From Basidiobolus meristosporus CBS 931.73 (taxonomy: Eukaryota; Fungi; Basidiobolomycota): DNA of 64,000 bases. A program made the position numbers and the translations under genes. Position 1 is the stretch's first letter; each line of letters begins with the position of its first letter. The stretch spans positions 1-64,000 of the forward strand of contig MCFE01000334.1 in assembly GCA_002104905.1 (NCBI GenBank). The letters are read 5' to 3'. The notes under the pieces are model-generated. The model did no database searches. It had not been told where the DNA came from and saw nothing but the letters and a program-made list of their open reading frames with translations. This document shows, piece by piece, positions 1 through 64,000 of the stretch.

Positions 1-2386
1 GCAAGGCCACAGCAGAAGGACTCAATTTCAGCTTTGACAATTCTAGCTGCAGGATCACTGATCAAAATGATGCCCATATTGCTTTGGGCATCAGAGATCA
101 AAATCTATACAAGTTGACTTATATTCCATCATATCTGGAAGCCAATATAAGTAACTTAAATGAAGAAACACCAATGCTTTGGCACAGGAGATTTGGGCAC
201 ATCAATTTTGATTATTTGCGTAAAATGATCAAAGATCAGCTAATTTCTGGAGTGAAAATTGATCCCCCAGCTAATTTGGAGCACTGTGAAGCCTGCATAT
301 ATGGGAAACAAGCCAGACAACCGTTCAAGAGCTCTGGGTTAATCAAAATTAAGAAAAAATTAGATCTAATTCACTCAGATCTGTGTGGACCTATACAAAA
401 TTTATCCTTAGGCGGGATGAAGTATTTAATCACTTTTATTGATGATTATACAAGATACACATGGGTCTACTTCATGGAGAGAAAGGAAGAAGCTCTGTCT
501 AAGCTCAGGGAGCTTAAAACCTTGGTGGAGAGAGAAACTGGTGAAAAATCAAGAAAATACACTCTGACAATGGTGGAAAAAATAACTCAAACTCATCATC
601 CACTTCTGCAAAATTCATGGGATAAAGCAGGAGACTACTGTACCATACTCCCCACAACAAAATGAAGTAGCAGAGCATGCAAACAGATCAATAATTGATA
701 TGGCAAGATCTATGATCCATGATCAAATATTATATCATGATTTTTGGGCAGCATCAGTTGCCACAACTTATACCTTAAAAATAAGAGTTATAACAGAATA
801 CTTTGTGATTCTAGTCCATTTGAAGCACAGTATGGACAAAGACCAAGTGCAGAACATCTGAGATTATTTGGGTGTACAGCATATGCCAAAAAATGCCCAG
901 AAATCAGTCAAAACTTGAGACAAGAAGTGTAAAATGCATATTTTGGGGCTGCTGCAATGAGAGTAAAGTATACAGACTCTATAATATGAAAGCAAAAAGG
1001 CTGAGCATCTCCAGAGGTGTGTTGTTGGATGTAAATTTAAATTTCTGACAAAAAATGACATCCAATAATGGCAAAAGTATGATCTCAAGTCTACCAATTG
1101 TCAGGATTGAATCACAGCAAAACAATGATGATTTTTTTCACTCCTGAGGGCTCTACAACCATTTTTCAGCCTGAATCAGCGCCCAGGATTATCCCAGAAG
1201 TGATCATTAGAGTGTCAAATATCCAGAGATCCAACCAGACTAGAAATAGCACAAATTAAATATCAATGAGGGTACAAACTTAGTCTATGCCTATTCAGTC
1301 CAAATTGGTGAGCCCCAGACTGTAAAAGAGGCCCCAAATAGCCCTCAGACAAAGTTGTGGAGATCTGCAATGACTGAGGAATATCAGGCCCTGATGGAAA
1401 TTCAAACTTGGGACTTAGTCAAATTACCAATCAACCAAAAATCAATTGGATGTAGATGGGTCTTCAAGAAAAAATACAAGGCTGATGGTACAATTGAAAG
1501 ATACAAAGCAAGACTTGTAGCCAAAGGATACTCTCAAACAAAAGGACTTGCCTATACTGAGACCTTTGCACAGGTAGCCAAGTATAATTCCATCAGATTA
1601 ATATTGGCTATTACAGCCAAACATAAGTTTTTTATTCATCAAATGGATATAAAAACTGCATATTTGAATGGAGAACTTGATGAGGACATGTATATGGACC
1701 AGCCTGATGGGTTTGCTGACCAAGATAACCCCATTTGGTCTGCAAGCTTAAAAAGTCACTATATGGTCTCAAACAATCACCAAAAGCCTGGAATTGCAAG
1801 ATAGATTCTTATTTTGAATCTTTGAGTTTCAAAAGGAGTAATGCTGACTCTAGTATATACTATAAGCCAGATAGAGCAAATCCAGTTCTATTAGTTCTCT
1901 ATGTGGATGATCTTATTATAGCCACCAATAACCTAGAAACATTGGAAGAGACTAAATCCAGCCTATCTAAGGAGTTCAAGATGTCTGATCTAGGAGAACT
2001 TAGTTACTACTTAGAGATTAAGCTCTCCATAGACAGAAGTACCCAGACTATCACCCTAAGCCAGTCCAAGTATACTCAGGATATACTAAAGAAGTACCAA
2101 ATGGAAGACTGTAAACCAACAGCTACCCCAATGGAGACAAACCTTAACTTGGTCAAAATTCCACTAAATCAAGAGAGCTTGGTACCATCTGTAAGCCCTG
2201 TGTATCCTTATTAATAGCCAGTTATCAGCCTGATGTATATCATGCTTAGAAAACACCCAGATATCTCATATTCAGTGGGAGCTGTCAGCCAGCATAATCA
2301 GAACTATGGATCTGATCATATTCTAGCAGTTAAGCAGATTTTTAGATACCTAAAAGGAACTGCTGATATCTGTTTAGATACACCTG
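1..2386 (+). mobile_element. Decayed Ty1/copia pol fragment (GAG-pre-integrase, integrase, RT); 5' part outside the window, cut at 2386 by a DNA transposon end
   Basis: ORF pieces LWHRRFGHINF, CEACIYGKQ, HSDLCGP, FIDDYTRYTWVYF, RYKARLVAKGYSQ, HQMDIKTAYLNG, LKKSLYGLKQSPKAW, LVLYVDDL. Many stops and frameshifts. Clearly homologous to 39850-42220. Confidence 0.93.
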
Positions 2387-4114
2387 CCCTATGAAAGTTA
2401 TTGTGATGATCTTGTTAAAAGGCCAACCCAAGTTCTAAGTCCTGTGGCTAAGAGGTATTAATCCCCTCAGAACAATGTGCAAAAACCATCAAAAAATAAT
2501 TTTACCCCAAATTTCACAAAAAACTTGGTCAAAGTTTTCATCACAACAATACCAAAGTGGTTTTTGATTGGTTCTGTGCCAATTTTCTCACTTTCTGATC
2601 CCAGACACTCTATCACCTCCTAAACTTGTGTACATTGATTGGCTAATGACTCTTTTTCACAATCCTTACTTCCTTACTCAACTGTTTCTCTTACTTTTCA
2701 TGCATACAGATTAATTTATTTCCATTGAAACCTCAATTGCACCTCTCTATGCAAGTCCCTATACCCTACACTAATATTAAGTTCAGCCCCACACTCAACA
2801 AGAACTTGCATTAAAATTCAACACTCAATATGTATTTCTGCTGTAAAGCTATGTTGTCATGACTTTGGTGGAAACCCTACAGCTTTATGCCACTGTTCCT
2901 TCTCTGATTCCCATACATACTAGTCTTCAGCTGGCACTGCAAGGTCTAGCACCTCATCTGCCAGTCTTTACAATAATTCCTTGCAATATTCAAGTGCATT
3001 TTCTTGAGCATTGCTCTTGAAGAAGTGCTGCAACCTCCTGGTTGGCCTATTAATGATCCAAAATTCCACTGAAAGAGTTGTGATAACCTTTTAAGTTCTT
3101 GACATTGTTACCTTGTTTGTCAGTGGGATCTCTACTCCATAAACAATGCAGAACATGGATGTTGTAGTAGACAAATTGCCTTTCTCTGCAAGCTCATCTA
3201 CCTTATTGGAGTGTAGCTCAACTGGCTGCACTTCCAACTCTGGTAAAAACAACTACTTTCTTGCTGGTAATTCTTCTTGGCTATAATGGGATTCAGTCTG
3301 CTCCAGGCTCACAGCATTAATTGGCAAGAACTGCAGTTTTTTTCTTATGCTTCCCTGTCTCTGGCTTGGGTAGACTTTTTTCCCTTTCCCATTTCCTTTA
3401 TCACTCTCAGATCCTTCACTGCTACTTTGACTGAGTGCTTATGTGGTAATGGAAAGTACTGCATTACTAAACATCTCAAAACCAATATTAAACTCATTTC
3501 TCTATTTGCTTTTGCTACTATAACAGACAAATCATAGAGCAAGAAATTCCAACCTTAAGGCACAAAAGCTCAAGACCCTGACTAGCAATCCACCCAAGAA
3601 TGTTACATCATGCTGAACACTAACTAGTCAACACATGTTTCAATTTACAGCTCATTTTAAGCAGTACTCAAGGAGTTATGAACAAAAGAGTCCAATAACC
3701 ATATCTACAAAACCTCTATTGCTAGGATTACTATGGTGACTTCAACTATGTGTAACTTCTGAACCAGATAGGCAAATTATATGAGATTTTCACAGGTGCT
3801 GCACCTATATCCAATCTGCATCACTGCATGATTTTAGCTTTGTGTTAAATGTATTACTTGCATGATTGCAGAAAAACTTTGATCTTTCATAATTTTCACA
3901 TATATGGCTTCCCCAGCTGAAAAATAATCAAGAGCCTCTCTTTCCAGAATCTATACACTACAATTACAAGTTCAAAGGTTATAAGACCTCCCCTGCTTCA
4001 CTTGCACTGTTGGGTATTGTGACTTTGATTGGCATTATATCAATAGAAAGACTGCAAAGCTCAAAAGAATCTAATCTAAGTTCCACAAGATAACTACTAC
4101 TTTTCTGTTGGAAA

Positions 4115-4290
4115 GATCCCCTCTAAGATACCCCTTTACTCTACAGACACCCCTTTAGTCTAAAGACCCCTTTAGAAACCCCATTAAGGAGCACTTTACT
4201 CTAAAGAAGCCCCTTTAGGCACCCCTTTAGTGTAAAGTCCACTTTGGAGACTACTGTAAGAAGCCCATTTACTCTAAAGACACCCCTTGA
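4115..4290. repeat. Degenerate minisatellite (CCCCTTTA[G/C]TCTAAAGA-like units) inside the CMC element
   Basis: Repeated cccctttag / tttactctaaaga units; a shorter homologous patch lies at ~29370-29440. Confidence 0.6.
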
Positions 4291-7200
4291 GGTTGAAACA
4301 GAGTTCAGAGCTTCCACAGAAAGTATCTTCTCAACAAGGAAGGTGACTTCTAGCTAAGAAAGGGTTAAGATAAAAGTAAAAAAGCCTGATATTCCACAGA
4401 GGATGAGAACACTGCTGTAGAAGTGAGATTCACTGCCTATAGTACATTTAGAGCCTGAGATTGAGGATATTAGTGAAAGTTATATCTTCTATTGGTATAG
4501 CAAACTCCCAATAGGCTGTTTCTCTATTAGAATACTGGCAGTTGTTGTATTCTGTTGATTAATCTCTACATTGTTGAACAAAGCCCAAGCTAACAATAAG
4601 ACAGCACAGCACTTCTTGAGTAGGACCACACTTTTTCCTTGATAAATGGTGCCAGGTGAGCCAAATAATCCATCTACTGGTGAATGATGTAATGTTGTGG
4701 CTAGACAAGTGGTGTGTTTCCACTAGTATCAGTAATGGGGGCTTTGAGGATTTACTACCACTTGATGCCAAGACCATCTCAGGATGCAACCTACCATGTA
4801 CATGGTATAAATGGCCTACCATCATGCTGCTGGCAACTAATGACCCATGGACCATCCTGATACCCGCATGTGTAACAGTTGCATGGCATTCACATGAGAA
4901 AATGCCACCATTGTAAGGTGTCCAACTTGTCAGGAATTCACCACCACTGGGGGAAAACATTGTTCACACTCCAGATATATTCCAGTAATACCTCATCTAA
5001 AGAGGCTCATGCAGTCCAACAAATATTGTGAAGCTATAAAGTACTGCACTCAGTGTCAATCAAGCGTAAACACATCCAATGTATTTGATGGCAAATATTA
5101 CAAACAGCTAAGAAGCAAGGGCCACTCTGAAGGAATGTTTGACCATGCCTTTGCTTTGTCACTTGATGGATTCTCATTAAACAAGTACTCTTCCATCAAA
5201 TCCTGCTAGCCACTGATTCCCATCAACGTGAATCTGCCATCTATCTTATGGCTTCAGAGCAGGAATCTGATGGTAGTGATACTGGTATCTGGGCCCAAAT
5301 TAATGTCCAACCTGGATAGCTACCTGTATCCATTACTGGATGAATTTTGTATGCTTTCCAGCAGGATAACATTGAATGGCTGTCATGTCAAGGCACATAT
5401 TGTTATCTGTATTGGAGATACTCCAGCCTTCAGTATAATAGCTGGCTTTTCTGGGCACAATGGACAGGATTGCTGTCAAATGTGTGAGATTCAGGGGACC
5501 AACTGCATAACTCACACACATTATCATTACCCAAACACCAACACTGAGAACATCATTTTTCTGGAGTGATAGCGTACAGAAGTCAGCATGCAATTGTAGA
5601 GAAGATGGAAAGCTATAAGCCATTGACTTGAATATGGAATTAATGGAAACCAGAGATACTTAAGATAGATAGCATCTATTGGAGCCAAAGCTTTCCACTG
5701 GCAGCAATGCATTTGCTTTTCAGCAATATCAATATACTGATGACCAAGTTGTACCTGGCACATTTCAAGCTAAATAAGCCCTTTGAGCTACTGGAGAAAT
5801 TTGAAAGAATTGGCATGATTTTGCACAGTATCAGCTATCCTAAGCACTTCAAACAGGCTCAAATCAATATTCATTTTCATATGTACATGCAACAATACAA
5901 ATGAAAGGACTGGATGAACTGGATAGGTATTTATTCAATTGGCTTTCTGAAGCCATTCCTGCCAAGTGTACATTGGAAGCATCAGGAGTCATATGTGGAC
6001 GTTGTAGGAGTATTTATCTAGAAGCAGATCACCAATGTTAACTTGATGCATCTACAGCCATTGTGCAAGGAGTTTGTGAAGGCATCTGAGCTGCTATACT
6101 ACAAAAATAAAGTTGAACACATAGATCTCTGCTGCTACTGTTTCCATTATCTATTGCATCCTACTTGGTGTGTTTAAAATACTGGACCTTGCTCCACCTT
6201 TTCAGAGTTTCCTATGGAGTGGATGTGTGGGGAGATAGGAAGACAAGTCAAGTTGCAGGTACTACCATATCCCAATCTAATCAAGGATATTACCTTCAAG
6301 TCCATCATGGATGTGATAAGTTGGTGCATGGAGCATAGTCAGGAATAGTTGGAAATACTGAGGACAGATGTGCACATGGAGACACCTATGCCTATATCAT
6401 TAAGAAGCTAAGCAGCCCCAATGTATGGGTAATAAGTGAAGTAATGCAAAGTTGGGTTAGGTGCAACAAGCAACTAGTTTTTACTAGGAAACTACATCAA
6501 ACTATATTGGGTTTCTCCTGGTCATAAGCCAATTTCTACACCATTCAGTATGGATTTTATATAAACAACAGTCAGAGTGCACCTACACAGGAGCCTAGAG
6601 TCCAGCAGGGAGAAGGAGGATATTAGACTTGTTGCATTGGATAGTGCCACACAGTGCCATGAATGCCAAATGATGCCATAGGGTGCCAGAGAGGCCAAGT
6701 GAACCTATACTTAGCCACCAAGTGTGCAACATAGCTCTGCATCTTCATGCAAAGCAGCCCCTGTGTTTCACCTATGATGCAGGGCCAACACACATTGGGT
6801 CAGAACACACAGTTCAAAGCAAACAACCAGTACTTGAAAGTCAGGAAGGAAGTAGCTTAGTTGTTGCTATCATTTGTGATGATCCAAACAACTCATATTT
6901 TTTTCAACCCAAATCAAGCCATTGCAAACCAGTGGTCACTAAATTCTTGGTACAACTAATATGAAGGATGTCTCACATAGATAGAACCTATAAATAAGTA
7001 CACTGCATACTTAAACATCATCTGTAATACCAGTTCAGCTATTTGATCTGTCTTATACCTACCTTGGTTGAGTACTAGCTATGACACCTAGTCCAATTGC
7101 TGAAATCAGGGATTCACTTGCACAATGTGTAAAATGAGATATTTGGTACTTTTGAACCAATCAATCTCTGACATACTGTCCAATTGGAGAGATAGTGCCA

Positions 7201-7995
7201 AATAATAATTGTAAGTCTAGTTCATAGTGTGATAAACACTTATTTCCATAGAGCAATCCTGGCTACTGGTAGCTACAGCATTGCATCTGATTGTACTCAA
7301 CAGCCATGGATTGCAACACACACCCTGGCATGATACATTTAACAAGTCTATTGGCAAAGTACTAACAAGTTTGTTGTGTATATTCAGGAGGTATTCATGG
7401 CAAAAGTGGTGGCAACCAAGCATATGCTTGCAAGATGTATATATTACCAGCAATATAAGGTATTTGGCAGCTTTGCAAGTAGCTCACTAAAGTTGTAAAG
7501 TTGAGGTGATGGAAATGTGTCAATTGCGGCAGGTGTGTGCTTATATAGAGGTTGGTAAGCAGTAGGCCATAGTCTTTTTTGATATGAGCTATATCTGGAG
7601 TACTCAAGGTAGTAGTTGGTGAGCAAATAACAAGGGGTGATTCTACATTGGAACTTATGAAGAGCACAAGGGGAGTTAGGAAAAGAAAAGAAATGTTGCA
7701 TATTGGTATGGTAGCATTGCAGAGAACTACATGTATGCCACTATACTGCCTTTATAATACCAGCAAAGGTTTACAATGTGGCTTTTGAACACCATCAAGT
7801 TTCTTGCAATGTAAAGCAATTAGATGTATAGGCCAGTTAGGTCCACTCAAGTAAATGTAGAGCACATTAAGATCATTAGATTGCCATGCAATTTTTGGCA
7901 AAAGACTGCTTGAATACCATCTAGTCTTTAGCTTCATTTGACTGTAAAATCAGGAAAATGCTGTCACAGTCCCATCATAAAATTGTATAGACCAT

Positions 7996-9064
7996 TGTAG
8001 TGGGGTGACAGTGACACCCACTGACAGATGTGCTCATTCCCTTATTTTCTACTTCCCTATATCTCTACTACACTTATTTTAGTTTTATTCTATTTTTCTT
8101 ACCCAATCAGTACTATCCCATAAGCCAGTTGACTATCACACCTGCTTACCTTATTGCATAAGTTGCCCCTCACTTTATGTAGATTACTAGCTATAAGTGC
8201 TTCTATATTAGGCAAGTACCTGCGCCAGTACCTGTGACACATAATCAACCCATGTCACCATCCCTACCATTTCCATACCATATATGGTATCCCTATGTTA
8301 CACAGGTTTCAGAATACTGATTCTTGATTGGTTGGATGTGCTCTGCCGCTTAAAACCTTCCAGCACCTACTTAGAGCATTCTTGGGTCATTCTGATGTCA
8401 TTAAGATTTCCATTGATATCCAGAACCTTCTGGAATATCATGCTTAGTAATCACTTAGCCAGTGAGAAAAGTATATAAGGAAGGCTATCCCTCAACAATA
8501 AATCATCATCCCTTTTATCAATATACCAACTTGTTGATTAGTGTGATCACTGCTACCTGCTGCCACCTGAACTTCCAACCCCAGACCACAGGACACTCCC
8601 AGGAAACTGCACTGACAGCCAACTGACCTTGGAGGCACTACATGTGAGGAATACTCAGAGTAGGTATCTTTTATTATATTTGATTCTTTCCCAAGTTTGT
8701 TCTTGTACAGGCAAAGATACTTTTCTGTCTTTGTAACTATTGACCACAGCTGCATTCTTATAAAGTCCCTGCTGGTGGAGTTTACAGTTGTTTTGACTTT
8801 AGAAGCTCTAGTACATTGTCATCTCAAAGGATGCTGAACCCAGCTCATACTTTTGTTAAGACGCCAACTAAGTTGGGGATTGTAGCTCAATAGTTTTCCC
8901 TTGACAAGCTTGTGGCTTTATTCCCCTTCACATTAGATTAGAGACAGAGCCCAAGTATTCCTAGCAAGCTTTTGCCAGAGGTTATTGCACCCAGTGAACA
9001 CCCCACACACAAAACACTTGAGAAGTGTTGGACGTATCTCTCCTTGGACCTATACACCACCACA
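7996..9064 (+). mobile_element. Solo LTR (~1.07 kb, family L1070) with 4-bp TSD CCAT; strand is relative to the other family copies
   Basis: TGTAGTGGGG start, ...CACCACCACA end, CCAT on both sides. Homologous to 23211-24280 and, inverted, to 63806-64000. Confidence 0.85.
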
Positions 9065-9374
9065 CCATTAATAAGTCCAAGCTGCTGATATTATGACAGA
9101 TTCATTGTGGAAACCTGATGGCTGATTCTGATTGGATCTACCTGCAATAGCAAATTATACTTCATACAGCAAACAATACAAGATATATGGCAATTTTGCA
9201 AGTATCATACAGAAAAGTAGTAAAGTTGATATGATAGGAGTGTGTCAATTGCAGTTGGTGTGTGCATATATAGAGGTTAGTAGGCAGGAGGGCATAGCTT
9301 TTTTTGATTTAAACTATAAGTGGAATACCCAAGCTAATAATATTTAGTCAAATATTGAGTGGTGACTCTGCAGT

Positions 9375-10090
9375 CCCTATGAAAAGTCTCAAACTTGGAA
9401 TTCATTTGATTTTCAGCCAGTATGCAGCTGGTATTCTAACAGTACTTAGCTGCTAATCAGCCGGTGCTTTTTGCTCAAATATTCAGTTGCAATTTTTGAT
9501 GGAAGTAGTGGGCATCTAGTCACCAAATCTGGCATTAATCCTGGTTGGACTAGTCTCCTCTTGGAGAATATATCTGCTAGTCTGCCCAACTGCTAGTACA
9601 TGAAATATTCTGCTGGCCTATATGTAATTTTCTTGTTAGGGAGTGATAATACCAATGGTGCAAGGAAAGATAGAAAAAGAATATACCATTTGGCATATTG
9701 GAATGGCAGCATTATAGGGAGCTAGCTGTAGGCTGCTGTAGTACCATTTACATGCCAAAGTGGCTTCCAATGAGGCTGTCACAACATAGTCAGGTTTCTT
9801 GCCATAAAAGTGGTTGTATGTATTGGCTGCTTAGGACTGTTTAAATAAGCTTAGAGCACACAAAGACTGTTAGAAGCCATGCAGCTCATGTCAAAAAACT
9901 GGTGAAACACTGTCAAGTTCTTATCTTTGCTTTATCAGTAAAATCAACAAGTTGCCACCACAATTCCATCATAAGATTGTATAGAGGGTCAGTAATTACA
10001 AGCTGCTAGAATAATGATAAACTCACTGTAAAATTATAATGGCTATTCAGGACTAGTTCCACATGCAGGACCACATTACTTTCCATATGG
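9375..10090 (+). mobile_element. Short non-autonomous CMC-family derivative
   Basis: Starts CCCTATGAAAAGTCTC, as at 60728. Carries the subterminal block also seen at 27620-27930. Ends in a degenerate TTTCCATATGG. Confidence 0.45.
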
Positions 10091-10712
10091 ATTTGTGTGC
10101 ATTGACTGGCTGTTAGGTCTTTTTCAAACTCCTTACTTCTGATGCTTTCACACTCCATGCATATGGATTTGTTTGTTCACTTAAATCTTCAGATGATATT
10201 CAATCATAGCTTGTACTGATCTATACCAGCCTCAAGACCCATCACTAGCGCTGAGCTCAACTCCTCACTCAAAAAGTAAACCATAAAGTCCCACCATTCC
10301 ATATGCTCCTCTGTCCAAACACCCCATGCCAATGTCTCTGAAAAAACTCTATGGCTGTATGCCATTGTCTGTTCACTGGTTCCCATACACTATGGTCATC
10401 TGCCAGCACTGCAAGGTCTTACATTTCACCTGCCAGTCTTTGCAATAAATCCTTGCAATACTAAAGTGCATTTTTTTCAGCACTGCTCTTGGAGATGCTC
10501 TGCAACCTATTGGTGTCATTGTAATAAACATCCAGCCTCTTAGCATAGATGCCTGGCTTACCAGTGGGAACACTGCAATGTCTACTATAGAGGAGATAAA
10601 AGATGCAATAGAAGAAGAGCCTTTGACTGCAAGCTTCTATACACTAGGGGAGGCTAGCACAGCTGACTGCATTTTGGACACCTGCAAAAACTGTTGTGGG
10701 AATTTGTGCTTC

Positions 10713-11081
10713 TGTTACAAGTCTTGGTATAAGAGTTGTAGAGGAATAGGGAGTTTAGCTAGTATTTCATTCACTAAAACTTGAACTGATCTTTATTGTG
10801 GTTCCAGCAGCTCCTTATATACATTTTGCCAGATCAATGGCTGACTAGTTGTATTTCCTAATGTAGGTTGTGGCTGAGGACTCATTTGATTGCATCATCA
10901 TCACCCAATAAGATCCTACTTAATATATCTATATCTGTCTGATAAGGATCTGCTGATTCATTTGCTGACTAATGCTACCAATTTCATAGATAATACTAAT
11001 ATACTGATAACCTAAACATATAACTAATTGATTTGACTAGAAGCTGATCTACCTTAAACATTCAAGCAGCAGATCATAACA
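10713..11081 (-). repeat. 3' LTR of the gypsy element
   Basis: TGTTACAAGTC...GATCATAACA. About 25 differences from 21903-22270 by hand count, including a CCA/CTG pair that points to an ancestral CCG. Confidence 0.92.
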
Positions 11082-12936
11082 TTCTCCCCTACTAAAGCTG
11101 AGAGAGGTCTCCTGAATCTCTTCTCTTGTGATACCAACATCTTGATGGCTCAGTATTATTAGCAAGTCTTGCAAGCTTGAGTCAGTCTCTATGAACAAAA
11201 TTTTTCCAGATATTCCCTTGTTTATCCACCAGTTGGTAGGTTGCAAATGGACATTCTCTGATGATCCTGAATGGTCCTGTCCATTGTGGCTGAAACTTCT
11301 TCCAAGTGTTGTTTCTTAGCAATACAAAGTTTCCAACTGTCAATGCTTCTGGTGCTATAGTCTTATCAAATCTCTGCTTCATATTTTCTGCACTTTGAGA
11401 TACTTTGGCCTGTGCCTCTTGTTGTCTTTGTTCCAATTGATAGTGTTTACTGGGCTGACTAAGCTCATCATCTAAGGCATCTGTAAGCTTGGGTTGTGTG
11501 AGATCTCCTGGAATCCTTGATTTACATGCATAAACTAAGTAAAATGGTGATTGTTGGGTAGTGTTGTGCACTCTAACTCTGCAGGCAAAAAGTGCTTGAT
11601 CTATATACTCATCCCATCTACTGTCAGCTCCATTTGCATACTTGGTCAGCATTTTTCCAAATCATCCATTAATGTGTTCAGTGACCCCATTAGTTCTGGG
11701 GTGATATGCTGAGGTTTTCAAGTGTTTAATCTGCTGCATTTCTGGGTAAGCCTCTAATGTCTTTGCCATAAAGTTTGCTCCTCTATCAGATAAGATTTCC
11801 ACAGGGCATCCAAACTTCATCAGGATCTCATGGTAAATGAAACTTGCAACTTCTTGTTCACTGGCTATTGCTACAGCTTTAGCAACTGGCCATTTAGTGG
11901 CATGATCATTTGCTACTAGGATCTAATGGTTGCATTTCCTGGTGGTTGGCAGTTTTCCAATAAAGTCAACTCCCCATCTCTCAAATGATCTTACAGGCTC
12001 CAAAGGGAAGAGTTTGGCAATTCTTTGTGGCTGGCCTTGACTGATTTGGCAGTTTTGGCATATTTTCACTATCTTCTCAATATCTTGTTTCATTCTGGCC
12101 CACCATGCTCTGGGTTTCACAAGGCTATAGGTTCCTTCAATCCCAAAATGTCCATATCCATTGTGTAGCTTATGTATTAAATCCAGGTGAGCAACATAAA
12201 GACAATAGGCAATAGGGCTTCCTTCATTTATTTGGTAGAGTGTTTCATCCTGTACAACAAATTTGCTGGCTTCATCCCAGATTATTTACTTCATCTCTTC
12301 ATCCAGCTCATTAGGAATGGCTTGGCCCTCCAAGTATTGTGGTAATAAGCTAGACCAATCTGATTCATGCACCAAGTTGAGTTGAACCACTAGTTCTAGT
12401 CTTCATAAAGCATCAGCAACCGTGTTACTATTCCCAGGGCAGTAGACAATCTCCAAGTCAAATTGCTGAATGTATTCACTCCATCTTGTCATTCTTCTGG
12501 ATAGAACCTTCTGAGCAAATATATAGTTCAGTGAGGCATGATCAGTCTTTACTGTACATTTGACTCCTTCAATATAGCATCTCCAGGTCTTCAGGCAGTG
12601 TATTATAGCAAGCATCTCCTACTCATGCACAGGATAGTTTTGTTCTGCTGAGTTCAGTTTCTTGGACTCAAAGGCAACTGGATAGTCCTTTCCCTTGTGT
12701 TCTTGGTTTAGTACTCCACCAATTGCATAATCTGAAGCATCTGTGCACCGGGTAAACTCTTTTCTGAAGTCAGGTACTCATAAGCCTGGCAGCTTAGCAA
12801 GTTCATTCTTGAGCATCTGAAATGCAGTCTCACAAGCAATGTCCCACTTGAAGGTGTTGTCTTTCTTGAGGATATCAGTTAAAGGGGCTGCAATGCTTGC
12901 AAAGGACTTGACAAATCTCCAATAATAGGAAACCAG
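11082..12936 (-). pseudogene. Gypsy pol 3' half: end of RT/connection, RNase H, integrase (HHCC, core, GPF motif); stops and frameshifts
   Basis: LVSYYWRFVKSFASIAAPLTDILKK; LAIIHCLKTWRCYIEG..TDHASL; WARMKQDIEKIVKICQNCQ; FERWGVDFIG; KFQPQWTGPFRII. Confidence 0.92.
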
Positions 12937-13463
12937 TGGTAATAGTGTGTAAAGAGCCGTATAATAGTGCGTGTAATGTGACGGGGGTAGAGTATGCGTC
13001 AGGGATAGGGTTAATGCCGTTGTTGGAGTGTAGGAAGAATCCAATGGAGGCAATATTAATGGCAAAGAAAGTAGGGTTAGAGTATGAGGTAAATATGCCA
13101 GAGCCAAAAGAGATGTTAAGACAATGGGTATCACAGGGGGTGTTTATGATAAACGTAGGATTTATGGTGGGGGTGAATTGTGATAAATTTTTGGCAAATC
13201 ATAGAATATTGTGGGAAGAGTTTACGAGGGAGCTGTTAAAGTATATATATGTGAAGAGGGGAGGGAGAATAGTAACAATATTAATAGGGATGGATGCAAT
13301 AAATTTAGCAGATTGCGTAGGGTCAAAGTATTTGACAAAAGTGGGGAAGATAGGGGATATGAATGGGTTGGATAAAAAGTTTGAGGAGGAGAATATATTT
13401 ATAAGGGTGAATGAGATGTTGATATATGAGATGGAGACAATGCCGATAGTGTGGTATCCATAA
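12936..13463 (+). CDS. Uracil-DNA glycosylase family-1-like protein, 5'-truncated at the junction, with altered catalytic motifs
   Basis: VVIVCKEPY ~ VVILGQDPY; LRQWVSQGVFMIN ~ L..WA.QGVLLLN; WEEFTRELL ~ WE.FTDAVI; ILIGMDA ~ FLLWG..A; F..VNEML....PIVW ~ the C-terminal PIDW motif. No HPSP motif. Confidence 0.8.
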   Translation: MVIVCKEPYNSACNVTGVEYASGIGLMPLLECRKNPMEAILMAKKVGLEYEVNMPEPKEMLRQWVSQGVFMINVGFMVGVNCDKFLANHRILWEEFTRELLKYIYVKRGGRIVTILIGMDAINLADCVGSKYLTKVGKIGDMNGLDKKFEEENIFIRVNEMLIYEMETMPIVWYP

Positions 13464-13544
13464 ATGGGGAATGGTTGAAGAAGGTAAGAAGTTATTTTTT
13501 AAAAGGTGTGGGCATGGAAGACAGAAGTATTTTAGGCGTTGAAG

Positions 13545-14050
13545 TTTAGGTTTGATCCAAGATGAGTTAGTTAGCTTTAAAAAAGTTTTATACGCTCAAG
13601 TTTAATATGAGATGAGTTAGTTAGCTTTAAACGCTTAAGTTTAATATAAGATGAGTTAGTTAGTTTTAAAAAAGTTTTATACGCTCAAGTTTAATATAAG
13701 ATGAGTTAGTTAGTTTTAAAAAAGTTTTATACGCTCAAGTTTAATATGAGATAAGTTAGTTAGTTTGATCCAAGATGAGTTAGATCTAAGATAAGTTAGT
13801 TTGTTTTAAAACAGGTTTAGACATTTAGGTTTGATCCAAGATAAGTTTGTTTGTTTTAAAACAGGTTTAGACGTTTAGGTTTGATCCAAGATAAGTTTGT
13901 TTGTTTTAAAACAGGTTTAGATGTTTAGGTTTGATCCAAGATAAGTTTGTTTGTTTTAAAACAGGTTTAGACGTTTAGGTTTGATCCAAGATAAGTTAGT
14001 TTGTTTTAAAAAAGTTTTATACGCTCAAGTTTAATATAAGATATGTTTGA
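13545..14050. repeat. Tandem array of two related 50-bp units (A and B) in the viral insert
   Basis: A = agatgagttagttagttttaaaaaagttttatacgctcaagtttaatata; B = agataagtttgtttgttttaaaacaggtttagacgtttaggtttgatcca; about ten units, some truncated. Confidence 0.9.
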
Positions 14051-14130
14051 TCTAAAATATTAACATCCGATAAAAAACACTTTTTAAAAAGTATAATAAT
14101 CAAAAGCTGATATGATCATGCACACAACAA

Positions 14131-15194
14131 TTATTTATTTAAGGCAGCAACATTTGTAACAGCACTAAACAAAGAGTTTGCAACATAAACGTCATCTTCG
14201 CCAATAGTTTCCATAATCTTTTGGATATCTTCCTTGTCCAATTTATCAAAGTCTTGCTTGCCATTCTTACGAATAATCATGACAACATTCTTATCACCCA
14301 ATACTTGGTCCACTTCCTTGATAATAGTTTCTCCAGGTTCCTTATCAACTGGAGCGGTTTCAACGGGAACCGATGATGAAGGAGCACTAATGTTTACAAC
14401 TGGTGGAGTAGTTGAAATGGCATTTACCTTATTGGCCAAGTCAGAAATGCATTTAGTTAAAACAATAACACTGTTGCAAAGTTCTTGATATGCATTTGTT
14501 TGACCAGCCAAAAAATTATTTAAACTGTTAAAAGCAGATTTTAGAAAGACATCTTTGTTATCAGCAATTCTAGAAAGTTCGTTGACTAAAGGTGTAAAAT
14601 CAAACGCTTGGGGTGTTGGCAAAGATAAAGCCTGGTATCAGAGGTAGGAATAGAAAAGGGTTGTTGGGGTTGTTTGTATTTAATCTTAACACTACCAAGA
14701 TGTTTAATACCCAAATCAGTTGGCACATTGTTATTAACATTAGATGATTTTGGTTTGGATGGTTCAAGATCTCCCAATCCACCAAGGCCACCAAGGCCAC
14801 CAATACCACCCAATTTTTTGGGCTTGTTCAAACCGCCAATAGATTTAGGTTTAGTAGGCTTGTCTTCAGACTTGTCGCCAATGTCCCCCAATCCACCTAA
14901 TCCACCAAGGCCACCAAGACCACCTAATATAATGGGTTTGCCCAATCCACCTAAACTTTCAAGCTTTGATTTATTGGTATTAATATCCAGAACTTCATCA
15001 GAAGGAAAATCCAAAGCCAAAGGTTTGACAAAAGGTTCAGGTTGTTTGTCAACAGTATTGGGAAAAGATAAACCGCCCAAACCACCAAGACCACTTAACT
15101 TTTTACCACAGTTAGAATCCATTAAATCTTCGTTAATAACATATCCTCCATCACTACTATAATCTGATGAAAAAAAGTCTTCTATATCAGACAT
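14131..15194 (-). pseudogene. Viral orphan gene (~355 aa) with GGLGGL repeats, split by a 1-bp frameshift near 14637
   Basis: ORFs 14586-15194 and 14131-14622 overlap. Restoring one base (GAT AC to GAT TAC) gives ...PTSD-YQALSLPTPQAFDF..., one continuous frame. Confidence 0.65.
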
Positions 15195-15300
15195 TTGATC
15201 AAAGTTCTTAATGCTGAAAAAAATTTTAAAAAAATATATTAGTTATCATTTCAAATCTGCCAGATGCGTCTATTATACAATACATGCAATAAAACGTGAA

Positions 15301-15666
15301 TTAATCAAAGATTTTACTTTTGTTGTTTAATCTTTGGGCAGCAGATGCTAGTGACGCCAAAGCATTGTCAGGGATTTTATTTCTAACTAAAGGAATAGTA
15401 TCGTTCCGTCAAGAATGTTTGGATTTGGGGGATATAAGTACACCAGAGTTGTTTAAAGTCATACCACATACTTTATCTATTTTGCTATCTTTCCAGACAA
15501 CAGAACCTTCACGGTTCTTAACTTTAAGAATGTTGGCATTTATAAGTCTAACGCTAGCATCGGTACCTTTGCCGATAACATTGGCGAAATCATAAAACGG
15601 GTTGTCAGAAGGTCTAAAAGTAGGAGAATAGTTAGCTTGAATAGAATAAAATTTGGAAGAAGTCAT
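15301..15666 (-). pseudogene. Viral orphan gene (~121 aa) with an internal TGA at 15409-15411
   Basis: After KHS-TGA the frame stays open for 35 codons (RNDTIPLVRNKIPDNALASLASAAQRLNNKSKIFD) up to a TAA at 15301-15303. Confidence 0.6.
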
Positions 15667-15838
15667 AGTATACAGAGAAAAAAGAATGTTTGCTTAGTAT
15701 AATAAACCAGATTGACCCTCTCTCACTTTAAAGTTTTGGATAAAAAAAGAAATAAGTTTTTAACAACAATGAGAAGAAAAAAAACTTGAACGGAAAATAT
15801 ATATATGTGTATTACAAATTTGTGCCAAGAGTAAGAAC

Positions 15839-16681
15839 ATGATGACAAGTGAGTTTGAGAAATTTGTATCCGAGAACATTTCTTATGGAGTATGTTTTGT
15901 TCAAGAAGAGCCATTTAGTAAGTATTTTGTGGATGCGGAATTTGTGTCAACAAAGTTCATAGAGATGGAGATAAAGAAATTGGAGGAGGAATGTGGGACA
16001 ATATCGGATAAGATTAGAATGGCATTTAAGATATTAAAGGGTTCTAAGCAAGAGTTGGAGAACAGATTGGAGAATATTAAGGGAGGATGTATAAGATACA
16101 TAGACCAGATACACCAAGAGAATGGTAAGACTGTAATAGTTTTGCCAAAAGCAATGAGTGGGGGTAAATCTAAGAAAGCGTTAAAGAAACTGTTGAATGA
16201 TGCGGTGAACCAGTTAAAGTTTAATATTTTATCTGTAACTAAAGCAATGCACGTATATGATATTTTTGTGTCAAGAATTAGATATGGGATAACAGAAATA
16301 ATATCTAGTATAGAGATACATTACAATGAATATCCGAATAAGTTTACGTTAACAACGGAGCCAGATTTAAAATATGATAACATGGGGTATATCACGGATA
16401 AGTTGGATGTGATATTAAATGGTATGGTGAAGGCGGTGATAGCGGATATAAACAAAGGAGAGATAAAGTTTATAAGATTGGAAAAGGTTTTAGAATTGTT
16501 GAAAGTGGAGGATACAGATGACTTGATAAAGATAGCAGTAATAGCTGGAACAAGAGCAAATACTGGGTTAGGGGAGTTATTTTTGAGAAGAATATTGGAT
16601 GATGGGTATGAGCGAGAGGAGTTGGATAGGCTCATGGAGGAGAGTAATTTAAAGAGATATGTGGAGAAGTATGAAAACTAA
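15839..16681 (+). CDS. FEN1/XPG (Rad2)-like flap-endonuclease-fold protein, 280 aa, with several catalytic acids replaced
   Basis: YFVDAE ~ IAIDAS; KTVIVLPK ~ KPVYVFDG; TEPD ~ EAE; ITDKLDVILNG ~ ATEDMDCLTFG; IRLEKVLELLKVEDTDDLIKIAVIAGTRANTGLG ~ the H3TH motif IDLEKVLEELGL...LIDLAILLGTDY..GIG. Confidence 0.62.
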   Translation: MMTSEFEKFVSENISYGVCFVQEEPFSKYFVDAEFVSTKFIEMEIKKLEEECGTISDKIRMAFKILKGSKQELENRLENIKGGCIRYIDQIHQENGKTVIVLPKAMSGGKSKKALKKLLNDAVNQLKFNILSVTKAMHVYDIFVSRIRYGITEIISSIEIHYNEYPNKFTLTTEPDLKYDNMGYITDKLDVILNGMVKAVIADINKGEIKFIRLEKVLELLKVEDTDDLIKIAVIAGTRANTGLGELFLRRILDDGYEREELDRLMEESNLKRYVEKYEN

Positions 16682-16845
16682 ACAAGATATATGAGTTATA
16701 TATATGTGAAAGAAAAATAGGTTAAGTTTTTGAGATAAGAACGTTAAGAATATATGAGTGAAAAAGTATGAATAAAAAAATAAATCAGAAGTTGTTAGAA
16801 GTAAAAAAAAAGTTTTGTAAAAGGTTTAAACCAAAGTTAGTTCAG

Positions 16846-17030
16846 GTTAAAGAAAAGATTTTTAAAAAGGGTTTAAATTAAAGTTATAGTTTAAGTTATA
16901 GAAAAGATTTTTAAAAAGGGTTTAAATTAAAGTTATAGTTTGAGTTAAAGAAAAGATTTTTAAAAAGGGTTTAAATTGAAGTTATAGTTATAGTTAAAGA
17001 AAAGATTTTTAAAAAAGGTTTAAACCAATA
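16846..17030. repeat. Tandem array, 4 x 49 bp
   Basis: Unit gaaaagatttttaaaaagggtttaaattaaagttatagtttaagttata begins at 16852, 16901, 16950 and 16999. Confidence 0.92.
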
Positions 17031-17068
17031 CTTATATTTCAAGTTAAAAAAAAATACTTTTTGCATTT

Positions 17069-17290
17069 TTACAACAGTTGGCATATTAACTTGTAATACT
17101 TTATTAATCTTGGTCTAATCTCTTGTGGGTGAACCTTTTGTACATAAAGTCTTAACTCTTTTATGTTGTCTTTCCCAATCTGCAAAAAACAATCATACGC
17201 TTTCTCCATCGTCGGTTCATGTAAATTATTTCTTACTAACGGTTCTAATCTTGACAATATTAAATCTAACCTATCCTGTTTTGAATCCAT
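17069..17290 (-). CDS. Small viral orphan ORF (73 aa)
   Basis: ATG at 17290, TAA at 17069; packed between the array and the SWIB gene; no recognisable motif. Confidence 0.55.
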   Translation of the reverse strand: MDSKQDRLDLILSRLEPLVRNNLHEPTMEKAYDCFLQIGKDNIKELRLYVQKVHPQEIRPRLIKYYKLICQLL

Positions 17291-17327
17291 CCTAGACAAA
17301 ATATTTTTTAAAAAGTTTTAATTACAA

Positions 17328-17942
17328 TCATTCCATAACTTTTCTGGCCATAGCAATAATAGTTTTTCTGTTGTCTTTGGCAATATATTTTTGGTCTTTC
17401 TCTTTATCATGTTTCAACAAAGGAAACTCAGAAAGATCTAATAATTCAGCCAAGAAATTATCCATGTACATACCAACATCAGTCTTTAAGTTGCTCAAGT
17501 TAATGTATTGGGTTAACATAGTTCTGACATCGGTTAAACAAGTTTCTTTGTTGGGGTTGTATCTTAAACTAAGATCTTTTAACGTTGAAGCTTTGTCGTG
17601 CAACATTTTAACACGTTGGTTAGTTGGTACAGACTTGGTAAAGAAGGTTATCTTTTTTTCTTTGTTGTCATCAGATTGCTTGTTCTTTGGCTTAGATTTG
17701 ATAATTTTTAAGGGAGATGCGCATACAGGATTAATAACTTTGGTTTGTAAATTCTTTTCAGTGATTTCCATTCTTTGGCTGATAATTTTGGCAAGATCTT
17801 TATTGTTACCAATTTTTCTAATCATGTTGCAGGCATCTCGAAAATCTTCGAATTGATTTTTGGTAAATCTGAGTTTAAAAACTCTTTCTTCAGAATGTCC
17901 AATAGGTTCTTGAATAGCTTCACCGGAAACGTTTACAGCCAA
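17328..17942 (-). CDS. SWIB/MDM2-domain protein; frame open to 18020 with no upstream ATG
   Basis: C-terminal LTDVRTMLTQYINLSNLKTDVGMYMDNFLAELL ~ SWIB consensus RTEV...LW.YIK..NLQ......I..D..L..LF, preceded by a Lys-rich linker. Confidence 0.6.
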   Translation of the reverse strand: MAVNVSGEAIQEPIGHSEERVFKLRFTKNQFEDFRDACNMIRKIGNNKDLAKIISQRMEITEKNLQTKVINPVCASPLKIIKSKPKNKQSDDNKEKKITFFTKSVPTNQRVKMLHDKASTLKDLSLRYNPNKETCLTDVRTMLTQYINLSNLKTDVGMYMDNFLAELLDLSEFPLLKHDKEKDQKYIAKDNRKTIIAMARKVME

Positions 17943-18332
17943 TTTGCCTAAACTTTTGGCAAGAGAGAGGACATTATCAGAAGTATTGGATTTGGTTGCG
18001 TTTGTGCTTAAATCTGGAATTTACAGATACTTGATTTAAAAGTCAAAAATTGTAGAGTCAATCTTAAATATATCCAATAACTAGCAAGTAATTATAATCA
18101 CTTGAACATTATAATGGTAACTATATATTTTTTCAAATTCAAGAAATAATTTTATCATATTTATGTACCAAAAATATATATAATATGTTCAGTCATTCAA
18201 CATTTAACTTTTTTTACATAATAGTTTTTAAAGAAAAGTCTTTAATTAAGCGTTGATTTTGTTTGTCAAAAAAGTTTTTAATTAAACGTTAAATATAAGT
18301 TTTAATTTGTTTTTTAAATTCTAATTTTAAAT

Positions 18333-18422
18333 ATGATATTTGATGTTTGAAATTTGATGTTTGAAATTTGATATTTGAAATTTGATATTTGAAATTTGAT
18401 ATTTAATATTTGATATTTGATT
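18333..18422. repeat. 7-bp microsatellite (TTTGAAA/TTTGATA/TTTGATG)
   Basis: About a dozen consecutive heptamers between the SWIB gene and the Rpb1-C gene. Confidence 0.85.
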
Positions 18423-18458
18423 TTTAAAAAAGTTGTTCATATCTAATAAAGTTTAATA

Positions 18459-19538
18459 TTATTTATTCATCTTATTGTCTTCTGCTTTTTGCTCTATAAT
18501 ATCAAAGTTTGCATTTCCTGTTCCCAACGGTATTGTATTATTTATTATTATAGACAAATACACCAACCCTCCCTTGTCTACCAATTTGTGTTTTGTTGAT
18601 AAACGTAAATCTTTCTTAGCTTTCTCAAATGCCATTGATGATAAAAATCCTTTGTTGCTCAAATGCAAATTATTTTTTGTAAACGGTGTTACTTTTCCAT
18701 GCCACGTCATAAAATCCGCAATTAATGTTGGATGCAAAGAGTCTTTGTTGTACATTCTCAATAGTTCTTTCCGAATTGCTTTTCTAGCTGCCTCAACACC
18801 TAAATATCTCTCTACATCTTTAATATTATTAGAATAAATATCTTTTAGTTTTATCCCTCTTAGTCTTAACACCTCTTTTATATTTGATCCGTGAGTAATA
18901 ATTTCTCCTTTTCTGTTTGTTCCTATTTTTCTTATTCCAGATATGCCAAAAACTTTTTTGTCTAATGCCTGCAAACAATCTATTAACCCATCTTTGTCAC
19001 CATGATACACATCTATGATACCCAAAAACATTGGGGAATACGTAACATCATAATCTGGAAATAATGTATTACAAAATATTTCTAACGATCTAATTCCTAT
19101 TGCATATAATTTTTGCGGATCCAAATAAAATCTTATTTTTGTATTATTGCCTTGAAAATTTGCTACATCAAGAAACAAACCTAACAAAACACCAATCTTG
19201 TACCAAGAATCTTTGTTGTTTATGCCCAGAAAACTATTAGACATTCCTATAAGTAAACTTTTAAACGTTATTTCTGTAATATCTTTTGGTAGCACGGTAT
19301 CTGGTACATTTGATATAATCATAGATGACATCTTTTGCGTTGTTGGCAAGTCCATAATTTCTTTTATTCCTGGATGTAACATACAAATTTTGGTTCCAGA
19401 AAAACTTTTTGAGCTTGTTCCAGAAGTCTCAGAGTTGCTTTCCAACCCAATTGCATGGAAGGAGCTCAAGTTACTTTGTGTGGCAACTTGCATAACTTCT
19501 TGAGCAGATATAATTCCTATCGGTGTTCCAGGTTCCAT
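18459..19538 (-). CDS. DNA-directed RNA polymerase largest subunit, stand-alone C-terminal part (Rpb1-C / A''-like), 359 aa
   Basis: PGTPIGIISAQEVMQVATQSNLSSFHAIG ~ [26 protein letters not shown].AG (trigger loop); GSNIKEVL; YSNNIKDVERYLGVEAAR; LIADFMTWHG; FLSSMAFE; IPLGTG. An in-frame TGA lies two codons upstream of the ATG, followed by AT-rich intergenic DNA. Confidence 0.93.
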   Translation of the reverse strand: MEPGTPIGIISAQEVMQVATQSNLSSFHAIGLESNSETSGTSSKSFSGTKICMLHPGIKEIMDLPTTQKMSSMIISNVPDTVLPKDITEITFKSLLIGMSNSFLGINNKDSWYKIGVLLGLFLDVANFQGNNTKIRFYLDPQKLYAIGIRSLEIFCNTLFPDYDVTYSPMFLGIIDVYHGDKDGLIDCLQALDKKVFGISGIRKIGTNRKGEIITHGSNIKEVLRLRGIKLKDIYSNNIKDVERYLGVEAARKAIRKELLRMYNKDSLHPTLIADFMTWHGKVTPFTKNNLHLSNKGFLSSMAFEKAKKDLRLSTKHKLVDKGGLVYLSIIINNTIPLGTGNANFDIIEQKAEDNKMNK

Positions 19539-19722
19539 GATTCATGCATATATATATTTGTCAACTTTTTGAACATAACATTTTTTGGATTGAACATTTA
19601 AATCTCATTACTAAATAAGATCTATTTAAGATTCTAACTTTAAATCACCCATGTCCCAAGAAAATTTAGGAAAATAAGCATTATCTGATATTGTTGAATC
19701 TGCCAACAAGATTATTGCGGAC

Positions 19723-20160
19723 ATGATTTATACAGTCATGTCTGACTTTAGCAGCAAACTTATTAAAGAAGGCTTAGATTCCGATACTGTTCTCAAATGC
19801 GCTAACAACCTTAGCTCCAATTATCTTGGTGAAGGCGTTAAAATTAGAAAAAAGCCTACTCCTAGAGCTCCTAAGGCTCCTGGTACTACTAAATCTTCTA
19901 GTACTACTAAAAGTTGTTCCAAGCCTACTCCTAAAACTCTTACTTGGGAACCTCATCCTGGAGACCCAGAGAATTATTCTTTCACCAGAGACATTGTACT
20001 TAAGAAGGGCCTTCCTGTACGTTATAACAAGAACAAGAAGGTTGTCTATGTTGGTGGTAAAGATGAGGTATATGACCTTGAAGTTGAAGATGCTATGCTC
20101 TTGAGTAACTGTAACCTTGTCTGTGATATGTCTTTTGCTGGTGTTCCTAAAGCGGAATAA
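19723..20160 (+). CDS. Viral orphan protein (145 aa) with a K/P/T/S-rich central linker
   Basis: Clean ORF with strongly T/C-ending codons, divergent from Rpb1-C. Confidence 0.7.
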   Translation: MIYTVMSDFSSKLIKEGLDSDTVLKCANNLSSNYLGEGVKIRKKPTPRAPKAPGTTKSSSTTKSCSKPTPKTLTWEPHPGDPENYSFTRDIVLKKGLPVRYNKNKKVVYVGGKDEVYDLEVEDAMLLSNCNLVCDMSFAGVPKAE

Positions 20161-20209
20161 ATAAGATATGTTTTTGTCTTAAAACTATTTTTTAAAAGAT
20201 CTTAGACCA

Positions 20210-20335
20210 AAGTATATTTAAAACCAAATTTAAAAACTATATTTAAAAGATCAAAAACCATTTTTAAAAACCAAATATCAAAAACCAAATTTAAAAAACA
20301 TATTTAAAAAACTATATTTAAAAACTAAATTATGC
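20210..20335. repeat. Degenerate 12-13-bp tandem repeat (AAAAACCAAATTT / AAAAACTATATTT)
   Basis: Visible run of A-tract units downstream of the ORF ending at 20160. Confidence 0.7.
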
Positions 20336-20370
20336 AACTTAAATTATTTTTTAACCCATGTTTTCTTAAC

Positions 20371-20627
20371 CTAAGAGTTTTATAACTACTTTACTCTTAC
20401 GACTTATAACCCTTTTTAACCCAAGAGTTTTATAACTACTTTACTCTTACCACTCATAACCTTTTTTAAAAACACCTTTTTTTATTATTAACTCTCATTG
20501 TATATACCTTTTATAACTACTTTACTCTTACAACTTATAACCCTTTTTAACCCAAGAGTTTTATAACTACTTTACTCTTAAGACTTATAACCCTTTTTAA
20601 CCCAAGAGTTTTATAACTACTTTACTC
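20371..20627. repeat. Tandem array of 50-bp units, cut by the right junction
   Basis: Unit ccaagagttttataactactttactcttacgacttataaccctttttaac begins at 20371, 20421, 20552 and 20602; the last copy is truncated at TTTACTC. Confidence 0.9.
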
Positions 20628-20936
20628 AAACTTGCAGTTCCTAGATATAAAGGCCTGTAGGTCTTCTTCAAAGTCATTGATCTTTGTCCTTACTAGCTGA
20701 GTAATAAGGTTGATTATGTGAGAGTTCCCATCAGCTGTTGAGACTGAAGTTGATTTGATGGGTTCCAAGTTGATTCCAGCATTCAAAGCAAATTGCTCTG
20801 ACATGTACTCATGTGATGCTCCTGGGTCAATCATGACCTTGGCAAGTACACCATTGATTACTCCATTCAGTTATAATAGCTTTCCTGAGTTTGAGGTCAT
20901 CTGGGACAGGTATTCTTCTGTCATATGGTAGGTGAG
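20625..20936 (-). pseudogene. Gypsy aspartic protease region, truncated by the insert
   Basis: LAKVMIDPGASHEYMS (D-[S/P]-G-A motif), in frame with gag beyond two TAA codons; ends ...SRNCKFE at the junction. Confidence 0.85.
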
Positions 20937-21845
20937 TTATGAGTCTTCTTCAAGTTCATCCTCCAAGGTACCATGCTCCAGGGCCTCAATATGGTTAAAG
21001 GCTCTAGATGGCTGGTGTCCATTTCTTCTCTGAGGGCAGTACTTTGCAATATGTCCCTGCTGGTGGCAATTGAAGCAAAGTCCTTTCTTCTTACATTCTT
21101 CTGAGGTAGGATTCTTCTGCCTAGCATCTATTTCCATTGGTACTGCTTCTGACTGTCTTCTTTCATAATGATTGTAGCCTTTCTGATTAGTCACTGCAGG
21201 CTTCCCAACTCCAAACATAGCTAAGTTGTAGTCAATGGCAATCTTGATGGCTTCTTCAATAGTCTGAGGTCTCTGGTAATTTGCTTCCTTGCAAGTTCTT
21301 TCTTTCAACCCATCAATAAAGTATTCAATTTGATTCAGGGGGTCCATTCTTTCAATTTGTCCAAGTAGAAATCTGTACTTGTAGATGTATTCTTGAACCA
21401 CTCCTTTCTGTCTGAGTGTTTTTAACTTCCTTCTTAGTAGTGTCTGCTGGTATGGAGATTCAAAAGCATGCTGAATCTCCAACATAAACTCATCCCAGGT
21501 AGAGATTGTAGAGCATCCCATCATAGTGGCTGACCTGATCTTGTTGTGGTACCACTGTAAGGCTGCATCTGCCAGGTAAGAAGCTGCATGATGCAACTTG
21601 CTTTCTGGAGCAATTCCTTTAGCTTTAAAAGCTTCATCAATCTGAAAGTGCCTAGTTCCCAGGTTTTCATTGACTCTGCCATGGTACTGGTTGACCTTCA
21701 CACTAAAGTTGCTCTTGACAGGGCTTTGCTGGCTCTGAGCCATGGTAGTCATTCCTTGTTGCTGTTGGCTGAGGATCTGGAGAAACTGTTGCTGTTGGGC
21801 TAGGATTTGCTGCATGGCATTCTTCCATTCTTGATTGTCCAACAT
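20937..21845 (-). CDS. Gypsy Gag (302 aa, open frame) with a CCHC zinc knuckle
   Basis: Retrotrans_gag-like YLADAALQWY...WDEFMLEIQHAF...LKTLRQKGVVQEYI; PMEID; CFNCHQQGHIAKYC. Confidence 0.92.
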   Translation of the reverse strand: MLDNQEWKNAMQQILAQQQQFLQILSQQQQGMTTMAQSQQSPVKSNFSVKVNQYHGRVNENLGTRHFQIDEAFKAKGIAPESKLHHAASYLADAALQWYHNKIRSATMMGCSTISTWDEFMLEIQHAFESPYQQTLLRRKLKTLRQKGVVQEYIYKYRFLLGQIERMDPLNQIEYFIDGLKERTCKEANYQRPQTIEEAIKIAIDYNLAMFGVGKPAVTNQKGYNHYERRQSEAVPMEIDARQKNPTSEECKKKGLCFNCHQQGHIAKYCPQRRNGHQPSRAFNHIEALEHGTLEDELEEDS

Positions 21846-21902
21846 CTTGAGGGTGGTTTCTTCTTTCTTCAGGAGGGAGGTTTTTAGTTATGCTGCTACC
21901 AA

Positions 21903-22270
21903 TGTTACAAGTCTTGGTATAAGAGCTGTAGAGGAAAAGGGAGTTTAGCTAGTATTTCATTCACTAAAACCTGAACTGATCTCTATTGTGGTTCCAGTAG
22001 CTTCTTATATACATTTTGCCAGATCAATTGCTGACTAATTGTATTTCCTAATGTAGGTTGTGGCTGATGACTCATTTGACTGCATCATCATCACCCAATA
22101 AGATCCTACTTAATATATCTATATCTGTCTGATAAGGATCTGCTGATTCATTTGCTGACTAATCCTACTGTTGTCATGGATAATACTGATATACTGATAA
22201 CCTAAACATATACTAATTGATTTGACTAAAAACTGATCTAACTCAAACATTCAAGCGGCAGATCATGAAA
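21903..22270 (-). repeat. 5' LTR of the gypsy element
   Basis: Direct repeat of 10713-11081; PBS immediately inside; outer terminal dinucleotide altered. Confidence 0.9.
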
Positions 22271-23210
22271 GTTACATTGGGATATGGCTTAATTCTTGGC
22301 TATGACATTAAGCTACTTGAGTTCCTTCTTTGCAGCAAAGATGCTGCTTTCTCTACCTGGGATATTGATTACTCTACACAGATTATCTGCTCATCATGCT
22401 TCTGTTGCATCTATCCTATCAGCCACTGCACCTATTTGCTTCATTAATGCTTTGGTATGAGCTGACAACATACTTGCTAATATGGGTGATGGTGATGTTA
22501 TTGTGGCCATTTGCTGAACTTCAACTGAGGGTACTGCATTTGCTACATTCTCATCTGCCTGAGCATAATGGTCAGCTTGTGGCTCTGCAGAGGTTCTCAA
22601 TTGCCTACTTGACTGAGAGCCTAAGGAGTCTGCATTATCACCTTCAATGAGCACACTGTCCACAGGGCTTTTTTTGGATGTAGCCCCGCTTGTTGCACTG
22701 AATGTCAAAGCAAGCTGTTGTCCAACCATTCTTCTGTTGCTGTCAGCAGTGGGGTTTGGTTGAGACCCAGACAACTCTGCTTTATTTTTTGGTGGCATAT
22801 ATATGGAAGTGAGTCAAATCAAAGGGGAAATAATGTTACGTATACATGTGTATGTGATGCCATAACTATATTTAAAATGCTTACTGTGGTGGTTCATTGT
22901 TGAATCTTACATTCATGTAGGTGCAATGTCTCAAACACCAGACTGTCTTAAGTTCACATGAGTATTGACCAAAAAGTAATATATTAGCAATATATTGTTG
23001 AAGGTCAAACTGTTTGCCCCATGGATAAGACTATATTGACTCTAAGCTGCAAGAGAAGTGAAAAAGATCATGTGGCTATTGTGGCAAGCCTCTCAGCCAT
23101 GAATCATGTAGACAGCTCAGGAAGTATTACAAGGATCATGGCCAGTGTTTTCCCACCCAAGTCATGTTTGGCCATTATTGGTCACTACTGTACTAACATT
23201 ATCTTGCTGG

Positions 23211-24280
23211 TGTAGTGGGGTCACAGTGGCACCCACCAACAGATGTGTTCATACCAATATTTTTTGCTTCCCTATTTCTCTACTATACTTATTTTAGTTT
23301 TATCCCATTTGTCTTGCCTGATCAGCACTATTCCATAAGCCAGTTAGCTATCACATCTGCTTACCTTATTGCATAAGTTATCCTTCACTTTAGGTAAGAT
23401 TACTGGCAGTAGGTGCTTCTTTATTAGGCAAGTACCCATGCCACTACCCATGACACATGATCAACCTGTGTCACCATCCCTATCATTTCCATACTGTATA
23501 TAGTATCCCTACATTACACAGGCTTCAGAGTACTGATACCTGATTGGTTGGCTGTGCTGTGCCTCTCAGAACCTTCCGGCACCTACTTCAAGCATTCTCA
23601 GGTCATTCTGATGTTGTTAAGATTTCTATTGATATCCAGAACCTTCTGGAACACCATGATTAGTAACCACTTAGCCATTGATAAAAGTATATAAGAGAGG
23701 CTATCCCTCAACAATAAGTTATCATCTCTTTCATCAATATTCTGATTTATTGATTGATGTGATCACTGCTACCTGCTGCTACCTGAACTTCCAACTGCAG
23801 ACCACAGAACATTCCCAGGAAAACATGCTGACAGCCAACTGACCTTGAAGGCACCACTTGTGGGGAATACTCAGAGTAGGTATCTTTGATTGTATTTGAT
23901 TCTTTCCCAAGTTTGTTCATATACAGGCAAAGATACCTTTCTGTCTTTGTAACTATTGACCACAGCTGCATTCTTACCAAGTCCCTGCTGGTGGAGTTTA
24001 CAGTTGTTTTGACTTTGGAAGCTTTGGTACATTGTCATCTCAACGGATGCTGGACCCAGCACATACTTTTGTTAAGATGCCAACTAAGTTGGGGATTGTA
24101 GCTCAATAGTTCTCCCTTGACAAGCTTGATGTTTATTCCCCATCACATTAGATTAGTGACAGAACCCAAGTATTCCCAGCAAGCTTTTGCCAGAGGTTAT
24201 TGCACCCAGTGAACACCCCACACACAAAACACTTGAAAAATGTTGGACGTGTCTCTCCCTTGGACTTTTACCCCACCACA
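23211..24280 (+). mobile_element. Solo LTR, family L1070; TSD CTGG/CCAG
   Basis: TGTAGTGGGG...CCCCACCACA, homologous to 7996-9064. Confidence 0.85.
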
Positions 24281-25183
24281 CCAGGCAGTCAACACTACTA
24301 TATTGACACCTGGCTGTCTTTGTTGCCATGCTCAAACTGAGTCAGGTGAGTTTGTGATGCCTTTGGGCTAACCTCAGCCTTCTGAATATGGCATTCAGAG
24401 TGATAGCTCTAATAAAGAAGGTTCACTGATGGATTGTAAGCCTATATCCCCTGACAACAGTAACATGTATGAGCCCAGTCAAGTCCCTATATGCAATGAG
24501 ATGACACCTGCTGAAACAAGTGCCCAGGATACTTTATGGAGCCAAGTGAGCCCAGTAATCCAACTACTGGTGAATGATGTGATGTTGTGGCTAGAGAAGT
24601 GGCGCATTCCAACTCACATCAGTAATGGGGGCTTTGGGGATTTATCACCATTTCTTACCAAATTCATTCCAGGATACAACTTACCATGTACATGGTATAA
24701 GTGGACAACTGTCATGCAGCTGTCAACATATGATCCAGAGACTGTCCTGATTCTAGCACATGTTGACAGTTGCATGGCATTCACATCCAAAAATGCTACC
24801 ATTTCAATGTGTCCAAATTGTCAGGAACCCACCACCATTGAGGCAAAATATTGTTCACACTCCTGATATATTCCAGTCATACTACATCTGAGAAAGCTTA
24901 TACTGTCCAACAATATTGCAAAGCTATACAGTACCACACTCAGTATCAATCAAGTGCAAACATATCCAATATATTTGATGGCAAACATTACAAACAGCTA
25001 AGAAGCAAGGGCTACTTTGAAGGTATGTATGACCATGCCTTTGCTTTAGCACTTGGTGGATTCTCATTAAATAGGTACTCTACCAGCAAATCCTGCTGGC
25101 CACCAGTTCTCATCAATCTGAATCTACCGCCCATATTATGGGATCAGAGCAATAGTCTGATGGTAGTCTCACTGGTATCTAGG

Positions 25184-25946
25184 TGTTGTGCATCAACATT
25201 TAAAACTTAGCCAATTTTACTCCGTTTGAAAATCTAGTACCCTAACTGATTTTCCCTAACCCAAACATAACAAATCCCAGTTACAGTTTATTTTATCCCA
25301 CCTCAGATTCTATTTTTAGCTATCACACCTGATCTATTTTCAAATGGTCATTACGTTATCAACCTATCTGCCAAGCCTTCCCAGGTGATTAGTCATCTGA
25401 GATCTATCCAACCACTGTGCAGTTGCCAAGACATCAGTTGATTGTTGATGTAATTTTCATTTATCTTATGCACCTATGAACACCCAAGTTGATTTCAATC
25501 AATTCAGTCCCTTGGCGCTTACTAATTCAACTTGATCAGAAAAGTATAAATAGAGTTTACTGAACCTTTTGGTTTAGTGTGTGTCTCAACAAAATTAAGA
25601 TTCTGTCTCAGCAAAAATAAGAATCCAACAATTCCATTCTAGTTTCTATCCAAGCCTAGTATATCTAGCACTCCAAAGAACACCAAGCCTAGTATATCTA
25701 GCACTCCAAAGAACACCAAGCCTAGTATATCTAGCACTCCAAAGAACACCAAGCTTAGCCTGCTTAGCAAACAAATATCATTGTCTTTATAGCCAACCCA
25801 GCTATATCCAAGACCAATATTAGATCAGAATCTTTCTGCTAATATTTCCGCCACTCTCTGGCAATTCTAAGATTCTGCACTTAATTGTCCCTTTGGTTCA
25901 GTTAAACCATTCAAGAGTTTTATTACACTTTCTCTTGGATACAACA
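25184..25946. mobile_element. Solo LTR (763 bp) inserted in the transposase, 5-bp TSD CTAGG
   Basis: TGTTGT...ACAACA ends with CTAGG on both sides. Removing it restores ...SLVS(G)PKSP..LDSYL. Confidence 0.9.
25650..25754. repeat. 3 x 33-bp perfect tandem repeat within the solo LTR
   Basis: ccaagcctagtatatctagcactccaaagaaca three times plus a partial unit. Confidence 0.95.
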
Positions 25947-28009
25947 CTAGGCCTAAATCACCATTTAGCCTGGATAGCTACCTGTGCCCAATGCTGGATG
26001 AATTTTGTATGCCTTACAGCAGGATAACAGTAAATGGTTGTCATGTAAACATGCATGTTATAATCTGCATTGGAGATACCCCAGCTATCAGCAAGATAGC
26101 AGGTTTTTCCGGGCACAATGGACAGTATTGCTGTTGAATGTGTGAGATCCAGGGGATTTACTCCATAACTCACACACATTATCATTACCCAAGCACTAGC
26201 ACTAAGAACATCATCTTTTCACAGTGAGAACATACAGAAGTAAGTATGCAATTGCAGCAAAGTTGGCAAGCTGTAAGCCATTGTCCAGAATATGGAATCA
26301 ATTGCAAACCAGAGATGCTTACAATAGAGGGTATCTGTTGGAGCAAAAGCTTTCCACTGGGGGCAATGCATTTGCTTTTCAACAATATCCCTATACTGAT
26401 GACCAGGTTGTACATGGGTATTTCAAGCTAAATGAGCCCTTAAAGTACTGGAGAAATTTGAAAGAATTGGCAAGATATTAAGGAGCATCTGCTACCCCAA
26501 GTACTTCTCATGGGCTCCAAGTAATACTCATACAAATATGGGACAATATAAATACTAAGACTGGATGAACTGAATATGTATCTATTCAAGTGGTGTTCCA
26601 AAGTCATTGCTACCAAGAGTTCATTGGAGGTATTGGGAGTCATAATTGGACATTGTAGGAATATTTATCCAGGAGTAGATCACCAATGCCAACTTGACAC
26701 ATCTATAGCTGTTGTGTGAGGAGTTTGTAACAGGATTTGAGTGGCTATACTACAAAAATAAAGCTGTATGTATAGATCTCTGCTGCTACTGTATCCATTC
26801 TCTACTCCATCTTGCACAGTGTGTGGCAAATATTGGGCTTTGCTTCACCTTTGGGGAGTTTCCTTTGGAGCAGATGTGTGGGGAGATAGGACAACAAGTC
26901 AAGTTGCAGGTACTACCATATCCTAATCTCATCAAGAATATCACCTTCAAGTCTGTCATGGATGTTATGAGGTGGCACATGGAGGACAGCCAGAAAGAGT
27001 TGGAAAATACTGAGGACTAATGTGAACATGGAGACATCTATGCCTATGGCATTAAGAAGCTAAGCAGCCTCAAAGCATGGGTGATCAGTTAAGTAATGCA
27101 AAGTTGGGTTGGGTGCAGCAAGCAACTGATTTTTATCAGAAAAACTCTACCAAGATATGCCGGATTTCTCATTGTCATAAGCCAACCTTTACATCATTCA
27201 ATGAGGAGTTCAAACAAACAAAAGCCAGAGCGCACCTATTAGAGGGACTAGAATCCAGCAGGGAGAAGGAATATATTGGCTAGATACCAAGAAGCTCTTG
27301 GGGATATTCAGGTGGTATTGATGGCAGAAGTGGCTACAACTAAGCATATGTTTGGATAATGTATATGTTTCCAGCAGTACAAGGTATATGGCAACTTTGC
27401 AAGTATCACACTAAGAAGCTGTAATGTTGAGGTGATAGAAGTATGTCAATTGCAGCAGGTATGTGTGCTTGTAGAGGTTAGTAAGCAGGAGGCCATAGTT
27501 TTTTGGACTTGAACTGTATGTGGAATACCCAAGGTAGTAGTGGGTAAGCAAATATAGAGGGGTAATTCTACAGTGGAATATATGAATTGCACAACAGGAG
27601 GTAGAAAAAGGAAACACCATTTGGTAAATTGGTACAGTAGCATTATACAGAGCCAGCAGTAGGCTGTTATACTGCCACTATAATCCCATCAGAGTCTTGC
27701 TGCAAGGCTGTCAAAATACTGTCAAGTTTCTTGCCATATAAGGCAATTGGATGTCCTGGCTAATAATCACAGAGCACCAAAAGACTGCAACAATACCATG
27801 CAAATATCATCACAGCACCAATAAACTATTGTCAAGTTTTATTCCTTTATTTAGTTGTAACATTAGCAAAACACCATTGTGATCCCATCATAAGATTGTT
27901 AGGAGGGTCACTAATTCCAAGCTGCTGGTATTATAATGGTCTCTAAACAGGATCCTAACAGCTGATATGGATTGAATCCACCTGCGGGTCCAAATTATTT
28001 TTCACAGGG

Positions 28010-31000
28010 AGCATTGATTAGCAAGTTCAGCAGTTTTTTTTGCATGCTTCCCTGTCTCAGGCTTGGGTAGACATTTTTCCCTTTCCCTTTTCTTTTATAA
28101 CTGCCAGGTCTTTCACTGCCACTTTGTCTGAGTGCTTCTTGTAGTAAACTACATTTTTTCCCTAATAAATTCTGCTCTAACGCATCTGTTTTGGCCAGAT
28201 TGTCCCTTGCTGGTACACTCCTGGCAACCTGACTTTTCTTTTCCACTTGTCTTGAGCTCTCAGCTGTAGTTGTAACAGGCTCCTGAGAAAGCAGCTGGTT
28301 TTTGTCACAGCCAGGTCCTTCACTTCTACTTTGGCAGAGTGCTTCTTAGGTTAATTACACTTTTTTCTTGATGAATGTTGTACTGGTGCATATGTATCTG
28401 CCTGCTTGTCACTTATTGACACTCTTCCAGCTACCTGAAGTCTCTTTGACGCTTGTCTAGAGCTGTTGACCCTGCTTGTAACAGGCTCTTGAGGAAGCTG
28501 CTGGTTTTTATCTATGGCACCCTGATTCTTCTGCCTTTGATAGTTTCTGCCATTCTTAAGATTCTTTCTTAGCATACAAATGCTGGCCCAATATCCGTTC
28601 TCCTGTTAGAATCCAAGATAATGTTCATGGACCAAGTCATGATCATTCTGCTTGTTCTGTGTTCCTGATGGTCCCATGGTATGCCAGCCTTAAGGTGATG
28701 TGTGGTAATGGAAAGTATTCCATTACTACAATATCTCAAAACCAATATTGCACTCATTTCTTTATTTTGCTTTTTGCTATTGTAACACAAAGGTGAAAGA
28801 TCAAGAATTTACAACTTTGAAGGACAAATACTCTAGACCCTGACAATCAATCCACCCAAGAGTATTATGTCATACAGAACGTGCAGTAGCCAACATTTTT
28901 TTATATTAAAGCTCATTTGAAGCAGTACTTAGGAGTTATGACCAAAGGAGTCCAATTGTTATATATACTAGGCCACTATTGCTAGGATTACAATGGTGAC
29001 TTTGATTGTGTGTAACTTTTGAACCAGCCATTCAAATCACGTGAGGTATTTACAGATACTGCGCCTATGTCTGACCATTGCAACTGCAGCATTTTAGCTC
29101 TGTATCACATGTATTGCTTGCACAATTGCCCAAAGACTTTGATCCTTCAGAAGTTTTGTATATGACTTCCCCAGCTGAAAAATAAAGGAGAGCCTCTCTT
29201 TCCATAATCTCCACACTACAGTTACAAGTTTAATGGCTATTAGACTTCCCCTGCATCACTTGCACTGTTGGGTATTCTGACTTTGACTGATACTACATCA
29301 GTACAGAGACTGCAAAGCTGACAAAAATCCAATCTAAGTTCTGCAAGAAACTACCACTTTTCTGCTGGAAAAGTCCCCTCTAAGAAACCCCTTTACTCTA
29401 AAGAGACCCCTTTAGAGACTTCTACAGCACACCCCTTTAAGTAAACAGGGGAGCTCAGAACTTTCATATCAGGAAATATTTTCTCAGAAAGGAAAGTGAC
29501 TTCCAAGCAAGGAAAAGCTAATATAAAAGTAAATAAGCCCATTAGTCTACAGAAGGTAAGAATACTGCTGTAGAAGTGAGAAACACTGCCTATAGTATAT
29601 ATAGAGCCTAAGATTGAGGATATTACAGAAAGTTATATCTTCTATTGGTATATCAAACTCCCAATAAACTATTTCAGTATTAGCACACTGGAAGTTGTTG
29701 TATATTGCTGATTAGCCTCTATATTGTAGAACAAGCCCCAAACTAATCATAATACAACACAACAGATGGTGTGCTAGACTTCTGATGGCCTCTTGAATAT
29801 TGGCCTACTCTTCATTATTGCACTCAAAGGGTTCACAGATATTCAATGTCTTTTGATTCTTAGGCTTTGGTATAAACAAAGCATTGTATCCCTCCTATGC
29901 TGTGATAGGTTTTTCTGTGGGCTTTATCTTCAGGCACTGTTGTTGTGCTTCAAAGACTGTATGGTGTTTCAATGCTGTTACATTGGGATATTGCTCAATT
30001 CTTGGCTGTGACATTGTGCTACTTGAGTTCCTTCTTTGCAGCAAAGATACTGCTTTGTCTACCTGGGATATTGATAGCTCTACACATATTGTCCACTCAT
30101 CCTGCTTCTGGACTATTTCCTGATTTCTCTGGGCCATTGTATCTATTCTATTAGCCTCAGCACCTCATTGCTTCATTAATGCTTTGGTATAAGCTGGCAA
30201 CATACTTACTAATACTGTTGGTGGTGATGTTATAGCAGCTACTTGCTAGTCTTCAACTGAGTGTACTGCATTTGCTACATTCTCATCTGCCCAAGAATAA
30301 CAGTCAGCATGTGGCTCCGCTGAGGTTCTCAATTGCCTTCCTGACTGAGAGCCTGCAGAGTCTGCATTATTACCTTTGGTTGACTCTGTTATCATGGCCT
30401 TTTTTGGATGAAGCCCTGGTTGTTTCACTGAATGTCAAAGCAAGCTGTTGTCCAACTGTTCTTCTGCTGCCATCACAGTGGGGCTTGGTTGGGAACCACA
30501 CAACCTTGCTTTATTTTTCAGCAGCATATATATAGAGGTGAGTCAAACCAAAGGGGAAATAATATTACATACACATGTTTATGCAGTGCCACAACTTTGC
30601 TTATAATGCTTACTATGGCAGGTCATCATTGAATCTTATGTTCATGTAGGTGGAATGTCTGAAATACAAGACTGTCTTAAATTCACATGAGTATTGACCA
30701 AAAAGTGATATAATAGCATTTCTTTGTTCTAGATTGAACTCTTTGCCCCATGGGCCAGACTACTCTGACTCAATGCTGTAAGAGAAGAGGAAAAGTCCAT
30801 GTGGCTACTGTAGCAAGCCTCTCAGCCATGAAGTATGCAGACAGCATAGGAAGTATTATAAGGATCATGGCCAGTGTTTTGCCACACAAGTCATAGTTGA
30901 CCATTCATTGGTCACTAGTGTACCAACATTATCTTGCCAGCCAGTTTAAAATTCTATATTGGCACCTGGCCATCTTTGTCACCTTACACAATCTGAGTCA

Positions 31001-33892
31001 GGTGAGTATGTAATGCCTTTAGGCTCAGCTCAGCCTTGAGAATATGGCACACAGAGTGATAGCTCTGACAAAGAAGTCTCACTGATGGATTGTAAGCCTT
31101 TCTCCCCTAACAAAAGTACCACATATGAGCCTGGTCAAATCCCAATATACAATGAGACAACACCTGTTGGACCAAATGCCAAGGATACTTTATGGAGCCA
31201 AGTGAACCCAGTAATCCAACTACTGGTGACTGATGTGATATTGTGGCTAGAAAAATGCAGCATTTCCACTAATATCTGTAATGGGGGCTTTGGGGATTTA
31301 TTACCACTTCTTGCCAAAATCTTTCCAGGTTACAACTTACCATGTACACAGTATAAGTGGACAACTGTCATGCAGCTGGCAACATATGATCCCAAGACTG
31401 TTCTGATTTGAGCATGTGTTAACAGTTGCATGGCATGCACATCCAAAAGTGCTACCATTGCAACATGTCCAAATTGACAGGAATCCTCCACCATTGAGGG
31501 AAAACATTGCTCACACTTTGGATGTACTCCAGTAATGCCCAGTCTAAAGAAGCTAATACAGTACAACAATTATTGCAAAGCTATACAGTACCACACCCAG
31601 TATCAATTAAGTGCAAACACATCCAATATATGTGATGGCAAACATTAAAAACAGCTAAGAAGCAAGGGCTACTTAGAAGGTCAGTATGACCATGCCTTTG
31701 CCTTAGCACTTGCAGGATTTTCATTGAACAAGTGCTCTACCAGCCAATCCTGCTGGCCACTGATTCTTGTAAATCTGAATCTACTGCCCATCTTACAGTA
31801 TCCAAGTAATAATCTGATGGTAGTCTCACTAATATCTGGGCCAAAATCACCATCCAGCCTGGATAGCTACCTGTATTCGTTGCTGGATGAGTTTGTATAC
31901 TGTCCTGAGGTATAACAGTAAATGGCCATCATATAAAGCACATATTATTATCTGTATTGGAGATACCCCAGCCATCAGCAAAATAGCAGATTTTTCTGGG
32001 CACAATTAACAATATTGCTGTGGAATGAGTGAAATCCAGGGGATTTACTCAATAACTCACACACATTATTATTACTCAAACACCAGCACCAAGAACAACA
32101 TCTTCCCACAGAGAGAACATACAGGAGTCAGCATGCAATTGCAGCAAAGTTGGCAAGCAATAAGCCATTGGTTGGAACTTGGAATCAATCAGAAACCAGA
32201 AATACTTAAGACAGTGGGTATCTATTGAAGCAAAAGCTTTACACTGGGAGCAATGCACTTACTTTTCAACAATATACTATACCAATGACCAACTTGTATA
32301 TGGGGCCATTCAAAATACCAAAAAATTGAAAGGATTGGCAAGAAATTACAGAGTATTCCCCACCCTGAGTACTTCTCCCAAGCTCCAATCATTATTCATA
32401 TGTATTTGCAGCAATATGAATGTAAAGACTGGATGAACTGGATATGTGATTATTCAAGTTGCGTTCAGAAGCCATTCCTACCAACAGTACATTGGAAGCA
32501 TTGGGAGTTATATGTGAACATTGTAGGAGTATTTATCCAGAAGCAGATCACCAATGCCAACTTGACACATCTACAGCTGTTCTGCAAGGAGTTTGTTACA
32601 GGATTTGAGCAGCTACGCTACAAACATAAAGCTGATCATGTAGATCTCTGCCACCACTGTATCCCTTCTTTACCCCATCTGGCATGGTGTGGAAAATATT
32701 GGGCCTTGCTTCACCTATTTGGAGTTTCCTATGGAGCAGATGTGTGGGGAGATAGGAAGACAAGTCAAGTTGCAAGTACTACCATATCCCAATCTCATCA
32801 AGAATATCACCTTCAGGTCTGTCATGGATGTGATGAGGTGGCACATGGAGGACAGCCAGGAAGAGCTGGAAAATACCAAGGACAGATGTGCCCATGGAGA
32901 CACCTATGCATATGGCATTAAAAAGCTAAGCAGCCCCAATGTATGGGTAATCAGCTAACTAATGCAAAGTTGGGTTGGGTGCAACAAGCAACTATTTTTT
33001 GTCAGGAAAACTCTACCAAGGCATGCTGGATTTCTTATTATCACAAGCCAGCTTCTACACCATTAAATACAGAATTCACACAAACAAGAGCCAGAGCACA
33101 CCTATAAGGGAGACTAGAATCCAGCAGGGAGAAGGAATATATTAGCTAAGTACCAAGATGTTCCTTGGGGATTTTCAGGAGGTATACATGGCAGAAGTGG
33201 CAACAACCTAGCATATGTTTGCAAGATGTATATGTTACCAGCAGTACAAGGTATATGGCAACTTTGCAAGTATCACACTAAGAAGCTGTAACACTGAGGT
33301 GATAGAAGTATGTCAATTGCAGCAGGTATGTGTGCTTGTAGAGGTTAGTAAGCAGGAGGCCATAGTTTTTTGGACTTGAACTCTATGTGGAATACCCAAG
33401 GTAGTAGTGGGTAAGCAAGTATAGAGGGGTGATTCTACAGTGGAATATATGAATTGCACAACAGGAGGTAGAAAAAGGAAACACCATTTGGTAAATTGGT
33501 ACAGTAGCATTATACAGAACTAGCTGTAGACCACCATACTGCCAATATAATGCCATCAGAGTCTTGCTGTGAGGCTGTCAAAATACTGTCAAGTTTCTTG
33601 CCATATAAGGCAATTGGATGTCCTGGCCAGTTGGATCTACTTGAAATAGTTGTAGAGTGCAATAAGACTGCAACAATGCCATGCAATTATTGTCACAGCA
33701 CCAATTAAATCTTGACAAGTTTTATCACTTTATTTGGCACCAATGTTAGGAAAATACTGTCATGATCCTGTCATAAGAATGTTCACAAGGTCACTAATTC
33801 CAAGCTGCTGGTATTATGATGGTCTCAAAGCAGGATCCTGACAGCTGATCTGGATTGGATTCACCCACAGGACCAAATCAATATTCATAGGG
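28010..33892 (+). mobile_element. CMC/EnSpm transposon copy 3 (left end missing); transposase relic ~31085-32960
   Basis: SCWPLILVNLNLLP, SLISGPKSPSSLDSYL, IGPCFTYLEFPMEQMCGEIGRQVK; ends TTCATAGGG, the inverted form of CCCTATGAA. Confidence 0.8.
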
Positions 33893-35650
33893 ACAGGTCA
33901 AGCAGATGAGTAATTGTTGAGGAAAACTTTCAGGGTAAGGTCAGCTTCAGGGAATCTCGACTTGAAGAGAAAGTCCTCCTATGCAAGTAAGAAATCTGAG
34001 GATAGTATGGCACAACTAATCTGTATGAGAAATAAGTGTAATGAGCCAAGCACAAGGCTGTCCCAAGACTTAAGTCCTAGAACTATGTTGTATTGATGGT
34101 GTTAGGACACCATGCAAAAATTGCTGGTCCAAAAGTGCACCTCAATCTCACAAGATACTTGGACAATATATTATTCAGAGCAGGCACTAAGCTGCACTTC
34201 ATTGGCTATCTACTGATACGCTTTGTTTCTGATTCAGGACACTCAACTGATCACCCCTGATGGCACAAGAAACTTAGCTCAGATGTTTAATTGAAACAAT
34301 ACTAAAGCATCTTTTAATTGGATCTTTGATAGTCCACTCACATTCTTATTGCAGACACTCAAGTACCTCATTTACTTGAGCACATTGTGTGGCCAATGCC
34401 AATTTAGCAAACTCTTTTTTCCAAGCATCATTGGTACTCTTACTTTTCATGCAGATAAGCTTACTTACTTTGAGTAAATCTCTGGTTGATTTTCAATCAC
34501 ATATTGTACAGATGCATAGATGTTGCTATATTCATCACAGGCACTCAACCCAACTAACACTCAACAGGTATCTTCATTGAGCTCATTAAGCGACCTGTAA
34601 TTATGCGATGCCGACCTTTTTCTGTGACTTTGGTGTTTGGCCCACAACTTTCTACCACTATTTATTCACTAGTTCTAAGGCACTCCAGTGTGTAATTGGA
34701 CTTTTACAGCTCCAAAATTGCACTGTAGGTGTTATTATACTCCTCTGATTTTTTAATACAGTTATTTTGCCTCTCAGCAGAATCTTGGCTCCATCTACCA
34801 TAGAGGATACTGAGGCCCTGGTAAACAAGCCGCCTTGCTCTTCAAGCTGATCTATTTTATGAAGTTAAAGTCAGGTGGCTGTGCTGCCTATTCCTCTGAA
34901 AATGGCTGCTGTCTTATTTAAACTTCATTGAATTCCTGAAAGCAGCCAAACATAGTACCTTCTACCAAAGATGTGGAGTATATGGCAGCCTGTGAAGCTA
35001 TAAAAGAAGGAATGTGGTTGAGTAAGCTTCTTAAAGATTGAGGCCTATGTCAAAAAATCTCTATTACTTTACTTTAAGATAATCAAGGATGTATAGATTA
35101 GGTAGAAATCCAACTTTTCATGCTAAAACTAAGCACACTGATATAAGACATCATTTCATAGGTGAAGCTATAGTAAATAACTTAGCTAACTTAGCTTACT
35201 GTTCTACAGATGAAATGATAGCAAACATAGTTACCAAACCATTTGCTAGAGACAAGTTTGAATATCTTAAGTCAGAATTAGGACTAATCAGTATGAACAT
35301 TTAGTTGAGTGGGAGTATTGCAAAAGTTTAGAATTCCACCTAGATATTCCCCTAATTTAGTCACTTATATTGGTACCTTCAAATCCTAGAGATAACTGGC
35401 CAAATTTCTTGTTGTGATTTACTCAAAATATTCTCAGCAAAATATCAGGTATTCAGAACATGAAAATTAGATTAGCTGACCAAACAGCCCCAAGCCTTGC
35501 ACACATGTTTATGAGATCTTCCTAAGCCTACTATACATGGTTATTAAGCCAAAACCATGTAAAGTATAAATACTACTTTCACATTGAATAAATTGTTAAG
35601 TGAAAACCGCAAAATCTATTTGTTCTCCCAGTCACCTCTAACTTCTCCAA

Positions 35651-38600
35651 TATTACAATATTCTAAGTAGTATTGGAAGTTATGTGGAGAACCAAAGGAT
35701 TTACAAGTCATACACTTTTAGATTCATGGATCAAAGTATAGTATCAATACTTTTGATAAAGTAAAGCAAACAAACATGTAGAGTCTGCTAAGGAGGGTCC
35801 CAAGAATATGTGTGCAAAGGCTGGGGGCATTTTGACAACTTTGAGAAAGATCCTGTTCTGGGAACCTGATAATTTGATGAGAATATTCCAAGCAAATCCC
35901 AACAAGAAATTTGGTCAGGAAAGAGTGCTAATCAGAGAACAAAATCTAGTTGACTAAGCTAACATGAATATTTAGGTGACAACTCAATAATAACAACACT
36001 CGCACTTAACAAAATATTCATGAGTAATAAATTCATATTGAGAGTGTGCAATTTGTAATAAGCCTATAAGATTTAACTGTGCTGCATACTGGACTAGTAT
36101 ATTACTCAACAATATATGCATTATTGACCAACTTAATCACACAAGAAACTTGTAACTCAATGTTCATATCTACTTGATAGTATGCCTAAAAATACAAATG
36201 ATCTAATCCAAATACTAATCATTAGCTTTGATCAATTGCACAGGCTTAAATAATGCTCTACATCTAGGTGTCAGATTGTTACAGTGATATATAGCCTCTA
36301 GGCTATTCAATACTTCTTATTTGAGCAAAAATGACCCACATGTGGTCAAGTTGAAGTTTAGTCATTTACAGCAGATCTGGAGTTTCATTATTTCCAGGAA
36401 AAAGTCCAATTCATTTAGACAACTTCACTTTATGTCTATATTAGGCTTGGTGACAGTTACTCCCATCACATAGACTCTATATGAGGTAAAAGAGATGACC
36501 TATATTGGGCCAAGCTGAGGTTTTGTCATTTAGGCCTGATCCAGATAATCCTCATTTCCTGGCAATACAGCACATACAACATGGCCAAAAATTAAAGGTT
36601 TTTGCTCAGCTCTACACTCAGATGGCCTGCTCCCACTCAAATCATTTCAGTTTAGTGACTTGTATCCACAAAAATGAATTAGAGTTGTCATCTTTGTCCT
36701 CCTTGGGCAGCATTAACTTTCTTTTGATTGATTTCTTCATATATAATTGATTCAAAGTCTATTTGCTTCTTGATTTACCCAGTTTGGTATCTGAAACTAC
36801 CATAGATTGTTTAGTAGCTACCTTTAGAGTGCTTCTACAGATTTAGATTGATACAGCTGCTTTTGTCTTTTCAGAATTTACTTGTAGAGTAGATATTGGT
36901 GCTTTTCCAGAAGTGAGATTCTCTTTAACAAGGGCTTTGATTATCTCTATTCACCCAATAATTATTTTCAGCCTTGTTCTTGGTTTGCAATACTATCTGA
37001 TCTTCTTGGTGTATTCAGAATCCATAACAACTGTCTGGTTGATCCTTGCACCTTTTTCTTCCAGCTCCATAGACAGCACAAATTAAGACTTCTCTATTAA
37101 ATAATCTGCACCAATATAATATAATATATATATAAAGTTCCAAGGCTCTTCTGGGGTTTCTGGCATGAGAGCTTTGTAAAAGAGACTTCATGGACCATCC
37201 CTGCACTATCAGATAGTCCAAATATAGGCTCCATATGCTTTGGCTCCATCTTGAAAGTACCCTAACTTGTGGTAGTAGTATTTTCCCATTTTTCTTCTTT
37301 TTCTTTTTCTGCTGATGATCCATGGGAGATTCCTTTTGTGGGATGGTTTTGGACCTCTTTACAGGTGGGACCATGGTGTGTATGAGCATAGAAGACCTCA
37401 TGACATCATTTATGCAGAATATTTGACTATTGCAGAGTGATATAGTCAAAATTGGCATCCACTTAGATCAATCATAACATCTGTTAGAGTTGACCAAATT
37501 TGATTAAATAAGCAGCATTTGAAAGCTAGTATCATCAGTGCTTTGGTATCCCACTACAGTATATCAGCATCTTGAGTTGCAGAGTTTGACAGTGACTTGA
37601 TCAATCACAGTTCTTCTGGTCTGATTCAGAAAATCTAATGTCATCAATATTTTCTCCCTCTGTAATGAGTGATATATATAACAAATATACATACTATGCT
37701 ATCTTCTGAGTAGCTCTTAGCTGTGTACTGTCCAACTGTTGCTTGATTGTATACTTCAATCAGGCTTGCAATCATTTGCTTCACTATTTCTGGCTGAAAG
37801 GAAATATTCTTGAGTTAATTTTGCTAAATTTGTATAACACTTTCTCGCACTGTTTTGAGATTTAAGCAGAGTGATAAAACATCTAACAGCTCTATATTTA
37901 GCTCCGGGTATATTGGCTTCAGATTCAAGGTACTTGATGCAAATATTTCATTCTTCCATTGGATGGTGTAGTACATATCCATACTACTGGGAATTTATAT
38001 GTATTATATATCATTAGGATCCTTACAATCCAAGGAGCTTATTTCTGAGATTTTTTTTCTATCAATAGGTAGTCCATAATGGTGGCTAACAGCTCCAGTA
38101 GTTGCAGTCTCAGCCTTATTTTGAGTGGGAACAGGTTTGGTAAAATCTTCCTCCGGCAATCATTCAATAATGATCTATTTTTTTTACAATTCAGGATAAT
38201 ATAACAATATATTTCATGGTAGATCTGGACCCTCAATTGCTTGATTACGCAATGTTCTTCAGTAGTGGTATAGTACCAACCTATTATATTCCTTGACATA
38301 TGTACATGAAGGCTTGATAGACTCTCCTTCATATATAGCTTGAGTAGTTACTGAATGAGTCTTTTGATGGTAAGGCCTTCTTTTCCACAACAATATTCTC
38401 ATGAGCATATTGTTGTAAGAGTTTGTAATTCCACCTAAATATTCACCTAACTTTGTCACTTAGATTGCTACCTCCAAATCCTAGAGAATACTGACCAAAA
38501 TTCTTGTTGGGATTTACTTAGAATATGATCAATGGAATATCAGGTACCCAGAACATGAAAATTCTCAAAGTTGTTCAAACAGCCCCAAACTTTGCACACA

Positions 38601-41600
38601 TGCTCTTGGGACCTTCCTAAGCCTACTCTACATGTCTTTTATGTCAAGACCATCTGGAAGTATAAATACCACTTTTACATTCAGCAAGTCCTTAATTGAA
38701 ACCACATAATCTACTTGTTCTCCCAATCACTTCCAATATCTCCAAGACTCTGACAACAGGTTATGAGCCCCATGCTGTCCCACTCAGCAATGTCTACCAC
38801 AGCCATTACTGGAACCTTTCCCTCAGCTGAAAAGCTGGATGGATCTAACTACATAGTGTGGAAGGTGAAGATGAAGGTGATACTACAAGAAAGAGGCCTT
38901 TGGGATATTGTCATGGGAGAAGAATGCCATCCTAAAAATATGGGAGAGGAATCCTTAAAGTATCAGAAGATAGAACAAAGTGCCTTTAACTGTATTTGCC
39001 ATAATGTCAACAACAAGTTGCTAATTCAATGCTCAAGAGCAAGAACAGCAAAGAATGCCTGGAAGTAATTAGAAGACACCTACTGGTCATGTTCAGCTGC
39101 CAAGAGAAAGTATTGTAGACACAAATTATTTACTACAAAGATGCTGCCAGGAGAAGAAAGGAAAAATCTGATCAATAGAACTACACTGCTGGCGGATGAG
39201 ATGGAATCTGTGGGTGCACCAACTACTGATGAGGAGGTGATAGTAACCATCCTGAATAGCCTGACAGACAAGCTTAAGGATATTGTATCAGCCTTAGAGT
39301 CCAGAACTAAAGATTTGACCTTAAATTATGTATATGGAAGGCTCCTGAATGAAGAATTAAGAAAATCAAGCGCTAATTAGAAGGAAGAAGAAAATTCTTT
39401 AATAAGCATTGATTACCAACAAAGAAGATACCCAATACCTTTTAAAGGCAATAGCAACCTGTTCTGCAACTACTGCAAAGTGAAAGGACATACCTCAGAC
39501 CAGTGCTTCAAAAAGAGAGATACTTAGCAGAAAAAGCCTGAATATGGAAATGCTGCAACAACTGAAGATAGACTTTTCAAATCTGCACTAAGTATGATCA
39601 CAAACAAGGATTCTCAGACGTGTTACATTAACTCTGGAGCATCTAAGCACCTTACAGACCAAAAGGCACTTTTCACCAAATATCAAGAAACTCCAATTAA
39701 GTTGGTTTTCATGGGTGACAATAGAACACTTGATGCAGTGGGAGGAGGAACTACCCAAGTTAACCTTAGAAGCAGTAAAGAAAATCATACACTGCCCTTT
39801 AAAGAAGTACTCTTTATACCAGAAATAGCCATGAACCTACTAGCTATAAGCAAGGCCATAGCAGAAGGTCTCAGCTTTAGCTTTGTCAATTCTGGATGCA
39901 GGATCACTGCTCAAAATGGTGCCCATATTGCTTTGGGTATCAGAGATCATAATCTGTATAAGTTGACTTATATTCCATCATATCAGGAAGCCAATATAAG
40001 TAACTTAAATCAGAAACATCAATGCTTTGACACAGGAGATTTGGACACATCAATTTTGATTATATGTGCAAAATGATCAAATCTCAACTGATTTCTGGTG
40101 TTAAAATTGATCCACCAGCTAATTGAAAGCACTGTGCAGCCTGCATATATGGGATACAAGCCAGAAAACTGTTCAAGAGCTCTGGGTTAATTAAAACTAA
40201 GAAAAAATTAGATCTAGCTCACTCAGATCTGTGTTGACCCATGCAAGATTATTTGTTAAGTGGGATGAAGTATTTAATCACCATTATTGATGATATACAA
40301 AATACATGTGGGTGTACTTCATGGAGAGAAAGGAAGATGCTCTGTCTAAGCTCAGGCAGTTTAAAGCCATGGTGGAGAGAGAAACTGGTGAAGAACATCA
40401 AGAAAATATGCTCTGGCAATGGTAGAGAAAACACCTCAAAACTCTTCATCCATTTCTGCAATGTTCATGGGATAAAGCAAGCAACTACTCTACCATACTC
40501 CCTACAGCAAAATGAAGTAGCAGAATGTGCAAACTGATCAATAATTGACATGACAAGATCTATGATCCATGATCCATGATCAAAAATTATCCTATGACTT
40601 TTGGGCAGAATTAGTTGACACAGCAGGTATGCCTTAAGAATAGGTGTTATAACAGAATACTTTGTGATTCTACTCCACTTGAAGCATGGTATGAATACAG
40701 ACAAAGTGCAGAACATCTGAGAATATTTTGGTGTACATTGTATGCCAAGAAACTGCTCAGAAATCAGTCAAAATTTGAGCCAGAAAGTGTAAAATGCATA
40801 TGCTTGGGCTACTGCAGTGAGAGCAAAGCATACAGACTCTACAATGCCAAAGCAAAAAGCTAATCAAGTCCAGGGGTGTGTTGTTTAATGAACATTCTAT
40901 ATACTCACACAAAATGACATCAGTTGATGTCAAAAATCTGATCTCAGGTCCACCAATTGTCAGGATTGAATCAGAGCAAAACTATGAATATTTTATCACT
41001 CTAGAGGACTCTACAGCCACAGTTCAGCCTGAAGCAGTACCCAGGAATATCCCATAAGTGATCATTCCAATATCAAATGCCTGGATATCCAACTGGACTA
41101 GAATTAGCCCAGATTACTATATCAATGAGTGTACAGACTTAACCTATGCCTATTCAGTCCATTTTGATGAAGCCCAGACTGCAAAAGAGGCCCTAAATAT
41201 CCCTCAGACAAAGTTTTGGAGATCTGCAATGACTGAAGAATATCAGACCCTAATGGAGAATCAAATCTGGTACTTAGACAAGTTACTAATCAACCAATAA
41301 TCAATTGGATGCGGATGGGACTTTAAGGCAAAATACATGGCTGATGGTACAATTGAAAGATATACAGCAAGAATTGTGGCCAAAGGATACTCTCAAACAA
41401 AAGGACTTGACTATACTGAGACTTTGCACTGGTAGCCAAGTTTAATTCTGTCAGATTAACATTGGCTATTGCAGCCAAATATAGGTTTTTATTGCATCAA
41501 ATGGATGTAAAAACTGCATTTTTGGAATGAAGAGCTTGCTAAGGGCATCTATATGGACCAGGCTGATGGGTTTGCTGACCAAGATGATCCCCATTTGGTC

Positions 41601-42803
41601 TGCAAGCTTAATAACTGTCTATGTGGACTCAGAAAATCACCAAAAGCCTGGAGTTGCAAGATAGATTCTTATTTGGAATCTTTGAGTTTCAAAAGGAGTA
41701 GTGCTGACTATAGTATATACTATAAGCCAGATAGAGCAAATTCAGCTCTATTAGCTCTATAATTGGATGATCTTTTTATAGCCACCAATAACCACAAAAC
41801 ATTGGTAGCAACTAAATCCAGCCTATCTAAAGAGTTCAGGATGTCTGATCTAGGAGAACTCAGCTACTACTTAGGGATAAAGTTCTTCATAGACAGAAGT
41901 ACCCAGGCTATCACACTAAGCCAATCCAAGTACCAAATGGAAGACTGTAAACCAGCAGCTACCCCAATGGAGACAAACATTAACTTGGTCAAAACGCAAC
42001 TAAATCAAGTGAGCTTGGTGCCATCTGAAAGCCCTGACTTTTCTTTTAATCTGTGGTCTGCAGTCAGATGTATATTATGCTTGGGACATGTCCAGATATC
42101 TTGTATTCAGTGAGAGTTGTCAGCCAGCATATTCAGAACTATGGATCTGATCATATTGCAGCAGTCTAGCAGATTTTTAGATACCTAAAAGGAGCTGCTG
42201 ATATCTGTTTAAAATACACTGATAAATACCACTTTTACATTCAATAAGTCATTAAGTGAAAACCACATAATCTATTTGTTCTCCCAATTGCTTCCAATAT
42301 CCCCAAGACTCTTCCAACACATAGTCCTTTGAGCAGCGGTAGTCATCTTTAACTTTGGCAGAGCAATAGTTCAGAAAGTCATTCTCCAGATGAGCAGAAA
42401 AGGATCCAAGGCAAAGTAGACACCAAGTGGACAGCAAGCTTGGGGCTCATAGCCTGTTGCAATATTCTGAGGAGTATTGGAGGTGATGTGGAGAACTAGA
42501 GGATTTATATGTTATACACATTTAGATTTATTGATCAAAAGTATGGTATTTATACTTTTGATCAAGTAGGGCAAACAAACATGTAGAGTTTCTTAAGGAA
42601 GGTCACAAGAATATGTGTCCAAAGTTTGGGGGCTTTTGGACAACTTTGAGAAAGATCATAATCTAGGTACCTGATAATTTGGTGAAAATATTCCAAGTAA
42701 ATCCCAACAAGAAATTTGGTCAGGACAGAATGCCAATCAGAGAATAAAATCTAGGTGACTAAGTTAGCATGAATATTTAGGTGACAACCTAATAATTACA
42801 ACA
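35651..42803 (-). mobile_element. Copia B, heavily decayed and internally deleted; LTRs 35651-35998 and 42455-42803; TSD TCCAA
   Basis: Paired inverted-orientation LTRs; PBS GGCTATGAGCCC; PPT-like GTTAAGTGCGAG; TCCAA at 35646-35650 and 42804-42808; gag relic KGL..ENIVVE and YQAFMYICQG. Confidence 0.8.
38411..42319 (+). mobile_element. Copia A (innermost): 5' LTR 38411-38758, PBS, gag-pol relics; RNase H and most of the 3' LTR deleted at ~42221
   Basis: PBS GGTTATGAGCCC; KLDGSNYIVWKVKM; CYINSGASKHLT protease; RT motifs; TSD CATAT/CATAG. Removing it restores the copia B frame (KDY-AHEN). Confidence 0.9.
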
Positions 42804-43517
42804 TCCAAGACTCTTCCAACATTGAGAGCATATCACCTGCTTCTTTAGAAGGGAGTTCCCTTGCTATAGCCATATATCAAAGGCCTTTTTCCTGTAGCCG
42901 CATCTTCATTGCAACCCTTGATATATTTGGCAATTGAATCCATTCAACCTTTTGGGGCAGGAAAATCCCAGTAATATCAGTAGTAGACACTCCGGGGAGA
43001 GGCAGCTTGGGGCTTGTAACCTGTTGTGGATTCTTGGAGATACGGAAAGTGGCTGAGAGAGTCAGTAGAATGTGTGGGTTTCACTTGATGACTTGTTGAA
43101 TGCCGAGGGGTGGGATTTTTGTGTTGAAAAGGACTTGGCAAGACCCGCATGTACAATATGCATAGGATAGTGCTGACTATGTGTGAGCAAGGTTTGGGGG
43201 CTTTGGGATAACTTGAGAATTATGGTGTTCTGGGTACTTGACATTTGGTGAGAAGATGCCGAGCAAATCTCAACGGAGAATTTGCGCAGGAAATGGTAAA
43301 GCATGTAAGCTATGGTCCGAGTGACTGGGTCAATGGAGTAATTAGGCGTAGATACAAAATCTGCACGCTTGTTGGGGCTTGATTTTCTGGATTTCTCATC
43401 CGAATCCTAAGCAAATGGATACATGATTTAGTAATCAGTCGACAAAACCCCCAACTGGCGATGTGAAAGATCGCCTCGAGTTGGGAACCGATGGGGAATT
43501 GGTGATACGTCCATGCC

Positions 43518-44487
43518 ATGGATCTTCGGATCAACATGCTGTCCAACGACAGCGATATGGCAACCCAGCGGACCTTGGGTCCACATAGTCCACCTGACCT
43601 CCCAAATACAGCCCACTTCTCCTTCACGGTACGCGCAGTGGGGAAGTTGGCCAGGATCGCATCCCGCTGGTGGGGAAGCTTGGAAAAGGTCGTGGCTGGT
43701 CGTGGTGGAGTTCGGGGATGCCTACCCCTTCCACCCTCTTACTCGACCATCTACGCCAGAACGATTCCACCGGAACTGCCCCTTCTTGATTACCCAACAA
43801 GCCCATCTCCATATAAAGCCAGAGCGCCCACCCACCCACCAACTCCGGTGAGGCCCCGATCTCGCCCCCTCCCCCTCCAGTCAGCTCCGACGGGACCCAA
43901 CCCATATCCACACCCATTCCAGCTGCCCGGTATATCCGTACCGAGGCGGATCCACGGTGGATGAGGGGCCGGGATGTCCCCTACGCGTCGCCGATCCTTC
44001 TCGTCTGGAAATGGGTTTCCTTGTGGGGAGGCAACGTGTCGGCCGATTCGAGCTCTCCTCCGGGTCTGGGACGCACCCACGGAAACCTGGTGGACGAGGC
44101 CGAAGGGGAAGGGGATTCGCGACGTTCGAATCATCCCCGGACTCCATGGAATTCCCAAAACCGGACCCGGTTGGGGGGGGCCACGCCGTGGGTCATTTCT
44201 CCCGGATGATTCCACCAGCGCCATGGATGCCACGCGTTCCAGGAATGGCGGGAATGGGGGGATCCAGAACTTCCACAACTTCCTTCGAAAGAAGACCAGG
44301 GATCGCATCTCCCTCGCATCCCTGTCCCACCGCTCGCGGAGAGATCTTTTCTCAACGGGATCACCGCCCGGAGATCGGGGTGTTCGTCGCGCAAGTGTGC
44401 GCACACCCACGTCCGCCCAAGAGTCGTGGTGGAAAATGGGGAGGGGGGAATAGGCGGTGGTTTGAGATTGAATACAAGTGCTCGTGA
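43518..44487 (+). other. GC-rich coding-like segment of unknown product, possibly a gene 3' fragment
   Basis: Overlapping long ORFs with Pro/Ser-rich, protein-like stretches (LPLPPSYSTIY; RRSFSSG; RRASVRTP); ends at an AT-rich spacer shared with the convergent CHS4 gene. Confidence 0.3.
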
Positions 44488-44656
44488 TGCGATTTATTGG
44501 GTGAAAAAGATACCGTTCAAAAAGTCAAGGAACCTCGGCTATATATTTATATATTTAACATAGGATTGCAGGTAATGCTACAGTTGGGATGGTGAGGTGG
44601 TTACCCGGTGGAACGACTGGCTCGTTCCCCGGGATGTGGATGCGCCCCCTTCGGCA

Positions 44657-46883
44657 TCAAGAGATGATACAGTCGCTGCGTTCCCGCTTCTGCTTCCGCT
44701 TAAGTGTTTCGAATTCCCCTTTCGTGGGCGCGTTGGTAGAGCCACCCTCCAATCTCCGTTGGGCTTCTAGACTACCATGGGCGGCCGCTTTGACGTACCA
44801 TTCGTTGGCAAGTTGGGGGTCGGCGGGAACTCCCACGCCGATCTCGTAATAGTATCCCATGGCAAATTCGGCCTTGGGTAAGCCCTTGGAGGTGGCTTGG
44901 AAACACCAGCTGTAAGCAAGGTCGTCGTTCTGCTCCAGGATCCCTTCCGCACCGCTTGCATACCATCCACTCAGCCCCATTTGGCATTCGGGGTCTCCTT
45001 TCTCTGCCCCTTCTCGATAGTAGGTGATGGATTTACTTGGGTCTGAGGGGAACCCAAGCTCGTTAAACTCGTAGCAAGCGCCAAGTCGATGGAGGGCAGG
45101 GCTGTATCCCAAGTCGGCGGCTTTGCGGATGTTCTCTTGGGCCATGTCCAGGTCGAAGTGAAGGGAGCTTACGTCGACCAACTTGTAATCCCCAGCAAGG
45201 ATCAGGCCGTACAAATAGGCACCATCCGGGCATTCGCGATCAGCCTCCTTGGCCGCACGCGCCAAATAAAGCATGGCTTGGTTCAGGTTTTGCTTCAGCT
45301 TCATCTCCCCGTGTAGGTAGGCGAGACCTAGTCGATAGTTCGCCGATACACTTCCACCACTCGCTGCTTTCAGGTAGAACTGTACCGCCTTGCTGTACCC
45401 CTTCTTCTTTTCGCAGAAGTAGCCCACTTTGAAGGTGGATTTGATGAACCCGAGCTTGGAGGAACTCTTGTAGAGTGCAAGCGCTTTGTCCAGATTTTGA
45501 GGGAATCCGTACATCCCGTTCTCCAACCAGGTCGCGTAAATGTACATGGCTTCGGGCTGACCGGATTTCTGTAACCTCTTGATCCAGAAGATCGCCTCGT
45601 CCAGTAACTTTTTAAGCGAAGGGTTTCCGTCTTTACCGTTGGGATCCCCGAATGTCGTGGAAGAGAAGATCAAATACTTGGCGAATTCCAATTGAATCCT
45701 CGGGTCGTTGGTTTTTTTGGCCGTTTCACGGTACATCCCCAGGGCCGACTCTTCATTGACCAGGGTTAGTGAGGCCCGATGGTTTGTGACCCGTTTCAGC
45801 CCGTCTCCGGGGCCTGGAAGCTGTAGTAGAGTCGCACAACTGTTTCGATTCGCTCTACCTGGACTCAGGTCCCTTGGACGAAGCTCAACAATCGAGGTTG
45901 GTCTTAGGGATGACTGGTCGGAATTAACTGTAGAGGCGCGCAGGGAATCACATTCATCAGAGGAGTACGAGTCCAACGAGTCAATCGAACGGCGCTTAGC
46001 CACTGGTAAATTATTTACAGAAGAATCTGAATGGCTGTAGCGATAGTTAGCGTTAGAATGCGACGTTTGGGAAGATTCGCCGTTGCTATACGAAGCATCC
46101 GAATTGTATCCTCGATTTGTGGGATTATCTAGGTGGGTATCAGAGTGTCCATGATGCGTATATGGACTGAGGTTGTTGCTTTTAGGTATGGACTCGGTAC
46201 TGGACGACATCCCCGACACTTGGAGCTTATTTTTCAGATCTTTCTCTATGTCCTCGCTAGAACTACACGAAAGGGACCCGTAGGTAGAATCTCGAACTCC
46301 TGTGTGACCGCTTGCTTGGCCCTCATACCTCGATATCGGAGAGCTTGGCAAATCAGAAAGTGGAGTTGACGCGGATGAGGTTAGGCTGTCAGGAGAAAGT
46401 GTCGATGGGCTGGTTGAGTGAGGAATGTGTAGTCGTGGGGGTGGGTATACCGCCCCGGGGGCGGTTCGTGGAGGCGGGTAGGCAGGTCTTGCTAAAAAAG
46501 TGAAGCAGAAGGTGAGATGGAGGAAGCCATATCATGATAGTGTAGGTAAAACTACCTGTAGGTGATACGGAGTGGGGATTTACAGGCGCAAGGTTGGGGG
46601 GAAGTCCATAACTGTAGTAGAGCTGTGGGTACCCTTGTGGACGAGGAGGATATGTAGGGCTGCCTGGCTGCTGTGTGGGAGAATATGGAGATTTGCCATG
46701 AAGAGGTCTTGGGCCCATAGGAGGGCTTGAATGGTGTGAGTTAGTGGGGAGCTCGTGAGATTCTGTACTGGACTTTGGTTCGTTTAGGTGGCCTTTCAAG
46801 GGATATGGTCTTGGGCCCAGTGGTTTTTTGGATTTGTCGACCGCTTGGTCGTTTGCTGAGTGCATATTCTCGGACGATAACAT
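44657..46883 (-). CDS. CHS4: Sel1-repeat chitin synthase activator (Chs4/Skt5 family), ~720 aa, 2 exons (46883-46556, 46491-44657)
   Basis: Multiple SEL1 repeats; RIQLEFAKYLI and EAIFWIKRL; C-terminal CaaX motif CIIS. A 64-nt GT..AG intron (46555-46492) joins the two ORFs in frame. Start codon is tentative. Confidence 0.88.
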
Positions 46884-48088
46884 CTTCAACGTCAATCAAG
46901 CACTAGGTGATAATCAAGTAGTCGTCCGTGGAGAAAGACAAGGTGGAGCTTGCGGTAGTGCTTAAGGGAATATTACGAATGTTTGCAGCGGTTATAGTTT
47001 ATGTTTATATGCTTGCGACCAGTGCTGCAATGAGGGGATATGCCTTTCTTTAAAGAGCTCCGAAATGAACGAGGCTGAGTCCTGAAAGACTAGATTAGGT
47101 CTTACCTTCCATATATGGTTTGAAGAGAAATTTTAATTCCAATTAAGATGTCAGATTTGATTGGCAGCACAGCCCACTTCCACTGATATACAATCACAGG
47201 CAGGAAGCCAATGAGCGATGATTTGTAGAGGAGCAAAAAACTCAATAATAGTAACATTAAAGTGTATTAATTCTTCCTAGCAAGGATAGAACGCGCTCGA
47301 TCTACCGTCTCACCCAGAAAAACCATCCAGCGGGCTAGTTAACAAGGGATCAGGGGATGATGCCAAGCGCAATAGACGGGCTGGTTCTAATCGTTTATCT
47401 CGGCATCGAAGTGATGTAGTGCGACTTCGGCAGCCTTTACTTGATCTTAATAAGTTTAGCTGCTGTGTAACGGAACCGTCCTATTGCGTCAAGATCAAGG
47501 ACCGTGGATGCTCAGAAAAACAGTGAGCTCTCATTAAAACGAAGCACGTCATTCCAGCTGCATATATTACTTGGAATGAACAGTCAGTAGATTACGAAAA
47601 TCGTGATTGTTGTGGCTGGTTTGCATCAGGGTCATGTTTACTTCATCGCACAGGTTGTTTTCCGCTCGGGCTCTAAATAGATTCCTTGGCGTTCACTGGC
47701 TACCAATTCTCGCCGCACGTGATACTCATTGGGGATCATCCCCGAAGTGTACACGTATCCTAGGGTCAGCAGCTACTCAACAACCAGCAGGAGAACACCA
47801 GATACCACACAGTTACAAATGCCACCACCGTCTGTGGAGGGCTCCAGGGAGCCATCGGCCTGAACACACACTTGTCAAGCTTTCCACACCCCGGGCATTT
47901 GGGCTACTTGGCTAATCGACCAGATGGATAATTCGCCTCCAGCGTATGTCATACCCTCGCATCGCTACGCTTGCATATGTTAGATGAGCGCAGATTGGGT
48001 TGAACAATGGTTGATGTGCGGCACTCATACGATCCTGGCTGGTGTTCACGATACTCCTCGGTCAGAGGAGATCCGAAAACGAAGCAAT

Positions 48089-48627
48089 TTATTGGTTGAT
48101 CTGATCAATGTCATTCATATTTACATAGTTCCGTTGATTTTCAAAGCAAAACAGTCGCTTCTTGATATCTGGGTAATCAACAACATCGGCATTTAATCTG
48201 GTTCCGGACACGAGATACACGAGATCCTCGTCAAACGGATTCGTCAGGGTATGTGGCGCACTGGTTTGTGAAAATCCCATAAAGTCGCCTAATGGTGGAG
48301 TTAGGAGATTACCGCCGGGTGTCATGGTAGAGGTATCTTACCTGGCCCAACTTCGCTCACTTGCGAGCCGATTCGTGCTCTCCCTCTCCCAGATATGACG
48401 AAGAGGAACTCTTCAACCATATGATGAGTATGGTATGTGGTAGATTCGTCGCCAGGCTTGAGTGTAACATGGTGAACGCCCAGGGTTGTCATTCCCACCA
48501 TATCGCCAAGTGATACGGTATGGCGAACGGCCTCCGAATTTAGCGGATGGACACGCTTCGTTTTCTCCAGCTGGGCTATCTCGGAGGCTTTTAGCAAGCA
48601 GGTGTGCTGCGCGGAACTCTCACTCAT
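48089..48627 (-). CDS. Cupin_2-type protein (161 aa), 2 exons (48627-48342, 48288-48089)
   Basis: H-T-H...EE-F..ISG and GPGDFMGF...PH.L.N....L.YL motifs; 53-nt intron GTAAGA...CTAAC...TAG in phase 1. Confidence 0.88.
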
Positions 48628-49639
48628 GTTCGCTAATGTGCTAACGTCAGTTTGATCTGTGGGGACCCGATACCTTATATAGGCTGGTCTTGTGAACTAC
48701 GTACGTATTGTTTCAAGGATGACTTGGCGGAGCCATTAATCAGGTTACTTTCAAAAACGAGCGCATGTAACGCTTGGGTCAACTTTGAGGTAATTAGCGA
48801 TATCGGATTTGGCCCATACGGCACAAATCAGATGGGCATCTGAGGCAAAATACTATCGAGAATGTCCGCACCGCCTTCTCTCCTCGACCGAAATCCTGTA
48901 ATTCCTGTTGAGCCAGAAACACTCATATGACCCAGGAATGCCCCGAAATGTTGTAGGGACCTTTCCACACTCACCGCAATATCCAGCGGATGCTTGGCTG
49001 GATTACCTCATGCAGCCTGGCCCTCGTAGTTGACCGGCAGTTCGTTGACCGTCATCGTTACAGCTTTCTGATGAGTCAACCCGGTTGGGAATTTCAGCAC
49101 GCTTGTTGGGATGTGAATTTTCTAATGCAGAGTGGAGTTGCACTACTTGGTGATCCGAGCCTCAAAACCCCGACAGGCGGCAGTGGTGTCGAAACTTCTA
49201 CCTAAGCCGAAGACCGATGTACTCGGCTTTGGTGCTCCCCGATAGTACAATCTCCCCCATGGGCGCCAGCGGAGTCCCAAGGGTGCTCTTGTTGTGAGCA
49301 AATCCATGCTGGGATGAAGTCACCCTGGCATTGCTAATAGGCCCATAATGGCCTAGCTATTGCGTATATAGTTAATCAGCATTACATGGCACATTCTGTG
49401 ATTGCAATGGGCTCACTGGTGATCAGGGACCAGCCGATCATAGCCCTTATGCCTGATGAAACATCATACCTCGATTCCAGCCAATTTTGGAAAGTTTTGA
49501 TGTCGTGGATGTATGTCATCTCAATTTTGATACATTATTCCTTTAAAAAGACTTGTCCTGCCACACACTCCCGAATATTTTTGGGTATATTAGCGTCATG
49601 TCAACTCGTATGTAATTTGTATTGCATGCTCACTTTTAG

Positions 49640-50775
49640 CGAAGCCGTCTAACATTTCATCCCATGAAGCTATCTATCTGGCCTGCGATATAGCTGAAGA
49701 GAAAAACATACCTCTCGTCTCTCAGTTGGGCTGTACCGATCTGAAATGGACTCTGGCTGGAGGCTCCTCCACCGAGAGTGCCACTTTTTACATTAAACTG
49801 GATGACGGTGGCTTATTGTTCGTGCAATTGGCGCACTCCAACATCGGGTAAGTATTTCAACCGTAGCCAAACTTTATCACCAACTTACCGGTTTGTGCTA
49901 GTTTGAGTCCAACCGTTCAAACTACAGCACAGTACTTCAACGGGGAGGTCCACAAGTTTGAGACTGCTAATCGGTCGGCACGTACTTTCCAGGCCTCTTC
50001 GGACAAGGGATCTGTCTCGGTAGAGGGGATGACCATCGTCAACAACGAGGAAGACTCCAGACTGGATGTGTTGATCACGTTTGACACCCTGGAGATCAAG
50101 TTCAACTTCTCTATCGTCGACTGTGGTTTCCAGATCGGGGAGGGGAAGACGTATTTTGGTGAGTTGAGCCCGTCAAGCTTTATTTGTCACCAATCTTTCC
50201 CGAAGGGAACTGTGCGTGGAACCATAAAATACGACGACGAGACCCGCGATATCGTGGGTGAAGGCTACTACATCCATGCCGTGCTCAGTATGAAGCCACA
50301 CGAAGTAGCCACTAAATGCAACCTGATCACTCTACAAAGTGGAGATAACGCTCTAAGTTTGCTTCACTTCGATACGCCCGAAAGTTTCGATTTCATCCCG
50401 GTTACTCAAGCATCCCTCATCCTGAACAGAAAGCTGGTGGCAGTCACGGTTAAAAACACCGCTCAGTTCATTTCCACCAGCACCGATCCTGAGAATGGCT
50501 ATGAGGTTCCCTCCGAAGTGCACTATACCATGGATGGGGACACTCTGGATGGAAGACCCTTCCACTGTGAAGCCACCATCAAATTAACAAGCCTGCTGAT
50601 GAAGGTGGATGTACTAAGCGAGCTCCCATACATTCTCCGAAAGATCATCCAGTACTTTTTCACCAAGCCCTACATTTACCAGTTCTTCGACGATGCCGAG
50701 GTGACAGCCACCATCGGCGATGAAGAGGTCAGCTTCGGTGGAAAGGCCTTCTTCGAATGCTCGTTCTTGAACTGA
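49640..50775 (+). CDS. SVF1: Svf1-like lipid-binding/oxidative-stress survival protein; 5' end uncertain
   Basis: DLKWTLAGGSSTESATFY...FVQLAHSNIG-LSPTVQ across a 54-nt intron (49848-49901); GYYIHAV; KVDVLSELPYILRKIIQYFFTKPYIYQF. Confidence 0.85.
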
Positions 50776-51599
50776 CCGGTTATCTGGTGGAATAGCCATG
50801 GCCTCGCTTCCTGAGTCACCCTTTCGCTCGGAGCCGCTTGCTCCCAGACGATCCACTAGCAAATCATCTGTGCATCACACGGCTGTTGATACATTCCATC
50901 TCCACTTTCCTTAGATGCTGTAAACTAGAGATACTTCGTTTGTATTCGTAAGTGAACATGCCTATTATGTGTATTTATTGGCAAGTGGCAATAAACGAAG
51001 TTCGAGCAACCTTGCCATTCATTACACATCGGCTGGGTGGAGACCTTCTGGAGTGCGTACCACAGTGGCCCGACCTGGCGTCAGTTGATCACCCAAACGA
51101 GGTGCCGGATCTAGCCCGCAGGCACCGCGATCAGCGGCTCCCAAAAAGGTGTGGTCTGGGTGTCTTCACTTCACCGCATCCACCCTGCTTAGCTGGGCAA
51201 GCAAGTCGCAAACAAATTCAAACTTTCTTCAAGCTCGGGCATTTCTGTTGGATGGACCCTCGGTGGTTTCGCCGCCCTCTCTTCTCCCAAATGGGGAAAC
51301 CGTCAAGGCGGGCACTGTACGACTGCTCTCCGGGTGTTGTTGCGTAGCGCATGGGAGGTGGCGATTGGGACCATGATGGATTTACTGTTGACAGTGGAGA
51401 GCCAATCACCAGTGTTTTGGATAATGGTTAGCGGGCCTGAATTGACACATGAATGTATATAGTCGGGCCTGTTGTGGTGCTTTGGGGAAAGCAGTGAGCC
51501 CATGGGAAGGTCAGCTTGCACAGGAGTGGTGCCTGTATGGAATCAGCTGAAATATTTCTTGGCCAATGTATGAAGTGTTGATGCCAAAAATCAGAAATC

Positions 51600-51950
51600 T
51601 CATGGCACCAAGGGGTGTTGGACAAAGTACTGGCCTAGTGCAATGGGGTCAACACACACACCAGTCCCTCTGTAGCATTCCCTACACTTTCAACATATGG
51701 AATGGATTACTTCCAATTGCCTAGTGTTATCTGTCCCTATTCCATGGCCGGGGTACAGGATTTCCCTGGCCAGAAAGCCCTTGCCCCCAACTCTCCAAGT
51801 GGGCCATTCCCACAAACTAGTTCAGCTTGGAGTTTGGATGGATCAGACCCAGTGGAAACTGGGACTAAAGGATTACCAGCCCAGATGGAAGAGGATGATA
51901 GGCCTATAGTAGTGGCAGAAGCGGCTGCCTGGTGGTAGGCTCCTAATTCC
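51600..51950 (+). mobile_element. Non-LTR (LINE) reverse-transcriptase relic
   Basis: EWITSNCLVLS ~ W...N.L.LN, followed by KLVQLGVWMDQTQWK ~ KYLGV.LD..L.W; locally CpG-poor inside the CpG-rich island. Confidence 0.45.
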
Positions 51951-54442
51951 CTAGGGAGGTATGATGCCATCATGCAGCGCAGGTTGGGCTGATGAGCAGT
52001 CTGCTGAACACAGGCTAATTATGGTAAGCTCGACAGGTATCTTCCCGCACCAGAGGAGCGTGTTGACGGGATACAATGCTACGTTTTAGATCATCATCTC
52101 GTACCCATTTGGTGGGGGGGGGGCGTATGCGAATCCGAGCTTACCAGGTGGCCTCAGATTCCGACGGAAGTCGTGACCATTGGGCAATGGCAGTGGCAAC
52201 ACAGTCTTCAAGGCCCATGGAAAACATGGACAGGCGTCGGCTACAGGATCAATTTAGATATTAGCCTCCAGTTCATACGCTTCGTCCAACAGCCAGCCTG
52301 TGAAGTGGGGGTGGAAATAGTCAGGAGCTGGGTAAGACATGTCTTATTGTCTCATTCATGGCCAGTGGATAGGTATGCTGGGGAATTCGCCAACCGCTCG
52401 CCGAGAACACGTATTAGTCGCCATGAGGGCATCCGAATGAGTTGTTGCCCACACCAGATTGAGGATAGCACTTTACTACATGCCAGACTATGATTCAACA
52501 TTATGACCAGTTTTGAATCTTGCCGGCCCAGAGAACATTGGTGCATCCATCACATGAAAATCAAGCGGCTCTAATCCCGTTTAAACGCATCATCCTGCAA
52601 GCAGATCCTGCTACGGCCTATTTTGGTCACGACCAACAGGATACGCTTACTAAATACAGAGATATGAAGACTAATAAAGGTACTGCCATATCTCCCCCTT
52701 AATATACGATTCACTCGTTGGCAAACCCGCGGATTTAAGGGGAGCCCTTCCTAATAAGTCAGCGGAGCATAGGCTCGAGCAACATTGCTAGATACAGTGA
52801 GCGCTGTCTTCGATGGGGAATGGCTGATTCATGTTTGTTGCATAAGATCCAAGACACTTCGAGTGGTCATGACGTGATGGCATCAGGATCTCCCCTTAGA
52901 ATGCGGCCGGGTGCTTCATTGGCTGGGGCGATGCGAAACGGTGGCCGGGGTGGCCGCCCCGATTTCTACACTACGCAGTCCATAGAGATGTACATCCGTT
53001 TGCCAACTAATGGCTTCATGTGTAATAAATCAAAATCACATCAACACCGGTTTCATCAACCGGGTGGATAGATGTTCATAAAGCAGTCTACTCAGGCAGG
53101 ATCATAGCCAATATCAGGCTTGAGTAATGGTATGTCACGACCAGTGCCATGAATGGTCTCAGAGTAACACAGCTATGCCAAGATGAGCCATTGAGGCTGC
53201 AGTCATATTATAGATCAACCAGGTCAGAGAAATCCCAAAATATGGTTCCTTAGACAGTTGATGGAAGTGGTGATGGGAGGAGCAAGGCGAAGGATCAACA
53301 ATCGGTCCGTCCTCAAGGCGAGCCACTTTGGGACTCGGACTGGTGCTACCCGAGGCATTCCATGTGGGTTTTGGTGGGTGGGCGGCGGGGCTGCCACCCA
53401 CTACCCGGAGTGCTGGCCGCCGGACGGGGCTGCCTGAAGCCAAATAACAAACACTTGGATCGCAACCCATCGCATTCTGGACTCGGGATTAGCTTCTTGC
53501 AAAACGATCAGTAATCTGCCTTTACGTGGAACCAGCTGGAACTACGTCAAATCCGCTGACCCTCACGGCGAGATCGAACATGATTAAAACGAAGGAAGTT
53601 CCGAAACAAGTGCGCGCAATCTAATTAAATGAAAGAGCTCAAGGCAATCAGCAACCTGCTTCCGGCTGTACCTCAAAAATCTAACAAATGATCTAATCTG
53701 AGCGGAATCATGATCCAAACGTCTGTTACTTGGGTAGGCGGTGCCGTATCTGTGACATCGTCGGTGGACTTGATTTGGCGGGTTGGTGGATGTGTAGTGG
53801 AGTTGTAGCAAATGTGATTCACCATTGTGCTTGGCAATTGGATGACGCCAGAGGATGGCCATCGTGAGGGAGAGGTGCCTCACAGGTATCCGGGCTAATC
53901 AAGTATCTGGGACGTTGGTACCTGCCTAGTTGGAACGGCGATAGGGGTTGCAGCCTGTTCGGGAGATGCCCGAAGGCTTGCTCTGGAGAATGCACCCCCA
54001 GGCTGCTGCTGGCACCTAGCGCACCGCAACGGATGCAAGGCGTGGATGTGGTGAGTGTGTGCTGGGAAATGCTGCTTGGCCATCGAAATATTCTCATCGA
54101 GCTAGACAAGCAGAATGCCACCATGAGACCCATCCAATGGCTCCATTGAGTGGGCAAGCGGCGATTCGCCAGTTGGCGATCATTACGTAACTGGGAGCTG
54201 CCGGTTACTAAATGTTGATGATCGTGTATTGCTCATCGCTGAATGGGCATATTCACACCAAAATCGTCCTGAGCCTTCGACTGGAACAGTAATTAATTAT
54301 CGTTCGGGTGACCATTTTGCTTGATCCATCCACTGCCACCGTGAACCACCCGCATGAGTGATCTTCAATGCTGGTGAGGTGGAATCAAATTGGGCAATCG
54401 AGCATATGCCGTGCGACGGGACTGTAACCTCGTCCCAAGCCT

Positions 54443-54672
54443 TCTGGGGAGCCACTGCTCCATGGAGAATGTCAGCTGCTTCCTGCAAGCTGCCGTCCAC
54501 TATGCGGGAGCCTGGCCCAGTTACAGCACTGATCACCTCCCTCGCGCGAGAAGGCCTCTGGGGAGCCACTGCTCCATGGAGAATGTCAGCTGCTTCCTGC
54601 AAGCTGCCGTCCACTATGCGGGAGCCTGGCCCAGTTACAGCACTGATCACCTCCCTCGCGCGAGAAGGCCTC
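54443..54672. repeat. Perfect 114-bp direct tandem duplication
   Basis: TCTGGGGAGCCACTGCTCC... begins at 54443 and 54557; the 38-codon period keeps overlapping frames open. Confidence 0.95.
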
Positions 54673-55184
54673 AAGCCCCAGCGCTTGGCAGGTGTCTCAC
54701 TCAGCCGAGTGGGTGCAAGACCGATTGGTACCAAGCGCCCAACCTGAGCATACAAGGATCCTCCCGAATCGGTTGTGTGGTTAGGGGGCACCTCAGCGAG
54801 TGAGACACGGGCTGATGAACGGGCTGCTGTCAGCATGACTGGCCGCCGGCCACAAGGCAAGTCCTGGGTGAGCTAACATATGGGGTGGTTTATTTCATAC
54901 AGTAAGGTTTTTGGGGGAGACGAATCTTCTGAAGCCACGATCTCGCGGTATGAGCTAGCATACGGATAATAAAATAGGGGGAATTTCTGGCAAGGAAACA
55001 CAATAAAATATGTATATATCTACAAAATTACTTCGACGGCACGTTACACGGTTTACAGTTCACAAAACTCTGATTAACCAAATTAGTGTCATATGATGGT
55101 GATCGAAAACGTTTTTGGCCCAAGGCGGTTGATTTAGATCCAGAAATCAGGTTATTTCGGATGCTGTGCCGACTACGCGTGCAT

Positions 55185-56066
55185 TTACGAATAGTTGCAC
55201 ATATCCATCACAGAAAGTCGCCGCGAGAGGCCCGGCTTACAGGTGGCTTCGGCGCTATACGAGGGGTTCTCGATGGCATGGGCCACACCGGAGTCTTCCT
55301 CGCGAACGGCGGTCAGGGTGTTTTGTGCGCGAGGGATCTGGCGGATCGAATTCAACTCGGCTAGGTGCATCAAAGATATGCTTTGCTGTGCGTGGATCTG
55401 TTCATTCTTAAGTAGGTTTGGGTCAAGAGAGAAGCGCCGCTTTAGGGAGGGGTGATCGTGGACATTGGTGACTGTGGTGGGCTGCGAGAACCGGCGTTTC
55501 AAGAGGCTGCTCCTTGCCGACGAGGCCTCGAACATGTCCATGGACTTGAGCTCGGTAATGGGCGACAGTTTGTGATAGAACAGAGAGTCCGAGGTAGGCT
55601 GGAAAGGAGGTAGAATCGGTTGGCTAGGAGATAGATTGATTCCGATGGAGTCAAGAAGATTTGATGATTGGGATAAATCAGTGGTGGGAATGTGGGCAGG
55701 CTTGTTGGAATTCTTCCTTCGACTCCCGGATGATAAGCTGGTCATCAGTCCAGAGAGGGGAGGCTTCCCTGTTCTGCTACTGTGCGTTTGGACATGTTGC
55801 ATCATATTATCAAATCTACTGAATATTCTACTACAATTGGGGATAATGCATTGAAAGGGTTTTTCTCCGGTGTGCTTACGCTCATGTCTTGCCAAGTGCT
55901 CGGACCTTGTGAAAACCATTCGACAGTCGCCAAAAGTGCACTGGAAAATCTTTGGCTTGTGCGGCTCCCCGTTGCGCCCCCTGGTCTGGCGTTTTTTCGA
56001 CATGGAAGGAAAGGGTTCTTGAGAAGAGGTGGAATTATGGCTAGCATTCATGATGCGAATATTCAA
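55185..56066 (-). CDS. Two-finger C2H2 transcription factor (fungal Usv1/Rgm1/NsdC-like), 293 aa
   Basis: [55 protein letters not shown]; C-terminal [10 protein letters not shown]. Confidence 0.9.
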
Positions 56067-59000
56067 CGTAGGAAATGCTTCTGGCCGTGACCGGATATAT
56101 TTGCCTTATTCAAAGGAGTGAGAAGGAAGTTGAATGGGTGGCGAAGCGGAAGAAACCTCTATTTATAATGAAAGCCATCTGGGGCTCAGAATCGTGGACG
56201 TGGTAGATCGGATCAAGAAGGCAGCCAAGAGAGGGTTAGGACGCACTTGGCCTCGTCAGTTGAGATCTCATATATTCTTCATAAATAAAAGTGGATGAGG
56301 TGCTATTTCTGCAGATTCCCTGGGATCACCCGAGGCTGTCTATTCACTAGATCGACTGTATGGAGCGCAGTAAAACAGAGGATTTGGAAAAGGCTACCAA
56401 CCCGTTGCATCTCAGTAAAACCTGATTGCCCACTGCTGAATGTAGGAAGATCATCCAATTATACGTCAGTTGAGCCTGGTCACACTCAATTAATGCAGCT
56501 TGGCCCGCTATGCAAAATGGAATCGATCATCACAAAGATGCGAGTATTCCTGGATCTTGTCAGGAACCCTCTTTCCATTCGAACGTTGCCCTCACACCAC
56601 GAGCATCGGGCAGCCCAGTGGGCAGCTCGTTTTGTTCAGATTGCGAGGATTATTCAGCTGGCTTGACATAATTTCAAGGAGTAATTGGGCCACCTGGCGG
56701 GCAAGGTGATCGCCGAGAGCAGCCTGTACTCGAATCTTAATCTATGACTCTGGCTGGCCGTCCATGAAATCTTCCCACTCCTAGATCGCTTGACCTTGAG
56801 CGTCTCCATGCTCTTATCAGTCTGCTTGTGGCACACACCACACCAATGTGTTGAGCCGATTCAGCATGCAGGCCTCATCCGATTGTCGAGCGATAAGACT
56901 GCACACCAGAGGCATCCACTCGCAGTTACCGTCGAGCACGGCGAGTGAGGCCAAACCGGGGTTTCAACAGAGTTATGCTGAATGCCGCCCAAACCTTACT
57001 GCCCCTTGCTACTGGGCCAGTGTAGATGCGCGTCGTCCCAGCAGAGATAAGAAATGGCCTACGGGAACCTGGCCTAGGGAACGGCGTGCTGCGGGAAGCA
57101 AGCGTCGACGAGGGTTAGGGCTCAGGGTGGAATGTGGAGGGTGCGATTGGCCAGCCGCCAGCCGCACCAAACAATGTCATCTAGGATGGAATGATCCAAG
57201 TCTATTTGGCAGCAGTGCCTCTGGATCCGATTCAAAGGAGATTAGCCAAATGTTTACAAGCGTTTAACATTGTGTAATGACCGAACAAGACAGTTTCACT
57301 CGAGGAGATTTCTAATCACTGAAGAATTGATCTCAATAGCAGCATTTCGCATAAGTTGCCTCAAACATCCCTGGATTTCAGATTCTCAGAACCGATTCAC
57401 TTTGCAGAGATATACACGTTATGACTAGAGCGGCCATTCAAATGACTTCAGTGTTCTAGTCACCTTTGAGACTTGACCTGATGGGGATGAGGATTCCCAG
57501 TCCTCCATATTCTGTACTTTGTATTCCGTAACCAATATAAATAAACGTTGGAGTACACTACCAGGTCAGTCAGAGAATGCTCGAATCAGCGACTCCTGCT
57601 AAATCGAGTTCCAGCGTTCTCAGTGACATAACACCCATCCAAATCCAGCGCCCAAATCCATTCACACACTACTGATTAATTGCTCCCAGCAGAGAGCTCG
57701 ATGGAGACTGCTGAGCCGAGGATGATAAATGGAGTGGATTCTTGTTCTAATCAACTTCCCAATCAAGCAACCACCCATTTGACTAGGGCACAACGCTGGG
57801 CATCTTCCACCTGCTTTGCCTGCCCATTCATGCACGTTGACTGCCGATACCATCGCCAGAAGGTGCAACCCTCTCACGCAGGGCATCGTTGTCCAGAATA
57901 CTGGGCTAAATAGCCTTCTTGGGGCCAGTGGCCGCACTGGAGAGTCATAGCAGATGGGTTTGGCTAAATTGGGCTTGAGCATCGCAACACCAAGCAAATA
58001 TGGGTTAGGCATCGGAAATATATAAATAGCACTGTTCTATAGGATTCCCCCTTGACGACCCTACTGATTTGTACCTGTACGGGAATTCATGTTACTAGCC
58101 CAAGCACCAGACAACACAGTGTTGGTTACAATATCGGCTTCATTGGGCTCATCTGTATGCAGGTATCCTTTCAAGGGATGAGAAGATATGGTTGCTTTTG
58201 CGGCAGATGCCCTGAATACTGATGCCTGATGCTTTACCCCTGACTGGGCCTGCTAAAGCCACCGTGCTCCTTAGGGTGCCTTGGTTGTTTTCCGGTGTCC
58301 GAGATTAATAAGCTTACCTCTTGTGGATTGTTCGCTACACAGAAACCTTGTCAGTTAGGCACCAATTCATGATCCAATCACAGTATTGTCCTGAGCTAAT
58401 TTGCTGGAGATTCCCAAGCTTAATCATCAAAATTAGCCGGCCGTTATCGATGACGACCTCAATATTTAGGCATACAGGAAAAAGGTTGCTATACCCAACC
58501 TTGTGCATCGTTACTGAAGCTCGCACATAATACTTGTGTGCCTGTGTGCCATAAGAGCTAGAGTGAAATCATTGATGCTACACTTCTCACGTTGGTCTTC
58601 ACATTGATCCTGAGCATATGATTTCTATCCATCAATTCCTGCTGCAGTGATCTGGCGGGATTGATTTTCCATCAGGCGCTTGACGATACTCTACATATAA
58701 ATATATATGTAATGACCCAGAATCAGAACCGGTGTTTTCAATGGAATTTGGTTGGTGCTGATTTTCAAGAACTTGGTTACTTCCTGTATATTCAAAGATT
58801 CGATGGAAAATCCTTCCCAACCATTGTCATCAGGCCTATTTCATTAAATACCGCTTTGTTTAATGTTGCAGGCTCCGGAATCAAATACACCATTCGTGGA
58901 ATGTACCTGCCTGTGGGGAACTTGTAGAAGCATTCATGCTATCGGTCTCAATGACCCCAAACCTTGCACACTGCCTCCCTGGCGTTTTCTCACATTGTCA

Positions 59001-59199
59001 GTAATTCTTTTACTCAGCTTTACAACATGTATAAATCTTGGTTTCAATCAAGGATACATATAATTGTCTACAGATTGTTTCTTACTTGCATGAGGAGTAG
59101 GATTGACAAACATTTACTGAGCCAGAAGGACCATCTAGAGATCTGGCTGGGGAGTAGTGATGATTTTGCTTTTTAGTTTGACAAGCTTATGCCAGCCAT

Positions 59200-60700
59200 G
59201 CATTTATTTACTGTTGATATTGTATCTTGTTCCAAAATGTCTCAGAATACTTCTCTATATTCATGGGGCTAGGATACAATTAATTGAACTCAAAGTGACA
59301 ATTGGGATGCCTTGTCAAAAAATCAGGTAGAGCCTAAGTATCTCTTGAATGGCTTCTGCAAGATATTAGAAGCCCCAATATGGTAGCAAGTAATACCAAC
59401 TCTCTGACTAATCCAGAAATGCTGTAGATACAGTAAATATGACTATTAGTCTACTTCAGTAGCAATGCTCATACTACTCACCATAATAGTTAAATCCATA
59501 TCAAATTGGTATTCAACATTATGAAGCAAGATTGCTACTTCCAAGTAGATATCCTAGATCTACATCTATTTCACTCCAAGGTACATTGAACTCATTTTGG
59601 TAAGCAGCAAGAGTTGTATTATATGCCCTGGATATATGTGCTTTATATGTTTGGCTTATATCCAAAAGATTCAGATATCCTAAGAATCAATATAGCTTAT
59701 TACTATAGTATAGGAAATCTAGTCAATATCTGGCTTGTATAATATATGCCAAGTTTTTAAACTTTGAAACCTTGGAGCCCATCAAGACTCTGAATATTTC
59801 CAAAAGCCCCCAAACATTACACAAATATCCTGAAGTATAAGTTTTTCATATGGGCACAATAGATACAGGTAAATATACTAGAGTTCATCAACTTGCTTGT
59901 TATATCCTATGCTTTTCAGAGCCTTCTAACAGTACTGAGTATAATAAAGTAAGTACTCTTTAAAAACCTTATCAGTGCTATTACAGGAATATTAGGAGAG
60001 GCCCCTGCAAGTAATATGCAAGGCTTAGAGGCCACTGATCATACCTGAGAGTCTTCACAGCACAGATTACTGCTGACTCTAAATGTAGGCCAATACTTCA
60101 TGCACCAGATGTTAGAGCATATTATAGATTTAGCAACTTGATATGTTAATCTCAGATATTTTATACCTGGGATATAAACTAAGTACTTAGTATTCAATCC
60201 CACTTTTGATATGCTATATCAGACAGGGACCTCTATATAAGGCTATTTTTTCTACATTTTTTGATGCTGAGCAAATGATTTCTATATATCTCTAATACTC
60301 ATTGGTAATCTCTCCCCAGAGGAGGTAACTTTAATGATGTAATCAAGAGATCATCTTAAAGCTGAGATCCATTCACTGAGAGGTATTGATATTACTAAGT
60401 TACTTTGGATGAACAGCCCATTTAAAACTGCCCCTCAACATTCAAAAAACCTGGCCAAAATGAAGGACCCTATTTATTGGCTCTGTCCTTATATAGGTTT
60501 CTGTACATTTTGGCACCAGCCCTTACCCTATACTATTGCAGTAACTCCCTCAGAATCCACCTTCCACCTTAAGAAAAGTATTTTTCCCCACTAACAACTC
60601 TTATTCAAGTCAGCCCATAAGATCCTGTTACAATATTGCTGATGCATATATACATTTGAATCCATATCCTTCTTTGTAGCCTTTTGACTGTTTCCCCACA
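59200..60700 (+). mobile_element. Highly decayed Ty3/gypsy pol relic; boundaries approximate
   Basis: SVLLQEY*ERPLQVICK ~ RNase H GAVLLQ..ERPIAY.SR; strongly CpG-depleted. Confidence 0.4.
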
Positions 60701-60727
60701 GTTTGTTGGAGATATATGGCTAGTAAG

Positions 60728-63700
60728 CCCTATGAAAAATCTCAAAGTTGGAATTCATCTGGTTTTCAGCTGGTTTTATAATGGTATTTTGATATTATTC
60801 AGCTGGTGTTTTTGGTTCAAAATTTAAATGCAATTTTTGATGGATGTAATGGGCTGCTAATTACCAAATTTGGTATGGATGCTAGTTAACCTAGTTTCCT
60901 TCTGTATAATTTGTTTGCTTGCCTACCCATAAGCTAACAACAGAGATATTGAGAGTTGTCAATTTTGAGAAGCTTAGAATTCAGCTGATATTATGATGGT
61001 ATTTTGCTGGCATTTACTTAATTTTTTTCTTAGGGTAAGTCTTGTTGGGTTGTATCTGTGGATAAAGCTGTGATGGTGTTATGGGAGCCATTCAGCAAGC
61101 TTCTGATAACTTTATCATAGCCTTGTGTTTACTAACTGCTTTTACTGCAACATGTTGCCACACCAATGGAACTGATGTTATTAAGCTATCAATTGCTTCA
61201 TAGGATCACTATGTTGCACTGTGAAATCATGCATGGCCAGTTTTCAACTTGTAATTTGCTGGCATTCTGCTGGTGTTTTTGCCGCAAATATTCAGTTTCA
61301 ATTTTTGACATAAATAAAGACCACCAGTTACCAATTTTTTACACATGCCAGTTAGCCTAATATTCCCTGGAAGTGATGTCTGCTTCTCTATTTTGAAGCT
61401 GATATGTGAGATGTTGAGATGTGTCACTTTTGGTAAAGATGGCACTCTACTGATATCCCCTATAAGAAATTATTATGATGATCCTGTCAAAAGGCTGTCA
61501 CAGATTCAAAGTCCCATGACTAAGAGGTACTGATCCTAGACACTTGATCACCTCCAACATTTGTAAGCATGGGTTGGCTATTGTCTCTTTCTCACACTCC
61601 TTACTTCCTGACTCAACTGTTTCTCTAACTTTTTATGTATACAAATTGATTTGTTTCCATTGAAGCTTCAGTTGTACCTCAATTGCTAATTGTATTGACC
61701 TATGCAAGTCCCTATACCTTGCACTACTATTAAGCCCAGCCCCACACTAAACAAGTAACTCCATTAAAATCCATCACTCAATAAGTATTTCTGCTGTAAC
61801 ACTCTGTTTCCATGACTCTGGCAGGAACCCAACAGCCTTATGCCACTGTTCATTCACTGGTTCCCACACTTCCTGGCCTTCAGCAGGCAGTGCAAAGTCT
61901 AGCACCTCATCTGCCAGTCTTAGCAATAAATCCTTGCAATGTTGAAGTGTGTTTTCTTAAGAACCGCTCTTGAAGAGGCTCTGCAACCACTTGGTGTGCC
62001 TATTAATGTTCCAAATTACACTGAAGGCATTGTGATAGTATTTTGAGTTCTTGACATTGTAGCCTTGTATGTCAGTGGGATTTCCACTTTGTTAACAATG
62101 GAGGATGTGGATGCTGTGGTAGACAAATTGCCTTTCTCTGCAAACTCATCTACCTGACTGGAGTGTAGCTTAACTGGCTGCACTTCCAACTCTTGTGAAA
62201 ACAGCTGTTTTCTTGCTGGTAATTCTTCTTGGTTATAATGTGGTTCAGTCTGCTCTGGGCTTACAGCATTAATTGGCAAGAACTACAGTTCTTTTTGTTT
62301 GCTTACATGTCTCAGGCTTGGGCAGACATTTCTCCCTTTACCTTTTCCTTTATCATTGCCATGTTGTTCACTGCTGCCTTGTCTGAGTGCTTCTTGTAAT
62401 GAACTAAATTTTCTCCTTGATAAATTCTGCTCTGACTCTTCTGTTTTGGCCTGCTTGTCCCTTACCAGCACTCTCCTGGCAACTTATTATTTCTTTACCG
62501 CTTATTTTGAGCTCTCAGCTGTGTTGTGATGGGCTCCCAAGAAAGCCACCAGTTGTATCACAGCCAGGTCCTTCACTGCTACTTTGACTGAGTGCTTCTT
62601 GAGTGGTACTATGCTTTTTCCTTCATAAATGATGTGCTGGTGCATCTGTGTCTGCCTGCTTGTCCCTTATTGGCACTCTTTTAGCTTCCTGACATCTCTT
62701 TGATGCTTGTTTGGAGCTTTCAGCCCTGCTTGTAATGGGCTCTTGAGGAAGCTGATGGTTTTTAACCATGGCACCCTTATTCTTCTGCCTTTGATACTTT
62801 CTGCTATTCTTGGGATACTTTCTTAGCATACCAATCCTGGCTCAAAATCTATTTACCCCTTTGAATCCAGGACAATACTCATGGAACAAGTCAAGCGCAT
62901 TCTGCTTGGCCTTGAGTTCCTGATGGTCCCATAGTCTGCCAGCCTTAAGGTGATGGTGTGCTAGACTTCTAACAGCCTCCTGAATATTAACCCACTCTTC
63001 ATTATTGCACTCAATAACTTCACAGATCTTCAAATTCCTTTGATTTTTATGCTTTTGTATAAACACCACATTGTCTTGCTCCCATGCTGCAGTATATTGT
63101 TCTATGAGCTTTATCTTTGGGTACTGTTATTGTACTTCAAAGACTGTATGGAGTTCCTCTGCTGTTACATATGGAAATGGCTCAATTCTTGGCTGTGACA
63201 ATGAGCTATTTGAGTCCCATCTTTGAAGCAATGATACTGCTTTCTCTACCTGAGATATTGATTGCTTTACACATATCTGCTCATCCTGTTTCTGGACTAC
63301 TTCCTGATTTCACTGGGCCATTGAATCTATCCTATCAGCCACTGCACCATATTACTTCATTAATACTTTGGTATGAGCTGACAACATACTTGCTAATATG
63401 GGTTGTGGTGATGTTATGACAGCCACTTGCCGGTCTTCAGCTGAAGGTACTGCATTTGCTACACACTCTTCTGCTTGTGCATAACAGTCAGCTTGCGGCT
63501 CTGCAGAGGTTTTCAATTGCCTACTTGACTGAGAGCCTAAGGAGTCCACATTATTACCTTCAGTGGGCACACTGTCAGCATGGCATTTTATGGATGTAAA
63601 CCTGCTTATTGCACTGAATGTCAAAGCAAGCTGTTGTCCAACAGTTCTTCTGCTACCATCAGAGGTGGGGTTTGGTTGAGAGCCAGACAACTTTGCTTTA

Positions 63701-63805
63701 TTTTTTGGAAGCATATATATGGAAGTGAGTCAAAGCAAAAGGGAAATAATGTTAAATATATGTGGGTATGTGGTGCCATAACTTTATCTATAATGCTTAC
63801 AATGG
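60728..63805 (+). mobile_element. CMC/EnSpm left-end fragments (starts at 60728 and 61458) with the minus-strand accessory ORF region (62016-63714)
   Basis: CCCTATGAAAAATCTC (as at 9375) and CCCTATAAGAAATTATT (as at 2387); MLPKNKAKLSGSQPNPT.. is homologous to 22394-22798. Confidence 0.7.
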
Positions 63806-64000
63806 TATGGTGGTGTATAGGTCCAAGGGAGAGATATGTCCAACACTTCTCAGGTGTTTTGTGTGTGGGGTGTTCACTGGGTGCAATAACCTCTAGCAAA
63901 AGCTTGCTAGGAATACTTATGTTCTGTCTCTAATCTATAGTGATGGTGAATAAAACCACAAGCTTGTCAAGGGAAAACTATTGAGCTACAATCCCAACTT
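63806..64000 (-). mobile_element. Family L1070 LTR, inverted, running off the window
   Basis: Reverse complement of the 3' end of 7996-9064 and 23211-24280. Confidence 0.85.

Follow-up and report, generated by a model that had tools for sequence, protein, structure and literature searches.

How did a stretch of AT-rich, densely coding DNA come to lie among the transposable elements of a chromosome of the fungus Basidiobolus meristosporus, and from what kind of genome did it come? The window analysed here is the whole stretch of 64,000 nucleotides at positions 1 to 64,000 of contig MCFE01000334.1 (strain CBS 931.73, assembly GCA_002104905.1), and the block in question occupies positions 12937-20627, about 7.7 kb. 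A first-pass annotation had read it as a fragment of a giant virus lodged in a fungal chromosome, possibly from an undescribed lineage.

Boundaries of the block and the element around it

The block has a GC content of 0.313, compared with 0.39 in the transposable-element nest on both sides and 0.50 in the host-gene region at 43-58.5 kb. Stop-free stretches of at least 145 codons number nine in its 7.7 kb, four in the 12.9 kb to its left and five in the 22.4 kb to its right; within the first 43 kb, ORFs of 200 amino acids or more are confined to the block, apart from one gag ORF. Both junctions could be fixed to within a few bases by comparison with a retrotransposon copy on the contig of a second locus (L006), with which homology stops at 12935/12936 and 20626/20627. 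Base composition, ORF counts and junction mapping together bear out the earlier description of a compact AT-rich block with ORFs packed on both strands. Searches for tRNA genes and for phage similarity returned none. The window also carries ordinary eukaryotic genes (Svf1, Sel1-repeat and C2H2).

Between its genes, the block contains repeat arrays: a tandem array with about 9-12 copies of a unit of about 50 nt, filling the spacer that follows the uracil-DNA glycosylase (UDG) gene (13484-14097), a second with a 49-nt unit and about five copies (16799-17053), and AT-rich short repeats with a 50-nt tandem array that reach the right junction (20214-20627).

The flanks belong to one dead Ty3/gypsy LTR retrotransposon (10713-22266), all parts of which lie on the minus strand. 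Its 3′ LTR (10713-11077) is 93.7% identical to 21903-22266, the 5′ LTR. Next to the 3′ LTR is an RNase H and integrase remnant (11078-12935), recognized from its translation and its homology to the L006 copy, which forms one frame with seven in-frame stops and no frameshift seen. On the other side of the block lies a gag and protease remnant (20628-21845), including a 302-amino-acid gag ORF with a zinc knuckle (Pfam Retrotrans_gag, 4e-13; Ty3_capsid, 3e-12; zf-CCHC). LTR pair, gag, protease, RNase H and integrase thus keep the usual order of Ty3/gypsy elements; unlike in a typical element, the reverse transcriptase (RT) has been replaced by viral DNA, the RNase H-integrase region has its seven stops, and a target-site duplication was not found. 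As judged by another copy of the family, the block replaces 1,068 bp (about 1.07 kb) of RT sequence. The chromosome is fungal, as had been proposed, but what surrounds the viral fragment is a Ty3/gypsy element, whose RT it has displaced, and not host DNA as such. As the ends of this LTR element (10713 and 22266) show no target-site duplication, it may itself be a recombinant of two elements.

A second viral fragment, 2.1 kb long and 93% identical, lies between transposable elements on contig MCFE01000368.1 (L006), in which the 16799-17053 array recurs with another copy number. A partial homologue is also annotated in Basidiobolus ranarum. Both junctions are in repetitive sequence of the kind that misleads assemblers (a multi-copy retrotransposon and tandem arrays), and the assembler might then have fused viral DNA, from a contaminant or otherwise, to fungal transposon sequence. 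We regard this as exceedingly improbable: the two flanks complement each other within a single element and their LTRs match, the diverged second copy is embedded between other transposable elements on another contig, the viral genes bear stops and a truncation, and the lineage to which we assign the block has been published as endogenous in B. meristosporus, with stops and frameshifts (PMC7017919).

Genes of the block

ORF F (18459-19538, minus strand) is full length and open, and its 359-amino-acid product is a stand-alone C-terminal part of the largest RNA polymerase subunit (Rpb1-C), the 'RP1c' of Gong et al. It matches Pfam RNA_pol_Rpb1_5 (E = 7.8e-20) and, in the PDB, archaeal Rpo1C (A″) and eukaryotic Rpb1 chains (E = 6e-19 to 4e-16), in agreement with the Rpb1 C-terminal subunit named by the first-pass annotation. 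Of 2077 library matches, roughly the 60 highest-scoring are stand-alone proteins with lengths of 300-530 amino acids, the top ones being 320-390 amino acids long. The nearest unsplit Rpb1 that aligns across the whole of ORF F is encoded on a typical giant-virus-like contig, and cellular (archaeal and eukaryotic) Rpb1 proteins score about equal to it. Archaeal A″, the best match among solved structures (E = 6e-19), is like ORF F a separate polypeptide for the C-terminal part of the largest subunit; however, relative to the archaeal protein, the start of ORF F lies some 60 residues inward. Since the true relatives of ORF F sit in viral gene clusters, the viral split is probably independent of that in archaea.

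At the left junction, ORF A (12936-13463, plus strand) encodes a family-1 UDG in an open frame. The fold had been proposed before and is now supported by matches to the PDB 'probable uracil-DNA glycosylase' entries 6lyd/5x55 (E = 7e-7), to NCBIfam ung models (E = 8e-11 to 1e-9) and to PHROG 12143 (E = 1e-8). One ung match (E = 1e-9) falls on positions 55-205 of 210. The product begins about 55-90 residues into the family, its N-terminal part is missing, and the gene has therefore been cut (5′-truncated) at the junction. Homologues are present at five related loci (L003, L007, L008, L009 and L010). In an alignment examined for conserved active-site motifs, two short motifs common to five of five UDG relatives are not retained in the window copy, which is probably inactive.

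ORF D (15839-16681, plus strand; 280 amino acids, full length and open) is a very divergent FEN1/XPG-like candidate. The sole PDB match of its profile at E ≤ 10 is the flap endonuclease 4wa8 (E = 0.75), NCBIfam fen_arch matches at E = 0.005, and hhalign aligns the same region with XPG_I-like proteins of L003 and L008 (E = 0.02-0.03). All FEN1-type matches fall on the same 40-60 residues, around residues 205-270. A Pfam search gave no match at E ≤ 1, and the AF2 model (pLDDT 37) was too poor for a fold search. The FEN1/XPG fold claimed earlier is thus recognizable over this one segment, through weak but consistent matches, and ORF D probably encodes a very divergent member of the group. A paralogue in the same CBS 931.73 genome (P0162) is 90% identical. 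Over the segments of ORF D and the UDG gene, the plus strand is extremely depleted in C.

ORF E (17328-17942, minus strand; 204 codons) belongs to a conserved family without an assigned function, with homologues at L002, L003, L007, L009 and L010 (E = 1e-27 to 2e-16). It has no ATG at the start site of its relatives, and its first ATG would yield 165 amino acids. The first-pass annotation had seen a SWIB domain here; neither ORF E nor three of its relatives has a SWIB match in Pfam at E ≤ 10, a profile search of the PDB also found none, and this assignment is not supported. No other domain matched in these searches either, and the AF2 model (pLDDT 46) was too poor for a fold search. ORF G (19651-20160, plus strand) is likewise a conserved family gene, recognized by alignment, with one premature stop in its N-terminal part. 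Its homologues (L002, L003, L005, L007, L009 and L010) are always divergent from the Rpb1-C gene.

Two further regions complete the block. A small conserved gene remnant (15370-15666, minus strand) is homologous to a 133-amino-acid L002 protein (tblastn E = 2e-11) and has one or two premature stops. At 14131-15194 (minus strand), two ORFs of 163 and 202 codons overlap in different frames, the second with many Gly-Leu repeats; this is either a pair of genes or a single gene with one frameshift, and the public annotation has a single 334-amino-acid product with a short intron. They have no match in Pfam, PHROG or NCBIfam and no counterpart in the related loci.

Related loci and the viral lineage

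The closest relatives of four of the ORFs (UDG, E, Rpb1-C and G) occur in conserved order on metagenomic contigs of up to 71 kb. All seven related loci preserve the order of G and Rpb1-C, ORF E adjoins Rpb1-C at L002, and a DUF5757 gene, absent from the window, lies on the far side of G in four relatives (L002, L003, L005 and L007). These contigs also encode PolB, a D5-like primase-helicase (DUF5906), Rpb2, Rpb1-N, Rpb5, TFIIS, a methyltransferase, an SNF2-like helicase, a ligase, MutS and an XPG_I-like protein; in L002 and L010, Rpb1-N has a gene of its own. In L009 and L010, the D5 primase-helicase, SNF2-like helicase, SAM methyltransferase, RPB2 and RPB5 all surround homologues of ORFs A, E, F and G. 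Part of this set is found in L002, L003, L007 and L008, and none of it in the window, which holds a fragment.

Of the core genes of Nucleocytoviricota, the window has RNA polymerase only, with no PolB, capsid, packaging ATPase or other hallmark found in it, whereas the relatives have PolB, the D5-like primase-helicase, a multisubunit RNA polymerase, TFIIS and a capping-type methyltransferase, the last called from faint Pfam matches. Pfam searches found no double-jelly-roll major capsid protein or A32-type packaging ATPase in the window or in the stretches of about 20 kb, part of longer contigs, read around the seven relatives.

The same gene set characterizes the 'fundsalphavirus' elements, endogenous NCLDV-like sequences of fungi, including B. 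meristosporus, described by Gong, Zhang & Han 2020 (Virus Evolution 6:veaa008; PMC7017919). Those elements carry D5, SNF2-like helicase, methyltransferase, RPB2 and RPB5 genes, as do the relatives of the block. They also resemble the block in their host species, in having RNA polymerase subunit 1 split into N- and C-terminal genes (RP1n and RP1c), in their adjacent retrotransposons and in their stops, to which frameshifts are added (PMC7017919). Unlike them, the block has no PolB; as the published screen was PolB-based and described only PolB-flanking genes (PMC7017919), the block may fall outside the published set. The UDG, FEN1-like, E and G families of the block are not in the list of common genes of Gong et al., and nesting in a retrotransposon in place of its RT is a further difference from the published elements.

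On composition (31% GC), junctions and four ORFs with ordered homologues in seven related loci, the block is very probably a dead piece, about 7.7 kb long, from the genome of a large dsDNA virus of nucleocytoplasmic type and fundsalphavirus lineage, an assignment that rests on one hallmark gene in the window and on synteny with metagenomic contigs. The origin from a large DNA virus proposed at the outset is thereby upheld, by Rpb1-C and UDG and by ordered relatives that stand beside PolB, Rpb2 and D5-like genes. 'Giant' is a loose term here, the longest related contig being 71 kb and capsid and packaging genes being absent from the stretches read. The suggestion of an undescribed lineage is not supported, the lineage having been published for B. 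meristosporus (PMC7017919).

A smaller source was also considered. AT-rich DNA with compact genes on both strands would suit what remains of an element resembling the yeast killer plasmids, either a cytoplasmic linear plasmid or another small polymerase carrier, as would the much reduced, split RNA polymerase of the relatives (Rpb1-N of about 576-640 amino acids, Rpb1-C of about 330-420 and Rpb2 of 850-970) and the related L003 block of only about 16 kb between host-like genes. Yeast-type cytoplasmic linear plasmids have terminal inverted repeats, a protein-primed PolB and a fused Rpb2/Rpb1-like RNA polymerase. By contrast, terminal inverted repeats were not found in L003, and the contigs of the relatives, 36-71 kb long, encode a separate Rpb2, a D5-like primase-helicase, Rpb5, TFIIS, ligase, MutS and an SNF2-like helicase. 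Published PolB and RNA polymerase trees, moreover, put the lineage with NCLDVs (PMC7017919), and we consider a plasmid origin highly unlikely.

A viral source being preferred, what is shared with pithoviruses and other Nucleocytoviricota is the NCLDV-type replication and transcription genes. Pithoviruses are also rich in non-coding repeat arrays between genes; in the lineage of the block, such arrays are tandem with 49-50-nt units in the block itself and dispersed with about 100-nt units in L008. Pithovirus and its kin are the nearest exogenous relatives by PolB (PMC7017919), but the RNA polymerase subunits of the block's lineage are much shorter, with the largest split, and no morphogenesis genes were found in the stretches read. 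Nucleocytoviricota DNA fixed in fungal chromosomes, and often ridden with transposable elements, is likewise known from a 1.5-Mb region of Rhizophagus irregularis (PMC10640383) and from the Mycodnaviridae/Mycodnavirales of zoosporic fungi (PMC13524828). Those endogenous viral regions span hundreds of kilobases and belong to other lineages, asfarvirus-like or Imitervirales-like according to the cited papers, whereas the block measures 7.7 kb.

Decay, entry and meaning

Several genes are broken: ORF G has one stop and the small gene one or two, the UDG gene is truncated, ORF E has lost its usual start, and the 14131-15194 region is perhaps frameshifted. At 2.8% divergence, ORFs D-G should have gained about 2.2 new stops, with a probability of 0.11 of seeing none; that three or four genes have stayed open is in line with a divergence of a few percent. 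The two genomic viral copies diverge by 5.5%, with dN/dS values of 0.47-0.60 that are not clearly under the neutral value given the transition bias. Against the 81% identical relative, dN/dS is 0.09-0.14 (0.09 for ORF F against P0001, to which it is 81% identical), and that divergence therefore arose under selection, presumably in a replicating virus. This pattern fits a block that has drifted roughly neutrally.

Might the open genes (Rpb1-C, D and perhaps E) instead have been domesticated and kept by selection for the fungus? ORFs F and D are full length and stop-free, compared with seven stops in 580 codons of the surrounding retrotransposon, the dN/dS of D between genomic copies is 0.47 (nominal P = 0.02), and the public annotation has these ORFs as genes. 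However, the transposon copy may just be older or already defective, finding D-G free of stops is no surprise under neutral evolution, and the site counting behind the dN/dS value ignores a 3:1 transition bias, which lowers the neutral expectation. The Rpb1 C-terminal piece is here without partner subunits, and its neighbours G, the small gene, UDG and E are damaged. We found no evidence of domestication and consider it very unlikely. ORFs D and F are intact, and the dN/dS of D, about 0.5, leaves a little room for selection.

As to entry, we infer that the chromosome broke within the Ty3/gypsy retrotransposon and was rejoined with viral DNA in the gap; about 1.07 kb of RT-coding sequence would have been lost and the viral piece left in its place. 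Roughly neutral drift after the insertion would then have produced the stops, the lost start and the possible frameshift. An alternative makes the retrotransposon the vehicle of endogenisation rather than just the landing site: the viral stretch would have been captured during reverse transcription, by template switching onto a packaged long viral transcript, and the chimera then integrated. A role for retrotransposons was speculated on by Gong et al. (PMC7017919), the block replaces an internal segment with flanks in the same orientation and register, and the divergence of the LTRs (6.3%) is similar to that between the viral copies. Yet genes on both strands, spacers and tandem arrays look like genomic DNA and not like a transcript. 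The L006 copy shares neither junction, being cut on one side by a different transposable element and on the other by an LTR end, and the gag-LTR of the family copy near it is on the wrong side. Moreover, lacking an RT, the element would depend on enzyme supplied in trans to move, and no further copy of the chimera was seen. Capture of this kind is in our view unlikely, and repair of a chromosome break with viral DNA remains the reading we prefer.

The gene content is part of a viral transcription and DNA-repair set, comprising Rpb1-C, UDG, what is probably a FEN1-like nuclease and three or more conserved genes without known function, and the block is without the partners that such genes would need (Rpb1-N, Rpb2, PolB and the primase-helicase). 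Judging from its sequence, it would do nothing for the host and be a molecular fossil. Fundsalphaviruses were already known as genomic fossils in B. meristosporus, of which this locus is a further case; what is new is its nesting in an LTR retrotransposon whose RT it replaces, and the presence of a second, 93%-identical 2.1-kb copy elsewhere in the genome.

Composition and coding content of the viral block

A degraded retrotransposon nest of 39% GC fills the window from 1 to 43 kb and from 58.5 to 64 kb, whereas the interval between 43 and 58.5 kb, at 50% GC, carries host genes (Svf1, a Sel1-repeat protein and a C2H2 zinc finger). Within this nest, the segment at 12937–20627 is distinct: its GC content is 31%, and its 7.7 kb contain nine stretches of 145 codons or more without a stop, against four in the 12.9 kb to the left and five in the 22.4 kb to the right. 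Recognisable genes cover about 64% of it. These values bear out the AT-rich, ORF-packed block described in the first-pass annotation, which had also correctly spotted it as a fragment of a large DNA virus in a fungal chromosome. The block is indeed a real endogenous fragment of this kind, and its lineage has been published before for Basidiobolus meristosporus. Elsewhere in the nest, LTR-like repeat pairs, 87–89% identical, are seen at 35733–35998/42538–42803 and 164–2028/40012–41888; these further pairs show the first 43 kb to be a nest of several retrotransposon insertions.

Two of the four protein assignments proposed earlier were recovered by database searches. ORF F (18459–19538, minus strand) encodes a stand-alone C-terminal part of the largest RNA polymerase subunit, matching Pfam Rpb1_5 (E = 7.8e-20) as well as archaeal Rpo1C/A'' and eukaryotic Rpb1 chains (E = 6e-19 to 4e-16). 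ORF A (12936–13463, plus strand), at the left edge of the block, encodes a family-1 uracil-DNA glycosylase (UDG) that lacks its N-terminal part (PDB 6lyd/5x55, E = 7e-7; NCBIfam ung, E = 1e-9). In an alignment of this UDG with those of five related loci (alignment A6: L003, L007, L008, L009 and L010), the relatives have in common their own version of short motifs in the active-site region. The UDGs of L009 and L010 are the best matches of the window ORF (E = 3e-27 and 1e-18), yet they are not flagged as UDG in the Pfam precomputed hits.

The other two assignments fared less well. For ORF D (15839–16681, plus strand), matches to flap endonucleases are recurrent but weak, and all fall within one stretch of 40–60 residues: 4wa8 is the sole PDB match (E = 0.75), NCBIfam fen_arch scores E = 0.005, and against the XPG_I-like proteins that two related elements encode, hhalign gives E = 0.02–0.03. 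A FEN1/XPG protein is plausible but unproven. A paralogue of one window ORF, 90% identical, lies elsewhere in the same assembly. ORF E (17328–17942, minus strand) had been assigned a SWIB domain, but no match to this domain was obtained by any route, including Pfam and PDB. AlphaFold2 models of D (from a four-sequence alignment) and E (from the single sequence) reached mean pLDDT values of 37 and 46, and PDB fold searches with these models returned only noise. No domain is recognisable in ORF G (19651–20160, plus strand), in a small gene remnant (15370–15666, minus strand) or in the overlapping ORFs B and C (14131–15194), and B, C, E and G had no match in Pfam, PHROGs, NCBIfam or PDB. The block showed no similarity to phages, and no tRNA was found in it. 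In the public annotation, B and C, which overlap in different frames, are joined by a short intron into one 334-aa product; the surroundings otherwise look intron-less and viral, and the annotated intron may bridge a frameshift.

Three spacers of the block (13626–14047, 16799–17053 and 20366–20627) are occupied by tandem arrays of 49–50-nt units. In L008, the related contig from IMG/VR, inverted repeats of about 100 nt are dispersed between genes (1550–2050, 5220–5600 and 8500–8870); repeats in the spacers may characterise the viral lineage. An extreme strand-specific G/C asymmetry is apparent at 12850–14050, 15700–17050 and 20200–20650, with a GC skew of +0.5 to +0.75 that turns to −0.65 in the last of these segments. 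Across the segments of the UDG gene and D, as well as the adjoining arrays, the plus strand is nearly free of C. The GC skew at third codon positions is 0.95 in the UDG gene and 0.71 in D, whereas the remaining genes of the block range from −0.29 to 0.32. A second genomic copy of D, on contig MCFE01000368.1 of the same species (L006), carries the same strand-specific C depletion. RIP-like mutation was considered as the cause of the AT-richness and set aside, given the only moderate transition bias and the occurrence of the C depletion in this second copy.

Insertion within a Ty3/gypsy element

The viral block lies inside a single minus-strand Ty3/gypsy element, the LTRs of which (10713–11077 and 21903–22266, minus strand) are 93.7% identical to each other and match those of further family copies at 81–87% identity. 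The LTRs end in the usual dinucleotides, with a purine-rich tract and a primer-binding-like site at their inner edges. Right of the block, the element carries a zinc-knuckle gag and a protease remnant; left of it lie RNase H and integrase, interrupted by seven in-frame stops. In the family copy on L006, the points matching 20626 and 12935 are separated by 1,068 bp of reverse transcriptase (RT)-coding sequence, so the viral DNA replaces the RT segment. In the simplest reading, a break within the element would have been repaired with the loss of about 1 kb and the capture of viral DNA. Capture of the viral stretch by the retroelement via template switching appears distinctly unlikely, although the viral stretch could have taken the place of the RT segment while the element itself was replicating, and not by random end-joining. 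The host element might be a recombinant of two elements, and this would agree with the lack of a visible target-site duplication at its ends (10708–10712 and 22266–22270), but the near-perfect complementarity of its two flanks speaks against it.

A second viral fragment, at 9500–11640 of L006, corresponds to window 15338–17581 with 92–93% identity. A different transposable element bounds it on one side; on the other it stops at the outer end of an LTR, which interrupts gene E. The 3′ end of its copy of D is shifted. As neither junction is common to the window, this fragment is not a copy of the chimeric retrotransposon. That the window's locus is an assembly chimera is extremely improbable: a second copy is embedded in the genome, genes are broken, and such elements have been published as endogenous.

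Decay after capture and presumed selection before it

Most genes of the block bear damage. The UDG gene is truncated once, by the junction, and lacks two short family motifs found in all five relatives of alignment A6; G has one premature stop, the small gene remnant has one to two, the pair at 14131–15194 is possibly one frameshifted gene, and E has no ATG at the position where its relatives start. D and F are open over their full length. Divergence between the two genomic copies is 5.5%; if half of this is assigned to each copy, about 2.2 new stops are expected in D–G, and the probability of none is 0.11. Between the copies, dN/dS is 0.47 for D (255 colinear codons) and 0.60 for the part of E present in both, values that, because of a 3:1 transition bias, are not clearly below neutral. 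Domestication of the viral genes is very unlikely: the Rpb1 C-terminal piece stands alone, its partner subunits being absent, and has no plausible function without them. Taken together, the data fit a fairly young decaying fossil and not a domesticated gene set.

The closest relative is L005, a 4.6-kb contig (Logan ERR14042384) in which Rpb1-C and G, 81% identical to those of the window, adjoin an intact 841-aa DUF5757 gene. Here dN/dS is 0.09 and 0.14 at dS of about 0.8–1.2, so this divergence arose under purifying selection, which presumably acted in a replicating virus.

Relatives and the fundsalphavirus lineage

A full HMMER scan with ORF F returned 2077 matches, the best of which are stand-alone proteins of 320–390 aa that span the whole query. 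The nearest unsplit Rpb1 that aligns over all of ORF F is encoded on a contig whose gene mix is typical of giant viruses. Homologues of each of ORFs A, E, F and G occur in five to seven related loci (E = 1e-9 to 1e-70, with the L005 copies of F and G scoring far better). Gene order is also conserved: G is divergent from, and head-to-head with, the Rpb1-C gene in every related locus where it is found, E adjoins Rpb1-C in the related locus L002, and the small remnant matches a 133-aa gene at the corresponding L002 position. By word-index search, D and E retrieved close copies only, and IMG/VR yielded a single related contig. An annotated 109-aa protein of Basidiobolus ranarum (P0168, K7432_017622) matches part of ORF E at 81% identity; this protein and L005 place the viral lineage in one or more further data sets of Basidiobolus type.

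The genes that recur around these relatives, on contigs of up to 71 kb, are PolB, a D5-like primase-helicase (DUF5906/D5_N), Rpb2, a separate Rpb1 N-half, Rpb5, a TFIIS zinc ribbon, UDG, an XPG_I-like protein, a DUF5757 protein (without a PDB match), a methyltransferase-bearing protein, an SNF2-like helicase, DNA ligase and MutS. A plasmid-like small element as the source of the block is highly improbable, since L009 and L010 carry ligase, MutS and helicase on contigs of 36–71 kb. The idea of a small self-contained element of about 16 kb, suggested by L003, was dropped because the same two contigs carry its genes together with these three. In L003 (1–20987; JGI 3300065428 contig Ga0604925_0000958) and L004 (Logan SRR13312978), from a soil metagenome, a viral gene block of about 16 kb, from PolB to DUF5757, is flanked by a HET-domain gene and an NB-ARC/TPR gene. 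Such genes are typical fungal NLR-type genes, and with one on either side the L003 block looks integrated in an ascomycete-like genome; we do not know of ascomycetes among the six phyla of the 2020 fundsalphavirus study. The Rpb1-C protein of L003 is filed as a protein of a ‘Phenylobacterium sp.’ MAG (MDB5428868.1), a label that is probably a binning error.

According to Gong, Zhang and Han 2020 (PMC7017919), a PolB screen of 1,006 fungal genomes uncovered the fundsalphaviruses; these NCLDV-like elements are endogenous in fourteen species from six phyla, with B. meristosporus and B. heterosporus among the hosts. As described there, they share D5, a D6/D11-like SNF2 helicase, a SAM methyltransferase, RPB2 and RPB5, have RNA polymerase subunit 1 split into separate N-terminal and C-terminal genes, fall near Pithovirus by PolB and with NCLDVs in RNA polymerase trees, and have retrotransposon sequences beside them (PMC7017919). 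The gene set around the window's relatives is the same; thus, the lineage and its presence in B. meristosporus had already been described, and the undescribed lineage entertained in the first-pass annotation is not upheld. The fragment in the window, which has no PolB, may be absent from the Gong et al. set. Searching the literature by accession gave no result.

The published picture for B. meristosporus is unchanged by the block. What it adds is the anatomy of the insertion, a wider conserved gene set (UDG, a probable FEN1-like nuclease and the two families E and G) and a list of relatives, comprising contigs of up to 71 kb, a B. ranarum assembly and a soil metagenome in which the element lies between fungal NLR-type genes. 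No free virus has been isolated for this fungus-associated lineage of large DNA viruses, to the fossil record of which the block adds a fairly well preserved fragment. Its nesting in one retrotransposon makes the pair of junctions datable and comparable between strains. That the locus is a clean record of DNA-virus endogenisation through a retrotransposon seems unlikely; if it were, and if further fundsalphavirus fragments showed the same type of junction, large DNA viruses would regularly enter fungal genomes by way of retroelements.
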